In this document: in pieces, positions 1 to 64,000 of the stretch
Numbering within the stretch: the first letter of the stretch is position 1
Layout of the letters: every line of letters begins with the position of its first letter
Assembly (NCBI GenBank): GCA_046331705.1
Contig: JAXLQJ010000043.1
Coordinates: 1 to 64,000 of the forward strand
Reading direction: 5' to 3'
DNA: 64,000 nt
From: a bacterium
Lineage (GTDB): Bacteria > JADJOY01
Notes under the pieces: model-generated
Seen by the model: the letters and a program-made list of their open reading frames with translations, nothing else
What the model was told of the DNA's origin: nothing
Databases searched by the model: none
Translations under genes and position numbers: made by a program

Positions 1-14
1 CCTGATCCCTCGTC

Positions 15-1079
15 ATGCGTCCCGCGGATCTCGTCGCCGTCCAGCCCTTCATGCGGCTCGAGGACTACGGCAGCGAAGAGACCTTCCGCACCAAGATCGA
101 AGGCCTCCTGGAGCGCGTGGATGCCGTACGCGGCGCGCGCGAGGGCGGGCGTTTCCCGCACCCGGCGCTGGTGGTCTTTCCCGAGAACATCGGGACCTTC
201 CTCGGCATCGCCGGCCATTTCGACATCGCTCGCCGTTCGCGCACCACCGACGGCGCGCTCACGCGCCTCTTGTTGCGCCGGCTTCCCGAGCTGGTCCGCA
301 CGATGGTGCGCTTTCGCATCCGCGATCCCAAGCGCGCCGCGTTGGTGCTGCTCTCGCGCACCGTGTGGCCCCTCTACTTCCGCACCTTCGGCGAGCTGGC
401 GCGCAAGCACCAGGCCTGGATCGTGGCGGGCAGCGCGCTGATGGCGCGCAATCGCTACGGGCGTGACAGCCAGCGCTACGAGCCCGCCGACGGACACGCG
501 TGGAACCTCTCGCTGACGTTCGATCCCGACGGCTGGGTGGTGAACGAGACCCGCAAGGTCAACCTGGTGCCCACGCTCGAGGACGTGCTCGGCCTCACCC
601 CGGGACGGGTGGAAGACTTGGAGCCTTTCGACACGGCGTTGGGCCGCGTCGGCACCATGATCTGCTACGACGGCTTCAACGAGCCGCACACCTCGCGCGA
701 GCCGCATTTCCGCACCGTCGGTGCCCACTACGACCAGCGCCAGGTGCGCATCCTGGCGCAGCCGGCCGCGAACCCGTGGCCGTGGGACGAGCGCTGGTTC
801 TTCGCCGAGCCCGGCGAGGACCAGCTCCGTCGCGAGCAATGGCTCAACGAGGGGCTCTGCTGTCAGCTCGCGCACCTGCCGCACGTGCGGTGGGCGGTGA
901 ACCCGCAGCTTCTGGGGCAGATCTTCGAGAACCGCTTCGACGGCCGCAGCTACATCTTCGAGCGCACCCGGCGCGGCCAGGTGCGCGTGCTCGCCGAGGC
1001 GCGGGACTATCGCCTGGCCCCCGATAGCGAGGAGATCGTCGTCGCGCGCATCGACCTCGACTCGCCGCAACCCGACTGA
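15..1079 (+). CDS. Carbon-nitrogen hydrolase (nitrilase superfamily) protein
   Basis: Glu-Lys-Cys triad motifs in order: VVFPE, RKVNL, MICYD; 354 aa. Confidence 0.85.
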   Translation: MRPADLVAVQPFMRLEDYGSEETFRTKIEGLLERVDAVRGAREGGRFPHPALVVFPENIGTFLGIAGHFDIARRSRTTDGALTRLLLRRLPELVRTMVRFRIRDPKRAALVLLSRTVWPLYFRTFGELARKHQAWIVAGSALMARNRYGRDSQRYEPADGHAWNLSLTFDPDGWVVNETRKVNLVPTLEDVLGLTPGRVEDLEPFDTALGRVGTMICYDGFNEPHTSREPHFRTVGAHYDQRQVRILAQPAANPWPWDERWFFAEPGEDQLRREQWLNEGLCCQLAHLPHVRWAVNPQLLGQIFENRFDGRSYIFERTRRGQVRVLAEARDYRLAPDSEEIVVARIDLDSPQPD

Positions 1080-1156
1080 GACCGACGACGCCGACCGCAC
1101 CGGTGAGCCGCGCCCACGACGCATTTCGACTGCGGAATCCTGGCCCGCGCGATTTC

Positions 1157-1176
1157 GCGCGCAATATATTGCGCGC
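1157..1176. promoter_or_regulatory. Perfect 20-bp palindrome with AT-rich core, candidate operator
   Basis: GCGCGCAATA|TATTGCGCGC in the intergenic region upstream of the glycosyltransferase-like genes. Confidence 0.4.
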
Positions 1177-1257
1177 CGAGCGCGGCACGAATCTCGAGGC
1201 ACGCCGCGCCGAGCCGTGGCATCGCCGCGTCGTCCCTCTCGCCCGCCGCGATCACGC

Positions 1258-3789
1258 GTGACCGACTCCACTCTCGAGACCCCGTCGCCTCGGTTCGGCC
1301 CCGCGCCCACGTGGGCGCGGCTCGTGGTCCTGCTGCTCTTCGCCGCGATGGCGTGGATGCGACTGGTCCACATCGACGCGGACCCGCCCCAGGACCTCGA
1401 CTGGAGCGGCGGCGTCTTCTTCGACGAAGGGATGCTCGCGCACGACGCGCGTGAGCGCGTGCTCTTCGGGCGCGCGCCGGTCGACGACTGGAGCGACGTC
1501 TACGTGAGCCCCGTGCTCTCGTACCTGAAGCGCGCCACCTTCGTGCTCTTCGGCGTGGGGATCGCGCAGGTGCGGCTCGTTCCCGTGGCGTTCAGCCTCG
1601 CGACGCTGGCGCTCGTCTACTTCCTCGCGAAGCACGCCAATGGCTGGCGGTTCGGGATCCTCGCCACGTGCCTGCTGGGCTTCGCGCACGTCTTCGCGAT
1701 GTTCAATCGCGTGGGGCTCACCGAGACCTCGGTGCTCTTCGTGATGGTGCTGGCCGCGTTCTTCTGGCTCGAGGCTTGGGCGCGTCTCGACGTGCGGACC
1801 GGCACGGCGACGCTCACCAACGCGAGCCTCGTGTGCTTCGCCGCCGCAGGGGCCAGCACGTTCCTCTCGTACGTGTGGAAGAGCTACCCGTCGTTCCTGA
1901 CGGTGCCGTTCGTCGCGCTGCTGGTGCTGACCCGCCGTCGTCCGACGGGTGCCAACCAGCTCCCGCCGCGCGCCGCGGCCGCGGCGGCTGCGGCCATCGT
2001 TCTGGGTGCGCTGCTCGTCGCGCTGCCTTGGTACGTGCTCTTCGTGCGGCGCTACGCACCCCAGATCCACCAGGCGATGCAGTTCTACGAGAGCCAGTCG
2101 ATCCCCACGAGCCTCCGTCAACTGGTGGCGAACGTGGTGGAGCTCTCGTTCTTCCGGGTGTTCGCACGCGATCCGGCGATGCTCTACCTGGCCGCCGGCT
2201 ACCTCGGCCTGCTGATCCACCGGTCGTTTCACGCTCCCGAGCGGCTGGTGCCGTTCGACGTCTTCTTCGGCCTCTGGTTCGTCGCCCATTTCGCGTTCGA
2301 CGCGATCCTCAACTACCAACCGGTCCGCTACCACGTGCCCGTGATGCCGGCCATGAGCATTCTCATGGCGCGGGCGATCGCCGAGGGCGCGCGCCTGCGG
2401 GCGTTGCCGTTTCCGCCTCGGCTGCGCTGGGTGGCCTTTCCGTTCCTGTGGATCTGGCTGGCGCTCTTCACGTCGCACCTGCCGTTACCGTTCGACGTGC
2501 TGTGGCGCCAGCTCGCCGGCGCCCGCGCCCGGCCGCCCTCCGGCGCGCAGGTGCTGGCGTTCTGGCTGGTGGCGGCCGCGGCGGTGCTGCTGGCGCTGAC
2601 GCTGATCGGCCGGTTCGTGCGGCGGCGCGAGATCGCGCTGCCGCGGCTGGTCGCGCCAGCGCTGCTCGGCGTGGCGCCGCTCGTGTGCTTCGCCGCCATC
2701 GAAGGGCGCGACTACCTCGAGTGGGTGATGCACCCGAAGCACCTGGTGCGGGATCGCTCTCACGAGCTCGGCGCGCGGCTTCACGACCGCTGGATCGCGG
2801 GATTGGCCGCTCCCGAGCTCGCGCTCGAGAACCGGCTCCACGCGTTGCACGTCTACCCCAGCTTCTTCAACGACCACGATCTCTTCGGCCGTTTCCCCAT
2901 CACGCACCTGCTCCTGGATTCCCACCAGCGCGAGCAGACGTTCTATTTCGCGACCTATCCCGAGACGATGCGGCGCGCGGTGCTGATCGACGCCTTCCCG
3001 CTGGCGAGCGCCAACTTCGTCCTCCTCTCGCTGGCGGAACCGTTCGTCGAGCGCACCGAGTCGCCCACCGCCGTGGCGGGCGATCCGACGTCGTTCACCG
3101 CCAGCGCGCGGATCGTGAACCCGCCGCGTGGCGACGCGCGCGAGGTCCAGCTCGGCTGGACGCTGATCCCGGAGACGCCGCCCGGCACCGAGTCGCCGCC
3201 GCCCCGCATCACCGGCCCGCCCAGCGAGCCGATCCTGCTCGCGCCAGGCGCGAGCCACGATTTCCCGATCCGCGGCGTGGCGCCGCCCGGCACGTCGCAT
3301 CTGCTCGCGTACGTGCTGCCGCCGCACCGCGCGACCCTCGCCGCGCGCTTCTTCGACCACGAGTCCGGAGCGCTCGAGCCCGATCCGGACGCCGAGTTCG
3401 GCGAGGCCTGGCACACCGGCGTGGCGGCGGGCCGCAAGGCGTACGCGCTCTACGGCCCCTATCTCCAGTTCGGCCCCGGGCGCATCCACACCTACGTGCG
3501 GCTGCGCTCCGGGCGCAAGAAGGCCGCCGGCGCGATCGCGCGCATCGAGGTGGCGCGCGGCATGGGGCGCGGCGTGCTGTGGTCGCGCGAGCTGACCTCG
3601 AACGAGCTGGTCGCCAACGGCCCGTACACGGTCCACGAGCTCGAGTATCTCCACGACCAGACGCAGAACCTCGAGTTTCGGGTGTACACCTTCGGGCGGG
3701 CCGATCTGTGGGTGGACCGAGTGACGATCGAATACGCGCCGGGGGCACCCGCCGACGGCACGATCGTGGTGCCCTCGGGTCCCACGTGA
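1258..3789 (+). CDS. GT-C (ArnT/PMT, GT39/GT83-like) polytopic membrane glycosyltransferase with C-terminal extracytoplasmic beta-sandwich domains
   Basis: FFDEG motif after TM1, 'FGVGIAQVRL', many TM segments, C-terminal YGPY..GPG beta-rich domain; start uncertain (GTG 1258 or 1216). Confidence 0.7.
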   Translation: MTDSTLETPSPRFGPAPTWARLVVLLLFAAMAWMRLVHIDADPPQDLDWSGGVFFDEGMLAHDARERVLFGRAPVDDWSDVYVSPVLSYLKRATFVLFGVGIAQVRLVPVAFSLATLALVYFLAKHANGWRFGILATCLLGFAHVFAMFNRVGLTETSVLFVMVLAAFFWLEAWARLDVRTGTATLTNASLVCFAAAGASTFLSYVWKSYPSFLTVPFVALLVLTRRRPTGANQLPPRAAAAAAAAIVLGALLVALPWYVLFVRRYAPQIHQAMQFYESQSIPTSLRQLVANVVELSFFRVFARDPAMLYLAAGYLGLLIHRSFHAPERLVPFDVFFGLWFVAHFAFDAILNYQPVRYHVPVMPAMSILMARAIAEGARLRALPFPPRLRWVAFPFLWIWLALFTSHLPLPFDVLWRQLAGARARPPSGAQVLAFWLVAAAAVLLALTLIGRFVRRREIALPRLVAPALLGVAPLVCFAAIEGRDYLEWVMHPKHLVRDRSHELGARLHDRWIAGLAAPELALENRLHALHVYPSFFNDHDLFGRFPITHLLLDSHQREQTFYFATYPETMRRAVLIDAFPLASANFVLLSLAEPFVERTESPTAVAGDPTSFTASARIVNPPRGDAREVQLGWTLIPETPPGTESPPPRITGPPSEPILLAPGASHDFPIRGVAPPGTSHLLAYVLPPHRATLAARFFDHESGALEPDPDAEFGEAWHTGVAAGRKAYALYGPYLQFGPGRIHTYVRLRSGRKKAAGAIARIEVARGMGRGVLWSRELTSNELVANGPYTVHELEYLHDQTQNLEFRVYTFGRADLWVDRVTIEYAPGAPADGTIVVPSGPT

Positions 3790-3799
3790 GCGGCGCGCC

Positions 3800-5803
3800 G
3801 TGACCTCGCCCTGGGCCGCGGCGCTGGCGCTCGAGGTGCTGGTCGGGCTGCCGGGCGTGCCGCTCGCCGCGTTGCTCGCCCGGGCACCCAGCGCGAGCGA
3901 ACGGCGATCGCTCGCGCGCCAGCCGGAGGCGCTCGTTTGGGGGCTGGTCCTGGGGCGATTCCTCACCGCGGGGGCGCTGATCCTCGCGGTCGCACGCTTC
4001 GGACCGAGCGCGCGGGCGGTGGCGGTCGCCGCCGCGCTGCTCGTGCTCGCGACCGTGGCCCTCTGGCGCGCGGCGCGGGCCGACGACACGCCGGGCGCGG
4101 CGCGGTTTCGCCCGTGGAGCGCGCGCACCTGGCTGGGCGCGGCGGTGTTGCTGGGCGCGATCGCGCTGCTCGCGGGCGGCCCGCTCGCCCGCGTGGGCGC
4201 GCGGGTCGACGACGCGTTCGCGTACCACCGCTACTTCCCGGGCGACTTCCTGAAGCAAGTCGCCATGACCAGCGAGCTGACCAAGGGCGAGCTGCCGCCT
4301 CACAACCCCTGGCTCGCGGGCGTGCCGCTTCATTACTACTGGGCGTCGTTCGTGCCCGCGGCGCTCGTCCATCGGGTGCTCCGCGCCGAGCCGAGCCTCG
4401 AGCGGTTGCTGGTCCTCGAGACGCTCTGGACCGACGCTCTCTTCGGGCTCGCGCTCTTCGCGACCGTGCGTCTCGTGACCTCGCGCGAGCGCTGGGCGGT
4501 GCTGGGGACGCTCGCGGCGCTCGGCGCCGTGAGCTACGAGGGGGCGTATTTCTGGGCGCGACATCCGGGCTCGCCGGCGGCGCTGCTCGCGGCGGCGCGT
4601 TCCGTGAACATCGACGGGCTCACGCGCGTGATGTGGGGCCCGCCGCAGATCGATGCGCTCCACCGCGCGCTCGTCTACGGCCCCCCGCACCTCCTGGCGC
4701 TCACCTGCGGGCTCTTGCTGGTCGCGCTGGTGACCGCCGGCGACGTCACGGCGCGCACGCGGGTCGCGGTCGGCGCGGGCGCCGTCGCGGCAGCGAGCGT
4801 CGCCGCGAGCTTCTTCGTGGGCGGTGTGGTGACGCTCTGGCTCGCGCTGGTGACCGGGCTCGACGTGCTTCGGCCGCGCGCCGATCGCGCGGCGCGGATC
4901 GCGCGGCTCGCGAGCGCGCTCGCGATCGTGGCCGCCACGGCGGGCGCGTGCGTGGCGCTCGCCATGGTGGCTCGCTCGCGCGAGCACGGGCTGGTCCTCG
5001 GCCTGCCGTCCGGGCTGCGCGAGCGGCCGCTGTGGGTGCTCGGCCTCAATCTGGGCGGGTCGCTCGCGCTCGGTGGCGTGGGGATCGTGTGTACCCGGCG
5101 CGAGGAATGGCGCGACTGCTGGCCCGTGCTGGCGCTGGTGGTGCTCGCGCTCGCGGTGCTCGCGCTGCTCACGCTCCCCGGCTACGCCAACGACGTGGCG
5201 CTCAAGGCCGGCTTCGTGGTGCAGGTCGGCTTGGCGGTCTTCGCGGCGAGCGCGCTGGAGCGGTTCGCGCCGCGCGGCCAGCGGGCGCTCGGGACCGGCG
5301 TGCTGGCGGTGCTCGCGCTTCCCGCCGCGCTCACGCCGCTGCTCGACTGGCGCTTCACGCGCGCCGTGAGCGATCACGGGCAGACCTGCTACGTGTCGGC
5401 GGATGCGATGGAACTGGCGCGCCGCATCCGCGAGACCGTGCCGGAGCGCGCCGTCGTGCAGGCCCGTCCGCTCGACGAGAGCATGCCGCTCAGCGTGGTG
5501 CCGGTCTTCGGCGAGCGCCGCAGCGTCCTCGGCGATCGGTTCTTCGCGCGCATCTTCCAGGCGCCCGCCGACAAGCTCGCGGCGCGCGAGCGCGATCTGG
5601 GGCGGCTCTTCGGCGTGCGCGAGCCCGAGGCCATCCGCGGGCTCCTCGCTCGCTACGACATCGACTACCTGGTGCTCGGCACCGAGGACGGCGCGCTGCG
5701 CGACTACTGCGCCGCGAGTCTCGACACCTGCGAGCTCACGTTCCGCAACGCGACGTACGACCTGGTCCGCATCCGCCGCCCCCAGCCCCAGCCGCGTGCG
5801 TAG
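3800..5803 (+). CDS. Polytopic membrane protein, probable GT-C-fold glycosyltransferase
   Basis: PPHNPWLAGVPLHYYW loop, many TMs, C-terminal 'LLARYDIDYLVLG' tail; starts 10 bp after the previous gene. Confidence 0.55.
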   Translation: MTSPWAAALALEVLVGLPGVPLAALLARAPSASERRSLARQPEALVWGLVLGRFLTAGALILAVARFGPSARAVAVAAALLVLATVALWRAARADDTPGAARFRPWSARTWLGAAVLLGAIALLAGGPLARVGARVDDAFAYHRYFPGDFLKQVAMTSELTKGELPPHNPWLAGVPLHYYWASFVPAALVHRVLRAEPSLERLLVLETLWTDALFGLALFATVRLVTSRERWAVLGTLAALGAVSYEGAYFWARHPGSPAALLAAARSVNIDGLTRVMWGPPQIDALHRALVYGPPHLLALTCGLLLVALVTAGDVTARTRVAVGAGAVAAASVAASFFVGGVVTLWLALVTGLDVLRPRADRAARIARLASALAIVAATAGACVALAMVARSREHGLVLGLPSGLRERPLWVLGLNLGGSLALGGVGIVCTRREEWRDCWPVLALVVLALAVLALLTLPGYANDVALKAGFVVQVGLAVFAASALERFAPRGQRALGTGVLAVLALPAALTPLLDWRFTRAVSDHGQTCYVSADAMELARRIRETVPERAVVQARPLDESMPLSVVPVFGERRSVLGDRFFARIFQAPADKLAARERDLGRLFGVREPEAIRGLLARYDIDYLVLGTEDGALRDYCAASLDTCELTFRNATYDLVRIRRPQPQPRA

Positions 5804-5855
5804 GCACGGCGGAACGCGTTCCTCACGTCCGCGGCGCGTGCGCTCGGGGCCCGCT

Positions 5856-6953
5856 TCACGGCCCCGAACAGGGCAGGACCTCGGCCTGGAAGGGCTGCGT
5901 GAGATCGGTGCCGTAAGCCTCGACGCGGACGCGGTCGTTCTCCGGGATGACGGCGATCTGCCACGGCTGCTTCGGCTTGCCCACGACGAACGAGATCGCC
6001 TCCAGCGCCATCCCGCCGGGCGCCATCTTCCGCGCCTCCGCGATGCTGGCGCGCTGCTCCTTGTTCTGCGTCTCCACCACGTGCCGCGCCCACGACGTGG
6101 GCGTCCACGCGCCGTCGCCCCCGCTCGTGCCTTCGCAGCCGCCGGTGGCGATCACCATCATCAGCGCCTGGCGCATGCGCGCCATCTTGAGGGGGCCTTG
6201 ATCGAAGGACGCCGTGGGCATGCCCGGGATCACCGGGATCACGATCGGCGGGGCGCTCATCATCGGCATGCCTTCGTTCGCCAGCGACCGGGGCGAGGGC
6301 GGCTCGACCTCCACGGGCTTCGCCTGGGCGGCGGCGCGGCGCTCGAGCTCGGCGCGCGCGTTGGTGATCGACGAGCGCGCGTCGCGAATCGCCGATTCCC
6401 GCGACGATCGCGACGGCGCCGAGGATCGCCCCGAGCCCCCGTCGCCGAGCCGGCGGAGCGCGTTGAGCGCGTAGCCGAGCGCGCTCGGCGCCGTGCCGTC
6501 GGCGCCCACCGCGCGCGACAGCGAATCGACCTCCGACTGAAAGCCGCGCGCCCACGTGGCCCACGGACTGTCGAGCGGGTTGGCGTCCCGCCCGCTCGAA
6601 TAGGACGACTCGTCGAACGCCATCGCCTGGCGCTCGGCCTTGTCCACCAGCCCCTCGACCCGCCGCACCAGCTGTTCCGTGGGCGAGGAGCCCGCGGCCC
6701 CCCGCGACGCATCCGCTGCCGCCGTCGCCGCGCGCGGTCGCACGTGCTGAAGCTCTTTCCCCTCGACCTTGGGGCGGTTGTAGAAGAAGCCCGCCTTGTC
6801 CGCCCACTCGTAGTCGATGGGCGGCGGGTTGCCCTCGGCGTGGATCTGCCCCTTCTCGTCCACCCACTTGTAAACCCGCGCTTCGGCACCGGCCGGCAAC
6901 AGCGCGACCAGCGTGACGGCAAAGACGAGGGCCATTCGTGCCGAGCGAGCCAT
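5856..6953 (-). CDS. Secreted DUF4124-domain protein
   Basis: Signal peptide followed by VYKWVDEKGQIH..PP (DUF4124 pattern); remainder unrecognised; start uncertain. Confidence 0.6.
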   Translation of the reverse strand: MARSARMALVFAVTLVALLPAGAEARVYKWVDEKGQIHAEGNPPPIDYEWADKAGFFYNRPKVEGKELQHVRPRAATAAADASRGAAGSSPTEQLVRRVEGLVDKAERQAMAFDESSYSSGRDANPLDSPWATWARGFQSEVDSLSRAVGADGTAPSALGYALNALRRLGDGGSGRSSAPSRSSRESAIRDARSSITNARAELERRAAAQAKPVEVEPPSPRSLANEGMPMMSAPPIVIPVIPGMPTASFDQGPLKMARMRQALMMVIATGGCEGTSGGDGAWTPTSWARHVVETQNKEQRASIAEARKMAPGGMALEAISFVVGKPKQPWQIAVIPENDRVRVEAYGTDLTQPFQAEVLPCSGP

Positions 6954-7084
6954 CGCGCTGCGGATCATACGCAAGACCCGCGCCACGGGTGAAGGCCGCT
7001 CGTGGAGCATCGGACGATCAGGGGCGGAGACGAACCTCGCTCTCGGAGGGCCGAGCGTCTACGCGGCCGGGGCTCTACGGAGCG

Positions 7085-7121
7085 AAAAAAAATCGCGAAC
7101 GGCCCGCCTGACGGCGGGCCG
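7085..7121 (-). other. GC-rich hairpin (9-bp stem, 4-nt loop) followed by a T8 run downstream of the NACHT-CLec gene; DGR target hairpin and/or terminator
   Basis: CGGCCCGCC-TGAC-GGCGGGCCG at 7100-7121; A8 at 7085-7092 (T8 on the coding strand), 7 nt from the stem. Confidence 0.6.
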
Positions 7122-7134
7122 AGAGGTCAGGGAA

Positions 7135-7156
7135 CCAGAGAGCCAGAGACCAGAGA
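7135..7156 (-). repeat. Three near-tandem TCTCTGG heptamers downstream of the stop codon
   Basis: CCAGAGA on + at 7135-7141, 7143-7149 and 7150-7156. Confidence 0.8.
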
Positions 7157-7356
7157 GGCCAGCGTCCAGCCCATCATGGGGGAGAAACAATCACGCGAAA
7201 ACCGATGATGACGAGGCGGTTGCCGGGATCGTAGTCGTAGCGGGCCGCGGACCGGGCGCTGCGTAGATCGAAGTAGTACGCACCGCCACGAACCACACGG
7301 CCGGAGTCGGCGCCAGCATCGAGCTTCTCTCGCCCGCCATCGGCGCGGTACGGGTA
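7150..7356 (-). repeat. Putative DGR variable repeat (VR1) plus conserved 3' flank
   Basis: 207-bp ungapped direct repeat of 10087-10293; mismatches almost all at codon positions 1-2 of NNC/NNT codons. Confidence 0.8.
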
Positions 7357-10017
7357 CTCGGCCGCTACGGAGCGAGTCCATTCCCACACGTTCCCGCTCA
7401 GCTCCTCGACCCCGTCCGCGCTGGCACCGTTCGAGAAGCAACCCACAGCGCTGGGGCGGCCGATGCGCGACTCGGACGTGTTTGCCCGTTCCGAAGCGAA
7501 CTCGTCTCCCCACGGATAGCGGCGCTCGGGTAACGGGTTCGCCGATCCATCAGCGAGGGTCTTCCCACCGCGCGCGGCCTTCTCCCACTCGGCTTCCGAG
7601 GGGAGCGTCACGCTCTGCTCCGGGCGAATCTTGCGAGAGGCTCGCCAGCGTTCGGTGAGCCAACGTGTGAACGCCAGCGCCTCGTACCAGCTCACCCCGA
7701 CCATCGGTTGGTTGGGCAGTCCGTAGATGGCAGGGAGAACGCATGGGCCGGCCGTCGGCTCCTCCTCGAAGCGACTCACGATGGTTCCCGACTTCCACAC
7801 GCCCGCGGCTTTCGCTTCCGGCCAGAACCGTTCTTCGGCGTACCCGCCCGCGGAAACGAACGCTGCGAACTGGCCACACGTGACCGGCCACTTGCCGATC
7901 CGGAAACCGGGTACATCCACCTCGTGGACCGGCTTCTCGGGCATCCACGGTGCCTGATCGGTACTCCCCATCCGGAACGGGCCCGCAGGCACCACGCAGA
8001 AGGCCAGCTCATCGACGGAGGTCACGGCCTCGCGCGGATCGCCGAGCTGTGCCAGCACGCGCCCCGCCTCCGCCCGCTCGACTGCCGGCAGCGGGCATGC
8101 GAGTGCCTCGACCAAGCGTCCGATCAGGCGCTCGAGGTAGGCGCCGCCGCCGTCCGGTTCCTCATGATCGGCCTCGATCGTCTTGCGCTCGGCCACCACC
8201 GCCATTCGCCCCGACCACACCAGCGCCCTCCACTCGGCAGCCGCTGTGGGCGCGCGTGTGGGGCAGAGGTGATACGCGAGGTCGAGAAGCTCGTGGGTCC
8301 GGCGCAGGTTGAAAAAGAGCTCCTCGCCTCCCAACGCCACGGCCAACGACCAGAAATCCCCCTCCTCGGCGTGCTTGCGAATCGGTCGCTCCGGGTGGCG
8401 TTGCGAGACCAGGAACGCGCCGGCGAGGTACTCCTGGAACGTGCGGTGTGGAAATCCGTATGCGCTCGGCTTGCCCGGAGCCCCGCCGCGCCCGATCACG
8501 AGCCCCGCACACGTGTCCACGTAATCCAAGAAATGCTCGGCAGCGGCGGCGCTGCCGAGATGGTGGCGATCGAGGAGGTCGATGGCCGTCCCCCGCGCCA
8601 GGTCGCCGGCGCCACTACCGTCTCCTTGCGTGCGGTTGCTGCCGGCGTCGCTGCCCAGGCGGTGAGTCTCGTACGCGAGCCGTTCCATCGCCTCACGGAG
8701 CTTCTTCGTCTCGTGAAAGAAGGGCTGGATCGATTCGTGAATCCCAGCACTTCCCGCACGGTGCCGCTGCCAGCGCTGGATCAGCACCTGGACCGCGAGG
8801 TCGTAGACCTTCACCCGCTCCTTCGGTAGCCCGACGTCGCGCTGGTGGAGCAAGGCCATCGTGGTCAGCAACATCGGGTTCGACGCGAGCTCGCGCAGAT
8901 CGGCACCCGTCGCCGCGGTCGCGAGCTCCGCGGCACGATCCTTGGCTTTGCGTTCGTCGAAGCGCCCGATCACACGCTGCGCCTCGTACCAACCGCTCAC
9001 GAAGGCGCGGATCTTCTCCTCGTCGAACGGCGCCAGCGTGAAAGCGGTGAAGCCCCGAAGCTCGCCTTTGCCCTCGTACGAGCGCGTTCGGCAGGTCACC
9101 ACCACTCGTTTCACCTGCCACGCTCGAAGGGCGGCGCTCACGGTCTCGCGAACCCGCTCTCGCGCAGCCTCCGGCACCTCGTCGAGGCCGTCGAATCCCA
9201 ACAGTACCGAGCCTGCTTGCAGCCGCTCCCTGAGCGTGTCCGCAAACGACTTGGCTCCCAGCGATTCGAGGTCGTCGGCGAGCTGATCTTCGAGGGCGTG
9301 GCAAAGGGCTTGGGCGCGCTTGGCGTCACCGAGACGGTCGATGTCGAGCGCGACGAGCCGCGGCACCAGATCGCGCAGCGCCACCAGGATCGGAAGCAGG
9401 TTCCCCAGGTCCATGCGGGGTGCCGCTCCCTTGCCCGGTTTGAGCCCCAAGAGCGTCCCGCACTGCCGCGCCACGACGTTGCGCAGAAACGCGCTCTTCC
9501 CGGACCCCGCGTCTCCCAGGAGCACCAATCGCTCTTGATCGCGGAAGGCCTCGATGGCGCGAACCGGAACCTGATCTCCACCTCCAGGTCGCCCTGCGAT
9601 CAGGTGCCGATCGGGCTCTGCGTTGCGCTCGGCCTTGGTCAGCTCGCGGAACGTAGTGGTGTCCAAGTCGATGTATACGTCCTCGAGGGTCGGTTCCTTC
9701 TCGCAGCTCTCGTCCCCGCCGAGCGGCGCCAGCGGCAACAACATGCAAGCGTGGCGCAGCCTGGTCAGGTAGAGCGCTTGCGCCTCGCCGGGTCGAAGCT
9801 CGTTGCCAGACTCTGCCGCTCCAGAGCCGTGGTTGTGAACGTGAACGCTCTTGTCGACCATCGCGCCCGAGCCGATCACGTCGCCGCGAACCTCGGCTTC
9901 GGCTCCCACCGCCAACCCGTGTTGCGCCACCGCGGTCGCGCCATCTCCCTGCGCGCTCGCGGCCCCCGTGCCCACGACCCGCGCCACGAAGCGCTTCACA
10001 CCGTCACGAAGCCCCAT
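7174..10017 (-). CDS. NLR-like protein: N-terminal G/A/V-rich motif, NACHT NTPase, FGE-sulfatase (C-type lectin fold) domain
   Basis: Walker A LLGDAGSGKS, Walker B FDGLDEV, VVTCR, NPMLLT, FPHRTFQEYLA; C-terminal LPSEAEWEKAARG, GNVWEWT, RGGAY...IGFRV. Confidence 0.9.
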   Translation of the reverse strand: MGLRDGVKRFVARVVGTGAASAQGDGATAVAQHGLAVGAEAEVRGDVIGSGAMVDKSVHVHNHGSGAAESGNELRPGEAQALYLTRLRHACMLLPLAPLGGDESCEKEPTLEDVYIDLDTTTFRELTKAERNAEPDRHLIAGRPGGGDQVPVRAIEAFRDQERLVLLGDAGSGKSAFLRNVVARQCGTLLGLKPGKGAAPRMDLGNLLPILVALRDLVPRLVALDIDRLGDAKRAQALCHALEDQLADDLESLGAKSFADTLRERLQAGSVLLGFDGLDEVPEAARERVRETVSAALRAWQVKRVVVTCRTRSYEGKGELRGFTAFTLAPFDEEKIRAFVSGWYEAQRVIGRFDERKAKDRAAELATAATGADLRELASNPMLLTTMALLHQRDVGLPKERVKVYDLAVQVLIQRWQRHRAGSAGIHESIQPFFHETKKLREAMERLAYETHRLGSDAGSNRTQGDGSGAGDLARGTAIDLLDRHHLGSAAAAEHFLDYVDTCAGLVIGRGGAPGKPSAYGFPHRTFQEYLAGAFLVSQRHPERPIRKHAEEGDFWSLAVALGGEELFFNLRRTHELLDLAYHLCPTRAPTAAAEWRALVWSGRMAVVAERKTIEADHEEPDGGGAYLERLIGRLVEALACPLPAVERAEAGRVLAQLGDPREAVTSVDELAFCVVPAGPFRMGSTDQAPWMPEKPVHEVDVPGFRIGKWPVTCGQFAAFVSAGGYAEERFWPEAKAAGVWKSGTIVSRFEEEPTAGPCVLPAIYGLPNQPMVGVSWYEALAFTRWLTERWRASRKIRPEQSVTLPSEAEWEKAARGGKTLADGSANPLPERRYPWGDEFASERANTSESRIGRPSAVGCFSNGASADGVEELSGNVWEWTRSVAAEYPYRADGGREKLDAGADSGRVVRGGAYYFDLRSARSAARYDYDPGNRLVIIGFRVIVSPP

Positions 10018-10086
10018 GGTGACCTCTCACAGCACGGCCTGCGGACCGGCACGAAGCAAAATGGCGGCAAACGAGCGAGCGAAAAG

Positions 10087-10293
10087 CCAGAGGGGCCAGC
10101 GTCCAGCCCATCATGGGGGAGAAACAATCACGCGAAAACCGATGCTGTCGATGCGGTAGTCGGGATTGAGGTCGAGGCGGGCCGCGGACCGGGCGTAGCG
10201 AGGATCGTAGAAGTACGCACCGCCACGAACCACACGGCGGGACTCGGCGCCAGCATCGAGCTTCTCTCGCTCGTCATCGGCGCGGTACGGGTA
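10087..10293 (-). repeat. Putative DGR variable repeat (VR2) plus conserved 3' flank
   Basis: Repeat of 7150-7356 at offset 2937 bp; identity continues 24 bp past the TGA with one mismatch. Confidence 0.8.
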
Positions 10294-13200
10294 GCTCTCT
10301 GTCTGTGATCGAGTCCACTCCCAGACGTTGCCGATCATCTCTTCCACGCCGTACGGGCTTACGCCACCCGGGAAACAGCCGACGGCGCTCGGGCGACCGA
10401 TTCCCGTCTCGTCGATGTTGGCCCGACTCGAATCGAACGCATCGCCCCACGGGTACGCCGGGTATGCGTTCGGTTGACCGTTCGGGAGCACGAGCCCACC
10501 ACGTGCGGCCTTCTCCCACTCGGCCTCGGACGGCAACATCACGGTCTGATCGCGTCGAATCCGGCTCGAGTCTCGCCAGCGCTCCGTCAGCCAGCGTGTG
10601 AACGCCAGCGCCTCGTACCAGCTCACTCCAGCCACAGGCTGGTTCGGTGCGGTGAACGCTACTGGCAGCTCGAGCGGTCCCGTTGTTGGCTCGTCCTCGT
10701 ACCGTCCCTTGATCTTCCCGGCCTTCCAAACGCCGTTGCGCTGGGCTTCGGTCCACCAGCGTTCGTCCGTGTAACCGCCCGAGTCCACGAATGCTGCGTA
10801 TTGAGCACCGGTCACTGGCCACCTCGCGATCGAGAAGCCCGCGAGCGTGACCTCATGCGCGGGGCGCTCATCCGACCACGCGCGGCCGTCGCCGTCAGCG
10901 CTCCCCATCCTGAACGGTCCGGCCGGCACATCGCAGAAGGCCATGTGATCGACCGCGATCACCTCCAGCCGTGGGTCTCCAAGCTGCGCCAGCACCGCAC
11001 CGGCCTCAGCCCGCTCGCGAGCTGTGAGCGGGCTCTGGCGCAGCAACTCGACGAGCCGATGGCGCGTGCGCTCCAGGAGATCCGCCCCGAGCGCGCCCTC
11101 GGCGGCACGGCGCACGCCGATCTCCAGCAACACCTCGCCGGCGAACCACGCCCGTCGCCACGCGAGCGCATCGATTCCGGTGCTCGCCGGGCATAGCTCG
11201 CCCACGAGCGCGAGCGGCTTGTCCGTGTCGCCGGCGACGTGAACCAGCCGGCCCACCGCGAGCAAGACCACCTCGCGCCAGCGGTCGAGCTCTCGCGTGT
11301 GGCCGGCCGCCGCCCGCCCGAAATCGCCCAGTGTCGAGAGGTGTGCGCCCGCCAGATATTCCTGAAACGTCCGGTGCGGGAATGCGTAAACGCCTTGGCT
11401 GCGCTCCAGCAGGAGGCCGGCGCGGTGTTTGATGGAGTCGATGACCGCGTCTGCCCAGCCCTTGTCGCGTCGCGGATGAAGAGCGGCGAGCGCCACTTCG
11501 AGCGCGTGCTCGCCCACGTCGGCGACGCCGTCGTCGCTCGGCCCCGCGCTCGCCCCGTGGACCTCGAATGCCAGTCGCCAGAGTGCGCGCTTGAAGTCCA
11601 TGTCATTGACGTTCACGTCGTTCATGAGGCGCCGCAGAGAGGGCCCTTCGCCATCGCGTTGCTTGAGCTGCTCCCAGCGCCAGAGCAGGAGATCCACGGT
11701 CTCCTCGTAGAGCAGCGCCCGCGCATCCGGTAGCCGCCCGCGATGGGTGTGAACCAGCGCCATCACGGTGAGCAGCAGCGGGCTGGGCGCCAGGCGCCAG
11801 AGATCGGGGCGGCGAATGGCGGTGCTCAGCCGCTGCGCGAGAGAGGCGGCCTCGATCTCCCGCACCGTGCCGACTGCCGCCAGCTCGGCGTACCAGGCGC
11901 GAATGAAACGATCGATCCGCTCGTCGTCGAACGGTGCGATCTCGAAGGACTCGAAGCCGGCGAGACGCCAGCGCGGGTCTTGGTACGAGAGGGTCCGGCA
12001 GGTGACGACCACGCGGCTCGCGGGGTAGCGCTCCGCGAACGCGCGGACCGACTCGACGATGACCTTGCGCTGCCGCTCGCCGCTGACCTCGTCGAGGCCG
12101 TCGAAGAGCAGGATTCCGTGGCCCGCCTGCGCCGCGGCTTGAATCGGAGCGAGCGCGCTCGAAAGGCTCTGCTCGGCGAGTCGCGCCGCCAGGAAGTCCC
12201 AAATCACTTTGGGATTGCCCGAGGTGATGGACTCCGGAAGGGCCGCCGCCACGTCGCGCAGCACGATGGGGATGGGAATGAGATCGGGTGCTAGCGGGGT
12301 CGTCGCTGACGACGCCTTCTTGCGCCGCGGTTCATCCGGTGACGGCGCCTGCCCCGAGGCCAGGCTCATCGCGACGTATCCCATCAGCGTGGACTTGCCC
12401 GATCCGGGCCCACCGAGAAGCACCACACGTGGATTCCGCGCGAGGGCCGCGAGCGCCGAGAGCGGCGGCGCACCGTGTTCCGGCCCGGCAAGCTCGTCCG
12501 GGGTCGCGGTCCGTGACCGCCGGTTCTTACGCTTCGACGGCGCCAGCTCGTCGCGCGAGGTCGTGGCGAGATCGACGTAGACCGAAGCCAGCCGGAGCGG
12601 CTTGTCCGCCGAAGTGGCGTCGCTCGCGCCGAGATCGATGCCGCGCAGCGGCAGCCCCGCGTGCTGCCGCGCGATCCAAACGCGATACGCCGCAATCGCA
12701 TCGTCGGCAGCCCGTGTGGCTTCATCCGAAGGCGGGTGATTGACGTGTACACCGCCGTGGACTTGGGCGCTGCCGCCGATCACCACGGCGCCCGGTCCAG
12801 CCGCGATCGCGCCTTTGCCCTGGGCGATGACGCCGGAGCCTTTCACCACGGCGTGGTAGGTGGTGGACGGTGCGCTCGAGCTCTGCGGCTCCCGAAGGCG
12901 CGTGAGCGATGCGCGAACCTCGGCGGTGAGCGACCGAGACGCGTCGAAGAGCGCCGTCAGCTCGGTCCGCAGGAGTGTTCCGTGGTCGGCGTCGCTCGGG
13001 TCGTCCTTCCACAGCGCGACGGCGGCGCGAAATCGCTGCGAGGCGGCGCGGTCACGAACGCACGCGTCCCAGAGCCCTGCGATGGATTCGGGAACCCCGG
13101 TGCGCACGGGAGGTTTGCCCGCGAGATTCACAATCCAAGGCGAGAGCGTGCCGAAGAGCGCCGTCGCCAGGTCGCTCGTGGTGCTGAACGGCGGCCCGAG

Positions 13201-13707
13201 CGGGGGCACGGACAGCGGAGCGGGCGCGCTGGGCGCGGCCGCGCTTCGCGGCGCAGTAGCCGCTGTCTTCTTGCCGCGTGCAGCAGGTCGCTTGCGCAGC
13301 GCGCCGATCAAGTGCTCGAACGCGTGCGATTCGTCCGCCGGCGGCACGAAGTCCACGCGGGTGAGCATCTCGAGGCGTGGTGGGACGTCGCAGGGGGCGA
13401 TCCGGATGGGGACGATGGCGCGCTGGCGAGCGGCGGGATCGCGCGTTTGAACGAGCAGGTTCTCGAACTCCGTCCAGCCGCTCTTCAGATAGTCGGGCGA
13501 GAGGACGACCACCGTGTGGCGGCTGTCCACCGCGGCGCGCTCCATCTCGGTCGCCAAGGGCGCGCCAGCCACGAAGTCGCGAGAGTCGATGCAGACCTTC
13601 AGCCTCGCGCCTTCGAGCGCGGGCAGGAGCTTGCCGCAAACCCAATCCGCGTCGCGGCTGCTGTAGCTCAGGAAGACGTCGTAGCGATGGCCTTTTCGCG
13701 ATGCCAT
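10111..13707 (-). CDS. NLR-like protein: TIR, helical (Bell-like) domain, G/A/V-rich motif, NACHT, FGE-sulfatase/CLec
   Basis: [11 protein letters not shown]...DFVAG...[14 protein letters not shown]; Walker A [47 protein letters not shown]; start ATG 13707 or GTG 13716. Confidence 0.9.
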   Translation of the reverse strand: [1198 protein letters not shown]

Positions 13708-13903
13708 TCGATTCACCTTGCTACGGGGAGTGCGCTGCGCGCGTGCGAGATTAACCCGTATTCGCGGCCCGAAGTCGGCGTGTCACGGACTTCGCTCGCG
13801 GATGCGGCGGCGGTAGGAACGTGTTTCGATGCGGAGCGCACCCGGAGTCGCGCGGCCGAATGCGAGCGGCGCCGCGTTGCGCGTGGGAGTGTGGAGGGTG
13901 CCG

Positions 13904-14569
13904 ATGGCGGAACACGGTGCGGGCTCGCGTCGTGCGATCAGCGCGGTCGAGGTGGTGCTGGGGGCGGTGGTGGTGATCGGGCACAACGTGTTCGGTGCGC
14001 TTCCGAACGAGGTTCCGACCCTGTGCGCGGCGGCGCTGGTGTCGGTGCGGCTACGGGGTGGCGGTTGGGTTGCGCTCGGGTTCGCGCGGCCGGGTTCGTG
14101 GCGGAAGGCGATTGCCGTCGCTGCTTTGGCAGCGGCGCTCAGGATCGTGCTCGGCGATCTCGTGATCGATCCGCTCACCCAGCGGTTCTGGCCGCCGGCG
14201 GCGGCACCGGCGATCGCGGACGATCTCGCAGGGAATGCCGGCCAGGCGCTGCTGCTTCTTGGGCTGGTTTGGACGTTCGCTGCCTTCGGGGAAGAGATCG
14301 GATATCGCGGTTATCTGCTGAACCGCGCGGCCCATGTGTTTGGCGGTTCGATCCGGGCTTCTTGGGCGGCCGTGGTGGCGAGCGCGGTGCTCTTCGGTTT
14401 CGGGCACTTCTACAAGGGACCGTCGGGGATCGTGGATTCGAGTGTGGCGGGGCTCATCCTCGGTGGGGCGTACGTGCTGGCGGGACGGAATCTGTGGGTA
14501 CCGGTTCTCGCCCACGGATTCATCGACACGGTGGGCGTGGTGCTGGGGTATTTCGGCCTCGACGGTTGA
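13904..14569 (+). CDS. CPBP family (Abi/CAAX) intramembrane glutamic endopeptidase
   Basis: EEIGYRGY, FGFGH and HGFID motifs; hydrophobic TM segments; GGAGGG RBS before ATG 13904. Confidence 0.85.
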   Translation: MAEHGAGSRRAISAVEVVLGAVVVIGHNVFGALPNEVPTLCAAALVSVRLRGGGWVALGFARPGSWRKAIAVAALAAALRIVLGDLVIDPLTQRFWPPAAAPAIADDLAGNAGQALLLLGLVWTFAAFGEEIGYRGYLLNRAAHVFGGSIRASWAAVVASAVLFGFGHFYKGPSGIVDSSVAGLILGGAYVLAGRNLWVPVLAHGFIDTVGVVLGYFGLDG

Positions 14570-14735
14570 CGCGAAGAGCGCACGGCTGCGGCGACGACGG
14601 AGCGTCGCCCTCCATCGCAGGAGCAACTGCGGTGGCGCTGGCTTCCGTGGCCTCGGCGGGGCGGGGTAGCATCCGCGCTTCGGCGTTGCGATGCGCACGG
14701 CTCGTGCCGTGACGCTCGCGAAGGAGAGGCGAATC

Positions 14736-17438
<2,703 letters not shown>

Positions 17439-17573
17439 CGGCGCGCGGCGGCCGCGCGTCGAGCGGCTCGTGCTCGTGGATCTGGCCTTCGGTGCGCTGG
17501 TCGTCGTCCAGGTGCGTGCGGCCCGAGCGACTCCGCGCGGCGGCGTGTCCGCGACTTCGGAAGGGGTGTGAGG

Positions 17574-18062
17574 ATGACCAGCGACGAACAGCGCTTGATC
17601 GAGAAGTTGGAGCGGATCGAGACGCTCTTCGCGCGGGCTGGGACCGAGGGCGAGAAGGCCGCCGCGGCGAGCGCCGCGGAACGGATCCGGCGGCGTTTGC
17701 ACGAGCTCGCGAAGCTCGATCCTCCCATCGAGTACAGGTTTTCCGTCGCCGACGAATGGTCGCGCCGATTGCTGCTCGCGCTGCTTCGGCGTTACGGCGT
17801 CGCGCCGTATCGCTACAGAAGCCAGCGCCGCACGACGGTCATGGCCCGCGTGTCGCGGCAATTCGTGAACGAGACGTTGTGGCCGGAGTTCGAGGAGTTG
17901 AGCCGGGTGCTGAGGCTCCATCTCTCGGAGGTGGCCGAGCGAATCATCGCGCGAGCGGTGTCGCCGGAGAGCCAGGACGAGGAAGTGCGCGCGGACCGGA
18001 ACGGCGGCACTGGGAACCTGCTGTCCGCGTTTGGCTCGGAGAGTGAGCGCCGCGGGTCGTGA
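17574..18062 (+). CDS. Hypothetical protein (162 aa)
   Basis: Natural protein composition; N-terminus LIEKLERIETLFARAGTEGEKAAA resembles DUF2786-like helical hairpins. Confidence 0.65.
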   Translation: MTSDEQRLIEKLERIETLFARAGTEGEKAAAASAAERIRRRLHELAKLDPPIEYRFSVADEWSRRLLLALLRRYGVAPYRYRSQRRTTVMARVSRQFVNETLWPEFEELSRVLRLHLSEVAERIIARAVSPESQDEEVRADRNGGTGNLLSAFGSESERRGS

Positions 18063-18151
18063 GGGTTGGCGCTGCCCGCGGCGCCGGCGCTCGGCTCGAG
18101 GAGGATCGATCGCGGGCGGGCGTCACCGCGCTCGCCGAGCGGAGAGGGACG

Positions 18152-18367
18152 TCACGCGGCGTCGCGGGTGGGGTTGGGATTCGAGCGCGCGGCGCGGCGG
18201 CGTCCCGGAATGACGCGCAGCCGCGGGCGCTCGCGGCGCAGTTGGTAGCGCGGCTCGGCGAACGGGACGAGCGCCACCCGGCCCATGGCGATGGCGAGCG
18301 CGAACATGGCAGTGGCCGTGATCGTGGGCGCCAGCGCCAGCAGGTGGGTCAGGTTTTCGACGTTCAT
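18152..18367 (-). CDS. Small single-TM protein (71 aa)
   Basis: GAGGAG RBS before ATG; MNVENLTHLLALAPTITATAMFALAIAMG hydrophobic segment followed by a basic tail. Confidence 0.5.
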   Translation of the reverse strand: MNVENLTHLLALAPTITATAMFALAIAMGRVALVPFAEPRYQLRRERPRLRVIPGRRRAARSNPNPTRDAA

Positions 18368-18377
18368 CGCAAGCTCC

Positions 18378-19874
18378 TCAATTCGATGCTGGGGTGGAGG
18401 TGATGTCGGTGGTCGCCGGCGGTGCCGGCGGTGCGACCGGCGGTGCGACCGGCGGCGCCGCCGCCGGCTGACCGACCCGAGAGAGCAGCGCAGCGCCAGC
18501 GGCGACCGTCGCCACCAGCACCACGAGCAGGCTTCCGAAGAGCGGACCAGCTTGACGAGCGTGATCAAGCCGAGACCCAGCAGCACCGCGATCACCGGCG
18601 TCTTGCGATCGGCGAGGAACGGCAGCCCGTTCGCCGATCCACGACGCGATCGCCGTGGTTCCGACCAGGCGCGACAGCACGAACGCGGTGAGCACCAGCG
18701 GGACCAGGCGGAATCCCCACCACCGTCAGCAGCAGCACGAAGCGCACCGGCAGCACGCCGACGACCAGCGCCGCCGCCCAGCACCGAGAGGCCGGGCCGC
18801 CGCTGACCGAAGCCACGTTGGCCACGCGGGTAGGCCAGTAGCTGATCAAGAGCACGCCTGCGCCGAAGACAACACCGCCACGCCGTACACCAGCATCATC
18901 GCGATGCTGAACGCGAGCAGCAGCGCGCCACCGGCGAGGCCGACCAGCCCGAGCATCACACCGCCGGCCGTCCCGCCCGCACCTGGATGCGATCGCCGCT
19001 GATCGAAGGTGCGGGATCGGTCTGCACCATCCGCCCACCGAGACGGCATCGCCGCCGATCTGGTGCGCCGCGGGCGCCGTGATCCAGCCCGCCACCGCGA
19101 CGACGTCCCCGCGCCATCCACGACGGCGCCGGGCTCGGGAAAGGTGCGAGCCGCCCACCGCGACCGCGTCGCCTTCCTGGCGAGCACGGTAGGCGTGCCG
19201 CCGATCACGGTCGCCTCGCTCACGGTCTGATGCGCCTCGACGCACGTCCGGCCCATCGAAGCGCTCGTCCGCGTCCACGTCGATGGTGATGTTGCCGTGA
19301 CGCGGTGCTCGCCGTTGGGGCGAGATCGACCGGAGCAGGCGCTCGGAACCCCCAGGCGGTGCAGGCGGCGCCGGTGGGCGGGGGACCTTGTGATGGCCGC
19401 GATGCTTGATCGTGATGCTGGAGCCGGACACCACCAGCGCCGATCACGGTGCTCGTCGTGGCACCGGACTTCGGCAGGCGTCGGCGCTGCTCGTCGATGA
19501 AGCGCTGTTGCTGTTCCTGGCGCTTTCGGTATGTTCGGCGTGCACGCTCAGGTTGAAGCCGTCGTTGAGCACGAAGGCCGGTTGCGCTCGGCGATCGCGT
19601 CGTCGCGCACCGATTCGTCGCATGTCGAGCGTGACGCAGAAGCGCGCCGTCCGCTGGGCCGCGCTCGCCGCTGACGCGGGCGCGGCCTGCGCCACCAGGG
19701 CCTGCACCGCCGGCGCGGAAGGCTGCGGCGCGCTCACCGCGCTCGCGGTCGCGATCAGCACCAGCAGGAAGCGTTGAGGTCGAAGTAGGTTGCTGTTGGC
19801 GTTGCGCCACTTCAGGCCTGGTGGGAAGCTGCGGCTGCGGTGTTCGCCTGCATGCCGGTGTGTTCCAGCTTCAT
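18378..19874 (-). pseudogene. Multiply frameshifted membrane protein with bactofilin-like (GDAVxVGG) repeats and C-terminal TM helices
   Basis: Coherent fragments in different frames: DAVAVGG, GDVVAVAG, GGDAVSVGG; LLLTVVGIP; AIASWIGER/LPF; VIAVLLGLGLITLVKLV/PLFGSLLVVL; ATG at 19874 overlaps a TGA. Confidence 0.55.
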
Positions 19875-20350
19875 GGCGAGCTCCAGCGAATCGACAGCAT
19901 CCCCAGCAGGCCTGCAGATCTCAAGCCCCAGCAGGGACCTGCACCCAGCGACGAAGCGCGGCATCAGGAACAGGGTATGCGTCACCCCACCACCAGGCCG
20001 GAGGATGAACTGGCGTTGCTCTGCTCCAGCAGCACGCTGCAGGGATCGCGAGGCCTTGCCGAGGCTCGCGCAGGCCACCCACGATCAGGCGGGCTTGACG
20101 CCCGGCGAGTGCGACCGGAAGCTCGCCAGCAGGCGCTGCGCAGCGTCTGCGGCGGTCGCGCCATCGCGGACGAAGGCTCTGCTGCCGCCGTGCGCGGCTT
20201 CCAGGTGGCAGGCCGGAAGCGCCGTATAGCCAACTCGCGGCGCCAGCAGCGCGGCGTACTTGTCGAGGGCGGCGACAGCAGCGCAGGCGCGACGATGTCG
20301 CCGCAGGATCAGGCCAGCTCGAGCAAGCGTTCATCGCCGAGGTGGATCAT
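19871..20350 (-). pseudogene. Frameshifted anti-sigma factor (zf-HC2-like)
   Basis: ATGA overlap with the sigma stop; MIHLGDERLLELA then, across frameshifts, an HRRACAA(C) remnant and hydrophobic fragments. Confidence 0.5.
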
Positions 20351-20922
20351 GTTCCGGTCTCGTCAGCGGATTCGAGCGCTTTGCGCAGGCGCGCTCGCGC
20401 TCGGTGCAACCAGGTCATGACGGTGCCCACGGGCACCTCGAGCGACGCGGCGATGTCCTTGTAGGCCATGCCCTCGACGTGGAAGAGCATCACCGCCTCG
20501 CGCGGGCCGTCGGGAAGCGCGGCGAGCTCCTGGCGCAACTGCGCGGCGCGCTGCGCGTGGATCGCCGCCGCCTCGGCGCTGGGCGCACGCTCGTCCGCGT
20601 GGGCATCGGGGTTCTCGAGCGGCGGGTCCGTGGGCGAGGCCTGGTGCCGCCGGATTCGATCGATCGAGAGGTTGCGCGCCACCGTGAGCAGCCACGGCAG
20701 CACCGCCCGCGCGGGATCGAGATCGGCGCGATGCGTGAACGCCTTCACGAACGCTTCCTGGGCGGCGTCCTCGGCATCGGCTGGGCTCAGATAGCGCCGA
20801 CACAGCCGATACACGGCGCCCTGGTGCCGGCGCACGATCTCGCTGAACGCCGCCTCGTCCCCACCGGCCGCTCGTCGCGCCAGCTCGCGCTCGTCGAGAG
20901 CGTCGGGGGGGGAGCCAATCAT
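20347..20922 (-). CDS. ECF (sigma-70 group 4) RNA polymerase sigma factor
   Basis: DAEDAAQEAFVKAF, WLLTVARNLSIDRIRR; region 4 EGMAYKDIAASLEVPVGTVMTWLHRAR. Confidence 0.93.
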   Translation of the reverse strand: MIGSPPDALDERELARRAAGGDEAAFSEIVRRHQGAVYRLCRRYLSPADAEDAAQEAFVKAFTHRADLDPARAVLPWLLTVARNLSIDRIRRHQASPTDPPLENPDAHADERAPSAEAAAIHAQRAAQLRQELAALPDGPREAVMLFHVEGMAYKDIAASLEVPVGTVMTWLHRARARLRKALESADETGT

Positions 20923-21139
20923 TCACGCCGTCCGGTCCGTCCAGGGCATCTTCACGCCCTCGACCAACCTTACGCAGGCCGCGCCGACTTTATTTCAGCT
21001 CCCCGTGAAACGCTCGAAATCCCGTTGGATCGGTGGGTTGCACGGTGGATCGACGCGGCGGAGCTGCGCCGATCCACCCCGCCCCGCGCGAGCCCATCGT
21101 GAGACCGAGGTGCTCTCGCCCGCGAGCGCGTCCGCGGCG

Positions 21140-22312
21140 CTACGGGATCACGGGCTCGCCGAAGCCGCGCCAGAAATCCACGATGCGCTCCCACGCCTCC
21201 TCGCCGGTCTCGGCGTACGTGAAGAGGTGGACGTCCTCGGCGTCGATGACGCCCTCGGATGCGAGGAACTCGGGGTCGAACGCTCTCTTCCAGAACTCGC
21301 GGCCCACCAGGATCACCGGCAGCGGCGGGATCTTCTGGGTCTGGATCAAGCAGAGCGCGTCGAAGACCTCGTCGAGGGTGCCGTAGCCGCCGGGAAACGC
21401 CACGAGCGCCCGCGCCAGGCGCATGAAGTGCATCTTGCGCAGCGCGAAATAGCGGAACTGGAAGCACAGCTCGGGAGTGATGTACGGGTTGGGGTATTGC
21501 TCGTGCGGCAGGTTGATGTTGAGACCGACGCTCTTGGCACCGACGTCGAAGGCACCGCGATTGGCCGCTTCCATGATCCCCGGGCCGCCGCCGGTCATCA
21601 CCACGAACTGATAGGGCCCGCCTTGCTGGCACACGGTGCTCACGATTCGCGCCAGCGACCGAGCCTCGTCGTAGTAGCGGCTGAGCGACTTCACGCGCTC
21701 GGCGACGGCCACCCGGCGCTCGGCCTCGGGGTCGCGGGGCGCGCGATCCAGGTCGCGGCGCGCCGCTTCCAGCCGGCGGCGCGCCGCGGCGGGCTCGACC
21801 AGCCGGGTGCTGCCGAACACCACGATCGTGGAGCGCACCTCGTGCCGCTGCAGCACGATCTCCGGCTTCAGGTACTCGAGCTCCAGCCGCTCGCCGCGCA
21901 GCTGGTCGAGCTCCATGAAGTCGGGATCTTGATCGGCGCGTCGATAGCTCTGGCTCGCCATGATGCGGGCGATGCGCTCGGCGGCCTCGGGATCGTCCTC
22001 GGGCGGCTTCGGCGCGCTCCAGGGGAGCGGTGTGGCGCGTCGCAGCGCCAGGTCGACGGCGCGGGCCCGCGCCAGCTCGCGCTGGCTCGGCTTGTGCCTC
22101 GCGGCGTTGCCGTTCTTGGCGCCGCGTCCGTTCGCTCTCGAATTGGCGTTCTTGTCGTTCGTCCCGCTCGTTCCGTTCTTGCGGCCCGCGCGGTCGTTGC
22201 CGTTGGTGCGCGGCGGCTTCGATTCCGCCTTCGCCCGGTCGTTGGCGGCGTTCGGCGAGCCCTTGGAGCTCCTGGTGCTCTTCGCGTTGGTGCGATCTCG
22301 CGTGGGCTTCAT
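21140..22312 (-). CDS. LOG family nucleotide phosphoribohydrolase (TIGR00730-like)
   Basis: TGGGPGIMEAANRGA, FALRKMHF, PGGYGTLDE; long low-complexity N-terminus; ATGA overlap with the upstream gene. Confidence 0.9.
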   Translation of the reverse strand: MKPTRDRTNAKSTRSSKGSPNAANDRAKAESKPPRTNGNDRAGRKNGTSGTNDKNANSRANGRGAKNGNAARHKPSQRELARARAVDLALRRATPLPWSAPKPPEDDPEAAERIARIMASQSYRRADQDPDFMELDQLRGERLELEYLKPEIVLQRHEVRSTIVVFGSTRLVEPAAARRRLEAARRDLDRAPRDPEAERRVAVAERVKSLSRYYDEARSLARIVSTVCQQGGPYQFVVMTGGGPGIMEAANRGAFDVGAKSVGLNINLPHEQYPNPYITPELCFQFRYFALRKMHFMRLARALVAFPGGYGTLDEVFDALCLIQTQKIPPLPVILVGREFWKRAFDPEFLASEGVIDAEDVHLFTYAETGEEAWERIVDFWRGFGEPVIP

Positions 22313-23715
22313 CGCTTGCTCGCGCTCGGCAGCTCGTAGACGTCGCCGAGCCGCGGCAGATGGGCGGTCACGCCGAGCTCGCGTTCGATCCGCGCCGCCA
22401 ACGATTCGGCGGAGGCGGGCTCGCCGTGGGTGACGAAGACCTGCGCGGGTGCAGCGCCGTCGCCGCGAATCCAGCGCATCAGCTCGTCGCAGTCGGCGTG
22501 CGCCGAGAGCCCGCCCAGCGAGAGCAGCCGCGCGCGCACCGGGACGTCCTCGCCGTGCATGCGGACGGTCGACCGCCCCTCGAGCAGCGCCCGGCCGCGG
22601 GTGCCCGCCGCTTGGTAGCCGACCAGCACGATCAGGTTGCGCTCGTCGGTGAGCAGGCGGTGCAGATGATGGACGACGCGCCCGCCCGTCAGCATGCCGC
22701 TCGCGGAGATGATGACGCGCGGCCCGGAAAGCGTGTTGAGGCGCTTCGACTCGTCGACGCTGCGATGGAAATGGATGCCCTCCGGGAAGAGCCGGCTGTG
22801 GCCGTTCTGCAGGATGTCGGGGTCGAGGTTCTCGTCGCCCACGTGCTTGGCGTAGATGCGGGTGGCGTCCACGGCCATCGGGCTGTCGATGTGGATCGGC
22901 ACGCGCGGAATGAGCCCGTCGCGCATCGCATCGCCGAGGAGCAACGTGACGATCTGCGCTCGGCCGACGGCGAACGAGGGGATCAGGATCGTGCCGCCGC
23001 GGGCGCAGGCTTGCTGGAAGGGTTTGCGGAGCTGGTCGATGGGCGGCGTGGGGTCGTGGCGACGGTCGCCGTAGGTGGACTCGGCGATCAGCACCTCGCA
23101 GGGCGGCCGCGGTCGGGGGTCGGGGTGCAGCGGCGCCGCGTAGCGCCCCAGATCGCCGCTGAACACGATGCGCAGCGTGCGGCCCTCGGCGGGCGCCTCC
23201 ATCTCGACGTGTGCGGAGCCCAGGATGTGGCCGGCGTTGGCGAAGCGCGCGCGAAACTCGTCACCCAGCGTGATCCAGTCGCCGTACGCGACCGGGCTCA
23301 GGAGCCGCAGCGCCTGCTGGGCGTCCGCCACGGTGTAGAGCGGCAGCGCTGGCTTGTGCTTGCTGAAGCCGCGTCGGTTCGCGAACTCGGCGTCTTCCTC
23401 CTGGAGATGGGCGGCGTCGAGCAGCATCAGCTCGGCGAGCTCCGCGGTGGCCTCGGTGCAGTAGATCGGGCCGCGAAAGCCGTCGCGCACCAGCTTGGGC
23501 AGGTAGCCCGAGTGATCGATGTGCGCGTGGGTGAGGATGAGCGCGTTCACGCCGCCCGGCTCGAACGACGGCGGCTGCCAATTGAGCAGTCGCAGCTCCT
23601 TCAGCCCTTGGAAGAGGCCGGCGTCGACGAGGCAGCGGGTGCCGCGCGCCTCGATCAGATAGCGCGATCCCGTCACCGTGCCCGCGCCGCCGTGGAACTC
23701 GATCCTCGTGGTCAT
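22309..23715 (-). CDS. MBL-fold beta-CASP ribonuclease-like protein
   Basis: GGAGTVTGS, LTHAHIDHSG, GHILGS, FSGDLG, ESTYGDR, SAHAD, VTHGE. Confidence 0.92.
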   Translation of the reverse strand: MTTRIEFHGGAGTVTGSRYLIEARGTRCLVDAGLFQGLKELRLLNWQPPSFEPGGVNALILTHAHIDHSGYLPKLVRDGFRGPIYCTEATAELAELMLLDAAHLQEEDAEFANRRGFSKHKPALPLYTVADAQQALRLLSPVAYGDWITLGDEFRARFANAGHILGSAHVEMEAPAEGRTLRIVFSGDLGRYAAPLHPDPRPRPPCEVLIAESTYGDRRHDPTPPIDQLRKPFQQACARGGTILIPSFAVGRAQIVTLLLGDAMRDGLIPRVPIHIDSPMAVDATRIYAKHVGDENLDPDILQNGHSRLFPEGIHFHRSVDESKRLNTLSGPRVIISASGMLTGGRVVHHLHRLLTDERNLIVLVGYQAAGTRGRALLEGRSTVRMHGEDVPVRARLLSLGGLSAHADCDELMRWIRGDGAAPAQVFVTHGEPASAESLAARIERELGVTAHLPRLGDVYELPSASKR

Positions 23716-23869
23716 GCGCGCTCCGTCGCTCGAGCCTCGGTCGAGAATGCTCGATTTCGCGGCGCGGGCTCAAGCCGGCGTCTCACGCGCTCGCTCGATG
23801 TCCGCGCGAGCGCCGCGCACGCGCGCGTGAGCTACCCTCGGCGCGTCGACGCTCAACGGGGAGGGCTCC

Positions 23870-24205
23870 GTGTCCGAGCACTACTACGACGCCCACGATC
23901 TCGGAAAATTCGGCGAGATCGGCGCGAACGCGCCCGAGCTGGCGCGGAAATTCTTCGACTGGTATGGCGCGGTGTTCGCGGAAGGGGCGCTCAGCGCGCG
24001 CGAGAAATCGCTCATCGCGCTGGCGGTCGCGCACGCGGTGCAGTGTCCGTACTGCATCGACGCGTACAGCCGCGACGCACTGGAAAAGGGCGCCGACTTG
24101 GATCAGATGACCGAGGCCGTGCACGTCTCGGCGGCGATCCGCGGCGGCGCGAGCCTGGTGCACGGCGTGCAGATGCGCAACCACGCGACCAAGCTCGGGA
24201 TGTGA
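23870..24205 (+). CDS. AhpD/CMD-family protein (arsenosugar biosynthesis-associated peroxidase-like)
   Basis: EKSLIALAVAHAVQCPYCIDAY and AIRGGASLVHGVQM; lies directly upstream of arsS. Confidence 0.85.
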   Translation: MSEHYYDAHDLGKFGEIGANAPELARKFFDWYGAVFAEGALSAREKSLIALAVAHAVQCPYCIDAYSRDALEKGADLDQMTEAVHVSAAIRGGASLVHGVQMRNHATKLGM

Positions 24206-24253
24206 CGGTGGCGTCGAGCGCGTGTTCGGCGCTGGCCGCCCGCTGAGACCGAG

Positions 24254-25306
24254 ATGAGCACCGAGGCTCCGCGCTCGCTCGCGTCGCGTGGCGCACCGCT
24301 CGCGTCGCCCGACCGGCAGCGCGCGCTCCTCGACGAGCTGCGCGGCGTGGCGCCGTTCGCGCAGGCGCTCGCGGACGCGGGGTTGTGGCCGTTGCGCGCC
24401 ACCGGGATCGAGGTGCTCCAGGTCAACGTGGGCAAGCTCTGCAATCAGACCTGTCGGCATTGCCACGTCGACGCAGGGCCGGATCGCGTGGAGAGCATGA
24501 CCCGCGAGACCCTCGAATGCTGCCTCGCCGTGGTCGCCGAGGCGGCGATCCCGACGGTCGACTTGACCGGCGGCGCGCCCGAGCTCCATCCGCATTTCCG
24601 GTGGTTCGTGGAGCGGGCGGCGGCGCTCGGCGCGCACGTGATCGATCGCTGCAACCTCACGGTGCTGGGCGCGCCGTCGCTCGCCGATCTGCCGGACTTC
24701 TTCGCGGAACACGGAGTCGAGGTGGTGTGCTCGCTGCCCCACCATCGGGCGCCGAGCACCGATCGCCAGCGCGGCGACGGCGTGTTCGAGCGCTCGATCG
24801 CCGGCTTGCGTCGCCTCAACCAGGTCGGCTACGGCCGCGGCGATCCGCGCCGGCGGCTGGTGCTGGTGACGAACCCGGTGGGCGCCTTCTTGCCGGGCGC
24901 GCAGGCGTCGCTCGAGCGCGAGTGGAAGCGCGAGCTCGCGCGGCGCCACGGCGTCGAGTTCGATGCGCTCTACACCGTCACCAACATGCCGATCAGCCGT
25001 TTCCTCGAATGGCTCGTGGACTCCGCCAATCTCTCGGCGTACATGGAGCGGCTGGTGCAGGCGTTCAATCCGCTGGCGGCGCGTGGCGTGATGTGTCGAA
25101 GCATGATCTCGGTGGGCTGGGACGGACGGCTCCACGATTGCGACTTCAACCAGATGCTCGACCTCACGGTCGAGGCCGGCATGCCCCGGCACGTGGCCGA
25201 GTTCGATGCCGCGCTGCTCGGCGCGCGGCGGGTCGTGGTCGGACGGCACTGCTTCGGCTGCACGGCCGGAGCCGGATCGTCCTGTGGTGGCGCGACGGTC
25301 GGCTGA
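24254..25306 (+). CDS. arsS: Radical SAM/Cys-rich protein of the ArsS family (DUF3641 C-terminus)
   Basis: QVNVGKLCNQTCRHCHVDAGP, LTGGAPELHP, DCDFNQML, HCFGCTAGAGSSCGG. Confidence 0.85.
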   Translation: MSTEAPRSLASRGAPLASPDRQRALLDELRGVAPFAQALADAGLWPLRATGIEVLQVNVGKLCNQTCRHCHVDAGPDRVESMTRETLECCLAVVAEAAIPTVDLTGGAPELHPHFRWFVERAAALGAHVIDRCNLTVLGAPSLADLPDFFAEHGVEVVCSLPHHRAPSTDRQRGDGVFERSIAGLRRLNQVGYGRGDPRRRLVLVTNPVGAFLPGAQASLEREWKRELARRHGVEFDALYTVTNMPISRFLEWLVDSANLSAYMERLVQAFNPLAARGVMCRSMISVGWDGRLHDCDFNQMLDLTVEAGMPRHVAEFDAALLGARRVVVGRHCFGCTAGAGSSCGGATVG

Positions 25307-25316
25307 AGCGAGCGCC

Positions 25317-25778
25317 ATGAAGGCAACGCCCGTTGGATGGCCGCGGATCTCGAGCGCGCTCTATTACGACGATCCCGCCCGGGCGATCGAGTGGCTCTGC
25401 GAGGCATTCGGCTTCGAGGTGCGGCTCTGCATCGAAGGCGAGGGCGGGCGAGTCGAGCATTCGGAGCTGGTGTTCGGGGACGGCCTCGTCATGGTGGGTG
25501 GCACGGGTCCGCACTCGGCCCATCCGGAGCTCACGCAGCGCGCGACTCCGAGCGCGGTGGGAGGCGGCAACACCCAGAATTTGCTGGTCTTCGTCGACGA
25601 CGTGGACGCACACTGCGCGCGTGCCCGGGCGTGTGGTGCGCGCATCGTCGCCGAGCCCAAGACGGTGGATCACGGCGCCGACTACTGGAGCGATCGGATC
25701 TACGAGGCCGAGGATCCCTGGGGCCACCATTGGTGGTTCACGCAGCGCGTGCGGGACCCGAGCCCACCCAGCGGTTGA
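25317..25778 (+). CDS. VOC/glyoxalase (PhnB-like) protein
   Basis: YDDPARAIEWLCEAFGF, HSELVFGDG, FVDDVDAHCARARACGA, DPWGHHWWF. Confidence 0.85.
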   Translation: MKATPVGWPRISSALYYDDPARAIEWLCEAFGFEVRLCIEGEGGRVEHSELVFGDGLVMVGGTGPHSAHPELTQRATPSAVGGGNTQNLLVFVDDVDAHCARARACGARIVAEPKTVDHGADYWSDRIYEAEDPWGHHWWFTQRVRDPSPPSG

Positions 25779-25860
25779 AGCAGGCCGCGCTCGGATAGGC
25801 GGGGCCCGAGCCGACATTCGACGCCCGGGTGCAACCCCCCGGCGGCGCCTCGGGCAGTTG

Positions 25861-26169
25861 AGCGCCATTGTCGTCAACTTTCTGATAGATCGACACAATA
25901 TTGATCGAATGTCCGTCAGTCACCGTCAGTGTGGATTCACATGGCTCGATTTCAGGTGGGTGGCACCACCGATTCCCTCGGAGTTATCACTGGAATAGCT
26001 CAACGAATTCCGAGTGATGCCGGAATGGTGTCGGTCGGTGCGCTCGCGCAATGCACTTTGACGATATCATGTCGGATAATAGACGATTTTGGCCTTGGGA
26101 TTGCTCAATTCGCCGCTGATGCCTGACTTATTTGTGACGATGTCGTCATGGCTCAGGCGGGAGTCGAAC
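25861..26169. promoter_or_regulatory. AT-enriched intergenic region with direct and inverted repeats upstream of the CocE-like gene
   Basis: CAATATTG palindrome 25896-25903; CCGTCAGT twice at 25913 and 25923; nested complementary segments 25963-26041. Confidence 0.4.
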
Positions 26170-28395
26170 GTGAATAGCTGTGTTGTTGACAAGCTGAGCC
26201 CCCGACGCCCACGCGTCCAGGACCTGGCCCTTTGCCTCGTGCTGGGAGCGGCGATCGCCGCCGCCATGCCCGCCAGCGCGGCCTCCACGAAGTCCACGGT
26301 GGCCATTCCCATGCGCGACGGGAAGACCCTCGCCGCGGACGTCTACAAACCCACGAGCACCTCGGGTCCCTGGCCCGTGATCGTCGTTCAGACTCCCTAC
26401 GACCGACGCACCTGGGAGCCCATCTTCACCTTCGATCAGAACACCGATCCGTTGCTCAAGAGTCCCAACTACGCGTGGGTGTTCGTGGATTGGCGCGGCT
26501 TCTTCGGCTCGTCGAGCGCCCAGTACTCGGGTTGCCCCACCCGAGGCCAGGACGGCTACGACGTGGTCGAGTGGGTGGCCAAGCAATCGTTCAGCAACGG
26601 CAAGGTCGGCGCCTGGGGTGTATCCGCCCTGGGCACCGCGATCCTCGCCACCGCCCAAGAGGCGCCGCCGCACCTCGTGTCGGCGGTACCCATGCAGTAC
26701 TACTGGCGCGAGGGCTACGCGCTCAGCTACCCGGGCGGCGTCTACTACAAGAACCGCAACGACTCCCCGTTCGGGAACGGCTACCTGTCGCGCAACCATC
26801 CGCTCTACGACTGGTGGTGGACGCAGGTCGAGACGACCTCCAACCCCATCACGAGCGTGCGCATCCCGATGCTCCACGTGACGGGCTGGTACGACCACAT
26901 GACCGACACCACGCTCGGCGAGATGCAGCGCGTGCAGAGCGGTGGCGCCGCGGGCGCTGCCGGGAAGCAGAAGGCGCTCATCGGGCCGTGGTCGCACAGC
27001 CACGTGAGCGACGCCCAGCAAGGCCAGCTCAGCTACCCGGACGCGGCGACGATCCAGGCCACCGCGGCGCTCGAGTTCTTCGACTTCACGCTGCGCGGGA
27101 TCGCGAACGGATACAACCAACGCGCCACCTATCGCTACTACCAGACGAACGAGGGGCGGCTGGTCGACTCGGCGAGCTGGCCGCCCGCGGACGCGAGCAC
27201 GCAGACGTTCTATCTGCGGGGCGACGCGTCGCTGACGTTCGCGTCGCCGTCGGCGAGCGAGACGCCACGCTCGTACGTGGCCGACCCCGCGAATCCGGTG
27301 CCCACGCTCTTCGGCGCGGTCCTCGACGACGCCAACGCCACCACCGGCCCCGGCGATCTGCGGCCGATCGAAGCGCGTGGCGACGTGCTCTCGTTCTCGA
27401 CCCGACCGCTCTCCAACCCGCTGCCGATCGCCGGCCGTCCGCGGGTGCGTCTCAACCTCACGGCCACGACCGTCGACACCGACGTGGCGGTGCGCCTCAC
27501 GCAGGTGCGCGCCGACGGCAGCTCGATGCTGATCGTCGATTCGATCCGCCGCGTCTCGCTGCGGTCGGGCTACACCTCGCGTCAGATGCTGAGCTCCGGG
27601 ACCGTCTACACCGTGGACGTCGACCTGCCCTCGGTCGCGATCACCATCCCCGCGGGGGACCGTCTGCGGGTCCTCGTGGCACCGTCGAACTACGACCGCT
27701 TCGACAAGAACATGCAGGACGGCTCGTCGTTCTCGGACGCCACCGGCGCCGTGGCGACGCGCGGCACCGTGCAGATCCTCCTCGACTCGGCGCATCCCAG
27801 CACGTTGACGCTGCCTTCGGTCTCGACGCAGCCCACCGCGCCAGCGGCACCGAGCGCGCTCACCGCGGCGGCCGCCTCCACCACCTCCATCAACCTCGGC
27901 TGGAGCGACGGCTCGAGCAACGAGACCGGGTTCATGATCGAGCGCTCGACCGACGGCGCCAATTTCAGCGCCGTCGCCTCCGTGTCCGCGAACGAGGTCA
28001 GCTTCGCCGACGCCGGCCTCACCCCGTCGACGACCTACTACTACCGCGTGCACGCCTTCAATTCCGTGGGCGACTCGGCGAACACCACCGTCGCCAGCGC
28101 CATCACCCAGACCGCGCCGCCGGCGGCGCCGAGCGCGCTCGCGGCCAGCTCGATCGCGAAGACGCAGGTGGTGCTCACCTGGACCGACGGCTCGAGCAAC
28201 GAGACCAACTTCAAGGTCCAGCGCTCCACCGACAACAAGAACTTCTCGACCGTCGGCACGCTGGGCGCGAACGCGACCACCTTCACGAACACCGGGCTGC
28301 GCGGCGGCAAGACCTACTACTACCGCGTGTACGCGTACAACGGCGCCGGCAACTCGGCCTACTCGAACACCCTCACCGTCACCACCCCGCGCTGA
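26170..28395 (+). CDS. Secreted CocE/NonD family hydrolase with two C-terminal fibronectin type III domains
   Basis: MRDGKTLAADVY, TPY, DWRGFFGS, DGYDVVEW, WGVSALG, GWYD, IGPWSH; two FN3 repeats (W.DGSSNET.F...RSTD...YYYRV.A.N); start uncertain. Confidence 0.88.
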   Translation: MNSCVVDKLSPRRPRVQDLALCLVLGAAIAAAMPASAASTKSTVAIPMRDGKTLAADVYKPTSTSGPWPVIVVQTPYDRRTWEPIFTFDQNTDPLLKSPNYAWVFVDWRGFFGSSSAQYSGCPTRGQDGYDVVEWVAKQSFSNGKVGAWGVSALGTAILATAQEAPPHLVSAVPMQYYWREGYALSYPGGVYYKNRNDSPFGNGYLSRNHPLYDWWWTQVETTSNPITSVRIPMLHVTGWYDHMTDTTLGEMQRVQSGGAAGAAGKQKALIGPWSHSHVSDAQQGQLSYPDAATIQATAALEFFDFTLRGIANGYNQRATYRYYQTNEGRLVDSASWPPADASTQTFYLRGDASLTFASPSASETPRSYVADPANPVPTLFGAVLDDANATTGPGDLRPIEARGDVLSFSTRPLSNPLPIAGRPRVRLNLTATTVDTDVAVRLTQVRADGSSMLIVDSIRRVSLRSGYTSRQMLSSGTVYTVDVDLPSVAITIPAGDRLRVLVAPSNYDRFDKNMQDGSSFSDATGAVATRGTVQILLDSAHPSTLTLPSVSTQPTAPAAPSALTAAAASTTSINLGWSDGSSNETGFMIERSTDGANFSAVASVSANEVSFADAGLTPSTTYYYRVHAFNSVGDSANTTVASAITQTAPPAAPSALAASSIAKTQVVLTWTDGSSNETNFKVQRSTDNKNFSTVGTLGANATTFTNTGLRGGKTYYYRVYAYNGAGNSAYSNTLTVTTPR

Positions 28396-28498
28396 CGCGC
28401 GGTCGTTCACCCGCGCCCACGCCCGAAACGGCGTGCAGGGCGTGGGTGCCTCGACGGCAGCGAGGAGAGAGTGGCGCACGCTTGCGGCGCGCGCTGCC

Positions 28499-31144
28499 TC
28501 ACGGCTGGCTCGATCGCCAGCTCGCGATCCAGCGGTGAGCTTCGTCGAGGGCTTCGTCGTAGCCGCGCTCGGCCCCCGCGTTCATGGCCACAGTGAAGGC
28601 CGTCTCACCCAGCGCCGCGCGCGCCCGATCGACGAGTGGCCGCAGATAGCTCTCGTCGGGCGGGTCGCGGTGGAAATCGGTGCGATCGCGCTCGGCCTCC
28701 GAGGCACCGTAGAAACGGGCGGTGACCTCCCACTCGCCGCGGGTCGCGGCGAGCCCCGCGCAGACGTCGAGGACGAGCTGGCCCGTCATGCGGAGGTCGA
28801 ACTCCCGGGTCAGCGCCATCGCCTCGCGGGTTGGCTCGATCGCCCGCGCGGGCTCGCCTCGGCTCACCTCGTTCATGGCGAGGTTGAGGAGCCCGATCGA
28901 GAGGCTGGAGCGATCGTTGGTGCGTCGCCAGCAGTCGATCACCTCTTCGTAGAGCGTCTGCGCCACGTCGTGCTCGCCCCGGTAGCGATGGATCTCCGCG
29001 GCCGTGGTGAGGGTCATGCCGAGGGTTTCCGGGTCACCGAGGCGGCGCGCGATGGCGACGGCCTCGTCCGAGTGGGCACGGGATTGCGCCAGATCGCCCC
29101 GCACGGCGTCGAACCCGGCGATGTAGCGGAGGGTGAGCGCCGCCGAGTGATCGGCGCCGATCTCGCGTGCGATGGAGAGGCTCTCGCGCGCCGGCTCCTC
29201 CGCCTCGGCGTAGCGGCCCATCGAGAAGCCGAAGCGCATCCACTCGTAGAGCGCCTGGCAGCGCAGCGCGGTGCGTGCCTCTGCGCCGGGGCGGGCGAGC
29301 GCCTCGCGCACCAACCGGTGTCCCTGCTCGAGGCGGCCGCGCTGGCGCAGGTAGCTCGCGAGCGCGACGACCAGCCGGAGCCCGCGCTCGACGTGACGCG
29401 GCGCCTCGTCGCACCACGCGTGGGCGGCGAGCAGGTTCTCGAGGTCGGCGTCGAATGCGAGCCACGCGCCTGCATCGCCGGCGTGCGCGGTCTCGGGCGC
29501 CCGCTCGGCGATCGCCAGGTAGTGATCGAGATGGCGATCGCGGATCGCGGCTTCCTCGTCGGACTCGCGCAACCGCTCCAGCGCGTACGCGCGAATCGTC
29601 TCGAGCATGCGGTAGCGGCTGCGGTCCGGCTCGTGCACCACCAGCGATTTCTCGACCAGGTTGGTGAGCAGATCGACGACGTCGAAGGCGTCCACGTCGC
29701 CGGTGGCGCACACCGCCTCCGCGGCGTCGAGCGAGAACCCGCCCGCGAAGGCCGCCAGTCGTCGCACGAGCGCCCGCTCGGGCTCGGTGAGCAGGTCGTG
29801 GCTCCAGTCGATGAGCGCGCGCAGCGTCTGCTGGCGTTTGAGGGCAACCCGCGCGCCGCGGGTCAGGAGCCGGAAGCGATCGCCGAGACGCTCGGCGATC
29901 TGTTCCAGGGTGAGGCTCGACGCGCGCGCCGCGGCCAGCTCGATGGCGAGGGGGATGCCGTCGAGGCGCCGGCAGACGTCGGCGACGAGGGCTGCGTTGC
30001 GCTCGGTGAGCGCGAACGACGAGGCCACCTGCATGGCGCGGTCGACGAAGAGCTTCACCGCTTCCGATTGGGCGAGCTCGGCGAACGACGCACCCTCGTC
30101 CGGATCGATCAGCCCCAGCGACGGCACGCGATAGGTGCTCTCGCCCGGTATTCGCAGCGGCTCGCGGCTGGTGGCGAGAACCCGCGAGCGCGGGCTCGCT
30201 GCGAGCAGTGTCGCGACCAGCTCGGCGGCGGCTTCCACCAGGTGCTCGCAGTTGTCGACGATCACCAGCCGCTCTTCGGTGGCGATGCGCGCCGTCAGCG
30301 CGTCGAGCACGGGGCGCCCTGGCGGCACGGCGATGCCGAGCGCCGTGGCGGTCGCCTGTGGAACCTCGCGCTCGCTGGTGAGCGCCGCCAGCTCCACGAA
30401 CCACACGCCGTGCGGAAACCGTTCCACCAGCTCGCCGCTCACCTGCAACGCGAGACGCGTCTTGCCCGCGCCGCCCGAGCCCGTGAGCGTGACCAGTCGC
30501 GAGCGCGCCAGCGCCTGCCCGATCTCGGCGATGGGCTGCTCGCGGCCGATGAAGTGCGTGAGCTGAACCGGCAGGTTGTTCGGGATCGCGTCGAGGGTCT
30601 TGAGCGGCGGGAAGTCCTGGAGCAGGTCGGGTGCCACGAGCTGGTGAATGCGCTCGGGGCGGTTGAGGTCGCGAAGCCGGCGTTCGCCGAGGTCGCGCAG
30701 CGTGACATCGTGCGGGAGCCGGTCGCGCACCAGCTCGTAGGTCGCCTGCGTGAGCAGCACCTGGCCGCCGTGGCCGGCGCTCGTGAGCCGCGCGACGCGG
30801 TTCAAGAGCGGCCCGACGTAGTCGTCGTCGCGCTCCTCGGTCTCGCCCGAGTGAAGCGCCATCCGCACGCGGATCTCGGCGTCGCCCCAGGGCTCGGCCT
30901 TGAGCGCGCGCTGGGCGGCGACGGCGGCGGCGACTGCCGCGGGCGCGGTGTCGAAAGCGACCTGAAACGCATCGCCGATCATCTTGTACGGGTAGCCGTC
31001 GTGAGCCGCGAACGCTTCCCGCAGGAGCGCTTCCTGGCGCGCGTGTGCTTCCGCCATCCACGCCGGGCGCTCTTCCCAGAGCTGCGTCGAGCCCTCGATG
31101 TCGGTGAAGAGGAACGTCACCGTTCCGGAGGGCCGCCCGGACAT
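28499..31144 (-). CDS. Class III adenylate/guanylate cyclase - STAND ATPase - TPR protein (paralog E, 881 aa)
   Basis: FTDIEGST, KMIGDAF, DYVGPLLNRVARL; GSGGAGKTR; VDNCEH; LDGIPLAIELAAA; TPR-like C-terminus; TGATG overlap with paralog D. Confidence 0.9.
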   Translation of the reverse strand: MSGRPSGTVTFLFTDIEGSTQLWEERPAWMAEAHARQEALLREAFAAHDGYPYKMIGDAFQVAFDTAPAAVAAAVAAQRALKAEPWGDAEIRVRMALHSGETEERDDDYVGPLLNRVARLTSAGHGGQVLLTQATYELVRDRLPHDVTLRDLGERRLRDLNRPERIHQLVAPDLLQDFPPLKTLDAIPNNLPVQLTHFIGREQPIAEIGQALARSRLVTLTGSGGAGKTRLALQVSGELVERFPHGVWFVELAALTSEREVPQATATALGIAVPPGRPVLDALTARIATEERLVIVDNCEHLVEAAAELVATLLAASPRSRVLATSREPLRIPGESTYRVPSLGLIDPDEGASFAELAQSEAVKLFVDRAMQVASSFALTERNAALVADVCRRLDGIPLAIELAAARASSLTLEQIAERLGDRFRLLTRGARVALKRQQTLRALIDWSHDLLTEPERALVRRLAAFAGGFSLDAAEAVCATGDVDAFDVVDLLTNLVEKSLVVHEPDRSRYRMLETIRAYALERLRESDEEAAIRDRHLDHYLAIAERAPETAHAGDAGAWLAFDADLENLLAAHAWCDEAPRHVERGLRLVVALASYLRQRGRLEQGHRLVREALARPGAEARTALRCQALYEWMRFGFSMGRYAEAEEPARESLSIAREIGADHSAALTLRYIAGFDAVRGDLAQSRAHSDEAVAIARRLGDPETLGMTLTTAAEIHRYRGEHDVAQTLYEEVIDCWRRTNDRSSLSIGLLNLAMNEVSRGEPARAIEPTREAMALTREFDLRMTGQLVLDVCAGLAATRGEWEVTARFYGASEAERDRTDFHRDPPDESYLRPLVDRARAALGETAFTVAMNAGAERGYDEALDEAHRWIASWRSSQP

Positions 31145-33795
31145 CAGATCCTCGCGCCGCTCTCGAGACCTTCCAGCCAGCGCCGTGCCTCGGCGAGCAC
31201 TTCCTCGTAGCGCAGCCCGCGGCCCGCCGCTTCCGCCGCAACGTACGCGTCCTCGCCGAGGGCCTCGCGCGCCTGTGCGACGTGTCGCGCGACGAACTTC
31301 ACGTCCACGGGATCGCGGGAGATGCCGATCTGGATGCGATACGCCTCGGATGCGCCGTAGACCCGCGCAGCCAGCGACCACTCCTGCCGTGCGGCCGCGA
31401 GGGCGGCCGACACGTCGAGACCGTATTGGCCGATCGCCTTGAGGCTCGCTTCCGCGACGGTGGTGAGACCTTCGCGGAGTGGGGCCACGGCACGCGCGAG
31501 GTACCGGCGGTCGACGTGGATCGCGGCGAGGTTCAGGAGATCGAGGGAGACCGAGAGCCGGTCACCGAGCTTGCGGCCGATCGCCAGCGACTCCTCGTAG
31601 AGCGGCTCGGCCGCCTCGAGGTCCCCGCGGGTGCGCTGGATCTCCGCCAGGGTCGAGAGCGCGGTGGTCAGGGGAAGGGTGTCGGCGAGCCCACGCGCGA
31701 GCGAGATCGCCTCTTGGACGCGGGCCAGCGCCGTCTGCTCGTCGTTGCGGTACTGAGCCAGGAGGCCGAGCTGGCGAAGCGCCATCGCCGCGCGGTCGTT
31801 GGCGCCGAGCTCGCGGGCGATCTCCAGGGACTCCGTGGCCAGGCCCTCGGAGTCGCGACCCTGGAAGAGCCAACTCTTGAGGCGCGCAATCTCGTGGAGC
31901 GCCCGGCAGCGATGGAGCGTCCGCGCCTCGGCGCCCGGCCGCGAGATGGCCTGAAGTCCCACCCGCAGGCCGGGCTCGAGCATGCCGCGCGCATACCAGT
32001 AATCGCGCAGGGCGAGCATCAGCCGCAGCCCCGCCTCGGCGTGGCCGGCGCGCTGGTCGCACCACGCGTGCGCGGCCATGAAGTTCTCGTGATCGATCTC
32101 GAGGGCCTTCCACTTGGCGGTCTCGCCCGAGCGGATCGTCTCGCTCGCCTGCTCGGCGCGCGTCAGGTAGTGGGCGAGGTGGCGATCGCGCACCTCGATC
32201 TCCTCGTTCGCGGCTTGCAGGCGTTCGTACGCGTATTCGCGGATGGTCTCGAGGAGGCGGAACCGTTCGCTGCCTGGCTCGATCGCCACCAGCGACTTCT
32301 CCACCAAGTTGGTGAGGAGGTCGAGGACGTCGAGCTCGTCGACCTCTCCGCCCGCGCACACCGTCTCGGCGGCGTCGAGCGCGAAGCTTCCCGCGAACAC
32401 CGCGAGCCGCCGGAGCAGCACGCGCTCCGGCTCGGTCAGAAGCTCGTGGCTCCAATCGATGAGCGCACGCAGGGTCTGCTGGCGCGGCAGCGCGGCCCGG
32501 TCGCCGCGCGCCAAGAGCCGGAAGCGATCGCTCAGGCGCTCGGCGAGTCGCTCGACCGAGAGGCTGACCACGCGCGCCGCCGCCAGCTCGATCGCGAGCG
32601 GGATGCCGTCGAGCCGGCGGCAGATCTCGGCGACGATCGGGACGCTCGCGTCGGTGAGCACGAACGACGAGGTGACGTTCACGGCGCGATCGGCGAAGAG
32701 CCGCACGGCCTCCGAGCTCGCGAGCGTGGCGAGGGTCGCGCCTTCGTTGGGATCGGGGATCGCGAGGGAGGGGACCCGATAGGTCGCCTCGCCGGCGACC
32801 CGCAGCGGCTCGCGGCTGGTCGCCAGCACCCGCGAGCGCGGGCTCGCCCGCAGCAGCGCCGTGACGAGCTGGATCGACGCGCTCATCAGGTGCTCGCAGT
32901 TGTCGAGGATGACCAGCCGCTCCTCGCCCGTCACGCGCGCCAGCAGCGCCTCGATCACCGGACGTTCCGCGGCCTCCTCGACGCCGAGGGCCGTGGCCAC
33001 CGCCTGCGGCACCTCGTGCTCGTCGGTGAGGGGCGCCAGCTCCACGAACCACACCCCGTGCTCGAAGCGGTCGAGGAGCTCTCCGCCGAGCTGCAACGCG
33101 AGCCGGGTCTTGCCGGAGCCGCCCGATCCCGTGAGCGTTACCAGGCGCGAGCGCGCCAGGATCTGGGCCAGCTCGGCGATGGGCTGCTCGCGGCCGATGA
33201 AGTGCGTGAGCTGGACGGGCAGGTTGTTGGGGTGGGCGTCGAGGGTCTTGAGCGGCGGGAAGTCCTGGCGCAGACCGGGCACCAAGAGCAGGTGCACGCG
33301 CTCGGGGCGGTTCAGGTCGCGCAACCGGCGCTCGCCCAGGTCGCGCAGACGGATCGTGGCCGGCAGGCGATCGCGCACCAGCTCGCAGGTGCTCTGCGAG
33401 ATCAGCACCTGGCCGCCGTGCCCCGCGCTCATGAGCCGCGCGACGCGGTTGAGCAGCGGACCGACGTAGTCGTCGTCGCGCTCGTCGGTCTCACCCGAGT
33501 GAATCGCCATGCGCACGCGGATCTCGGATTCGCCCCACGGCTCGGCCTGGAGGGCACGCTGCGCGTCGATCGCCGCGGCGACCGCGGCGGGAGCCGAGGC
33601 GAACGCGACCTGGAAGGCGTCGCCGATCATCTTGTACGGGTAGCCGCCGTGTTTCTCGAACGCCGCGCGCAGCAGCTCTTCCTGGCGCGTGTGCGCCCTC
33701 GCCATCCACTCGGGGTGGTTCTCCCAGAGCTGGGTCGATCCTTCGATGTCGGTGAAGAGGAACGTGACCGTTCCGCTGGGGCGTTCGCTCGTCAT
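31144..33795 (-). CDS. Class III cyclase - STAND ATPase - TPR protein (paralog D, 883 aa)
   Basis: Same motif set; GSGGSGKTR, LDNCEH. Confidence 0.9.
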   Translation of the reverse strand: MTSERPSGTVTFLFTDIEGSTQLWENHPEWMARAHTRQEELLRAAFEKHGGYPYKMIGDAFQVAFASAPAAVAAAIDAQRALQAEPWGESEIRVRMAIHSGETDERDDDYVGPLLNRVARLMSAGHGGQVLISQSTCELVRDRLPATIRLRDLGERRLRDLNRPERVHLLLVPGLRQDFPPLKTLDAHPNNLPVQLTHFIGREQPIAELAQILARSRLVTLTGSGGSGKTRLALQLGGELLDRFEHGVWFVELAPLTDEHEVPQAVATALGVEEAAERPVIEALLARVTGEERLVILDNCEHLMSASIQLVTALLRASPRSRVLATSREPLRVAGEATYRVPSLAIPDPNEGATLATLASSEAVRLFADRAVNVTSSFVLTDASVPIVAEICRRLDGIPLAIELAAARVVSLSVERLAERLSDRFRLLARGDRAALPRQQTLRALIDWSHELLTEPERVLLRRLAVFAGSFALDAAETVCAGGEVDELDVLDLLTNLVEKSLVAIEPGSERFRLLETIREYAYERLQAANEEIEVRDRHLAHYLTRAEQASETIRSGETAKWKALEIDHENFMAAHAWCDQRAGHAEAGLRLMLALRDYWYARGMLEPGLRVGLQAISRPGAEARTLHRCRALHEIARLKSWLFQGRDSEGLATESLEIARELGANDRAAMALRQLGLLAQYRNDEQTALARVQEAISLARGLADTLPLTTALSTLAEIQRTRGDLEAAEPLYEESLAIGRKLGDRLSVSLDLLNLAAIHVDRRYLARAVAPLREGLTTVAEASLKAIGQYGLDVSAALAAARQEWSLAARVYGASEAYRIQIGISRDPVDVKFVARHVAQAREALGEDAYVAAEAAGRGLRYEEVLAEARRWLEGLESGARI

Positions 33796-33813
33796 CGGGG
33801 GCTCGCGGGGTGT

Positions 33814-33864
33814 GAGCGAGGGGTCACGTCATAGGCCAAACCGCGTCGGAACGCCAGACGATCC
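33814..33864 (-). promoter_or_regulatory. Conserved upstream element of paralog D (copy 1)
   Basis: Sense strand CTGG-nn-TTCCGACG-nnn-TT-nn-GCCTATGA-n-GTG; same blocks, spacing and distance to start as 39286-39334. Confidence 0.65.
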
Positions 33865-33960
33865 AGGGCCCGGTTCGGGCGACGCGGAATCGCGCGTCGA
33901 CGGTCGCGCCGAGGCAGGGGCGGGATCGCCGCCGCCGCGCCGGCTCGCCGCGTCGATCGA

Positions 33961-36609
33961 TCAGGTCGGCCGCGGCGAGAGGCTCGCGAGCCAGCGGCGA
34001 GTCTCGGCGACCGACTCTTCGTACGTGAGCGCGCGCCCCGCTGCTTCGGCGCTGGTGAAGGCGACGTCGCCGAGCGCGGCACGTGCCTGCTCGATCCGGG
34101 GCAGCACGTAGGCCGCGTCGACCGGCTCGCGGGTCCCGCCGATCCTGAGTCGCAGGCCCTCGGAGGCGCCGAAGATCCGCGCGGCGACGGGCCAGTCCTC
34201 GCGCGCAGCGGCGAGCGCCGCGCACACGTCGAGGGCGGGCTGCCCGAAGGCCTTGAGGCCGGCGTCGGCGATCACCGTGAGCGCTTCGCTCATCAGCCCG
34301 ATCGTGCGATCCACGGTGCCGCGCACCACGTTGAGCGCGCCGAGGTTGGAGAGCTGGAGCGCGATGCCGATCCGGTCCCCGAGCTCGCGTGCGACCATCA
34401 GCGCTTCTCCGTAGAGCGCCTCCGCCAGCGTGAGATCACCGTCTTCGCGGTGGAACTCCGCCATCGTACCGACCGCCGTCGCGAGCGGGCGGCGATCCGT
34501 CAGCCCGCGGGCGAGCTCGATCGCCTGCTGGCCGTGCGCTCGGGCGGCCGCGCCGTCTCCGCGCCAGCCGGCGAACGCCGCGAGCATGCGGTGGCCCGAC
34601 GACGCGAGATCGGGGGCGCCGATCTCGCCGGCGATCGCGACCGCCTCGGTCGCGTAGGGTTCGCCTTCGCCCCCGACCCCCATCCACATGTGGAGCCGTG
34701 CGACCTCGAGCAGCGCTCGGCACCGCAGCAGCGTCCGCGGCTCGGCGCCCGGCCGGTCGAGCGCGCGCAGCGCGACGCGCAGACCCTGCTCGAAGATCGC
34801 GCGCGCTGGCCAGTAGTCGGCCAGCGCGATCACCAAGCGAAGACCGTCCTCGGCGTGGCCGGGCGCGAGGTCGCACCAGGCGTGCGCCGCCATGAAGTTC
34901 TCGTGCTCCGCCTCGAACGACTGCCACGCCCCCGGCTCGCCCGAGCGCAGCGAGCCCGCCGCTTGCTCGGCGCGCGCGAGGACGTAGCGCAGGTGCCGCT
35001 CGCGGACCTCCCGCTCCTCGCCCGCGGCCCGCAGCCGCTCCAGCGCGTACTCGCGGATGGTCTCGAGGAGGCGGTAGCGCTGGTCCTCGGGCTCGAGCAC
35101 GACCAGCGACTTCTCCACCAGATCGGTCAGCAGGTCGACGACGTCGAGCTCGTCGACCTCCCCGCCCGCGCACACCGCCTCCGCCGCCTCCAGCACCCAG
35201 CCGCCCGAGAACGCCGCGAGCCGCCTGAGCAGCACGCGCTCCGGCTCGGTGAGCAGCTCGTGGCTCCAGTCGATGAGCGCGCGCAGCGTCTGCTGGCGCG
35301 GCAGCAGCGCGCGATCGCCGCGTGCCAGCAGCCGGAACCGGTCGCTCAGCCGGTCGGCGAGCTTCTCGACGGAGAGCCCGGTGATGCGCGCTGCCGCGAG
35401 CTCGATCGCGAGCGGTATGCCGTCGAGGCGGCGGCAGATGTCCGCGACGATCACCACGTTCGCGTCGGTGAGCGCGAACGACGACGAGGCGCTGGTGGCG
35501 CGATCGGCGAACAGCCGAACCGCCTCGGAGGTCGCGAGCGCCGCCGCCGGCACGCCGCCCTGAGGATCGGGGATCTCGAGCGACGGCACCCGGTAGGTCA
35601 GCTCGCCGGTCACGCGCAGCGGCGCGCGGCTGGTGGCCAGCACCCGCGTGCGCAGGCTCGCCCTGAGCAGCGTGGGCACGAGCTGCACCGACGCCGCCAT
35701 CAGGTGCTCGCAGTTGTCGAGGATGACCAGCCGCTCCTCGTCGGCGAGGCGCTCCGTCAGGGTCTCGAGCACCGGCCGGCCGGAGGCGTCCTCGATGCCG
35801 AGGGCGGTGGCGATCGCCTGGGGAACCTCGCGCGCGTCGGTGAGCGGCGCCAGCTCGACCAGCCACACCCCGTGCGTGAAGCGCTCCAGCACCTCGCTGC
35901 CGACCTGCAGCGCGAGGCGCGTCTTGCCGGCGCCGCCCGAGCCCGTGAGCGTCACCAGCCGCGAGCGCTCGAGGGCGTGCGCGACGTCGGCGATGGCGCG
36001 CTCGCGGCCGATGAAGTGGGTGAGCTGGACCGGCAGGTTGTTGGGGAGCGCGTCGAGGGTCTTGAGCGGCGGGAAGTCCTGGCGCAGGCCCGGCACCACG
36101 AGCTGGTGGACGCGCTCGGGGCGATTCAGGTCGCGCAGCCGGCGCTCGCCGAGGTCGCGCAGCCCGATCGTCCGCGGCAGCCGGTCGCGCACCAGCTCGC
36201 AGGTGCTCTGGGTGAGCAGCACCTGGCCGCCGTGGCCGGCACTCATGAGGCGTGCGACGCGGTTGAGGAGCGGGCCGACGTAGTCCTCGCCGCGCTCCTC
36301 GGTCTCGCCGGTGTGGAGCGCCATGCGCACCTTGATCTCGCCCGGGCCGCCCCACGGCTCGGCGGCGAGGGCGCGCTGCGCCTCGACCGCAGCGGCGACC
36401 GCGGCGGGCGCCGAGCCGAACGCGACCTGGAAGGCGTCGCCGATCATCTTGTACGGATAGCCGCCGTGGGCGGCAAAGGCGTCGCGGAGGATCGCCTCCT
36501 GGCGCGCGTGGGCGGTGGCCATCCACTCGGGGTGATGCTCCCAGAGCTGGGTCGAGCCCTCGATGTCCGTGAAGAGGAAGGTCACGGTCCCGGAGGGGCG
36601 CGGCGTCAT
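33961..36609 (-). CDS. Class III cyclase - STAND ATPase - TPR protein (paralog C, 882 aa)
   Basis: True start MTPRPSGT at 36609 (ATGA overlap with paralog B); same motif set. Confidence 0.9.
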   Translation of the reverse strand: MTPRPSGTVTFLFTDIEGSTQLWEHHPEWMATAHARQEAILRDAFAAHGGYPYKMIGDAFQVAFGSAPAAVAAAVEAQRALAAEPWGGPGEIKVRMALHTGETEERGEDYVGPLLNRVARLMSAGHGGQVLLTQSTCELVRDRLPRTIGLRDLGERRLRDLNRPERVHQLVVPGLRQDFPPLKTLDALPNNLPVQLTHFIGRERAIADVAHALERSRLVTLTGSGGAGKTRLALQVGSEVLERFTHGVWLVELAPLTDAREVPQAIATALGIEDASGRPVLETLTERLADEERLVILDNCEHLMAASVQLVPTLLRASLRTRVLATSRAPLRVTGELTYRVPSLEIPDPQGGVPAAALATSEAVRLFADRATSASSSFALTDANVVIVADICRRLDGIPLAIELAAARITGLSVEKLADRLSDRFRLLARGDRALLPRQQTLRALIDWSHELLTEPERVLLRRLAAFSGGWVLEAAEAVCAGGEVDELDVVDLLTDLVEKSLVVLEPEDQRYRLLETIREYALERLRAAGEEREVRERHLRYVLARAEQAAGSLRSGEPGAWQSFEAEHENFMAAHAWCDLAPGHAEDGLRLVIALADYWPARAIFEQGLRVALRALDRPGAEPRTLLRCRALLEVARLHMWMGVGGEGEPYATEAVAIAGEIGAPDLASSGHRMLAAFAGWRGDGAAARAHGQQAIELARGLTDRRPLATAVGTMAEFHREDGDLTLAEALYGEALMVARELGDRIGIALQLSNLGALNVVRGTVDRTIGLMSEALTVIADAGLKAFGQPALDVCAALAAAREDWPVAARIFGASEGLRLRIGGTREPVDAAYVLPRIEQARAALGDVAFTSAEAAGRALTYEESVAETRRWLASLSPRPT

Positions 36610-39266
36610 GTCGCTCCCTCGCCGTCGTGGCCACGGATGGAGGTGAGCCAGGCGCGGGCGTCGTCGAGCGCGGCGTCGTAGCCGAGCCCCCGCCCGGCGG
36701 CCTCCGCCGCGGCGTAGGCGTCGTCGCCGAGCGCCTCCCGAGTGGCGGCCAGGGACGGCTCGAGATAGGCGTCGTCCATCGCGTCGCGGACCATCCCGAT
36801 CCTCAACCGGAGCGCCTCGGCCGCGCCATAGAGCCGCGCGGCGACGTCCCACTCGCGTCGCAGGGCGGCGAGACCGGTGCACACGTCGAGGGTGTACTGG
36901 CTGGCGGACTTGAGGTCGAGCTCGGTGGCGATCCCGAGCGCCTCGATCAGGATCGGCACCGCGCGCTCGCCGGTGCCGCGCTTCACGTTGAGCGCGGCGA
37001 GGTTGAGCAGCCCGAGCGAGAGCGTGACACGCTGGCCTCCGCTGCGGTGCAGGCCCACGGCCTCCAGGTAGTGGACCTCGGCGCGCTCGAGGTCTCCGAC
37101 CTGGCGCAGGAACTCGGCCAGCGACTCGAGGCTCGGGGCGAGGATGTTGCGCGCCGGGTTGGCGCGCGCCACGGCGACGGCCTCCTCGAACATCGGCCGG
37201 GCGGCGTGGGCCTCGCCGCGCGAGCTCACGTAGACGCCGAGCAGGCGGAGCCCGCGGCAGATGGCCGTGGGATCGCCGAGCTCGCGGGCGATCGCGAGGC
37301 CCTCCGCGGCGGCCGCCTCGCCATCCCCGGCCTGGCCGACCCAGAGCTGGTACCAGGCCAGGTCGTAGAGGCCGAAGCAACGGATCAGCGTGTGCTGCTC
37401 GGCTCCCGGTCGAGCGAGGGCGCGGCGCACCATCTGGTGCCCCTGCTCGAGCACGTCCCGAGCCGAGAAGTAGGAAGTGAGCGCGCGCACCAGCCGCAAC
37501 CCATGCTCGGCGTGGCCGGGTGCCTGGTCGCACCACGCGCCCGCGGCGAGGAGGTTCTCGTGGTCGGGCTCGAGGGCGCGCCGCACCGCCAGGTCGCCGC
37601 GCTGGATCGGATCGGAGGAGCGCTCGGCGAGTGCCAGGTAGTGGGCGAGGTGGCGCTCGCGGACGTCGGTCTCCTCGCCGGCCGCGCGCAGTCGCTCGAG
37701 GGCGTACTCGCGGATGGTCTCGAGGAGACGGTAGCGCTCGCCGCCGGGCTCGAGCACCACCAGCGACTTCTCGACCAGGTCGGTGAGCAGGTCGAGGACG
37801 TCGCCCTCGTCGACGTCGCCGCCCGCGCACACCGCCTCCGCCGCCTCGAGCGAGAAGCTGCCGGCGAATGCCGCGAGCCGCCGCAGCAGCACGCGCTGCT
37901 CCTCCGCGAGCAGCTCGTGGCTCCAGTCGATGAGCGCGCGCAGCGTCTGCTGGCGCGGCAAGCCCACCCGGCTGCCGCGAGTGAGGAGGCGGAAGCGGTC
38001 GCCGAGGCGGCTCGCGAGCTTCTCGACCGAGAGGCTGGTGGCGCGCGCGGCGGCCAGCTCGATCGCGAGCGGGATGCCGTCGAGGCGGCGGCAGATGTCG
38101 ATCACCACGCTCACGTTGGCCTCGCTGAGCGCGAAGGTGGGGGACACGCTCGCGGCGCGATCGACGAAGAGCCGCACCGCCTCCGACGCGGCGGTCTCGG
38201 CGAAGCTCGCGCTCTGCTCCGGGCCCGGGATCTCGAGCGAGGGCACGCGGTAGGTGAGCTCGCCGGGGATCCGGAGCGGCTCGCGGCTGGTGGCGAGGAT
38301 TCGCGTGTGCGGGCTCGCCTGGAGCAGCTTCGACACCACCACCGCCACGCCGCGCACCAGGTGCTCGCAGTTGTCGAGGACGAGCAGGCGCTGCTCGCCC
38401 GCGAGGCTCTCGACCAGGGTGTCGAGGGTGGGCCGGCCGGCGACCTCTTCGACGCCGAGCGCCGCGGCCACCGCGGGCGCGATCTCGCGGTCGTCGACCA
38501 GCGCGCCCAGCTCGATCAGCCACACGCCGTGGGCGAAGCGGTCGAGGATCTCGCTGCCGAGCTGCAGCGCCAGCCGGCTCTTCCCCGCGCCGCCGGCGCC
38601 GGTGAGGGTCACGAGCCGCGAGCGCTCGAGCGACTGCGTGAGCTCGGCGAGCGGCTGCTCGCGGCCCACGAACTGGGTGATCTGCACCGGCAGGTTGTTG
38701 GGCAGCGCGTCGAGGGTCTTGAGCGGCGGGAACTCTTGGCGAAGCCCGGGGACGACGAGCTGGTGGACGTGCTCCGGGCGGTTGAGGTCGCGCAGCCGGC
38801 GCTCGCCCAGGTCACGCACGCCGATGCGCGCCGGCAGCCGGTCGCGCACGAGGTCGTAGGTGGTCTGGGAGAGGAGCACCTGGCCGCCGTGGCCGGCGCT
38901 CATGAGGCGCGCGACGCGGTTCAGGATCGGGCCGACGTAGTCGTCGCCGCGCTCCTCGGTCTCGCCGGTGTGGAGCGCCATGCGCACGCGGATCTCGCCA
39001 GGCCCGCCCCACGGCTCGGACTGGAGGGCGCGCTGTGCGCCGACCGCCGCCGCGACGGCGGTGGGCGCCGAGCCGAACGCCACCTGGAAGGCGTCGCCGA
39101 TCATCTTGTACGGGTAGCCGCCGTGGGCGGAGAAGACCTCGCGCAGGATCGCTTCCTGGCGCGCGTGGGCCCTCTCCATCCACTCGGGGTGGTTCTCCCA
39201 GAGCTGGGTCGAGCCCTCGATGTCGGTGAAGAGGAACGTGACGGTTCCGGATGGACGAGCTGCCAC
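36606..39266 (-). CDS. Class III cyclase - STAND ATPase - TPR protein (paralog B, 886 aa)
   Basis: Same motif set; GAGGAGKSR; GTG start. Confidence 0.9.
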   Translation of the reverse strand: MAARPSGTVTFLFTDIEGSTQLWENHPEWMERAHARQEAILREVFSAHGGYPYKMIGDAFQVAFGSAPTAVAAAVGAQRALQSEPWGGPGEIRVRMALHTGETEERGDDYVGPILNRVARLMSAGHGGQVLLSQTTYDLVRDRLPARIGVRDLGERRLRDLNRPEHVHQLVVPGLRQEFPPLKTLDALPNNLPVQITQFVGREQPLAELTQSLERSRLVTLTGAGGAGKSRLALQLGSEILDRFAHGVWLIELGALVDDREIAPAVAAALGVEEVAGRPTLDTLVESLAGEQRLLVLDNCEHLVRGVAVVVSKLLQASPHTRILATSREPLRIPGELTYRVPSLEIPGPEQSASFAETAASEAVRLFVDRAASVSPTFALSEANVSVVIDICRRLDGIPLAIELAAARATSLSVEKLASRLGDRFRLLTRGSRVGLPRQQTLRALIDWSHELLAEEQRVLLRRLAAFAGSFSLEAAEAVCAGGDVDEGDVLDLLTDLVEKSLVVLEPGGERYRLLETIREYALERLRAAGEETDVRERHLAHYLALAERSSDPIQRGDLAVRRALEPDHENLLAAGAWCDQAPGHAEHGLRLVRALTSYFSARDVLEQGHQMVRRALARPGAEQHTLIRCFGLYDLAWYQLWVGQAGDGEAAAAEGLAIARELGDPTAICRGLRLLGVYVSSRGEAHAARPMFEEAVAVARANPARNILAPSLESLAEFLRQVGDLERAEVHYLEAVGLHRSGGQRVTLSLGLLNLAALNVKRGTGERAVPILIEALGIATELDLKSASQYTLDVCTGLAALRREWDVAARLYGAAEALRLRIGMVRDAMDDAYLEPSLAATREALGDDAYAAAEAAGRGLGYDAALDDARAWLTSIRGHDGEGAT

Positions 39267-39285
39267 GATGAGCTCCGCGCGCCGC

Positions 39286-39334
39286 GAGCGCGGGCCACTT
39301 CATAGGCTGAATGCCGTCGGAAGACCAGCCATCC
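39286..39334 (-). promoter_or_regulatory. Conserved upstream element of paralog B (copy 2)
   Basis: Homologous to 33814-33864; the CATAGGC block on + begins 35 bp from the start codon in both. Confidence 0.65.
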
Positions 39335-39391
39335 CTGCGCGTGCGTCGAGGGTGCGTGCCCGCCGGGTGCCCTCGGCCCGTGCCGTCGGCC

Positions 39392-42037
39392 TCAGGCGCT
39401 CGAGAGCGCGAGGGTCGCGAGCCAGCGGCGGGCCTCGGCGAGCGCCTCCTCGTAGGAGAGCCCGCGGCCCTTCGTCTCGTGCTCGGCGAAGCCTTGGTCG
39501 CCGAGCGCGGCGCGCGTGCGCGCGACCAACGGCGCGAAGAATGCCTCGTCCACCGGCTCGCGCTGCGAGCCCATGCGCAGGCGGTGCGCATCCGACGCGC
39601 CGTAGAGTCGGGCCGCGGTTTCCCACGCCTGAATCGTCGCGGCGAGGCCCGCGCACACGTCCAGGGCCACCTGACCGGTGGTGCGGACGCCCGCTTCACC
39701 GACGATGCCGAGCACCTCGACGAGGTGATCGCGGGCTGGGGCGAGCTTGCCGCAGCTCATGGAGAGCATCGCGAGATTGACCAAGTTGAGCGACACGTTG
39801 ATGCGATCGCCCGAGGCGCGCGAGACCGTCAAGGACTCCAGGTAGAGCGGCTCGGCGCGGTCGAGCCGCCCCACGTGGCGATGGATCTCGGCCAGCGCCA
39901 TGAGGGCCGCTTGGCGCGGCCGGGGATCGGGGAGGCGCTCGGCGATGGCGAGCGCTTCCTCGCAGTGTCGCAGCGCCTCGGCGACGTCTCCGCACATGTA
40001 AGTGGCGACGCCGAGCATGCGCAGCGCGTTGGTGGCGCAGTCGTCCGCGCCGATCTCGCGGGCGATCGCCAGGCTCTCTCGCGCCTGGGCCTGCGCGTCG
40101 GCGTAGTGCCCGAGCGGCACGCTCATCCACGGCAGCAGCGCCAGCACCTGGGCGCGCAGCCGCGTGGGGCGCTCGGCGCCCGGGCGAGCGAGGGCTGCGA
40201 TCGAGTGCCGAAGCCCGAGCTCCATCAGGCCGCGTGACCACCAGTAGTCGCGCAACGCCAGCACCAGGCGCAGACCGTCTTCGGCGTACTCCGGCTTGGT
40301 GTCGCAGGTGGCGAGCGCGGCCAGGAAATTGTCGTGCTCGACGTCGAGCATGCGCCACTCCACGTCCTGGCAGCTTCCGGCGCGCTCGATGAGGCGAGCC
40401 GCCCGCGTCACGTGGTAGCGCAGATGGCGTTCGCGAACGCTCGCCGCGTCGGGCGCGGCGCACAGCCGTTCGAGGGCGTACGCGCGGATCGTCTCGAGCA
40501 ACCGGTAGCGCTCGCCGTCGGGTTCCAGCACGACCAGCGACTTCTCCACCAGGTTCGCGAGCAGCTCGAGGACGTCGGTCGGGTCCAGATCGCCGCCTGC
40601 GCACACGGCTTCGACGGCCTCGAGCGCGAAGCCGCCGGCGAACGCCGCGAGCCGCCGAAGCAGCGTGCGCTCGGGCTCGCTCAGCAAGTCGTGACTCCAG
40701 TCGATCAACGCACGGAGCGTCTGCTGGCGCGGCAGCGCCACGCGGTTGCCGCGCACCAAGAGCCGGAACCGATCGCTCAAGCGCGCCGCGAGCTTCTCGA
40801 CGGAGAGATTCGAGACCCGCGCCGCGGCCAGCTCGATCGCCAGCGGGATGCCGTCGAGCCGCCGACAGATCTCGGCGACCACGCGGAGGTTCCTATCGGA
40901 GAGCGTGAACGAGGACGAGGCCGCGCTGGCGCGATCGGCGAAGAGCCGCACGGCCTCACACTGGGCGAGGAGCGCGAGCGGCACCTCGTCGCGGCCGTCG
41001 GGCAACGTGAGCGACGGCACCCGATAGGTGGTCTCGCCGGGGACGCGTAGCGGCTCGCGGCTGGTGACGAGGACGCGCGAGCGGGTGCTCGCTTGGAGCA
41101 GCGTCGTGGCGATCTCGGCGGCGGCGTCCACCAGGTGCTCGCAGTTGTCGAGGATCACGAGCCGCTCCTCGTCCGCGAGGCGCGCCGTCAGCGTGTCGAG
41201 CACGGGACGGCCCGAGGGCGCTTGGATCCCGAGCGCGGTGGCGACGGCTTGCGACACCTCGCCCGCGTCGGCGAGCGGCGCCAGCTCGACGAGCCACACG
41301 CCGTGCGCGAAGCGCTCGAGCAGCTCGCTGCCGACCTGCAGCGCCAGCCGCGTCTTGCCCGCGCCGCCCGAGCCCGTGAGCGTCACGAGGCGCGCGCGCG
41401 AGAGCGCTTGCACCAGCTCGGCGATCGGCTGCTCGCGCCCGATGAAGTGGGTGAGCTGGACGGGCAGGTTGTTGGGCAGGACGTCGAGGGTCCTGAGCGG
41501 CGGAAAGTCCTGACGCAGCCCGGGCACCACCAGCTCGTGGATTCGCTCGGGCCGGTTCAGGTCGCGCAGCCGCCGCTCGCCCAGGTCGCGCAACGTGACG
41601 CCCGCCGGCAGCCGATCGCGCACCAGCTCGTGGGTGGCCTGGGTGAGCAGGATCTGCCCGCCGTGGCCGACGCTCATGAGCCGCGCCACGCGGTTCAAGA
41701 GCGGGCCTACGTAATCGTCGTCGCGCTCCTCGGTCTCGCCCGTGTGCAACGCCATGCGCACCCGGATGTCCGCGCGGCCCCACGGCTCGGCTTGCAGCGC
41801 GCGTTGCGCGTCCACGGCAGCGGCGACGGCCGCGGGGGCGGTGGCGAAGGCGACCTGGAACGCGTCGCCGATCATCTTGTACGGATAGCCCGCGTGAGCC
41901 GCGAAGACGTCGCGGAGCAGGATTTCCTGGCGCGTGTGCGCCTCGGCCATCCAGTCGGGGTGCTCCTCCCAGAGCTGGGTGCTCGCCTCGATGTCGGTGA
42001 AGAGGAAGGTCACCGTCCCCGATGGCCGAGCGGTCAT
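39392..42037 (-). CDS. Class III cyclase - STAND ATPase - TPR protein (paralog A, 881 aa)
   Basis: Start MTARPSGT at 42037 overlaps the folA stop (ATGA); same motif set. Confidence 0.9.
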   Translation of the reverse strand: MTARPSGTVTFLFTDIEASTQLWEEHPDWMAEAHTRQEILLRDVFAAHAGYPYKMIGDAFQVAFATAPAAVAAAVDAQRALQAEPWGRADIRVRMALHTGETEERDDDYVGPLLNRVARLMSVGHGGQILLTQATHELVRDRLPAGVTLRDLGERRLRDLNRPERIHELVVPGLRQDFPPLRTLDVLPNNLPVQLTHFIGREQPIAELVQALSRARLVTLTGSGGAGKTRLALQVGSELLERFAHGVWLVELAPLADAGEVSQAVATALGIQAPSGRPVLDTLTARLADEERLVILDNCEHLVDAAAEIATTLLQASTRSRVLVTSREPLRVPGETTYRVPSLTLPDGRDEVPLALLAQCEAVRLFADRASAASSSFTLSDRNLRVVAEICRRLDGIPLAIELAAARVSNLSVEKLAARLSDRFRLLVRGNRVALPRQQTLRALIDWSHDLLSEPERTLLRRLAAFAGGFALEAVEAVCAGGDLDPTDVLELLANLVEKSLVVLEPDGERYRLLETIRAYALERLCAAPDAASVRERHLRYHVTRAARLIERAGSCQDVEWRMLDVEHDNFLAALATCDTKPEYAEDGLRLVLALRDYWWSRGLMELGLRHSIAALARPGAERPTRLRAQVLALLPWMSVPLGHYADAQAQARESLAIAREIGADDCATNALRMLGVATYMCGDVAEALRHCEEALAIAERLPDPRPRQAALMALAEIHRHVGRLDRAEPLYLESLTVSRASGDRINVSLNLVNLAMLSMSCGKLAPARDHLVEVLGIVGEAGVRTTGQVALDVCAGLAATIQAWETAARLYGASDAHRLRMGSQREPVDEAFFAPLVARTRAALGDQGFAEHETKGRGLSYEEALAEARRWLATLALSSA

Positions 42038-42540
42038 GCGGGGATCCTGCGGCGATAGCGCCGCACGCGGAGCGCGGGGTCGTCGTGGGGTTCGAGGGGG
42101 CCGGCTTCCCACTCGGCTTCGTCGATCGCCGGAAAGCGCACCGCGCGCGGATCGGTGACCGAGTCGGGAACGTAGGTCACGTCGATCAGGTTCGCGTGGC
42201 GGAGCGCGTCGGCGTAGATGCGCGCGCCGCCGATGAACCAGATCGGCCCGTCGAGGTGCGCGAGCGCGTCGTCGATGCTCGGGTACGCCTCGACGCCGGC
42301 GAGGGCGCGGCTCGCGATCACCACGTTCCGTCGCCCGGGCAGCGGCTTGCCGCCGATCGACTCCCAGGTGAGCCGGCCCATCACGATCGTGGTGCCGAGC
42401 GTGAGGCGTTTGAAGCGCTTCAGGTCGGCCGAGTGGTGCCAGGGAATCCGGCCGTCGAGGCCGATGACGCCCTCGGGCGAGACCGCGACGATGATCCCGC
42501 GAAGGTCAGGGCGCGCGAGCTCGGCGTCGAAGGCGGTCAC
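42034..42540 (-). CDS. folA: Dihydrofolate reductase
   Basis: VIGLDGRIPWHHSADLKRFKRLT, VMGRLTWESI, PLPGRRNVV, FIGGARIY; follows thyA. Confidence 0.93.
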   Translation of the reverse strand: MTAFDAELARPDLRGIIVAVSPEGVIGLDGRIPWHHSADLKRFKRLTLGTTIVMGRLTWESIGGKPLPGRRNVVIASRALAGVEAYPSIDDALAHLDGPIWFIGGARIYADALRHANLIDVTYVPDSVTDPRAVRFPAIDEAEWEAGPLEPHDDPALRVRRYRRRIPA

Positions 42541-42553
42541 GGGCTCGCACCGA

Positions 42554-43432
42554 TCAAACCGCGACCTTGAACTTGATTGCCGGGTGCGGCTCGTACCCCG
42601 TGAGCACGAAGTGGGAGAGGATGGTCGCGGTGTCCTCGTGCATCAGCGCCTCGACGTCGGCGAGCCCGCGCACCGCTGGCGAGATCGTGAGTCGTGGCAG
42701 CGCGCGCGGCGCGCGGGCGAGTTGCTCGCGCAACCCGGGAACGTGGTCGTAGTCGGCCATCGAGCCGTCCGGCTTGGCCGTGTACACGTGGGCGTCCACC
42801 AGGGTGTGCGCGAAGATCCCCGGCCGAATGCCGGTGAAATGGCCGATGAGCTGCAACAGGAACGCGTAGCCGGCGATGTTGTACGGCACGCCCAGCGCGA
42901 CGTCGCAGCTTCGCTGGGTGAGGTGGAGGCAGAGCATCGGTTCGCCGCGCGCGTCGTGCTGGACGTTGAGGATCCACAGGCAATGACAGGGTGGCAGGGC
43001 GCTGGTGTGGGCGTTGCCGGGTGCCCAGGCGCTGACCACCAGCCGACGGCTCATGGGGTTGCGCTGGATCTCGGCCAAGACCCACGCGATCTGATCGCGA
43101 AACGTGGCCTGACCGTTCTCGTGGATCGGGAAATGACGCCAGAAGTTGCCGTAGGCGCTGGGAACCAGGCCCTCGTCATCCGCCCAGGGATCCCAGAACT
43201 TGCAGCCGTGCTTCTTGAGCAGCGAGATCCGGGTGTCGCCGGAGAGAAACCACAGGTTCTCGATGACGATGTTCTTCCACGAGATCTCCTTGGTGGTGAG
43301 CAACGGGAAGCCGCGGGCGAGATCGATCTCGTAGTTCACGTTGAACGTGGAGATCGTGTCGACGCCGGTGCGATTTTCCTTGCGGGTGCCGTGCGCCAGC
43401 ACCTCGCGAACCAGATCCAGGTATTGCTGCAT
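42554..43432 (-). CDS. thyA: Thymidylate synthase
   Basis: MQQYLDL, NRTG, FPLLTTK, SRRLVVSAW, LPPCH, QRSCDVALGVPYNIA, DAHVY. Confidence 0.95.
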   Translation of the reverse strand: MQQYLDLVREVLAHGTRKENRTGVDTISTFNVNYEIDLARGFPLLTTKEISWKNIVIENLWFLSGDTRISLLKKHGCKFWDPWADDEGLVPSAYGNFWRHFPIHENGQATFRDQIAWVLAEIQRNPMSRRLVVSAWAPGNAHTSALPPCHCLWILNVQHDARGEPMLCLHLTQRSCDVALGVPYNIAGYAFLLQLIGHFTGIRPGIFAHTLVDAHVYTAKPDGSMADYDHVPGLREQLARAPRALPRLTISPAVRGLADVEALMHEDTATILSHFVLTGYEPHPAIKFKVAV

Positions 43433-43625
43433 GGGCGCTCCCGCTCGCTGGGTTCGACGGCCGGCTGCCGAGCCCGCGCGGCGAGCCACAGTCTGGCGCA
43501 GCCGCGCGCGCTTCGTCCCCGGTCGAGGCGCCCGCGCGAGGTCGGCATGGCGCGCGGCGCGAGCAGCCGCGAGCGCCTCTCTCCCGCGCCTGTGCAGGAC
43601 GCGCGTCAGCGCGGCAGCGCCGCCG

Positions 43626-44021
43626 TCACTTCGGCCATTTCTGGTCGTGACAGCGCTGGCAGAGCTCCTTGATGCGCGTCATCGATCCGGTGGCCTGGGC
43701 GGGGGATCCGCTCGCCAGGGCGGTCTGGAGCGCGCCCAGCTCGTCGATGGTGTCGGCCGCCAGCTCGCGGAACGACTCGTTGGTGCTGTAGGCCTTCGAG
43801 TTGGTGATGTCGCTGCTCGCGAGGAGCTTCCCGATCTGCGCCGCGTGCTCCGCCGCTGCGTTCGGGCCGGGCTTGTCGTAGAGCTTCTGCAGCATGGTCC
43901 AGGACCGATCGATCTCGGCCATCGTCAGCTGGACGGGAGTCGGTTTGCGGCAGCTCGCCGCGAGCGCGGCGGCGGCGAGCAGTGAAGCGAGGCGAGCGAG
44001 GCGCGTGAGCGATCGAGACAT
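43626..44021 (-). CDS. Lipoprotein with C-terminal CxxCH heme motif (class II cytochrome c'-like)
   Basis: Lipobox LAASC; helical body; CQRCH close to the C-terminus. Confidence 0.65.
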   Translation of the reverse strand: MSRSLTRLARLASLLAAAALAASCRKPTPVQLTMAEIDRSWTMLQKLYDKPGPNAAAEHAAQIGKLLASSDITNSKAYSTNESFRELAADTIDELGALQTALASGSPAQATGSMTRIKELCQRCHDQKWPK

Positions 44022-44167
44022 GCGTGCGCTCCTTTCCCACACCCCAGTACTCGCCCGATGCCCCGCTCGTCAACGCACCCGTCGCGAGGTGCGCCCGCGG
44101 TGCGTGTCGCCGGCGGTCGTGGACGGCGGTTGCGTGCCACCCGTCGCGCGCGTAATTTCGCCACGCC

Positions 44168-44620
44168 ATGATGCGTGCGGCCTGGTCGCTACGGGCTTTT
44201 TCCGCAGCCGCTGCTCTCGCGGCCGCCGCGAGCGGTTGCGCGTCGGGAGTGCTCGCGACGCGACTGGATCGCCTGGTCCTCTGTCACGAGGTCACGGCGG
44301 ACGCGCTCGGCAGCCCCGTTCAGCTCGGCGACGACTTCACCACCCACGACGCGCGCGCCACGGTGTGGCTGGATCTGCGCGATCTCGCGCACGCGCACAC
44401 GATTCGATATCGCTGGTTCGATCCCGCCGGTAACCTCTATCTCGACAGCGGCCCGGTCGCGCTCAATCCCGACGGCGCTTACCGTCCGCGCGCGACGGTT
44501 TCGGCGAGCATGCCGATCGCGGGCGCGGCGGCGGCGTGGCTGCCGGGGGAGTGGAAGGTCGTCGTCGAGTACGACGGCGAGATCCTGAGCACGCAGCCGT
44601 TCCAGATCGAAGCGCGATGA
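44168..44620 (+). CDS. Hypothetical lipoprotein, beta-sandwich-like
   Basis: Lipobox ASGC; RWFDPAG...PGEWKVVV pattern. Confidence 0.6.
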   Translation: MMRAAWSLRAFSAAAALAAAASGCASGVLATRLDRLVLCHEVTADALGSPVQLGDDFTTHDARATVWLDLRDLAHAHTIRYRWFDPAGNLYLDSGPVALNPDGAYRPRATVSASMPIAGAAAAWLPGEWKVVVEYDGEILSTQPFQIEAR

Positions 44621-45555
44621 AGATCGCCGTCCATCCGTGCCTCGCCGCCGCGCTCGCCGTGTGCTGCGTGTCGGCCAGCGCCCGCGCCGAGCTCGACGAC
44701 CCCGCGTACCACCGGGCGATGATGCTGCTCCAGGGCGGCGACGCGGCTGGCGCCGCCGAGGCCCTGAAGGAACCGCTCGCGCGCCGCGCGGGCGAGCTCT
44801 ACGTTCTCGAGCGGGACCCCGGCGCCGATGGGGAACGGCTGCGCGAGCTGCGCGGCGAGCTCGCGACGCTCGAGCGGGACGCCGCCGTCGCCGAGCACCT
44901 CGCGGGCCACGGCGAGCAAGCGCACCAGCACCTCGAACGGCTGCTCGCGCTCGATCCGAGCGCCAAGCTCGATCCCCTGGAAACGCCCCGCCCGCTCTTG
45001 CTCGAGCTCGAGGAGCTGCGCCGCGCGCGCGTCGCGACGCCGGATTCCGCGCAGATCGAGCTGCCGGTGGGGGCGACGCAGGGGATCGAGCACGTCCCGC
45101 CGCTGGTGGTGGTTCGCGGCAGCGAGGTGACGCTCTACGTGCGGGTCGCGTCGGCCCGGGACGCGCGCGTCACCGTCGACCATTGCGGCACGTCGGACGC
45201 GCGCGCGAGCTGTCCGACGCCGCGGCGGGCGGAGCTCGCGCGGCTCGACGACGGCGTGTTCGCGGTGAACCTGAGCGCCGCGGCCGCCGCCGGGGCGAGT
45301 CATCTGCGCTACCGGATCGGCGTGGTCGACGGCACCGGGCGTTCGCGCTCGACGCCCTGGTACACGCTCACGCTGGTCGACGACCTCGACTCCCACCTCG
45401 CGCGAGCGGGCGCCGACTACGGCCCGCGCGCGCAAGCGCTGCTCCGATCCGGCAGCGTCGACGCGCGCCTCGCGCCGGCGGCGCCGTTGCCCGACGGAAT
45501 CCGCGAGGTCGACTCGCGTCGCGACAACCTCGAGGTTCGCCGTCGCGCCTACTGA
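44617..45555 (+). CDS. Secreted hypothetical protein (helical/TPR-like N-part, beta-rich C-part)
   Basis: ATGA overlap with the upstream gene; signal peptide ending ARA. Confidence 0.55.
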   Translation: MKIAVHPCLAAALAVCCVSASARAELDDPAYHRAMMLLQGGDAAGAAEALKEPLARRAGELYVLERDPGADGERLRELRGELATLERDAAVAEHLAGHGEQAHQHLERLLALDPSAKLDPLETPRPLLLELEELRRARVATPDSAQIELPVGATQGIEHVPPLVVVRGSEVTLYVRVASARDARVTVDHCGTSDARASCPTPRRAELARLDDGVFAVNLSAAAAAGASHLRYRIGVVDGTGRSRSTPWYTLTLVDDLDSHLARAGADYGPRAQALLRSGSVDARLAPAAPLPDGIREVDSRRDNLEVRRRAY

Positions 45556-45770
45556 GGCGAAGAAACTCGGCGACCCCTCGAGACACGCGCGTTGCCTTGC
45601 AGCCATTTCCGGCGCTGGGCTACGGTTGGGCGCCTTTTCCGGCTCGGCGTTCGCGATCTCGACCCGCCGTGGGCGCGCACGCCGCGAGTCGCGGGCGCCA
45701 CGCGATCGCGCGGCCCAAGTCGCGTCGCTGGGATCGGACGCGATCCTCGCTCGGGCGGAGAACCAGAACC

Positions 45771-46682
45771 ATGGAACACGGCAGTCGTCGCGCGATCATC
45801 GCGGCTTTCCTCGCCAACCTCGGGATCGCGTGCGCGAAGCTGGTCGCGTGGATGGCGACTGGCGCGGCCTCGATGCTCGCCGAGTCCATCCACTCGCTCG
45901 CGGACACCGGCAACCAGGCGCTGCTCTTGCTCGGCAGCTCGCGGGGCCAGCGCGCACCCACCGAGGAGCACCCCTTCGGTTACGGGCGCGAGCGCTACTT
46001 CTGGGCGTTCGTGGTGGCCTTGGTGCTTTTCTCGCTGGGCTCGCTCTTCGCGATCGTCGAGGGCGTTCACAAGCTCTCGCACCCGCAGCCGCTCGAGTCG
46101 CCGCAATGGGCCATCGGCACGCTCGTCGTCGCCGTGTTGTTGGAGGCGTTCTCGTTCCGCACGGCCGTCAAGGAGGCTCGCCCGCTCAAGGGGACGCGGA
46201 CGTGGTGGTCGTTCATCCGAGACGCGAAATCTCCCGAGCTTCCGGTGGTGCTGCTCGAGGACCTGGGCGCGCTGCTCGGGTTGGTGTTCGCGCTGGTGGG
46301 GGTGGGCATCGCGATGGGCACCGGCGACCCACGCTTCGATGCCATCGGCTCGATCGCGATCGGCGCGTTGCTCGGCGTGATCGCCATCATCCTCGCCATC
46401 GAGATGAAGAGCCTGCTCGTGGGTGAGGCGGCGGCGCCGACCCAGCGCACGGCGATCCGGGAGTCCTTCGAGGCCGCCAAGTACGTGCGTCGAGTCATTC
46501 ATTTGCGCACGCTCCATCTCGGTCCGGACGAGCTCCTGGTCGCCGCGAAGCTCGAGTTCGAGCCCTCGCTCTCGCTCCTCGATCTCTCCAATGCCATCGA
46601 TGCGGCCGAAGCCGGCGTACGCGACCGAGTGCCGAGCGCGCGGCTCATCTTCGTGGAACCCGACGTCTATCGCGGTTCGTGA
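45771..46682 (+). CDS. Cation diffusion facilitator (CDF) transporter
   Basis: AESIHSLADTGNQ, HPFGYGRERYFW, LLEDLGA, FVEPD. Confidence 0.92.
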   Translation: MEHGSRRAIIAAFLANLGIACAKLVAWMATGAASMLAESIHSLADTGNQALLLLGSSRGQRAPTEEHPFGYGRERYFWAFVVALVLFSLGSLFAIVEGVHKLSHPQPLESPQWAIGTLVVAVLLEAFSFRTAVKEARPLKGTRTWWSFIRDAKSPELPVVLLEDLGALLGLVFALVGVGIAMGTGDPRFDAIGSIAIGALLGVIAIILAIEMKSLLVGEAAAPTQRTAIRESFEAAKYVRRVIHLRTLHLGPDELLVAAKLEFEPSLSLLDLSNAIDAAEAGVRDRVPSARLIFVEPDVYRGS

Positions 46683-46718
46683 GCGCAGCGCGCGCGAACC
46701 CGCCGGAGCCGAGTCAGC

Positions 46719-47720
46719 ATGCCCAAGACACTGGTCACCGGGGCCACCGGATTGGTGGGCTGGAACGTCGTTCAGGCATTGCGCGAGCGCGACCGCCCCG
46801 TGCGGGCGTTGGTTCGCGATCCCGACAAGGCGCGTCGCTTGCTGCCCGCGGAGGTGGAGCTGGTGGCGGGTGACGTGACCGATCGCGCGTCCGTCGATCG
46901 CGCGCTCGCCGACGTGAACGTCGTCTACCACGCCGCGGGATTGCCCGAGCAATGGCTGAAGGACGTGGGTCGATTCCAGCGCGTCAACGTGGAAGGGACG
47001 CGCAACCTCGTGGATGCCGCGCTTCAGCGAAAGGTCGAGCGGTTCGTCTACACCAGCACCATCGACGTCTTTCAGGCGGCGACGTCGCAGGAATACGACG
47101 AGTCGAGCCCCATCGATGCAACGCCGAAGGGCACGCCCTACGAGCGTTCGAAGCAGGACGCCGACCGCGTGGTGGTGGCGGCGCTCGCGCAGGGGCTCCA
47201 CGCCGTGATCCTGCACCCCGCGGCGCTCTACGGCCCCGGTCCCGCCGGTTCGCCAGGCATCAACGACTTCATCGTCAGGCTCGAGAAGCACCAGATCCCG
47301 GCGCTGCTGCCCGGCGGCATGCCGGTGGTCCATTCGCGGGACGTCGGAGTGGGGCACGTCCTCGCCGAGGATCGGCCGGCCGGCAGCCGTTACATCCTGA
47401 GCGAGTCCTACGTCGACATCACGCATCTGGCGTGGATCGTGAGTCATGCGCTCGGACGCAAGGACATCCCGCGCGTCATGCCGCTTGGGCTCGCGAGGCT
47501 CGTCTCGGAAATCGGCGAGCGCTGGGCCGCGTTGTCGGGCCGTCCGCCGCTCATTCCGCGCGGCCAGCTCCACTTCCTGCAATGGAAGGCGCGCCCCAAG
47601 AACAACAAGGCGCGCAAAGAGCTCAAATGGACGCCGATGCTCTTCCGCGACGGTGTCCGCGCGACCGTCGCCGAGCTGACCGGAAAGCCGCTCGCCGCCG
47701 CGTCCTCGCCTGCGGGCTGA
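46719..47720 (+). CDS. NAD-dependent epimerase/dehydratase (extended SDR, HpnA/DFR-like)
   Basis: LVTGATGLVG, VYHAAG, NVEGTRN, YERSK. Confidence 0.88.
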   Translation: MPKTLVTGATGLVGWNVVQALRERDRPVRALVRDPDKARRLLPAEVELVAGDVTDRASVDRALADVNVVYHAAGLPEQWLKDVGRFQRVNVEGTRNLVDAALQRKVERFVYTSTIDVFQAATSQEYDESSPIDATPKGTPYERSKQDADRVVVAALAQGLHAVILHPAALYGPGPAGSPGINDFIVRLEKHQIPALLPGGMPVVHSRDVGVGHVLAEDRPAGSRYILSESYVDITHLAWIVSHALGRKDIPRVMPLGLARLVSEIGERWAALSGRPPLIPRGQLHFLQWKARPKNNKARKELKWTPMLFRDGVRATVAELTGKPLAAASSPAG

Positions 47721-47821
47721 CCCGGCGAGGGGACGCCGCCATGCCGGGGCACCGGCCGTCACGGGCGCTCGCATCCCGATCGTTTCGTGCGAGGATGCCG
47801 GCGCGCACCTGGGCGCGCTCG

Positions 47822-49804
47822 ATGAACCGACTTCTGCATCCCGTCGGCCCTGCGGCACTCTGCGCCGTGCTCGCCCTCGCGGCCGCGTGCGGCGGCGACG
47901 GCAGCCGCAGCGCGCTCGTCCCCCTGGCGCTGCCCGAGGGCTGCAACCCACTCCTCGGCGGCGGCGACTGCTTTCTGCCGTACCCGAGCGATTTCTTCCG
48001 CGTGCCGGATGCGACCGCGACGAGCGGCGCGCGCATCGAGACCCGCGGTGCCGCCAAGCTCGCCGCCGCCGACGGCTCGAGCGCCGACGTCTCCGACTGG
48101 CGCCCGATTCAAGGCTACTCGCGCTCCTCGACCGTCCTGGGAACGCTGCTCGCTCCCACGGCGGATGCGGGCCTGGTGGGCTTCTTCGACTCGCCCGGCG
48201 AGACGCTTGCGGTGCGCAGCTCGGCGACGCTGATCGTCGATGCCGCCAGCGGCGAGTTGGTGCCGCACTTCGCCGATCTCGACCCGCGCGCCAACGACGC
48301 GAGCCGCCAAGCGATCGCGCTCCATCCGGTGGTCCCGCTCGGCGAGTCGCGTCGCTACATCGTCGCGTTCCACGGGCTCGTCAGCCCGACGGGCGCGGAC
48401 GTGCCGGCGCCGGAGGGTTTCCGGCGCATCCGCGACGGCGAGGCCGCGGGAGACACCGCGCTGGCGCCCCTCGTCGCTCGCTACGAGAGCGACGTCTTCC
48501 CCCCGCTCGAGGCGCTCGGCTTGCCGCGCGCCGAGATCCAGCTCGCGTGGGACTTCACCACCGGCTCGGACCTGGACGTGACCGGCGACATGCGGCGGGT
48601 CCGCGAGCTGGCGCTCGCGTGGCTCGCGTCGCACACGCCCGAGATCACCATCGACGACGTCGAAGAGCACGCACCCGGCGACGGCTCCGGGCTGTGGCGC
48701 ACGGTCTCCGGCACCGTGCGCGGTCCGCGCTTCGTCGACTCACCCGATCCCGGCGCGCGCCTCACGCGCGACGGCGACGGCCGCGTGCGCCAAGACGGCA
48801 CCGTCGCGTTCCCGTTCCTCGCGCAGATCCCCGAACGCCTCCGCGATCCCGCCGCGGGCGCGGGCCGCGTGATCGGTCTCGGCCATGGCTTCTTCGGCAC
48901 GCGCAACGAGGTGCGCAGCGCCTCGGCGATTCAGTCGGCGAATGCGCTCGGCGCGGTGGTCACGTCCATCGACTGGTGGGGCATGTCGGTCACCGACGCA
49001 CCCGGCGTGGTGCTCTCGCTGGTGGGCAACCCGGCGCGCGCCACGCTCTTCACGGATCGCGTTCATCAGGCGATCGCCAACTGGCTCACCTTCACCGTGG
49101 CGCTGCGCGGTCCGCTGGTGGGAACGGCGGCGTTCCAGCGACCCGGCACGGAGCAGTCGGTCTACGACCCGAGTCGCGTCGACTTCTGGGGACTCTCCAA
49201 CGGCGCGATCCTCGGCACCGTGCAATCGGCGATGAACCCGTGGAGCGAGCGCGTCTGCCTCAACGTGGGCGGCGCCGGCTGGTCGCAGATGATGTGGCGC
49301 TCGGGAAACTTCGTGCCGTTCCTGCTCGCCGCGTCGCTCTCGATCCCCGATCCGCTGGTGCAGCAGGAGTACGTCGCGTCGATTCAGCGGCACATGGACC
49401 GCATCGATCCCGCCACCTACGCGCCGCTCTTCTTCGATCCCGAGCTGCCGCAGAATCCAGCCGATCGCCACGTGGTGCTGCAGATGGGCCTCGGCGACGC
49501 CGGCGTCCCCAACGTGGGCAGCTTCTACCTGGCGCGGGCGCTCGGCGCCGCCGTCACCATGCCGACCGCGGCGCCCATCTGGGGCGTCGATCCCGTGGTG
49601 GGCTTCGACGCCCGCGCCGGCGTCACCGTCTTCGACATGGGCGTCGACGCATCCTTCGAGGCCAAAGCCTCGCCACCGCTCGCCGGCAACGTCGTCCACG
49701 ACGGCGTGCGATTGCTGGCCGCCGCCGACCGCCAGCTCGACGCCCTCTTCTCCGTGGAAGGCCGCGTCATCCACCCCTGCGACGGCCCCTGCGACCCCGA
49801 GTAG
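47822..49804 (+). CDS. Lipoprotein with C-terminal alpha/beta-hydrolase-like domain
   Basis: Lipobox LAAAC; CFLPYPSDFF; GHGFFG; GLSNG nucleophile elbow; GD..VPN; VHDG. Confidence 0.7.
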   Translation: MNRLLHPVGPAALCAVLALAAACGGDGSRSALVPLALPEGCNPLLGGGDCFLPYPSDFFRVPDATATSGARIETRGAAKLAAADGSSADVSDWRPIQGYSRSSTVLGTLLAPTADAGLVGFFDSPGETLAVRSSATLIVDAASGELVPHFADLDPRANDASRQAIALHPVVPLGESRRYIVAFHGLVSPTGADVPAPEGFRRIRDGEAAGDTALAPLVARYESDVFPPLEALGLPRAEIQLAWDFTTGSDLDVTGDMRRVRELALAWLASHTPEITIDDVEEHAPGDGSGLWRTVSGTVRGPRFVDSPDPGARLTRDGDGRVRQDGTVAFPFLAQIPERLRDPAAGAGRVIGLGHGFFGTRNEVRSASAIQSANALGAVVTSIDWWGMSVTDAPGVVLSLVGNPARATLFTDRVHQAIANWLTFTVALRGPLVGTAAFQRPGTEQSVYDPSRVDFWGLSNGAILGTVQSAMNPWSERVCLNVGGAGWSQMMWRSGNFVPFLLAASLSIPDPLVQQEYVASIQRHMDRIDPATYAPLFFDPELPQNPADRHVVLQMGLGDAGVPNVGSFYLARALGAAVTMPTAAPIWGVDPVVGFDARAGVTVFDMGVDASFEAKASPPLAGNVVHDGVRLLAAADRQLDALFSVEGRVIHPCDGPCDPE

Positions 49805-49928
49805 CAGCGGCGCCCATCGTCCGGCGCGTGATCGGTCCCTCGGCAGCCCCGAAGCCCGCGCGTACGAGAATCGAGCCGGCTCCTCACCGAGCGCTCCGCG
49901 ACCAACGACGACGCCGTGCGCGCGAGCT

Positions 49929-51800
49929 TCACCGTTCGAGGCGCAGGGCGATGTCCCGGGAGAAGTCGGGGATCGCGAGATCGATGGCGCCGCCGCGGGG
50001 ACGCTCGGTGGATCGGCCGATCTCGGCGCCGGTGTACGTGTCGAACCAACGGGCATGCCACACGCCCTCGCCTTCGACCGGCACGCGGACGGTGGCGCCG
50101 GAGAGGGTCGACGAGTCGGGGCGATACCACTGGTGCGCGTCGTTCTTGATCCACACGAGCGCGGTGTGACGGCCGCGCAGCGCAAGGGTGACGAGGGCGG
50201 CGCTCGGTGCGGTGGCGCTGGCGCCGCCGACGGCGAACTCCTCGTCGTCGAAGGCGACGTCTTCGACGAAGCTGGCGAGAGCGCCGAAGTGGACGTAGGC
50301 GTCCGTGGGATCGACGACGTTGTCCCACCACCACGTCATGCCGGTGCCGAAGGCGCCGCTGAGGGCGCCGGCCCACAGCATGTCGTGGACGCCGGTGCTC
50401 TCGGGGTCGGCCGCGAGGGTCTCGGCGGGGCCCCGGAAGTCCACGCCCGCTTCGCCAGCGAGCGTGGCTTTGCCGTAGCGGCCCATGTGCGCGGCGAGCA
50501 GCGGCAGCGCGTGGCTGAAGTCGAGCGGTAGCCCGGCGACCGAGTAGAGGTGCACTTGGGTGAACGCGATCTCGGGCAGCTGCCAGAGATCGCGCAGCAA
50601 CGCGGTGCCGAGAAAGAGATCGAGAAGCGCGGGCGTGCCGCTGGTGCTGGTGGTGATGGGCCGCCGCGCCGGATCGAGATCCTGGATCGCGCGCGCCATG
50701 GATTGGTGCCACTCCACCAGCGCCGCCGTGCCCGGTGAGTCAGCGAGGTCCACCTCGTTCCAGAGCTCCCACGCCAGCAGGTTGGTGGCGTAGCCGTAGC
50801 GCGCCACCAGGTAGCGCAGCCGGCGCTCGAAAAGCGAGCGCGCCGAGGGGTCGGTGAAGAATCGCGCAGGAGCGGCGAGCGGCCCGCCGTTGGCGGCGTT
50901 GTACGGGTTCCCGTCCCACTCGCTGTTGGCGGTGAGCGAGAAGGCGCCATGGTTCTGGATCGAGAGCAGGACCGCGATGCCGAGGGAGCGCGCCTTCTCG
51001 ATCACGTCGTCGAGCTGCCAGGCGCGATCGAGTCGTGCCGTGTAGTCGCCGAGCGAGGTCGCCTCGAGGCCGCCGTCGGGCGCGCGCTCGGTCCATTCGA
51101 GGGCGAACGCCCAGCTCGGCATCCAGAGCCGCGCATAGGTGGCGCGTTGCGCGGCGAGCTTCTCGAGCCAGTCGTCGTAGGCGAACGTGCCGCGGCCGTC
51201 GTACCAGCACAGGTTCTCGCCGATCGCGAAGTAGGGCGTGCCGTCCTCGTGACGGAGGTAGCGCGCGTCGCGCTCGCTCACGTGCAGGAAGCCGTGCTCG
51301 TTCGCCGCGGGGGCGCCCACCTCGACGGCGCTCCAGGGGCTCGTTCGCTCGTCGGTGTCGCCGCTCGCCGTCACCTGGCGCGCGACGAAGCGCCATTCGA
51401 AGTGGCCGGCTTCGCTCGGCGCGAAGCGAACGACCCAGTGCGGATCGCTCGCGGCTTCGAGCGATTCGCGCCCGTCGACGAGCTCGCGGGTGAAGTCGCG
51501 GGTGACGAACGCGGGAACGCGCACGAGCGCTCCCAGAGGTGTGCGGAGCTCACCCCACACGTCCGCTTGCGCGGGATCGAACGGATTGGGGGCGAGCACG
51601 GGCAGGTCGAGGGTGCGCTCGAGCTTCCCCCAGGCGGTGAGCTCGGCGGTCGGCGCGCCGTCGTTCGACGAGGACGACGAGCCGCAGCCGGCGAGGACCA
51701 GGACGAGGAACGCCGAGAGCCGGCACGCGTTCACGGGGCGCGTCGCGGCCACGAGGATTCGTGGCCCTGGAGACGGTCGTGGCGGGCTTCGTCCGCTCAC
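49929..51800 (-). CDS. Lipoprotein: DUF5060-like domain plus clan GH-A (GH5-like) glycoside hydrolase
   Basis: Lipobox LAGC; NPFDP...WVVRFAP..G; WELWNE (acid/base); AGEAG (nucleophile); start GTG 51800 or 51734. Confidence 0.75.
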   Translation of the reverse strand: MSGRSPPRPSPGPRILVAATRPVNACRLSAFLVLVLAGCGSSSSSNDGAPTAELTAWGKLERTLDLPVLAPNPFDPAQADVWGELRTPLGALVRVPAFVTRDFTRELVDGRESLEAASDPHWVVRFAPSEAGHFEWRFVARQVTASGDTDERTSPWSAVEVGAPAANEHGFLHVSERDARYLRHEDGTPYFAIGENLCWYDGRGTFAYDDWLEKLAAQRATYARLWMPSWAFALEWTERAPDGGLEATSLGDYTARLDRAWQLDDVIEKARSLGIAVLLSIQNHGAFSLTANSEWDGNPYNAANGGPLAAPARFFTDPSARSLFERRLRYLVARYGYATNLLAWELWNEVDLADSPGTAALVEWHQSMARAIQDLDPARRPITTSTSGTPALLDLFLGTALLRDLWQLPEIAFTQVHLYSVAGLPLDFSHALPLLAAHMGRYGKATLAGEAGVDFRGPAETLAADPESTGVHDMLWAGALSGAFGTGMTWWWDNVVDPTDAYVHFGALASFVEDVAFDDEEFAVGGASATAPSAALVTLALRGRHTALVWIKNDAHQWYRPDSSTLSGATVRVPVEGEGVWHARWFDTYTGAEIGRSTERPRGGAIDLAIPDFSRDIALRLER

Positions 51801-52624
51801 TTCGGGATCTTGATCTTCCGGAGGTCCGGCGGCCCAGGCGGATAGCGCAAGTCGAGGTCCTCGAGCGTGTGCCGCAACAGCCGCGCGACCACGTGATTGC
51901 GGTACCACTTGCGATTGGCGGGGATCACGTACCAGGGGGCCCACGGCGTCGAGCAGCGCCGAAGCGCCACCGCGTAGGCCTCCATGTAGTGGTCCCAGAG
52001 ATTGCGCTCGCCGATGTCGCCCGCCTGGAACTTCCAGTGCTTGGTGGGATCGGCGAGCCGCTCTTCGAGGCGCTTGCGCTGCTCGTCGCGGCTGATGTGG
52101 AGGAAGAGCTTCAGGATCCGCGTGCCGCTCTCCGTCAGCATCCGCTCGAAGTCGTTGATCTGCCGGTAGCGCTCCTCGATCACCTCCGGCGAGGCCCAGC
52201 CGTGGACGCGCACCACCAGCACGTCCTCGTAGTGCGAGCGGTTGAGGACGCCGATTCGGCCCTTGGGCGGGCAGCGCTGATGCACGCGCCACAGGAAGTC
52301 GTGCGCCAGCTCCTCGGGCGTGGGCTTTTTGAACGAGTGGACCTCGAGCCCCAGCGAGTCGAGCGGACCGAAGACCTTGCGAATGGTGCCGTCCTTGCCG
52401 CCGGTGTCCATCGCCTGCAGCACCACCAGCACGCCGTGCGAGGCGGCGGCCACCAGCTTCTCTTGAAGCTCGTCGAGCGCGGCGAGGTCCTCGTCGAGAA
52501 GCTTCTCGCCCCGCTCCTTGTCGAGGCCGCCGTCATCGTCGGGATCGAAGCGGCCGAGATCGACCTTCCTTCCGTGCGTGGGGATGCGACAGCGCTTGCG
52601 GATGCGGGCTGCGTCGTTGGCCAT
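51797..52624 (-). CDS. ppk2: Polyphosphate kinase 2 family protein
   Basis: LQAMDTGGKDG, FKKPTPEELAHDFLWR, NRSHYEDVL, APWYVIPANRKWYRN. Confidence 0.92.
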   Translation of the reverse strand: MANDAARIRKRCRIPTHGRKVDLGRFDPDDDGGLDKERGEKLLDEDLAALDELQEKLVAAASHGVLVVLQAMDTGGKDGTIRKVFGPLDSLGLEVHSFKKPTPEELAHDFLWRVHQRCPPKGRIGVLNRSHYEDVLVVRVHGWASPEVIEERYRQINDFERMLTESGTRILKLFLHISRDEQRKRLEERLADPTKHWKFQAGDIGERNLWDHYMEAYAVALRRCSTPWAPWYVIPANRKWYRNHVVARLLRHTLEDLDLRYPPGPPDLRKIKIPK

Positions 52625-52752
52625 GCGGCGAGTATCCCCGATGCCGGTCCCGCCGATCCACCGCAACGATCGCGCTTCTCACGAAGGCGGGCGAACGGCG
52701 CGCGCGGGAGGTTGGGGGGAAGAAGCCCGCGCGCGCCGCGCCCGAAAGAGGG

Positions 52753-54051
52753 CTATTCGTCGCAAGGCTCGGGGGCGCGGTGCCAGATCTCGGCGCCGGT
52801 GGGAGACGTCGCGCAGCCGTAGCATTGCGCCGTGCCGACGTAGAGATCGTCGAAGAAAGTCTCGAGCCCGCGGATGCCGAGATTGCGTGCGTCGCCGAAG
52901 CCGGCGGGGGCGAGCTTGCCGCGCGGCCCCACCTCCTCGACCCAGGTGATCCCGTCCTTGGTGCGATAGAGGACCGCTCCCTGCTTGGCCGCGGTGGCGT
53001 CGGAGTCGGCGGCCACGTACGTGCCCAGGTAGAGCTGATCGCCGTGCTCGTGGAGGCGCCAGCCGTAGCCGCGCGCCGGATCGTCGTGGCCGTTCTGGAC
53101 GACGCTCTGCCAGCTCGCGCCGAGATCGCGGCTGCGCCAGACCGCGAAGCCGTTCCGCGGGTTGCCGGTGCTCGCGTAGAGCGCGCCGCGGAACGCGATC
53201 ATGCTCAGGATCTCGATGTTGCCGGAGTCGCCGAACCCGGCGCGCGTGGCGGCGGCGCCGCCCACCACCGGTGCGAGCGTGCTGCCGTCGAAGCGATAGA
53301 TCCGTGCGCCGCGCCCGTTCCACGCGGCGATGAAGAGCTGATCGCCGAGCGGCGCGATCTCGCCGAAGGTGTGGTTGCCGACGTCGTCGAGACCGTTGGC
53401 GGCCATGCGGCTCCACGAGGCGCCGTCGTACGTCCAGAGCTCGGCGCCGCGCGCGTTCGAGGTGCCGATCCAGAGCTTCTTGCGCCAGACCACGAAACCG
53501 CGCACCGAGAGATTCGCCGGGTTGCCGAGGCCCGGCTCGCCCAGACGCTTCCAGGCGACGCCGTCGCTGGTGCGCCAGAGCTCGGCGCCGGTGGCGGGAT
53601 TGTGGGTCGCGGCGAGCAGCGCTCCTCCGTACACCACGAAGTTTCGGATGCCGAGGTTGAAGCGGTTGCCGAAACCGTCGCCGACGACACGCTGCCAGGC
53701 GTCGCCGTCGTAACGCCACACTTGCGCGCCGGTGGTCGCGCTCTCGTTCGACGCGCGCGGCGCGCCCACGTCCGGATCGTCGCCAGGCGCGCCCGTTCCG
53801 CGATCGAGTGTGCCCACGTAGAGGTGATCGCCGAACGCCTTCATCGACCACGCCCAGCGATTGGCGGCGTCGCCGAAGCCGTCGGCGTTGACCTGCGTCC
53901 AGCAGCCCGCGGGCACGGCGGCCTTGCGCGCGGGCGCGTCGTCGCCGGTCAACGCGGAAGCGTCTCGCGGCGCCGTCTGCGGCGCACCGCACCCGAGAAT
54001 CAGCGACATCAGCGACGTCGACGCCAGGCACCTCGCCCCAACGCGCAGCAT
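52753..54051 (-). CDS. Beta-propeller lipoprotein
   Basis: Lipobox ILGC; seven repeats of GFG[DN]..N...F.G.LY.GT....GA..WR. Confidence 0.75.
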   Translation of the reverse strand: MLRVGARCLASTSLMSLILGCGAPQTAPRDASALTGDDAPARKAAVPAGCWTQVNADGFGDAANRWAWSMKAFGDHLYVGTLDRGTGAPGDDPDVGAPRASNESATTGAQVWRYDGDAWQRVVGDGFGNRFNLGIRNFVVYGGALLAATHNPATGAELWRTSDGVAWKRLGEPGLGNPANLSVRGFVVWRKKLWIGTSNARGAELWTYDGASWSRMAANGLDDVGNHTFGEIAPLGDQLFIAAWNGRGARIYRFDGSTLAPVVGGAAATRAGFGDSGNIEILSMIAFRGALYASTGNPRNGFAVWRSRDLGASWQSVVQNGHDDPARGYGWRLHEHGDQLYLGTYVAADSDATAAKQGAVLYRTKDGITWVEEVGPRGKLAPAGFGDARNLGIRGLETFFDDLYVGTAQCYGCATSPTGAEIWHRAPEPCDE

Positions 54052-54552
54052 GAGCGCTCCCCCTCCGCAGAGCGGAATCCGAGTCGGGCTCGCTCCGCGT
54101 GAATCGCGTCGCGTGCGTCGCCGACGTCCGCGCTGCCACTCGTCTTGCCCACCCGACGGCGAGAGCAAGAGACGCGCCGTCGCAACGGGCGTCATCGTGT
54201 TGACCGCGTCGGCGGAGCGAGCTCGCGACGCGCACCGCAGCCGCGCGCGAGGCGCCGGCGCAAGGCTCGATCGCAACACGCGAATCCGCCGTCGCGGTGC
54301 GGGAAGCCGAAGCGATCCACGATACGCGAGCGACGTCCGCATCGAGCCGTGGGTGCGTCGAGAAACTGGCGCCTGTGATTCGCCGCATCCCACGGTTCTC
54401 GGCGGGGACGCCACTCGCGTTAGCAGGCTGCCGAAGCGCTCGCCGGCGCGCCACCGGCGTGTGGCGCCTTCACCGCCCGTTCAGCGGTGGAGTCGCGAGC
54501 GAACGCTTCGCCGTTTGTGGTTCGTGCGGCCTTCGAGTATTCCCCGCATCCG

Positions 54553-55746
54553 ATGCGCTTCATCCACACCGCCGATTGGCATCTGGGGCGCCTCTTCCAC
54601 GGCGTCCATCTCACCGACGATCAGCGCCACGTGCTGGCGCAGCTCGTGACGCTGGCTCGCGAAGCGCGCGCCGATGCGCTGATCGTCGCGGGCGACGTCT
54701 ACGATCGCGCGGTCCCGCCGCCCGAGGCGGTGAGCCTTCTCGACGAGGTGCTCACGCGACTCGTGCTCGACGAGCGCATCCCGGTCATCGTGATCGCCGG
54801 TAACCACGACGGGCCCGATCGCCTCGCGTTCGGCTCGCGGATCCTCGCCGAGCGCGGGCTGCACGTTCTCGGCGTGCCCGACGCCGCGCCGCAGCCGATT
54901 CGTCTTGCCGATGCGTGGGGCACGGTCGAGGTCTTCGCCGCGCCGTTCGCCGATCCCGCGACCTTCCGAGCCCAGCTCGGCCGCGACGACCTCCACGACC
55001 ACGATGCCGCGCTGGGCGCGTGGGTGGAGCGCGCGCGCGTCGCCGCCGATCCCGCGGCGCGCCCGGTGCTCGTGGGTCACGCGTTCGTGCGCGGTGGCGC
55101 CGAGAGCGAGTCCGAGCGGCCGCTCAGCGTCGGCGGCGCCGGCGCCGTCGACGTGGCACGTCTCGACGGATTCGCGTACGTGGCGCTCGGTCATCTGCAC
55201 CGGCCGCAAGCGCTGCGCGCCGACGGCGCGATCGCGTACGCGGGGTCGTTGCTCAAGTACTCGTTCTCGGAGGTGGATCACCCCAAGTCCGTGAGCGTCG
55301 TCGAGATCGACGCGCGCGGTCGCGCGTCCATCGAGCGAGTCGCGCTCACACCGCGTCGCGACGTGCGCATCCTCGAGGGCCATCTGGACGAGCTCACCCG
55401 CGGTCGAACCGCGGCGGGGCCGGTCGCGGGCTCGCGCGACGACTATTTCCGCGTGCGCCTGCTCGACTCCGGGCCGCTGCTCGATCCGATCGGCAAGCTG
55501 CGCCAGGTCTTCCCGAACGTCCTCGAGCTCGAGCGCCCCCTGGATCGCACGACGACGCCGGCGGCGGGGAGCGTGGCTCCCGCCGATCGTCGTCAGCTCG
55601 GCGACGTGGAGCTCTTCGAGGCGTTCGTGCGCGAGATCACGGGCGACGCGCTCTCGGATGCGCAGCGCGAGCTGTTGCGCGACGTGCTGGTCGAGGTCGA
55701 GCGCGCCGAGAGCGAAGGCGACGCGGAGGCCGTCGGTGCGTCCTGA
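54553..55746 (+). CDS. sbcD: Exonuclease SbcCD subunit D
   Basis: HTADWHLG, AGDVYD, AGNHD, ALGHLH, YAGSLLKYSFSE. Confidence 0.95.
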   Translation: MRFIHTADWHLGRLFHGVHLTDDQRHVLAQLVTLAREARADALIVAGDVYDRAVPPPEAVSLLDEVLTRLVLDERIPVIVIAGNHDGPDRLAFGSRILAERGLHVLGVPDAAPQPIRLADAWGTVEVFAAPFADPATFRAQLGRDDLHDHDAALGAWVERARVAADPAARPVLVGHAFVRGGAESESERPLSVGGAGAVDVARLDGFAYVALGHLHRPQALRADGAIAYAGSLLKYSFSEVDHPKSVSVVEIDARGRASIERVALTPRRDVRILEGHLDELTRGRTAAGPVAGSRDDYFRVRLLDSGPLLDPIGKLRQVFPNVLELERPLDRTTTPAAGSVAPADRRQLGDVELFEAFVREITGDALSDAQRELLRDVLVEVERAESEGDAEAVGAS

Positions 55747-58700
55747 GCGGCTTCTCGTGCGCGGTTTCGGCCCCTACGCCGAGCCGTGCACGATCGATTT
55801 CCGCGGGCTCGGATCGAGCGCGCTCTTCCTGATCCACGGTCCCACGGGCGCCGGCAAGACCTCGCTCCTCGACGCGATGTGCTTCGCCCTCTACGGCGAG
55901 GCTTCCGGTGGTGAGCGGCGCGGCGACGAGCTACGCAGCCACCTGGTCGGCTCCGGTGTCGAGACCGAGGTGACGCTGGATTTCCGCCTCGGCGCGGCGC
56001 GCTACCGGGTGACCCGCCGGCCGAGGTACCGCCGCCCCAAGAAGCGTGGCGAAGGGGACGTCGAGGTCGACGGTCGCGCGACGCTCTGGGATCGCAGCGA
56101 AGCCACGGACGATGCCCACGAGGGCAAGCCGCTCGCGGCCAAGTCGAGCGAGGTCGATCGCGAGATCGCGCGCCGCCTCGGCTTCACGGCGGACGAGTTC
56201 CGGCAGGTGATCGTGCTTCCGCAAGGCGAGTTCCGGCGGCTCTTGACCTCCACCTCGGACGCGCGCGAGGCGATTCTCGAGGTGCTGTTTCGCACCGCGC
56301 ACTACCGCGCGATCGAGGCGGCGCTGGCACGAGCGGCGCTGGCGGCGCGGCGCGAGCTGGAGGCGCTCGAAGCCCGCCGTCAGGCCGTGCTCGAGCAGAG
56401 CGACGCCGTCAGCGAGGACGAGCTGAGCACGCGCCGCGCATCGCGGGTCGCGGAGGTCCACGCGAACCGCGCCGAGCTGGCGCGTCTGGTCGAAGAGGAG
56501 CGTCGTGCGCGCAGCGATCTCGAGGCCGCGCGCGTCGCGGCCCGCCAGCTCGCCGAGCGCGCGGATGCGGCGGCGGTGCTCGCGGCGCTCGCCAGCGGCG
56601 CGGCGGAGATCGACGTGCTGCGCGGCGAGATCGAGGCCGCGCGGCGAGCGGCACCGCTGGTGGAGCTGGTCGCGGCGTGGCGGAGGGTCGAGGACGAGCG
56701 CCGTGCGCTCGAGGACGCGCACCGCGACGCCGCCGCGAACGAGGAGCGCGCGCAGTCCGCGCACGCCCGCGCTCGAGAAGCGCTCGCGCGCGAGCAAGGG
56801 CGCGGTCCGGAGCGCGAGGCCGCGCGCCGAGCGGTGGATCGCCTGCTCGCTGTCGGAGAGCAGCTCACGCGCTGGCGCGCCGCACAGGCCGAAGCGGCTG
56901 ACGCAGCCGCGCGGGTCGCGAAGCTCGAGACCGTCGCCAACGACACCCGCGCGGAACGCGAGCGCGCCGAGCGGACGCTGGCGGAGCAAGCCGAGACACG
57001 CGCTCGCGCTGCGCTCGCCGCGGAACGTCTCGCCGGGCTCGAAGCGACGGCGCGCGAGGCACGGATGCTGCTCGCGCGCCGCGTGGATCTCGCCCGCACC
57101 GAGCGGGCGCTGGGCGCGGAACGGCGGCGCTACGAGCGCACCGGTGCTGCGCTCGCGGAGGCGGAGTCGCGTCGCGAGGCGGCGCGCGCGGTGGCGGCGC
57201 GTCTGGAGACGCTGTGGCGCGCCGGACAGGCGCAGCGGCTCGCGGCGACGCTCGTCGCGGGCGAGCCTTGCCCCGTGTGCGGAGCGGTCGAGCACCCGCG
57301 GCCGGCCGCGGCGTCGGCGGAGGATGTCGACGATTCCGCGCTGGATGCGGCACGTGCGGAGCTCGCGGCGTGCGAAGAACGGTCGAGCGAGGCCGAGCGT
57401 GCGCACGCGGCGGCAGGTCGGGAGCTCGCGTCGCTCGAAGGTGCCCACGCGGAGAAGCGCGCCGGGCTCGCCGCGGCTGCGGACGAGTCGCCCGAGGCAT
57501 TGGAGGCTCGCGCGATCGCCGCGGAGGGCGAGCACGACCTCGCGGCGGCGGAGGTCGCCCGGATCGATGGGATCGACGCGGCGCTCGCCACCGCCCGCCA
57601 GCGACACGAGGCTGCCGGGGCTCGGCTCGCGAGCATCGACGAGGAACTCTCGACGGCACGCCGAACCCAGGCCGTCGCCAGCGGCGTGGTGGCGGAGCGC
57701 GCGGAGGCGATCCCGGGCGAGCTTCGCGCGCCCGGTGCGCTGGAGGCGAACGTGCGCGCCGCGCGGGAGACGCTCGATGCGCTCGAGGCCGCGTTCGCCG
57801 CCGCCGAGGTCGAGGCTCGTGCCTGTCGCGAAGCCCACGAGGCGGCTCTGCGCGCGCGCGGCGCGACGGCCTCGGCGCTGGCCGTGAAGGGCGCCGAAAG
57901 CGAGCGATTGGGGCCCGAGCTCGCGGTCAAGCGCGCGCGCGCCGGCTTCGCCGACGAGACCGCCCTCGCCGCTGCCGTGCGCACGCCCGCGCAGCTCGCC
58001 GTGCTCGACACGCGGATCCGGGAGTTCGATGCCTCGCTCGCGGCGGCGCGCGATCGGCTCGCCCGCGCGGAGGAGGAGGTGCGCGGCAGCGAGGCGCCGG
58101 ACGTCACGAGCGTCGAGGCCCGCCACGAGAGCGCGCGCCAGCGCGCGGAAGCCGCGAGCAACGCGATCGTGGCCCTCGAGGGCGAGGTCGCGCGGATCGA
58201 CAAGGCGCTCGCGAGCTTGGGCGAGATCGGCGACGAGCTGCGCGCGCGCGACCAGCGCTTTCGCGCGCTCGGTCAGCTCGCGGAGCTCGCCGACGGCAAG
58301 CGCAACTCGTTGCGCATGAGCTTCCAGCGCTTCGTGCTCGCGGCGCTCCTCGACGAGGCGCTCACGGCGGCGACGGTGCGGCTACGGGCGATGAGCCGCG
58401 GACGCTTCTTGCTGCAGCGCGCGGCGATCGCCACCGATCAACGGCGAGCGGGCGGCCTCGATCTCGAGGTCTTCGACCTGCACACCGGGCAGGGTCGCTC
58501 GGCACGCACGCTCTCGGGCGGAGAGAGCTTCCTCGCGTCGCTGGCGCTCGCCCTGGGACTCGCGGACGTGGTCCAGGCGCACGCCGGCGGCATGCGCCTC
58601 GACACGCTCTTCATCGACGAGGGCTTCGGCAGCCTCGACTCCGAGTCGCTCGACCTCGCCATGCGCGCGCTCGAGGACCTGGAGCGCGGCGGTCGGTTGG

Positions 58701-58804
58701 TGGGGATCATCTCCCACGTCGCCGAGCTGCGCGAGCGAATCGACGTGCGCCTCGAGGTGGCTCCCTCGCAGCGCGGCTCCACGGCGCGCCTGGTGATGCC
58801 GTGA
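55736..58804 (+). CDS. sbcC: Exonuclease SbcCD subunit C (SMC-family ATPase)
   Basis: GPTGAGKT, LPQGEF, CPVCG zinc hook, LSGGE, FIDEGFGSLD, IISH. Confidence 0.95.
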   Translation: MRPERLLVRGFGPYAEPCTIDFRGLGSSALFLIHGPTGAGKTSLLDAMCFALYGEASGGERRGDELRSHLVGSGVETEVTLDFRLGAARYRVTRRPRYRRPKKRGEGDVEVDGRATLWDRSEATDDAHEGKPLAAKSSEVDREIARRLGFTADEFRQVIVLPQGEFRRLLTSTSDAREAILEVLFRTAHYRAIEAALARAALAARRELEALEARRQAVLEQSDAVSEDELSTRRASRVAEVHANRAELARLVEEERRARSDLEAARVAARQLAERADAAAVLAALASGAAEIDVLRGEIEAARRAAPLVELVAAWRRVEDERRALEDAHRDAAANEERAQSAHARAREALAREQGRGPEREAARRAVDRLLAVGEQLTRWRAAQAEAADAAARVAKLETVANDTRAERERAERTLAEQAETRARAALAAERLAGLEATAREARMLLARRVDLARTERALGAERRRYERTGAALAEAESRREAARAVAARLETLWRAGQAQRLAATLVAGEPCPVCGAVEHPRPAAASAEDVDDSALDAARAELAACEERSSEAERAHAAAGRELASLEGAHAEKRAGLAAAADESPEALEARAIAAEGEHDLAAAEVARIDGIDAALATARQRHEAAGARLASIDEELSTARRTQAVASGVVAERAEAIPGELRAPGALEANVRAARETLDALEAAFAAAEVEARACREAHEAALRARGATASALAVKGAESERLGPELAVKRARAGFADETALAAAVRTPAQLAVLDTRIREFDASLAAARDRLARAEEEVRGSEAPDVTSVEARHESARQRAEAASNAIVALEGEVARIDKALASLGEIGDELRARDQRFRALGQLAELADGKRNSLRMSFQRFVLAALLDEALTAATVRLRAMSRGRFLLQRAAIATDQRRAGGLDLEVFDLHTGQGRSARTLSGGESFLASLALALGLADVVQAHAGGMRLDTLFIDEGFGSLDSESLDLAMRALEDLERGGRLVGIISHVAELRERIDVRLEVAPSQRGSTARLVMP

Positions 58805-58827
58805 CGCGCGGCCGGTGAAGGCCGGGC

Positions 58828-59991
58828 TCAGGTGACGAGCGGCAGCGGGTCGAGCGGCGGCGCGTCGGGTCGACGCACGGAGTGCCCGCGCTGGTCCGGG
58901 CTCTCGCCGCGCCAGCCGCCGGGCGCGAAGTAGCAGTAGGCGCGCTCGCACGGGAAGCCGCGGTTCTCGCGGAAGAGCGCCTCGCAATCGCGCACCAGCG
59001 CTTCGCCCTCGAGACCGCCCTCCACGCGATCGAGCGCCTGGGCGAGCGAGCGCACGTCCGCGATCCGCTGGCTCAGCGCGTAACGACGTCCGGCGACCTT
59101 GAGGCTGCGCACGCCGGCGCGGCCCAGGGCGCCCACGGAGCAGAGCGCGCAGCGATAACGCACCCGCGACACCGTCATGTAGTCCACGTGGTAGCGACCA
59201 ACGGCCTCCACGTCGAGGTCCTGGGCGCCCTCCTCCACCTCCACCACCACCTGCTCGTCCTTGAGGTGGCAGGGCAGCATCTCGCTCTCCTCGAGCATCC
59301 CCATCAGGATGCGAGGGGGGATGTGCGCCGTGAGGGGGCGCAGCCAGCGTTCGACACGCGGTTGCGTGAGCAGCTTCCCGCCCAGCGACGGCGCTTGCTG
59401 GATGGGGTGCAGGAAGCCGCAATGGCCGTCGACGAGATGGCAGCCGTCGTTCATCACCAACACCTCGATCTCGAGGTCGCCGGCGACGCCCACCAGCTCG
59501 GCGATCTCGGGCTCGGTGAGGTGGCGCGGCAGCACGGCGCGCCGAAAGCCGAGCGCGCGCCAATGCGCGAGCGCTTCGCCGTTGAACGCGGCGGCCACGC
59601 TCGAGAGATGCAACGGCACGTGCGGCGCGCTCTCGCGCAGCTGCGGCAGGATCGCCGGGTCGGCGACGATGAAGGCGTCGACGCCCGCCCCGCTCGCGCG
59701 CTCGATCTGCTCGCGCGCGAGCGGCAAGCTCGCGGCAGTGAAGTGATTGTTGAGCGCCAGGAACACCTCGACGCGAGCCGCATGCGCGCGCCGCACCACC
59801 TGCGCGAGCTCGCGGTAGTCGAGGAGGTTCGAGCCGGCGTCGTCGCGGCGATTGGCGTGCTCGACGCCGGCCTCGCGCGCGGCGTCGTTGCGTGGTTGCA
59901 CGCCGCAGTAGAGCTCGCTCGCGCCGGCCTCCACGAGGGGCTCGACGTCGCTGGGCTCGGAGACGGGGGCGGTGATGGCGGGTCGCTTCAT
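58828..59991 (-). CDS. U32 peptidase family Fe-S protein (UbiU/TrhP-like)
   Basis: EAGASELYCG, GVDAFIVAD, HLSS, RAVLPRHLT, C-x6-C (GCHLVDGHC), CALC, SLKVAGR. Confidence 0.85.
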   Translation of the reverse strand: MKRPAITAPVSEPSDVEPLVEAGASELYCGVQPRNDAAREAGVEHANRRDDAGSNLLDYRELAQVVRRAHAARVEVFLALNNHFTAASLPLAREQIERASGAGVDAFIVADPAILPQLRESAPHVPLHLSSVAAAFNGEALAHWRALGFRRAVLPRHLTEPEIAELVGVAGDLEIEVLVMNDGCHLVDGHCGFLHPIQQAPSLGGKLLTQPRVERWLRPLTAHIPPRILMGMLEESEMLPCHLKDEQVVVEVEEGAQDLDVEAVGRYHVDYMTVSRVRYRCALCSVGALGRAGVRSLKVAGRRYALSQRIADVRSLAQALDRVEGGLEGEALVRDCEALFRENRGFPCERAYCYFAPGGWRGESPDQRGHSVRRPDAPPLDPLPLVT

Positions 59992-59995
59992 GACG

Positions 59996-60799
59996 TCACA
60001 TCGGCAGCGCCGGCTGGTGGACCCATCGGTCGATTCGCCAGCCGCTCGGCGGCGTCGGTGGCGCGGGGTTCTCGTAGAAGTAGCTGTTGCCCTTGAGCCT
60101 GAGCGGCATCCCGTGCTCGCGCTCGATGCGAAGCGTGTAGCCACGGCATTCGCGGGCGCAGCCCGGCAGCGGATACGGCGCGCGATCGGGGTGCTGGTGC
60201 AGGCTGGCGGTGGGGCACGTGCGTGACGTCGACACCAGCACGAACGGGTAGTAAAGGCTGCCCGGGAGCTCGAGGTGCTCGTCGCCCGGGCCCCCCTCGA
60301 GCCCTTGCGCGAGGTGCTCGTACTCGATGCGCGCGAAGCCGAGCGCCCGCAGCGAGCGCAGGAAGCCCGGGATCGCCACCGGCGTGCCGCGCAGATGGGC
60401 CTCTCCGGCGCCGCCGCTCTCGAGGTAACGCGGGATCATCGGGTCGCGCTTGAGCTTGTGCAGCAAGCGCCCGAACACCAGGCCGAAGCCGCCCGCGCGT
60501 TCGCGGAGCATTCGATGGACGCCCCAATCGTTGACGACGATCTCCGCGTTCGGAGCCTCGCGCGCGAGAACGTCGAGAAGCCGCGCGAAGGGCTCGAGAT
60601 CCGGTTGCGCGAGGTAAGGCGTGACGAACGTGATGGGCTTGCCGGCGTCGCGGGTCCGCGCCAGCACCTGCCTGAGCTCCGCTGGCCGCGGCAGCAGCCG
60701 CGGGCAGACCTCGTTGCCGAAATAGAGTCGGTCCGCGGCGAGGAGCGCCTCGTCGCGTAGTCGCGCCGGATCGGAAACGAAGAGAGCGGTCTCGTTCAC
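59996..60799 (-). CDS. U32-family partner protein (UbiV-like)
   Basis: RLYFGNEVC, IVVNDWG, C-x18-C-x3-C, LKGN; 4 bp from the downstream U32 gene; start uncertain. Confidence 0.65.
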   Translation of the reverse strand: MNETALFVSDPARLRDEALLAADRLYFGNEVCPRLLPRPAELRQVLARTRDAGKPITFVTPYLAQPDLEPFARLLDVLAREAPNAEIVVNDWGVHRMLRERAGGFGLVFGRLLHKLKRDPMIPRYLESGGAGEAHLRGTPVAIPGFLRSLRALGFARIEYEHLAQGLEGGPGDEHLELPGSLYYPFVLVSTSRTCPTASLHQHPDRAPYPLPGCARECRGYTLRIEREHGMPLRLKGNSYFYENPAPPTPPSGWRIDRWVHQPALPM

Positions 60800-60967
60800 C
60801 AGCCGCACCGGTAAGGCGAAGCCGAGGCGGGGGGCGCGCGGCACCGCGTGCGATCGAGGCGATCTGCGCCGAAGTGCGGCACGATCCCGATCGTGCGGGC
60901 AGAATAGGAACCGCTCGGAGGGGGCGTCAAGGAAAGCGCCCATCGCGAGCTCGGCCGCTGCCACCCC

Positions 60968-61795
60968 ATGCTTCCCTCGAACGATCTCGCGTCCGCGCTG
61001 CGCTGTCCGCGCTGCGGTGCATGCGCGCTCCGGCGCGCGATCGACGCGTGCACGCTCGAGTGCCAGGGTTGCGGCGCGGAGGTGGCGTGGTCGCGGGGCT
61101 TCGGCGATTTCACCTGGGCGGGGAACGACCCGGCTTCGGGTGAGGAGGCGATCGCGCGGCGCTACGACGGGCTCGGCGGGGCGAGCTACGACTGGTTGGT
61201 GCGGCACGCGTTCGCGGCGGAGCTGCTCTTCCGGCGCTTCTGGGGCGCGTCGCATGCGGCGGCGGCGCGGCGGATCGCGGCGCGCTTCCCGGACGCGAAG
61301 GGCGCGCGGGTGCTGGATCTACCGGTGGGTGGCGGCGCGGCGCTGGTGCGACACCGGGCATCGCTCGTGTCGGCGCGGTGGGTGGTGGGCGTGGACCTGT
61401 CGGCGGGGATGCTCGCCCGCGCGGCGCGGCGGTTGGCGGCGCTCGGGACGGGCCACGTGGCGCTGGTTCGAGCACCCGCCACGCGCTTGCCGCTCGCTGA
61501 TGCCACGGTGGACCAGGCGCTCGCCGTCAACAGCCTTCACTGCTTCGTCGATCCTGGCGGCGCGCTTCGCGAGCTGCGTCGCGTGCTGGCGCCGGGGGGC
61601 GTGCTGGCGGGGTCGTGCATCGTGCGCGGTGCCGGTCCCGCCGCCGACCGGCGCATCGAGCGCATGCGGGAGCGCGGCCATTTCGCGGCAGCGCTCGAGC
61701 GCACCGAGATCGAGCGCGCGCTGGGTGCCGCGGGCCTCGAGGCGATCGGTTGCGATCAGCTCGGCGCGGTGCTCGTCTTCGCCGCGCGTGGATGA
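60968..61795 (+). CDS. Class I SAM-dependent methyltransferase with N-terminal Zn ribbon
   Basis: CPRC...CQGC; VLDLPVGGG, GVDLSAGML, LRELRRVLAPGG. Confidence 0.85.
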   Translation: MLPSNDLASALRCPRCGACALRRAIDACTLECQGCGAEVAWSRGFGDFTWAGNDPASGEEAIARRYDGLGGASYDWLVRHAFAAELLFRRFWGASHAAAARRIAARFPDAKGARVLDLPVGGGAALVRHRASLVSARWVVGVDLSAGMLARAARRLAALGTGHVALVRAPATRLPLADATVDQALAVNSLHCFVDPGGALRELRRVLAPGGVLAGSCIVRGAGPAADRRIERMRERGHFAAALERTEIERALGAAGLEAIGCDQLGAVLVFAARG

Positions 61796-61836
61796 TGGCG
61801 GCTGGCCGGCGGCATCGCGTGGGCTGCGCTCGAGGC

Positions 61837-63123
61837 TCAGGGGATCGCGAGCGAGACCAAGCTCGCGGCGAGCATCGCGCCGAAGCCGAGCCCGACCACT
61901 CGGCCGAACGCCCAGCCGCCGATCGCGATCGCGATCCCGCCCTTGACGATCGTGTTAGAGATCACCGCGACCCAGATGGCCGTGGCCGCGACGTTCACGT
62001 CGAGGCCCGCTTTGGCGAGGCCGGCCATGGAGAGCGTGATCGCGTCCACGTCGGTGGTTCCGGCGAGCGCGCTGGTCACGTAGATCCCGCGCGAGCCGAG
62101 GCTCTCGTTGGCGGCTTTCACGGCGACCAGGATCGCCGTGAAGAGCAGCGCGAACTTGACCGCTTGCGTGAGCTCGAAGGGATTGGCGAACGCCACGTTG
62201 GCGGGCGTGGGCGCGCTCGCGCGGGTCCGCTTGAGCAGCAGCAGCGCCACCATCGCGCCGGCGAGCGTCATGGGCACGAGCGAGTGGCAGAGCGGTATCA
62301 AGGTGGGCCGGTGGATCACCGCGACGAGGATCAACACGCGCACGTACATGATGCTCGACGCCAGCACCACGGCGAGTGCCGCCGGCTCGAGGATGGAGCG
62401 GTCGCGACGCGCGCTGCCCGAGGCCGAGAGCGTCACGGCGACCGACGACACGAGGCCGCCGACCAGCCCGGTCACGCCGAGCCCGCGTCCTGGTCCGAGC
62501 ACCCGAATCGCGAGATAGCCCACGAAGCTCACGCCCGCGATGAGCGCGATCATCCAGCCGATCTTGCGCGGGTTGAGGACCGCGTACGGGCCGAGGTCGC
62601 GATCCGGCAGCAGCGGCAGCACCACCACCGCCACCAGCAAGAACTTGAGGGTCGCGTAGACGTCGTCCTTCGACGCTTGCGCCACCAGCGAATGAAGCAC
62701 GGGTTTGAGCGACAGCACCAGGGTCATCACCACCGCGATCGCGGACACGGTCACCAGTCGGCGGCCCGTGGGCTCGATCACGTGCTCGGTGGTGGCGAGC
62801 GCGCCGATCAGGTAGGTCACCAGCGCGGCGATCTCGGACGTCAGTCCCGAATCGCCGCCCGCGCGGACGCTGCGCAGGTGGACGACGCCGAGCAAGGACA
62901 TCACCGCGAGGAACGGGAGCAGCACGATGCCCGGGCCGAGGGAGCGCGCGAGCAGCGCGGAGATGGCGCCGGCGAGCGCGAAGAGCGGGAACGTGCGCGA
63001 GCCGCCGAAGAAGTAGCGCCGGTCCTCGGCGCTGGCGGGATGCGATTGCTCGCGTTCGAGCCCGATGAGGAGCCCGACAGCGCACGCGACCGCGAGCGAG
63101 AGGAAGGGCTCGTATGCGTCCAT
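61837..63123 (-). CDS. MgtC/SapB family protein with DUF4010
   Basis: GLLIGLERE, GSRTF, GLTSE, GGLVSS.AVT, GTTDVDAITLS, SNTIVKG. Confidence 0.88.
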   Translation of the reverse strand: MDAYEPFLSLAVACAVGLLIGLEREQSHPASAEDRRYFFGGSRTFPLFALAGAISALLARSLGPGIVLLPFLAVMSLLGVVHLRSVRAGGDSGLTSEIAALVTYLIGALATTEHVIEPTGRRLVTVSAIAVVMTLVLSLKPVLHSLVAQASKDDVYATLKFLLVAVVVLPLLPDRDLGPYAVLNPRKIGWMIALIAGVSFVGYLAIRVLGPGRGLGVTGLVGGLVSSVAVTLSASGSARRDRSILEPAALAVVLASSIMYVRVLILVAVIHRPTLIPLCHSLVPMTLAGAMVALLLLKRTRASAPTPANVAFANPFELTQAVKFALLFTAILVAVKAANESLGSRGIYVTSALAGTTDVDAITLSMAGLAKAGLDVNVAATAIWVAVISNTIVKGGIAIAIGGWAFGRVVGLGFGAMLAASLVSLAIP

Positions 63124-63220
63124 TGTGGACAATCCTATACGAGCGCGGGTGTGCGACGGCACGCCGTTTGAACATGCCGGACTCCGTCGCGGGAGCCTGG
63201 CACCGAAGTCGGCACTCGAA

Positions 63221-63243
63221 GCGATGCGCGAGTCGCGCATCGC
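63221..63243. repeat. Perfect 10-bp inverted repeat in the divergent intergenic region
   Basis: GCGATGCGCG-AGT-CGCGCATCGC; no U-tract. Confidence 0.5.
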
Positions 63244-63467
63244 GGCCCGGTTGGGTGGGCCCTCGCGACCGTGGCCGCATGGACGCGACCTTTCCCTCAT
63301 CCCCCGCTACGTGTCAGCGATCACAGGCGTTTTTCGTGGTCACGGCCGCGCGGGCGTGGGATGCGGCCGGCGCGAGACATCGTGTGCGGCGCCACCCTGA
63401 AGCCGCTGGCAACCGCCGGACGTGGTCGTGTCGCAGGTCAATCCCCTGACGACCGAGAGGAGCATCG

Positions 63468-64000
63468 ATGACGCCTGAATCCGCCGCTTCACTCGAGGAT
63501 GCCCGCGCCCGCGCCCGTAACTCCTCGGCGGGGGCCCCGGTGATGCCACGGCCCGAGACCGCGCTGAATGTGCGGCCGGCGGTCGCTTCGGGCCGCGTTC
63601 CGCAGGCGACGCCTGGCATGGACGAGCGGAAGTTTCGGGGAATTCTCTCGGCAGGTCTCAAGTACCGGGCTCGCGACATCCACTTCAAGGTGGGCTCGCC
63701 GCCGTTGATGCGCATCCTGGACGAGCTGCGCGAGACGCCGATCCCCAAGCTCAACGCCGACGACATCGAATGGATCGTGCGGTTCCTGTTGCGGCGCAGC
63801 CATCACAATCCCGAGAACCTCATCGACGAGATCGAGACCTGCTTCGAGCTCGAGAACGCCGCGCGCTTTCGGGCCAGCATCTTCTGGCAGATGGGGACGG
63901 TCGCGGTGGTGTTGCGGATCGTGCCGAGCGAGATCCCGTCGTTCGACTCGCTCGATCTGCCGCGCTCGATCCGCCAGGTCGCGGATCTGCAACGTGGGCT
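63468..64000 (+). CDS. PilT/PilU family type IV pilus ATPase, 5' part (runs off the window)
   Basis: Hand translation: RDIHFKVGSPPLMR...ARFRASIFWQMGTVAVVLRIVPSEIPSFDSLDLP...LQRG; GAGGAG RBS; absent from the ORF track because it has no stop in the window. Confidence 0.85.
   Translation, partial: MTPESAASLEDARARARNSSAGAPVMPRPETALNVRPAVASGRVPQATPGMDERKFRGILSAGLKYRARDIHFKVGSPPLMRILDELRETPIPKLNADDIEWIVRFLLRRSHHNPENLIDEIETCFELENAARFRASIFWQMGTVAVVLRIVPSEIPSFDSLDLPRSIRQVADLQRG

Follow-up and report, generated by a model that had tools for sequence, protein, structure and literature searches.

Tandem lectin-tipped NLRs sharing a BASS-like motif as a candidate two-gene anti-invader module in bacteria

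Results

The window, meaning the whole stretch of DNA analysed here, comprises positions 1 to 64,000 of contig JAXLQJ010000043.1 (assembly GCA_046331705.1; G000, the window's own genome) and comes from a phylum represented by only six species genomes. It holds two tandem NLR genes, and all features described below lie on its minus strand. The long NLR gene, P0002 (10111-13716), encodes in order a TIR domain, a linker, a Bell-like helical domain, a G/A/V-rich motif, a NACHT module, an arm and an FGE/C-type-lectin (CLec) domain, as assigned from its open reading frame, translation, Pfam matches and an ortholog of identical architecture in the sister species G005. Its frame gives 1,201 residues from GTG 13716, where our residue numbering starts, and 1,198 from ATG 13707; the latter, with AAGGTGA ahead of it and a database twin (P0006) of 1,198 residues, is likely the true start. 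A 93-nt intergenic spacer (10018-10110), carrying a conserved post-stop sequence and a GAGAGG Shine-Dalgarno at 10023-10028, 5 nt ahead of the next ATG, leads into the short NLR gene, P0001 (7174-10017; 947 aa), in which ORF, translation and Pfam place a motif, a NACHT module, an arm and an FGE/CLec domain. Downstream of its 3′ end, a terminator-like GC hairpin with a T-run (7095-7107) closes the two-gene unit.

The two proteins are colinear paralogs with 43% identity over 965 columns. Matches to NACHT, NPHP3_N and nSTAND Pfam families run across both and identify them as bacterial NLRs, with NTPase cores at 11857-12441 in the long protein (NACHT and NPHP3_N) and 8980-9543 in the short one (NACHT and AAA_16). 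Both end in an FGE-sulfatase/C-type-lectin-fold sensor, at 10126-10932 (FGE-sulfatase, E = 7.7e-51) and 7189-7998 (E = 7.7e-49), respectively. A sequence-only reading of this DNA had described the 947-aa protein as lacking an effector, and this proved correct: its Pfam scan returned NACHT and FGE-sulfatase alone, with no effector domain, and because the stop-to-stop frame opens just three codons before the ATG, there is no space for one at the N-terminus.

The long NLR opens with a TIR domain (residues 12-140; 13297-13683), recognized by TIR_2 (E = 4.5e-23, residues 14-137) and TIR (E = 8.4e-13), matched in PADLOC by PDC-S66 and ThsB-like entries, related in the PDB to TLR, MyD88, AbTIR and Roq1, and 88% identical to its G005 ortholog. 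The glutamate previously proposed as catalytic is in place: by sequence alignment, E85, the second Glu of S79-G-W-T-E-F-E85, which follows the S-x-W strand of the predicted TIR fold, falls on the conserved Glu in SCWCQYE of the TLR15 TIR domain, a position that we take to be that of the NADase catalytic Glu.

The helical stretch noted ahead of the long-NLR motif was recovered at about residues 181-284 (12865-13176) by phmmer, AF2 and a helix-only HMM. When residues 170-340 were searched with phmmer against 1.84e9 representative proteins, 68 matches reached E ≤ 1e-3, of which 38 were stand-alone proteins of 125-195 aa with the motif at the C-terminus; a loose motif pattern fitted 59 of the 68. 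The stand-alone relatives of about 150 aa align end to end with helical domain plus motif and close with a GSGAIAQG-type motif; in most, an initial M-D/E-P leads into a hydrophobic helix. These are hallmarks of Bell, a helical bundle of ~100 aa whose N-terminal helix is hydrophobic and which has an acidic residue at position 2-3. AF2 run on the family alignment (A2) predicts five helices (block-mean pLDDT 73-95), the number given for Bell in the available text of Dyrka et al. (2020, bioRxiv 10.1101/2020.01.06.895854). Fold searches with the helical domain gave generic helical matches only.

Links to HetE-N were found through these relatives. A profile search with the A2 alignment gave 146 matches, and among the 120 listed, 90 carry Pfam HetE-N (PF20701). 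An HMM built only from the helical parts of PF20701-annotated proteins detected, at E ≤ 1e-3, the corresponding region in 33 of the 38 stand-alone matches. Run against the genome's 90,799 ORFs, an HMM of the helices alone from 106 outside members picked out three: a Bell-like ORF on contig C12 of the same genome (E = 2.7e-11), a protein with an MshEN fusion (5.8e-6) and, third, the long NLR (2.3e-5). A third copy of the domain in the phylum sits C-terminal to an MshEN domain and has no motif. PF20701 itself gave no match to the long NLR at E ≤ 0.1 or E ≤ 1 and none genome-wide at E ≤ 10, and weak matches in 3 of 33 A2 members; the link is thus transitive only. Atlas neighbours of protein P0010 include actinobacterial clusters of ~145 aa with HetE-N in 22% and RHIM in 19% of members, the type of association through which Bell was first recognized, according to the portion of Dyrka et al. 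2020 available to us. In Kaur 2021, this 'HetE' domain figures as an effector of the TPR-GreA/B-C-PIN system, which is the Agp/Bab system (Ibarlosa et al. 2024, bioRxiv 10.1101/2024.11.07.622273).

Judged by these profile and alignment matches, the helical domain and motif of the long NLR are homologous to the HetE-N/Bell-type family. The earlier description of the domain as Bell/HeLo-like is supported by its homology to the ~150-aa stand-alone family with Bell hallmarks, but less so by its position: the long-NLR domain retains D-L-A-T-A-L-F but sits internally, behind the TIR domain and linker, and because it is internal it has no free N-terminal membrane-inserting helix, as a pore-forming protein of the Bell/HeLo kind would need.

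In the long NLR, the motif (residues 285-331; 12724-12864) is built of some five G-x-G-A/V-hydrophobic-A heptads and lies immediately N-terminal to the NACHT module; the short NLR carries a diverged, colinear copy at its N-terminus (residues 11-63; 9829-9987). The segments singled out by the sequence-only reading lie within these, at residues 285-327 (12736-12864) and 22-63 (9829-9954). The motif is thus found on the effector side and at the N-terminus of the adjacent NLR, with the long-NLR copy internal rather than C-terminal. An outside motif-only HMM (136 sequences) detected the long-NLR motif at E = 2e-11; at E ≤ 10 it found neither the short-NLR motif nor three motifs on C12. That HMM also gave chance matches at E = 0.002 in unrelated ORFs, and Ala/Gly-rich segments are common in this genome of about 70% GC, two features expected if the stretch were a flexible low-complexity linker with no specific role. 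We consider that reading, already disfavoured, very improbable: the long-NLR motif is 91% identical to its G005 ortholog while its flanks, the Bell-like domain and the linker, have each drifted to 75%; near-invariant positions recur in proteins of Chloroflexota, KSB1, cable bacteria and Nitrospira; and placement relative to Bell-type domains and NACHT is constant. Between orthologs, conservation is high for this copy and low for the short-NLR copy, which is the fastest-evolving part of its protein (56% to the ortholog vs 83% overall) and has indels, with three gap columns.

The monomer model renders the motif as low-confidence coil. Its regular 7-residue G-x-G-A-hydrophobic-A period, and YadA_head repeat matches in 17 of 33 family members that are weak and far below Pfam thresholds (best E = 1.5e-3), would suit an ordinary homotypic adaptor, a short beta-roll or beta-helix in which a 14-residue repeat like that of YadA heads makes about 2.5 turns. 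Such an adaptor would dock stoichiometrically onto its own copies after NACHT oligomerization, giving an identical wiring but no prion-like propagation. HET-s-type amyloids are themselves beta-solenoids, however, and the two readings overlap for that reason; invariance and YadA-head matches fit the adaptor as well as an amyloid. The cross-phylum conservation is very high, unlike that of the variable, pair-specific BASS motifs in the available text of Dyrka et al. 2020, but the count of 15 positions conserved in at least 90% of 136 sequences is inflated, since the set was gathered and filtered with the motif itself. An adaptor would also agree with a motif that is frequently internal, with an N-terminal domain on one side and NACHT on the other, and with the principle of sensor-effector coupling by effector-associated domains (EADs) set out in the part of Kaur et al. 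(2020, eLife, PMC7159879) at hand. Set against this, its composition (G, A, V, I and Q), its length (~35-40 aa) and its placement at the C-terminus of Bell-type proteins and the N-terminus of adjacent NLRs are those of BASS motifs, and we regard a purely stoichiometric adaptor as unlikely and retain the BASS-like assignment. The string GAIAQG was absent from the literature text searched, the published BASS logos and profiles being in figures and supplements.

Motif-bearing loci elsewhere share this logic. At nine loci of Chloroflexota and candidate division KSB1, the nine long motif-bearing ORFs all contain NACHT, eight also contain FGE, and the motif begins 47-342 residues into the frame, each time ahead of Walker A; a small helical-plus-motif ORF adjoins the NLR at four of the nine. 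By gene order and motif matches, stand-alone ~150-aa proteins beside NACHT-FGE NLRs with the motif shortly ahead of NACHT, as seen in other phyla, constitute the Bell/BASS amyloid-signalling layout. Contig C12 carries a canonical trio, in which the Bell-motif ORF overlaps the start of a motif-NACHT-FGE gene and a second NLR follows; through its close database homolog P0064, the tail of the Bell protein matches the motifs of these two NLRs at z = 8.0 and 8.7. Across loci, the best motif partner was the cognate effector side for 5 of 10 NLR-side motifs, vs 1.25 expected by chance, with loci that are not independent of one another.

The lectin tips of both NLRs bear variable regions (VRs) of the type diversified by diversity-generating retroelements (DGRs), at 10141-10215 in the long NLR, between invariant flanks at 10114-10140 and 10216-10233, and at 7204-7278 in the short NLR. 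Each lies at the 3′ end of the CLec/FGE domain, as in DGR targets. An alignment of four VR copies placed 22 of 23 variable sites at positions 1 or 2 of NNC codons, and the codons between variable sites are identical in all four, synonymous sites included. The short-NLR VR is polymorphic in natural samples: run X2 contains a second contig form with 10 differences, all 10 at variable codon positions. For the long-NLR VR, contigs of three runs differed at 0-1 positions, and no polymorphism within one sample was seen. As for machinery, the window lacks RVT_1, and both reverse transcriptases (RTs) of the genome lie on contigs C2 and C10; no copy resembling a template repeat (TR) was found in the assembly or in five related genomes. 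As the assembly is 95.7% complete, the TR may be unassembled. The proposal that these CLec domains are DGR-diversified is backed by the VR signature and natural variation, but a cognate TR and RT were found neither at the locus nor as a match in the assembly. At a related KSB1 locus (L041), bAvd, TR and RT are all present, and TR-to-VR differences fall at TR adenines in 12 of 12 and 12 of 13 cases, the 13th being a gap.

The similarity noted between the motifs of the two NLRs is real, modest in the window genome and strong in the sister species: residues 1-70 of P0001 against residues 279-340 of P0002 gave z = 3.7, with one 1-residue gap and 6 of 2,000 composition-preserving shuffles reaching the score, and the orthologous G005 pair gave z = 10.3 with 0 of 2,000. 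Likewise, the A2 profile found the N-terminus of the G005 ortholog P0003 (E = 2.4e-8) and did not list the short-NLR motif in G000. In the window genome the long NLR ranks fourth of eight as motif partner of the short NLR, whereas in G005, whose assembly is 90% complete, it is the only motif-bearing partner found. A sensor/helper relationship is weakened in the window genome because the short-NLR motif evolves fast, is missed by the outside profile and has its neighbour as only the fourth-ranked partner.

The segment could instead have been inherited when the NLR duplicated, with no cross-talk: each protein would act alone or with others, and the short NLR would be a duplicate, decaying or regulatory, whose N-terminal effector has been lost, or would signal elsewhere, for example to the stand-alone Bell-motif protein of C12. 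Because the paralogs align colinearly across the motif, common descent can explain the shared segment; the short-NLR motif scores poorly against the C12 Bell-tail homolog too (z = 3.0); and the pair is carried by two of the phylum's six genomes and is therefore dispensable. Several observations speak against this account. The short gene is intact, with a good ribosome-binding site; the order of the pair is kept in G005, where the motifs match strongly; natural VR polymorphism of the short NLR points to an active, selected sensor; run X8 shows two changes in its motif region, at 9895 and 9925, each of them at the third position of a codon; and a sensor-only NLR with the motif alone is the usual partner type in this motif family. 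We judge independent action of the two NLRs rather improbable and keep the paired reading as the preferred one.

Discussion

We lean, by a small degree, towards viewing this locus as a two-gene, cell-suicide-type anti-invader module, in which paralogous lectin-tipped NLRs are wired by a BASS-like motif, one as TIR executor and the other as its sensor-only partner. Amyloid formation, the direction of signalling, cross-talk between the NLRs, the NADase output of the TIR domain and the role in defence are the parts of this model that we infer. The lectin-fold tips would be rewritten, now or recently, by a diversity-generating retroelement elsewhere in the genome. The long NLR would be a self-contained sensor and executor: a ligand on its lectin tip would cause the NACHT modules to oligomerize, the motifs would then pack into a stacked cross-beta, beta-solenoid-like assembly, and this would cluster the TIR domains into an active NAD-cleaving arrangement and could recruit further motif-bearing copies. 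The short NLR, a sensor-only paralog, would most likely signal to the long NLR by templating its motif, giving one executor a second, more variable sensor. A point against such pairing is that the long NLR, which joins sensor and effector in one chain, needs no signal in trans. The fuller version, in which the effector-less NLR is an actively diversified antigen sensor that nucleates a cross-beta fold converting the conserved motif of the TIR-Bell NLR, and the latter then acts as a shared, self-propagating executor through NAD depletion and possibly membrane attack, we put forward tentatively, as a possibility with the balance against it.

The locus is a new arrangement of known parts, with the motif fused to a TIR domain and to a Bell-like domain that is small, helical and of the killer type. 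Until now, bacterial amyloid signalling was associated with small executors of the Bell type and with TPR/WD NLRs; separately, DGR-diversified NACHT-lectin proteins had been proposed as 'antigen sensors', with N-terminal parts and outputs mostly unassigned. Together with its relatives, one of which (in candidate division KSB1) has a full DGR cassette, the window locus joins hypermutating sensors to a very conserved Bell/BASS-type wiring motif of ~40 residues. It thereby offers a concrete candidate output pathway for DGR-diversified NLRs and a natural case in which one executor NLR possibly serves a second, sensor-only NLR. If the fuller version is right, this would be a two-tier bacterial immune receptor combining somatic-style hypermutation with prion-like signal amplification, and in many phyla the extensions at the N-termini of DGR-targeted NACHT-lectin proteins would serve amyloid signalling, all belonging to a single, highly conserved and as yet unnamed motif family.

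Several known systems offer parallels. In plant paired NLRs, a sensor NLR without an output of its own acts through an adjacent executor NLR, and the two interact via N-terminal or NB domains; the resemblance to these sensor/helper pairs is one of analogy, the coupling mechanism having no homology and no common strand motif there. Closer to hand, EAD coupling in NTP-dependent conflict systems, as far as the available text of Kaur et al. 2020 (PMC7159879) describes it, also puts the same small module on a sensor and its adjacent effectors, with adjacent copies most alike and with associated FGS/FGE domains and DGRs; EADs are folded and mostly helical, whereas the element common to both proteins here is a ~40-residue strand motif, and no EAD Pfam family occurred in A2 members among the 25 of 37 families listed.

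Among amyloid-based systems, the E. coli antiphage system Bab/Agp (BASS11), for which fibrils and abortive infection were demonstrated experimentally, likewise pairs a Bell-related small helical executor with a large sensor through a common amyloid motif. Within the accessible part of that report (Ibarlosa et al. 2024, bioRxiv 10.1101/2024.11.07.622273), the sensor is TPR-GreA/B-C-PIN rather than a lectin-tipped NLR, the motif sequence differs, and neither an effector-motif-sensor fusion nor hypermutation appears. In fungal NWD2/HET-S and related NLR/amyloid/HeLo pairs, as covered by the available portion of Dyrka et al. 2020 (bioRxiv 10.1101/2020.01.06.895854), the motif at the N-terminus of the NLR acts as template for its counterpart in an executor whose gene lies alongside. 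That executor forms pores, is a protein in its own right and has its N-terminus free, unlike the motif-bearing executor here, an NLR that carries a TIR domain. The same source describes bacterial Bell/BASS/NLR pairs, in which a short G/Q/V-rich motif comes after a small helical Bell-type domain and recurs at the N-terminus of the adjacent NACHT NLR; TIR2-BASS effectors are reported there too, as are rare 'all-in-one' Bell-NLR proteins. Our locus differs from these pairs in several ways: the motif lies inside an all-in-one protein, between the Bell-like domain and NACHT; a TIR domain comes ahead of the Bell-like domain; a second NLR takes the place of the small effector as partner; sensing falls to DGR-type FGE/lectin domains where the text available has TPR/WD repeats; and the host phylum, of six species genomes, contrasts with a Bell distribution that, in that text, does not extend beyond a few phyla.

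On the sensor side, the nearest counterparts are the DGR-diversified NACHT/nSTAND-CLec 'antigen sensors', for which remote targets diversified in trans are described (Dore et al. 2024, PNAS, PMC10907252) and which, like our pair, have duplicated target genes with a STAND NTPase in the middle and a VR-carrying CLec at the C-terminus. In the accessible text of that study, N-terminal extensions are not tied to amyloid signalling, the word 'amyloid' occurring in one reference title only; at the window locus and at L041, by comparison, these extensions are HetE-N/Bell-like domains accompanied by a BASS-like motif.

Architecture of the two NLR genes

Contig C43 of this 8.17-Mb genome (~70% GC) carries two adjoining NLR genes on the minus strand of the window (7174-13716). 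The downstream gene (7174-10017, minus strand) encodes a 947-aa protein, the short NLR (P0001), with NACHT and FGE-sulfatase (C-type-lectin fold) domains and no further recognized domain. Because its frame, read from stop to stop, opens just three codons ahead of the ATG, with a GAGAGG ribosome-binding site 5 nt upstream of that codon, there is no space for an N-terminal effector, in agreement with the sequence-only reading, which had described an effector-less 947-aa NLR. The upstream gene (10111-13716, minus strand) encodes the long NLR (P0002), with TIR_2 (E 4.5e-23, residues 14-137), NACHT and FGE-sulfatase domains, and is also matched by PADLOC TIR models. Its true start is probably the ATG at 13707, preceded by AAGGTGA; counted from there the protein has 1198 aa, the same as its database twin (P0006), although residue numbers here are kept from the GTG start. 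The G/A/V-rich segments resembling bacterial amyloid-signalling (BASS) motifs occupy residues 22-63 of the short NLR (9829-9954) and residues 285-327 of the long NLR (12736-12864), where they had been placed by eye. Directly upstream of the long NLR, and divergent from it, lies a gene for an Rce1-like CAAX protease (CPBP family; 13829-14569, plus strand; Pfam 8.5e-19); members of this family are frequently annotated as abortive-infection proteins.

Relationship between the two motifs

The short and long NLRs are colinear, with 43% identity over 965 columns running from residue 10 of the former and residue 287 of the latter through both C-termini; their motifs, as parts of colinear paralogs, are thus related by descent. 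Direct comparison bears out the likeness claimed between them, though it is weakest in this genome, where the short NLR's N-terminus matches the long NLR's motif region at z 3.7 over shuffles (6 of 2000 shuffles reach the score) and requires one 1-residue gap. For the orthologous pair of a sister species (P0003 and P0074, genome G005), z rises to 10.3, and the long NLR motif of the window matches the sister short NLR (P0003) at z 11.4, with no shuffle among 2000 reaching either score.

An outside motif-only HMM (136 sequences) scored the long NLR at 2e-11 and had no match at E<=10 to the short NLR or to three further motifs on contig C12. A profile of the helical domain plus motif family (alignment A2) recovered the short NLR's N-terminus in the sister genome (E 2.4e-8), and its listed matches in the window's own genome (G000) did not include the short NLR. 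The same profile found no stand-alone Bell-motif gene in the sister assembly (90% complete), in which the long NLR is the sole partner of the short NLR visible to it.

Among the six species genomes of the phylum, G000 included, the gene pair occurs in two (G000 and G005), with gene order unchanged. Between these species the long NLR is 84% identical overall, with 91% in the motif, 88% in the TIR and 75% in both the Bell-like helical domain and the linker. For the short NLR, identity is 83% over the whole protein and 56% over the motif, whose alignment contains 3 gap columns.

When ten NLR-side motifs were compared with cognate and non-cognate partners, the neighbour ranked first in five against an expectation of 1.25, the loci being few and non-independent; the neighbour of the short NLR placed 4th of 8. 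A complex prediction combining three copies of the long NLR motif with the short NLR's N-terminus scored 0.01 against a mark of 0.32, yielded no usable model and speaks neither for nor against the pairing. A rival reading, in which the two NLRs are mere paralogs that do not cross-talk, is considered less likely.

A Bell-like helical domain and its stand-alone relatives

A phmmer search with residues 170-340 of the long NLR, scanning all of 1.84e9 representative proteins, returned 68 matches at E<=1e-3. Most are stand-alone proteins of ~145-165 aa aligning nearly end to end; 38 of the 68 measure 125-195 aa and carry the motif close to the C-terminus (the own-genome-like P0064 excluded), and a loose motif pattern fits 59. 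These stand-alone relatives start with M-D/E-P and a hydrophobic helix, contain a P-[DE]-D-x-D...L-R-x-Q-L block, which is the pattern previously picked out in the helical domain of the long NLR, and end in [ST]-Y-x-A-x-[LV]-x-G-S-G-A-I-A-Q-G-x-G-A-V-A-A-G... This is the architecture of Bell proteins, which at ~120-140 aa form a five-helix bundle, begin with a hydrophobic helix that has an acidic residue at position 2-3, and end in a BASS motif (Dyrka 2020, 10.1101/2020.01.06.895854). An AF2 model built from A2 likewise has five helices (block-mean pLDDT 73-95), with the motif as low-confidence coil.

The A2 profile search collected 146 proteins, at least 90 of which carry Pfam HetE-N, PF20701 (90/120 among the matches listed). 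HetE-N is very probably the Bell-type domain under its Pfam name, on two grounds. Language-model neighbours of the protein P0010 include ~145-aa actinobacterial clusters joining HetE-N (22%) and RHIM (19%) annotations, and Bell was discovered in RHIM-annotated proteins (Dyrka 2020, 10.1101/2020.01.06.895854). Moreover, a 'HetE' N-terminal domain is given as an effector of the TPR-GreA/B-C-PIN system (Kaur et al. 2021), which is the Agp/Bab system for which amyloid signalling was shown in 2024 (Ibarlosa et al., 10.1101/2024.11.07.622273).

The tie of the long NLR's own helical domain to HetE-N/Bell is, at the level of sequence, remote. Pfam HetE-N has no direct match in the long NLR or anywhere in its genome at E<=10, and a helix-only HMM from 71 PF20701-annotated proteins did not find it, its sole match in the genome being the Bell-like ORF on C12 (E 0.0016). 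A larger helix-only HMM, built from 106 outside members with the motif trimmed off, matched just three ORFs out of 90,799 in the genome, namely the Bell-like ORF on C12 (2.7e-11), an MshEN-fused protein (5.8e-6) and the long NLR (2.3e-5). Foldseek of the AF2 model against the PDB gave nothing at E<=1e-3, a wide VIA-align search matched nothing but generic helical bundles (best Z 5.7; one bacterial death-like domain stood among ties at Z 3.6), and a sequence-profile search of the PDB returned weak helical matches only; HeLo, MLKL and Bab were not seen in these searches, which are uninformative on this point.

Two features of the family favour reading the motif as an ordinary beta-roll adaptor that does no templating: weak YadA-head repeat matches in 17 of 33 members, and extreme invariance of the motif, a figure inflated by the manner in which the set was collected. 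Composition and placement just ahead of NACHT are those of BASS motifs, and we regard the adaptor as unlikely and BASS-like signalling as the preferred reading.

Recurrence of the motif ahead of NACHT

A further, canonical cluster in the same genome (C12:1848-8830; loci L008, L010 and L032) contains a Bell-motif ORF and two NLRs. The ~151-aa Bell-like motif ORF shares an overlap with the beginning of the gene for a motif-NACHT-FGE protein (P0004) that has a short helical leader ahead of the motif; the second NLR (P0005) combines a different hydrophobic N-terminal domain with the motif, NACHT and a frameshifted FGE that resumes in another frame near residue ~920 (frameshift or assembly error). 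All three motifs have a locus-specific variant in common, and the tail of P0064, a close database homolog of the C12 Bell, reaches z 8.0 with one C12 NLR and 8.7 with the other, against 0.1 with the sister short NLR. The N-terminal domain of P0005 (residues 1-140; L010:1096-1515), with two long hydrophobic helices ahead of the motif, is common to the database protein P0194 (residues 1-150); it matches no Pfam family and is a candidate for another effector acting on membranes.

Scanning species genomes with the pattern G[AV]IAQGKGA, which derives from an 8-row alignment (A3) and covers part of the family, revealed nine loci, mostly in Anaerolineae and other Chloroflexota and in candidate division KSB1; metagenome contigs with the pattern are mostly too short for gene context. 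The long motif-bearing ORF has NACHT at all nine loci and FGE at eight (the ninth has no FGE match), with the motif 47-342 residues into the frame and invariably ahead of Walker A, and small helical-plus-motif ORFs adjoin it at L038, L039, L040 and L041. One of these loci and longer database proteins point to a recurrent one-chain design of effector, motif and NACHT: DUF4062-motif-NACHT-FGE in a KSB1 NLR (L041:1694-5020), HetE-N-motif-NACHT-FGE in P0191 (1005 aa), and the P0005-like domain with motif, NACHT and FGE in P0194. The 776-aa database protein P0193 has SEFIR/TIR_2, the same motif and a CHAT caspase-like domain, indicating that the motif is also used between two effector-type domains without an NTPase. 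The full combination of TIR, Bell-like domain, motif, NACHT and FGE appeared only in P0006 and P0074, i.e. in the window's genus, in the phmmer search over all representatives and a longer-protein search that scored 8000 candidates.

The MshEN-fused protein (277 aa; C56:37719-38588, L034:1483-2316, minus strand) has an N-terminal MshEN domain (1.1e-15) and a motif-less Bell-like C-terminal domain. One copy is present in each of the six phylum genomes, so that the Bell-type fold also occurs in a conserved, apparently non-immune protein. This C-terminal, motif-less copy, together with the internal position of the Bell-like domain in the long NLR, argues against a pore-forming role for the latter.

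Signature of a diversity-generating retroelement

Both NLR genes end in a classic DGR variable region (VR). When the four copies are aligned (both genes from both species), 22 of the 23 sites that vary fall on codon position 1 or 2 of NNC codons, and the intervening codons plus ~45 nt beyond are identical, synonymous sites included; the block just upstream of the VR displays ordinary third-position drift. The window contains no reverse transcriptase (RT), the genome's two RVT_1 genes lying on contigs C2 and C10, and no template repeat (TR) was found in the assembly (blastn at word size 7; fuzzy search of the invariant VR flanks) or by DNA search of six genomes of the family, only VRs being returned. 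A 108-nt match on C111 (65-67% identical) was too weak for a TR. Either the cognate TR is missing from the assembly or it acts from another location; remote DGR targets have been reported (Dore et al. 2024, PMC10907252). One of the two RTs (C10:179695-181822) adjoins a 478-aa FGE-domain ORF, a pair that probably represents a separate DGR and its target, and no sequence like the NLR variable regions was found in its surroundings.

Half or more of the stretch's sampled words occur in 14 DNA runs, and some part of it in 20 runs from 12 studies, most of them labelled as activated-sludge, wastewater or sludge metagenomes and the others as digester, bioreactor or unspecified ones; six RNA runs contain 5-12% of the sampled words. 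Contigs of four runs were compared with the window for natural variants. Run X2 has a second form (depth 6.5 of 10.9) with 10 differences between 7206 and 7272, all at codon positions that vary in the VR of the short NLR, and run X8 contributes a contig with 24 differences within 7176-7391. Pieces from three runs have 0-1 differences in the long NLR's VR. Since contigs drop rare variants, these data indicate variation present in one gene, not its absence in the other. Logan contigs tend to break around both VRs and around 7566-7606, where many loose ends occur; the latter is a conserved FGE segment that other organisms also carry.

A complete DGR cassette is found in KSB1 (L041:1694-10637), with two motif-NACHT-FGE targets, a small motif ORF between them, bAvd (3.1e-16), TR and RT (2.3e-13); all 12 differences of the TR from one VR fall on TR adenines, as do 12 of its 13 differences from the other, where the remaining one is a gap. 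The cassette is followed by a fragment of an IS200-like transposase and another motif ORF (11484-12236). An Anaerolineales MAG contig (L040:201-5000) has an RT gene immediately upstream of an NLR with motif, NACHT and FGE, and a Bell-motif ORF comes next; a search of this contig, which ends 200 nt before the RT, yielded no TR/VR repeat. Together, the full cassette and the RT of L040 establish the proposed link between hypermutation and motif wiring as real for the class.

Proposed signalling route

Binding of a ligand to the lectin tip would make the NACHT modules oligomerize, which would bring the motifs just N-terminal of NACHT into register. The long NLR motif comprises about five G-x-G-A-hydrophobic-A heptads, which could plausibly stack into a cross-beta or beta-solenoid layer. 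TIR domains generally need ordered self-association for NADase activity, and such a layer would cluster them and might draw in additional molecules that bear the motif. The short NLR, having no output domain besides its motif, would most likely feed its signal into the long NLR; the high sequence conservation of the motif in this all-in-one protein fits a function as receiver or amplifier of signals in trans.

Comparison with known systems

Bell/BASS-NLR pairs, TIR2-BASS effectors and Bell 'all-in-one' NLRs are in print (Dyrka 2020, 10.1101/2020.01.06.895854), as are an antiphage system signalling by amyloid (Ibarlosa et al. 2024, 10.1101/2024.11.07.622273) and DGR-diversified NACHT-CLec targets, some with TIR (Dore 2024, PMC10907252; Kaur 2020, PMC7159879). 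Among the matches listed, none ties DGR-targeted NACHT-lectin proteins to amyloid motifs, a point on which supplements may bear: in the available text, Dore 2024 (PMC10907252) uses 'amyloid' just once, within a reference title, the Dyrka preprint (10.1101/2020.01.06.895854) has no 'FGE', 'lectin' or 'retroelement', and neither 'amyloid' nor 'Bell' occurs in a 2026 STAND survey. The string 'GAIAQG' was likewise not found in the main text of the searched literature. What is new relative to these systems is a TIR, Bell-like and motif block fused to an NLR and partnered with a sensor-only NLR, with a DGR signature on both.

Follow-up and report, generated by a model that had tools for sequence, protein, structure and literature searches.

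The window analysed here, i.e. the whole stretch of 64,000 nucleotides (positions 1 to 64,000 of contig JAXLQJ010000043.1), contains a tandem array of five paralogous cyclase-NB-ARC-TPR genes. The explanation that we favour, with a somewhat better than even chance of being correct, is that these genes encode ligand-gated adenylate cyclases that employ a STAND (NB-ARC-type) switch and feed the general cAMP network of the cell. The array is an ordinary paralog expansion within a known family, and it gives the impression of a collection of signalling sensors rather than of a proven immune system. We infer ligand gating, an activation of the cyclase driven by oligomerisation, and a physiological rather than an immune role. 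At rest, each protein would be a closed, ADP-bound monomer, whose lone cyclase domain would not suffice for the class III active site, which requires a dimer. Binding of a ligand to the TPR sensor would open the NOD, binding of ATP would lead to oligomerisation, and the cyclase domains would thereby meet and produce cAMP. Each paralog would respond to a different stable ligand, either a metabolite or a protein, and all would converge on cAMP, to be read by general cNMP-binding proteins encoded elsewhere.

The open reading frames were called again and their starts aligned. All five are found head to tail on the minus strand between positions 28499 and 42037 and encode proteins of 881-886 amino acids, in agreement with the span and the lengths given by an earlier sequence-only reading for five co-oriented paralogs. 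The co-oriented run on the minus strand is headed by thyA for thymidylate synthase (42554..43489; Pfam Thymidylat_synt E 3.7e-85; TIGR03284 243.6 bits at a cut-off of 108.35), followed by folA for dihydrofolate reductase (42034..42540; Pfam DHFR_1 119.4 bits, cut-off 25). Then follow g5 (39392..42037, 881 aa), g4 (36606..39266, 886 aa, GTG start), g3 (33961..36609, 882 aa), g2 (31144..33795, 883 aa) and, as the last gene of the array, g1 (28499..31144, 881 aa). The cyclase-NB-ARC-TPR assignment of each is based on the ORF, Pfam and the five-way alignment, for g4 also on AlphaFold2 and Foldseek. Convergent with g1, a CocE/NonD hydrolase gene was identified with Pfam on the plus strand (26089-28395). 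All five array ORFs are intact. GC3 values of 0.87-0.95 were obtained for four of them, while the GC3 scan chose an opposite-strand ORF at g3.

According to the coordinates, the folA stop and the g5 start overlap as ATGA, as do the g4 stop and the g3 start, and the g2 stop shares one nucleotide with the g1 start (TGATG). No terminator-like site was found between 27800 and 44600. The array genes probably share a transcript with thyA-folA or receive read-through from it, as judged from the DNA sequence. Pattern matching revealed a conserved element of 27 nucleotides in two of the spacers, both on the minus strand. One copy is located in the g5-g4 spacer (39296..39322), approximately 30 nucleotides upstream of the g4 start, the second in the g3-g2 spacer (33825..33851), at approximately the same distance from the g2 start. 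Both match the pattern TTCCGACG-N3-TT-N2-GCCTATGA-N-GTG with zero mismatches, and a copy with 2 mismatches was found upstream of the array gene G001_p2 of a related genome.

Class III catalysis depends on two metal-binding Asp residues, a Lys and an Asp for the substrate, and an Asn and an Arg for the transition state. Pfam Guanylate_cyc (PF00211) was detected at residues ~3-160 of all five proteins with 36.7-42.8 bits (cut-off 21.9). In the five-way alignment D15, D58, K54, D108, N115 and R119 (g1 numbering) are invariant, and the earlier statement that the canonical class III residues are kept thus holds for all six positions in every copy. The YPYKMIGDAFQVAF and CRRLDGIPLAIELAAAR blocks are invariant across the five paralogs as well. 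Among 52 family members both metal Asp, the Asn and the Arg were kept in 52, the Lys/Asp pair in 46. The product predicted from the Lys/Asp pair is cAMP. For g4, the cyclase domain comprises residues 1-175 (38742..39266, minus strand; 42.8 bits for PF00211). It matched GRESAG4 and Ma1120 in PDB sequence comparisons and 1fx4, 4wp9 and 1ybu in Foldseek searches, with target-normalised TM-scores for the cyclase fold of 0.85-0.91 (Ma1120), 0.87 (Rv1900c CHD) and 0.69 (GRESAG4). Between the paralogs the cyclase domains are 80-87% identical. Genome-wide, 10 cyclase-domain matches were counted, 5 of these within the array, together with 11 cNMP_binding matches. A scan of the contig for cNMP_binding (PF00027) found none, which agrees with the earlier expectation of a cNMP receptor encoded elsewhere.

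It is very improbable that the output lies outside the cyclase domains altogether, be it that they serve as nucleotide-binding or inactive regulatory modules or that the copies are decaying duplicates. There is a precedent in M. tuberculosis, where Mclx2 and Mclx3 are described, in the accessible part of the report, as lacking canonical residues and are proposed to be regulators (PMC4452763). The mycobacterial relative compared below also lacks the Lys and the Asp at the aligned positions. However, the invariance of the six catalytic residues in 5/5 copies, omega values of 0.10-0.25 for the cyclase between orthologs, five intact ORFs and the GC3 of the four picked by the scan argue against both versions.

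The central part of the proteins shows the features of a STAND NOD. Pfam AAA_22/NB-ARC matched at ~200-430 in all five, with AAA_22 above its cut-off of 27 in four of the proteins. For NB-ARC (cut-off 23.5), g2 with 23.8 and g5 with 30.2 bits were above, g1 with 18.5, g3 with 20.2 and g4 with 16.5 bits below. The alignment contains the motifs GSGGAGKT (Walker A, consensus GxxGxGK[ST]), LVILDN (Walker B, consensus hhhhD), TSR (sensor Arg) and DGIPLAIELAA (GxP/GIPLA). Using the g4 NOD as reference, the Walker A residue K229, D298 of Walker B (D298-N299) and the sensor Arg R328 were kept in 52/52 family members. An MHD-motif His is a feature of plant and animal NB-ARCs. At this place, whose location by eye makes for a weak comparison, the array proteins carry RYRLLE without a His, and a Leu was found in 51/52. 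In g4 the NOD, composed of P-loop NTPase, helical and winged-helix domains and an arm, extends over residues 195-545 (37632..38684, minus strand), supported by Pfam AAA_22/NB-ARC/nSTAND and Foldseek. An AlphaFold2 model of g4 reached a pLDDT of 88 and a pTM of 0.63. Its best Foldseek match was 6mfv, the resting STAND-TPR protein PH0952 (E 1.2e-13), followed by class III cyclases, ADP-bound Apaf-1 (1z6t, E 3.8e-9), and CED-4 and plant NRC/ZAR1 (E 1e-8 to 1e-7). The fold of g4, as modelled, resembles that of resting STAND-TPR proteins.

The near identity of the cyclase domains and the invariant NOD motifs leave room for the idea of hetero-oligomers, i.e. a mixed 'cyclasome' or sensor/helper pairs with mixed cyclase dimers, which is compatible with a sensor as well as with an immune reading. 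By their stop/start overlaps, g4/g3 and g2/g1 form translationally coupled pairs, the same conserved spacer element precedes both pairs, and exchange of sequence maintains the likeness of the N-terminal modules. Nevertheless, we consider hetero-oligomers improbable. With all six catalytic residues in 5/5 proteins, no paralog looks like a dedicated non-catalytic partner. Moreover, the pairing is not kept in relatives, where the gene order differs, and elsewhere a single copy is the rule (65/77 loci).

C-terminal of the NOD, Pfam TPR_12/TPR_10/TPR_MalT matched at ~590-810 in all five proteins, and a Pfam scan of the five for a GerE/LuxR HTH found none, so that the cyclase-STAND-TPR architecture lacking a LuxR HTH was confirmed for each of them. 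The TPR sensor of g4 with its conserved C-terminal cap covers residues 546-886 (36609..37631, minus strand; TPR_10/TPR_12/TPR_MalT) and consists of all-helical repeats in the model. Computing identities per domain bore out the earlier impression of a conserved output and a divergent sensor. Mean pairwise identity between the five paralogs reached 0.83 in the cyclase, 0.70 in the NTPase and 0.72 in the ARC/winged-helix part, compared to 0.50 in columns 545-640, 0.41 in columns 640-800 and 0.50 in the C-terminal cap. With identity declining from 83% (cyclase) to 41% (central TPR), the sensor is the region in which the paralogs differ most.

Clustered genes, sensors that have diverged much further than the output domain, and a tripartite effector-NOD-repeat architecture are also what speaks for an NLR-like immune or non-self repertoire. 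Here, the TPRs would recognise proteins of phages or competitors, and the cyclic nucleotide would activate an effector elsewhere, in a combination of Avs-like sensing and a Pycsar- or Pucsar-like output. We assign a minor, yet appreciable probability to this reading. In close ortholog pairs (94-95% identity), omega was 0.09-0.16 for the TPR and 0.10-0.15 for the cyclase, i.e. the TPR is as constrained as the cyclase. No 60-codon window with omega of 1 or more was found in 7 ortholog pairs, the maximum being 0.82. Purifying selection acts on every domain. That the TPR types are old and under such selection counts against the immune repertoire. It leaves immunity possible all the same, because sensors of conserved phage proteins would be equally constrained. 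For the favoured signalling cyclases, an old, conserved TPR type on each paralog leads one to expect a different stable ligand for each.

The history of the array within the phylum was followed in six genomes. In 6/6 the array is located after thyA-folA, with the order thyA-folA-array kept in all five relatives, a constancy that speaks against the immune repertoire. Gene content and order of the array vary between the species. On a continuous contig of 274 kb, G003 possesses 2 copies versus 5 here, and some of the copies in G002 and G003 are truncated or interrupted. Such changes in copy number and order and the damaged copies speak for the immune repertoire. Each TPR type has orthologs among the relatives within the phylum. 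The g1 type is present in G001-G004 (5/6 genomes counting G000), the ortholog of g2 is G002_x2C, and those of g3 are G001_p1 (~95%) and G004_b2C. The TPR of g5 groups with G003_b at 100/100 support, while the N-terminal part of g5 does not (AU p = 0.0008). Cyclase-NOD and TPR modules therefore have different histories by this test, and N-terminal chassis and TPRs are exchanged as modules. The N-terminal likeness of the paralogs comes partly from this sequence exchange and not only from selection on the output. Recombination of sensor and chassis modules is again a point for the immune repertoire. TPRs under strong purifying selection with one-to-one orthologs had been named in the sequence-only reading as evidence against its receptor repertoire. 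With orthologs across relatives and omega of 0.09-0.16, this is largely what was observed, while the variable content and order and the truncated copies remain on the side of the repertoire.

A more specific version combines these observations into an NLR-like bank, in which old TPR cassettes would be shuffled onto a cyclase-NOD chassis homogenised by gene conversion. Genes would be gained and lost, non-self proteins would be sensed by the receptors alone or as mixed oligomers, and a cyclic-nucleotide signal would be sent to effectors elsewhere. This version is rather unlikely in our judgement.

The possibility that the array is an assembly artefact, for instance collapsed or chimeric copies of a metagenome bin, had to be considered, since the genome assembly consists of 118 contigs and repeats are difficult to assemble. 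However, identity between the array copies amounts to no more than 61-69%. In three runs, each from a different study (X1, X5, X6), contigs bridged the g2/g1, g4/g3 and folA/g5 junctions and the g5/g4 spacer with at least 99% identity, the g3/g2 spacer was bridged by X1 contigs, and at least half of the sampled words were present in 18 runs. As the bridging contigs come from three independent runs, the array is no artefact, which the earlier reading had already called unlikely, and the remaining chance of one is negligible.

Outside the phylum the proteins proved to be common. The family comprises at least 8000 proteins, since every one of 8000 scored candidates matched with E<=1e-20, and occurs at more than 600 loci in many phyla. 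The top matches measure ~878 aa and show 47-50% identity across phyla, with 98-99% of the query covered. It is a broad, slowly evolving family, which differs from the long branches of the immune clades in a recent preprint, as far as these are described in its available part (10.64898/2026.08.12.744502). This difference weakens the immune repertoire, while tandem sets of 2-3 genes in 11/74 loci outside this lineage are in its favour. Family members were found in only 3 of 50,697 phage records. The flanks in other phyla (36 loci) were analysed for 125 of the 244 extracted ORFs. Their Pfam matches were mainly housekeeping or metabolic, PADLOC matched 7/125, mostly through generic domains, and a HEAT-cNMP_binding neighbour was present at 1/36 loci (L058). 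No clear defence context was seen among these 125 ORFs.

Searching the five proteins with PADLOC yielded only generic TPR (best E 1.5e-6), mad8, TRIP13, BrxF and PycC models at 14-26 bits. The PycC models (14-17 bits) matched g4 with E 8.4e-4 and g3 with E 4.5e-3, and did not match g1, g2 and g5; Avs models of PADLOC matched none of the five. These weak TPR, PycC and mad8 scores and the mostly housekeeping flanks are further arguments against the immune repertoire, and the immune role put forward earlier was not supported by them. Among 28 ORFs of the window PADLOC found 2 matches, one to the TIR portion of a STAND gene located 15 kb from the array, the other, SbcC, on SMC-like models. Inspection of the window neighbours with Pfam and PADLOC for an effector beside the array, including the cNMP-binding TIR or transmembrane type, found none. 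With no effector adjoining the array and no cNMP_binding gene on the contig, the immune repertoire loses further ground. Moreover, the predicted cAMP is a messenger of general use, and an immune signal would cross-talk with the 11 receptor domains that this genome encodes. Conflict-type genes in the vicinity point the other way. Two tandem STAND genes of the window, 15 kb from the array, encode a TIR-NACHT-FGE-sulfatase and a NACHT-FGE-sulfatase protein, and in G002 a CHAT-TIR-P-loop-TPR gene adjoins the last gene of the array.

Comparison with known systems placed the array proteins next to the Mclx (mycobacterial cyclase/LuxR-like) proteins, described as Rv0386, Rv1358, Rv2488c and relatives in the accessible part of PMC4452763. 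Both begin with a class III cyclase, continue with an NTPase of the NB-ARC type and helical repeats, and have the C-terminal cap in common. Among named relatives, the nearest is a 'LuxR family transcriptional regulator' of 1106 aa from a plasmid of Mycobacterium sp. JS623, with 43% identity to g4 (residues 5-703, 711 aligned columns, E 4e-148) and Pfam matches to Guanylate_cyc, NB-ARC and GerE (63.2 bits). In contrast, the array proteins stop ~220 residues earlier, without a GerE/LuxR HTH, and have the canonical Lys/Asp pair where the JS623 relative has other residues. In M. tuberculosis, the Mclx proteins appear as three separately named genes and not as an array in the text available to us (PMC4452763). 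The array had been called possibly undescribed, but it belongs to a very large annotated family homologous to Mclx, and an immune role of STAND-fused cyclases is already predicted in the part of the preprint that could be consulted (10.64898/2026.08.12.744502). For the LuxR-less cyclase-NB-ARC-TPR family itself, our literature search found no reported activity, ligand, product, oligomer or role.

PH0952 (6mfv), MalT, AfsR and PknK-type kinases are arranged like the array proteins, with an N-terminal effector followed by NOD, arm and TPR sensor. For PH0952, this order and a predicted function as transcription factor are given in the available part of PMC6468293, together with the STAND switch from a closed, ADP-bound monomer via inducer binding to an ATP-bound multimer. 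Kinases annotated as PknK align to residues 191-819 of g4 with 38% identity and contain Pkinase, NB-ARC, TPR and GerE domains. The NOD-TPR chassis is fused to Ser/Thr kinases also elsewhere in the genome that carries the array. The TPR-sensor STAND regulators differ in their effector, which is a DNA-binding domain or a kinase and not a cyclase, and none is reported as a five-gene array. Related outputs, i.e. the cyclase-NB-ARC-LuxR regulator and the PknK-type and Ser/Thr kinases, stand for signalling and not for killing, and were counted for the sensor reading.

In Avs and other bacterial NLR-related proteins, a STAND NTPase is combined with an N-terminal effector and, at the C-terminus, a mostly TPR-like sensor, and target binding leads to oligomerisation (PMC13581612, as far as accessible). 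The array proteins share this build. However, Avs effectors are killing domains (nucleases, Sir2) encoded in defence neighbourhoods, while the array combines a cyclase effector with a mostly housekeeping context. The word 'cyclase' is absent from the main text and 6 supplement files of PMC13581612. The cyclases of Pycsar and Pucsar mostly stand alone, beside a cNMP-binding TIR or transmembrane effector, and cyclases fused to NACHT and AP-ATPase STANDs form the 'Immune clade 1' predicted to be immune, according to the accessible part of the 2026 preprint (10.64898/2026.08.12.744502). By description, these systems resemble the array in their class III-type cyclase as signal generator, and the existence of the STAND-fused clade is a point for the immune repertoire. 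The array differs from Pycsar and Pucsar in lacking an adjacent cNMP-binding effector.

With matches for 8000/8000 scored candidates, the ~878-aa cyclase-NB-ARC-TPR proteins are among the commoner multidomain cyclases of environmental bacteria. If the favoured reading is true, cyclase domains that dimerise as the STAND oligomerises would provide a simple, general route from ligand binding to cAMP. If the NLR-like bank is true, it would represent a STAND-to-cNMP immune pathway, of which there is no experimentally characterised example, in a barely sampled phylum. Conserved sensors on exchanged chassis constitute a clean bacterial parallel to the evolution of NLR clusters. For STAND-fused cyclases, the 2026 preprint raised the choice between signalling and immunity, and the five natural variants, with near-identical outputs and different sensors, lend themselves to settling it as well as to the search for ligands.

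Five long open reading frames of 881-886 aa, as proposed in the sequence-only reading, were confirmed by ORF calling. Their starts were fixed by N-terminal alignment of the five: g1 (28499-31144, 881 aa), g2 (31144-33795, 883 aa), g3 (33961-36609, 882 aa), g4 (36606-39266, 886 aa, GTG start) and g5 (39392-42037, 881 aa), all on the minus strand. An ATGA overlap joins g4/g3 and a TGATG overlap g2/g1, and the spacers measure 125 nt (g5-g4) and 165 nt (g3-g2). Guanylate_cyc was found above the Pfam cut-off in all five, together with an AAA_22/NB-ARC-type P-loop module and TPRs. Pfam detected no GerE/LuxR domain in g1-g5, in agreement with the initial statement that a C-terminal LuxR HTH is missing. 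The canonical class III residues expected for every copy were recovered, all six (D15, K54, D58, D108, N115 and R119, g1 numbering) being identical in the five proteins, and the sequence blocks quoted at the outset were invariant in the five-way alignment. No NCBIfam family scored above its cut-off for g1-g5; the best was HaaT with 67-83 bits versus 1125. At least half of the sampled words from 31000-40900 were found in 18 public sequencing runs, labelled activated sludge or wastewater metagenomes, and the gene junctions were bridged at ≥99% identity by contigs of three runs from three studies. The array is real and not an assembly artefact. No RNA run was listed among those carrying the sequence; one run (X19), labelled as possibly RNA, yielded small pieces only and is probably DNA.

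The array had also been proposed as possibly an undescribed system. This is not supported, as it belongs to a known family for which a one-genome-per-species scan gave at least 611 loci across many phyla; the five genes represent a paralog expansion within this widespread, uncharacterised family. In the protein search all 8000 scored candidates were found at E≤1e-20. The best foreign matches, of ~878 aa and labelled "predicted ATPase/class 3 adenylate cyclase" by JGI, showed 47-50% identity over 98-99% of g4. Tandem sets within 10 kb were observed in 12 of 77 kept loci (two cyclase copies in 5 loci, three in 7), and in 11 of 74 outside this lineage. Sampling one genome per family, a family match was found in 3 of 35 other families. 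Relatives occurred in 297 plasmid or chromid records, mainly from rhizobia, Streptomyces and Rhodococcus, none covering 80% of the query, and in 3 of 50,697 phage records, each of them an uncultured contig.

Fusions of STAND and AP-ATPase modules to cyclases were treated in early comparative papers. The cyclase-NB-ARC-LuxR architecture ("Mclx") is described, in the accessible part of one report, for M. tuberculosis Rv0386, Rv1358 and Rv2488c, with cyclase activity and a macrophage cAMP role for Rv0386 in work cited there (PMC4452763). A 1106-aa mycobacterial LuxR-family protein with 43% identity to g4 over 700 residues differs from it in carrying GerE besides Guanylate_cyc and NB-ARC, and in the absence of Lys and Asp at the aligned positions. 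PknK-annotated kinases have the NOD-TPR part in common with g4, NOD being the STAND P-loop NTPase with its helical, winged-helix and arm parts. Literature searches found no experimental work on cyclase-NB-ARC-TPR proteins that lack LuxR. In the part of the text available, Kaur et al. 2020 include cNMP cyclase domains in their list of signalling modules from NTP-dependent conflict systems (PMC7159879). A 2026 survey of prokaryotic STANDs reports, in its accessible text, 198 of 589 clades as defence-associated, with non-immune STANDs noted among them; the word "cyclase" is absent from its main text and 6 supplement files (PMC13581612).

An AlphaFold2 model of g4 was built from an alignment of 52 family sequences (mean pLDDT 88, pTM 0.63). 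The model predicts an alpha/beta fold for both the cyclase domain and the NTPase, the latter with helical and winged-helix parts, and approximately 17 repeat helices. Using Foldseek, the top match was PH0952, a STAND-TPR protein solved in its resting form (6mfv, E 1.2e-13), followed by the class III cyclases GRESAG4, Ma1120 and Rv1900c and then by ADP-bound Apaf-1, CED-4 and plant NRC/ZAR1 NB-ARC domains. PH0952, a predicted transcription factor according to the accessible text, is likewise arranged with an N-terminal effector followed in turn by NOD, arm and TPR sensor (PMC6468293). Both metal-binding Asp, the Asn and the Arg of the cyclase were present in 52/52 family members, as were the Walker A Lys, the Walker B Asp-Asn and the sensor Arg. 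The substrate Lys/Asp (g4 positions 54 and 109 in this alignment, A2) were kept in 46/52, with Met for Lys in 6 and Gly for Asp in 6, counted by position; this hints at a subgroup of relatives with another nucleotide preference or none. At the presumed MHD position, which was chosen by us, His is missing in the 52 family members.

The best-supported reading, held to be somewhat more probable than not, is one in which a ligand would bind the TPR sensor, the STAND switch would convert this binding into cyclase dimerisation, and the dimerised cyclase would synthesise cAMP; five old sensor types would feed one messenger, sensed by general receptors. The expectation that the cNMP receptor is encoded elsewhere agrees with the genome (8.17 Mb, 118 contigs, 70% G+C), in which profile searches gave 10 cyclase, 11 cNMP_binding, 4 TIR_2, 3 CHAT and 2 NACHT matches, none of the 11 cNMP_binding matches lying on the array contig. 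Besides g1-g5, this genome encodes two kinase-fused NOD-TPR proteins, one of 1034 aa on contig C20 (L006:571-3675, plus strand) and one of 1055 aa on contig C25 (L007:793-3960, minus strand). They share 38-46% identity with g4 residues ~180-780, while an N-terminal Ser/Thr kinase replaces the cyclase, and orthologs were found in the relatives G001, G002, G003 and G005.

The same six genomes (two genera, one family; ~5.5-8.4 Mb each) were obtained whether the search covered the order, the class or the phylum, and the phylum is therefore very thinly sampled. In the window thyA (42554-43489) and folA (42034-42540) lie upstream of the array on the same minus strand, with the folA stop overlapping the g5 start, and in 5/5 relatives thyA-folA is directly followed by a family member (spacers 26-128 nt). 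A functional link to thyA-folA as a family trait was considered and rejected: thyA/folA were found near a family member in only one of the 77 kept loci (L027), which is from the same genus. The linkage is therefore lineage-specific, and it probably marks the site where the array was founded. The position next to folA is taken by g5 in the window's own genome, by a g1-type gene in G003 and G004, by a g4-type gene in G002 and by other types in G001 and G005. Only two copies make up the G003 array, which lies on an uninterrupted 274-kb contig and gives way to unrelated dehydrogenase genes. Decayed copies were observed as an N-terminal fragment with a frameshift, 30 kb away from the G003 array (L103:7620-8515), as a truncated cyclase-only (N-terminal) ORF inside the G002 array (L104:14552-14998) and as a G002 copy with an in-frame TAG (L110:2-982). 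These cluster dynamics are in favor of the proposal that the array serves in immune or non-self sensing.

The sensors themselves are conserved, which argues against that proposal. In a tree of the TPR region well-supported orthogroups were obtained, with the g1 type in G001-G004 (5/6 genomes including the window's own), the g2 and g4 types in G002, the g3 type in G001 and G004, the g5 type in G003 together with a G005 relative, and at least four more lineages absent from the window's genome. The paralogs are therefore older than the genus and partly older than the family. Close orthologs, at 94-95% TPR identity, gave an omega of 0.09-0.16 for the TPRs versus 0.10-0.15 for the cyclase, and in 60-codon windows over seven ortholog pairs omega peaked at 0.82, none reaching 1. 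Slow evolution of the family likewise speaks against an immune role. In the copy-number survey suggested at the outset, content and order vary by species, and the TPR types have constrained orthologs. Between paralogs the central TPRs gave a dN/dS of 0.8 (dN 0.59, dS 0.74, Nei-Gojobori at high divergence). This was not taken as evidence of positive or relaxed selection, because of the high divergence and because the orthologs show the opposite.

Mean pairwise identity among the five paralogs was 0.83 in the cyclase, 0.70 in the NTPase, 0.72 in the ARC/winged helix, 0.50 in the first TPRs, 0.41 in columns 640-800 and 0.50 in the C-terminal cap. The N-terminal and the TPR parts have different histories. 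In the TPR tree g5 groups with G003_b as its sister (100/100), a pairing that is rejected by the N-terminal alignment (AU p 0.0008; group chosen after the trees were seen). In a sliding nearest-neighbour scan g4 residues 1-240 were nearest to g3-type sequences and the remainder to its TPR ortholog, and g5 was likewise a mosaic. Sequence exchange among array members therefore accounts for part of the pattern. The contrast of a conserved signalling module with divergent sensors stands in the identities, but it is not due to selection only. Module shuffling is a further point for an immune role.

The gene context bears on the same question. Downstream of the array lies a convergent CocE/NonD hydrolase gene, and the housekeeping context and the lack of an effector at the array speak against immunity. 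In G002 the g1 ortholog is immediately followed by a co-oriented CHAT-TIR-P-loop-TPR gene (1485 aa; L104:5848-10305, minus strand) that separates the array from the CocE hydrolase gene; at that place the window has only 103 nt. The product of the G002 gene resembles the family only distantly (26% identity across the TPRs). Conflict-type STAND genes as neighbours count in favor. Of these, a TIR-NACHT-FGE-sulfatase protein (1201 aa; 10111-13716, minus strand) is encoded 15 kb from the array and adjoined by a NACHT-FGE-sulfatase paralog (947 aa; 7174-10017, minus strand). FGE-sulfatase sensors are named in the accessible text of the 2026 survey (PMC13581612). The 3' ends of this pair are 74-88% identical. 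A diversity-generating retroelement was considered for them; the repeats are the paralogous 3' ends, and there is no sign of such an element because their 27 mismatches show no adenine bias. PADLOC matched only 2 of the 28 other window ORFs, SbcC (with SMC-like models) and the TIR part of the STAND gene. At 21140-25306 a LOG/SLOG-like (Lysine_decarbox) gene overlaps a beta-CASP metallo-beta-lactamase gene on the minus strand, followed on the plus strand by a CMD-family gene and a radical SAM/DUF3641 gene.

A 27-nt element with the pattern TTCCGACG-N3-TT-N2-GCCTATGA-N-GTG was observed on the minus strand at 39296-39322 and 33825-33851, in each case ~30 nt ahead of a start codon (that of g4 and that of g2, respectively). 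Both translationally coupled pairs (g4/g3, g2/g1) are preceded by the element, and a close copy lies ~30 nt upstream of one gene in G001 (L026:2760-2786). It could be a promoter, operator or leader. A consensus scan for promoters and terminators across 27800-44600 gave no match for either, a result of little weight in 70% G+C DNA.

For other lineages Pfam and PADLOC were applied to 125 of 244 extracted flanking ORFs, drawn from the first 36 loci. The Pfam families were mixed, mostly housekeeping or metabolic, and no recurrent partner gene was found among these ORFs. PADLOC matched 7/125 at E≤1e-6, mostly through generic domains (methyltransferase, patatin, amine oxidase, ankyrin, RecQ). In one Anaerolineales-labelled locus (L058:4131-8118, plus strand) two family members precede a small stand-alone cyclase (PycC models, E 1.5e-12) and then a HEAT-repeat protein of 998 aa that ends in a cNMP-binding domain, the sole cNMP receptor neighbour among the 36 loci. 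Also in favor, an immune role is predicted in the accessible text of the Pucsar preprint for its "Immune clade 1" of cyclases fused to NACHT and AP-ATPase STANDs, the prediction resting on architecture, neighbourhoods and long branches (10.64898/2026.08.12.744502). Weighing these points, we consider an immune or non-self repertoire unlikely for this array. Hetero-oligomers among the paralogs, which appear quite improbable to us, could go with either reading. With its natural sensor variants, the array lends itself well to finding out how STAND-fused cyclases work and which function they serve.
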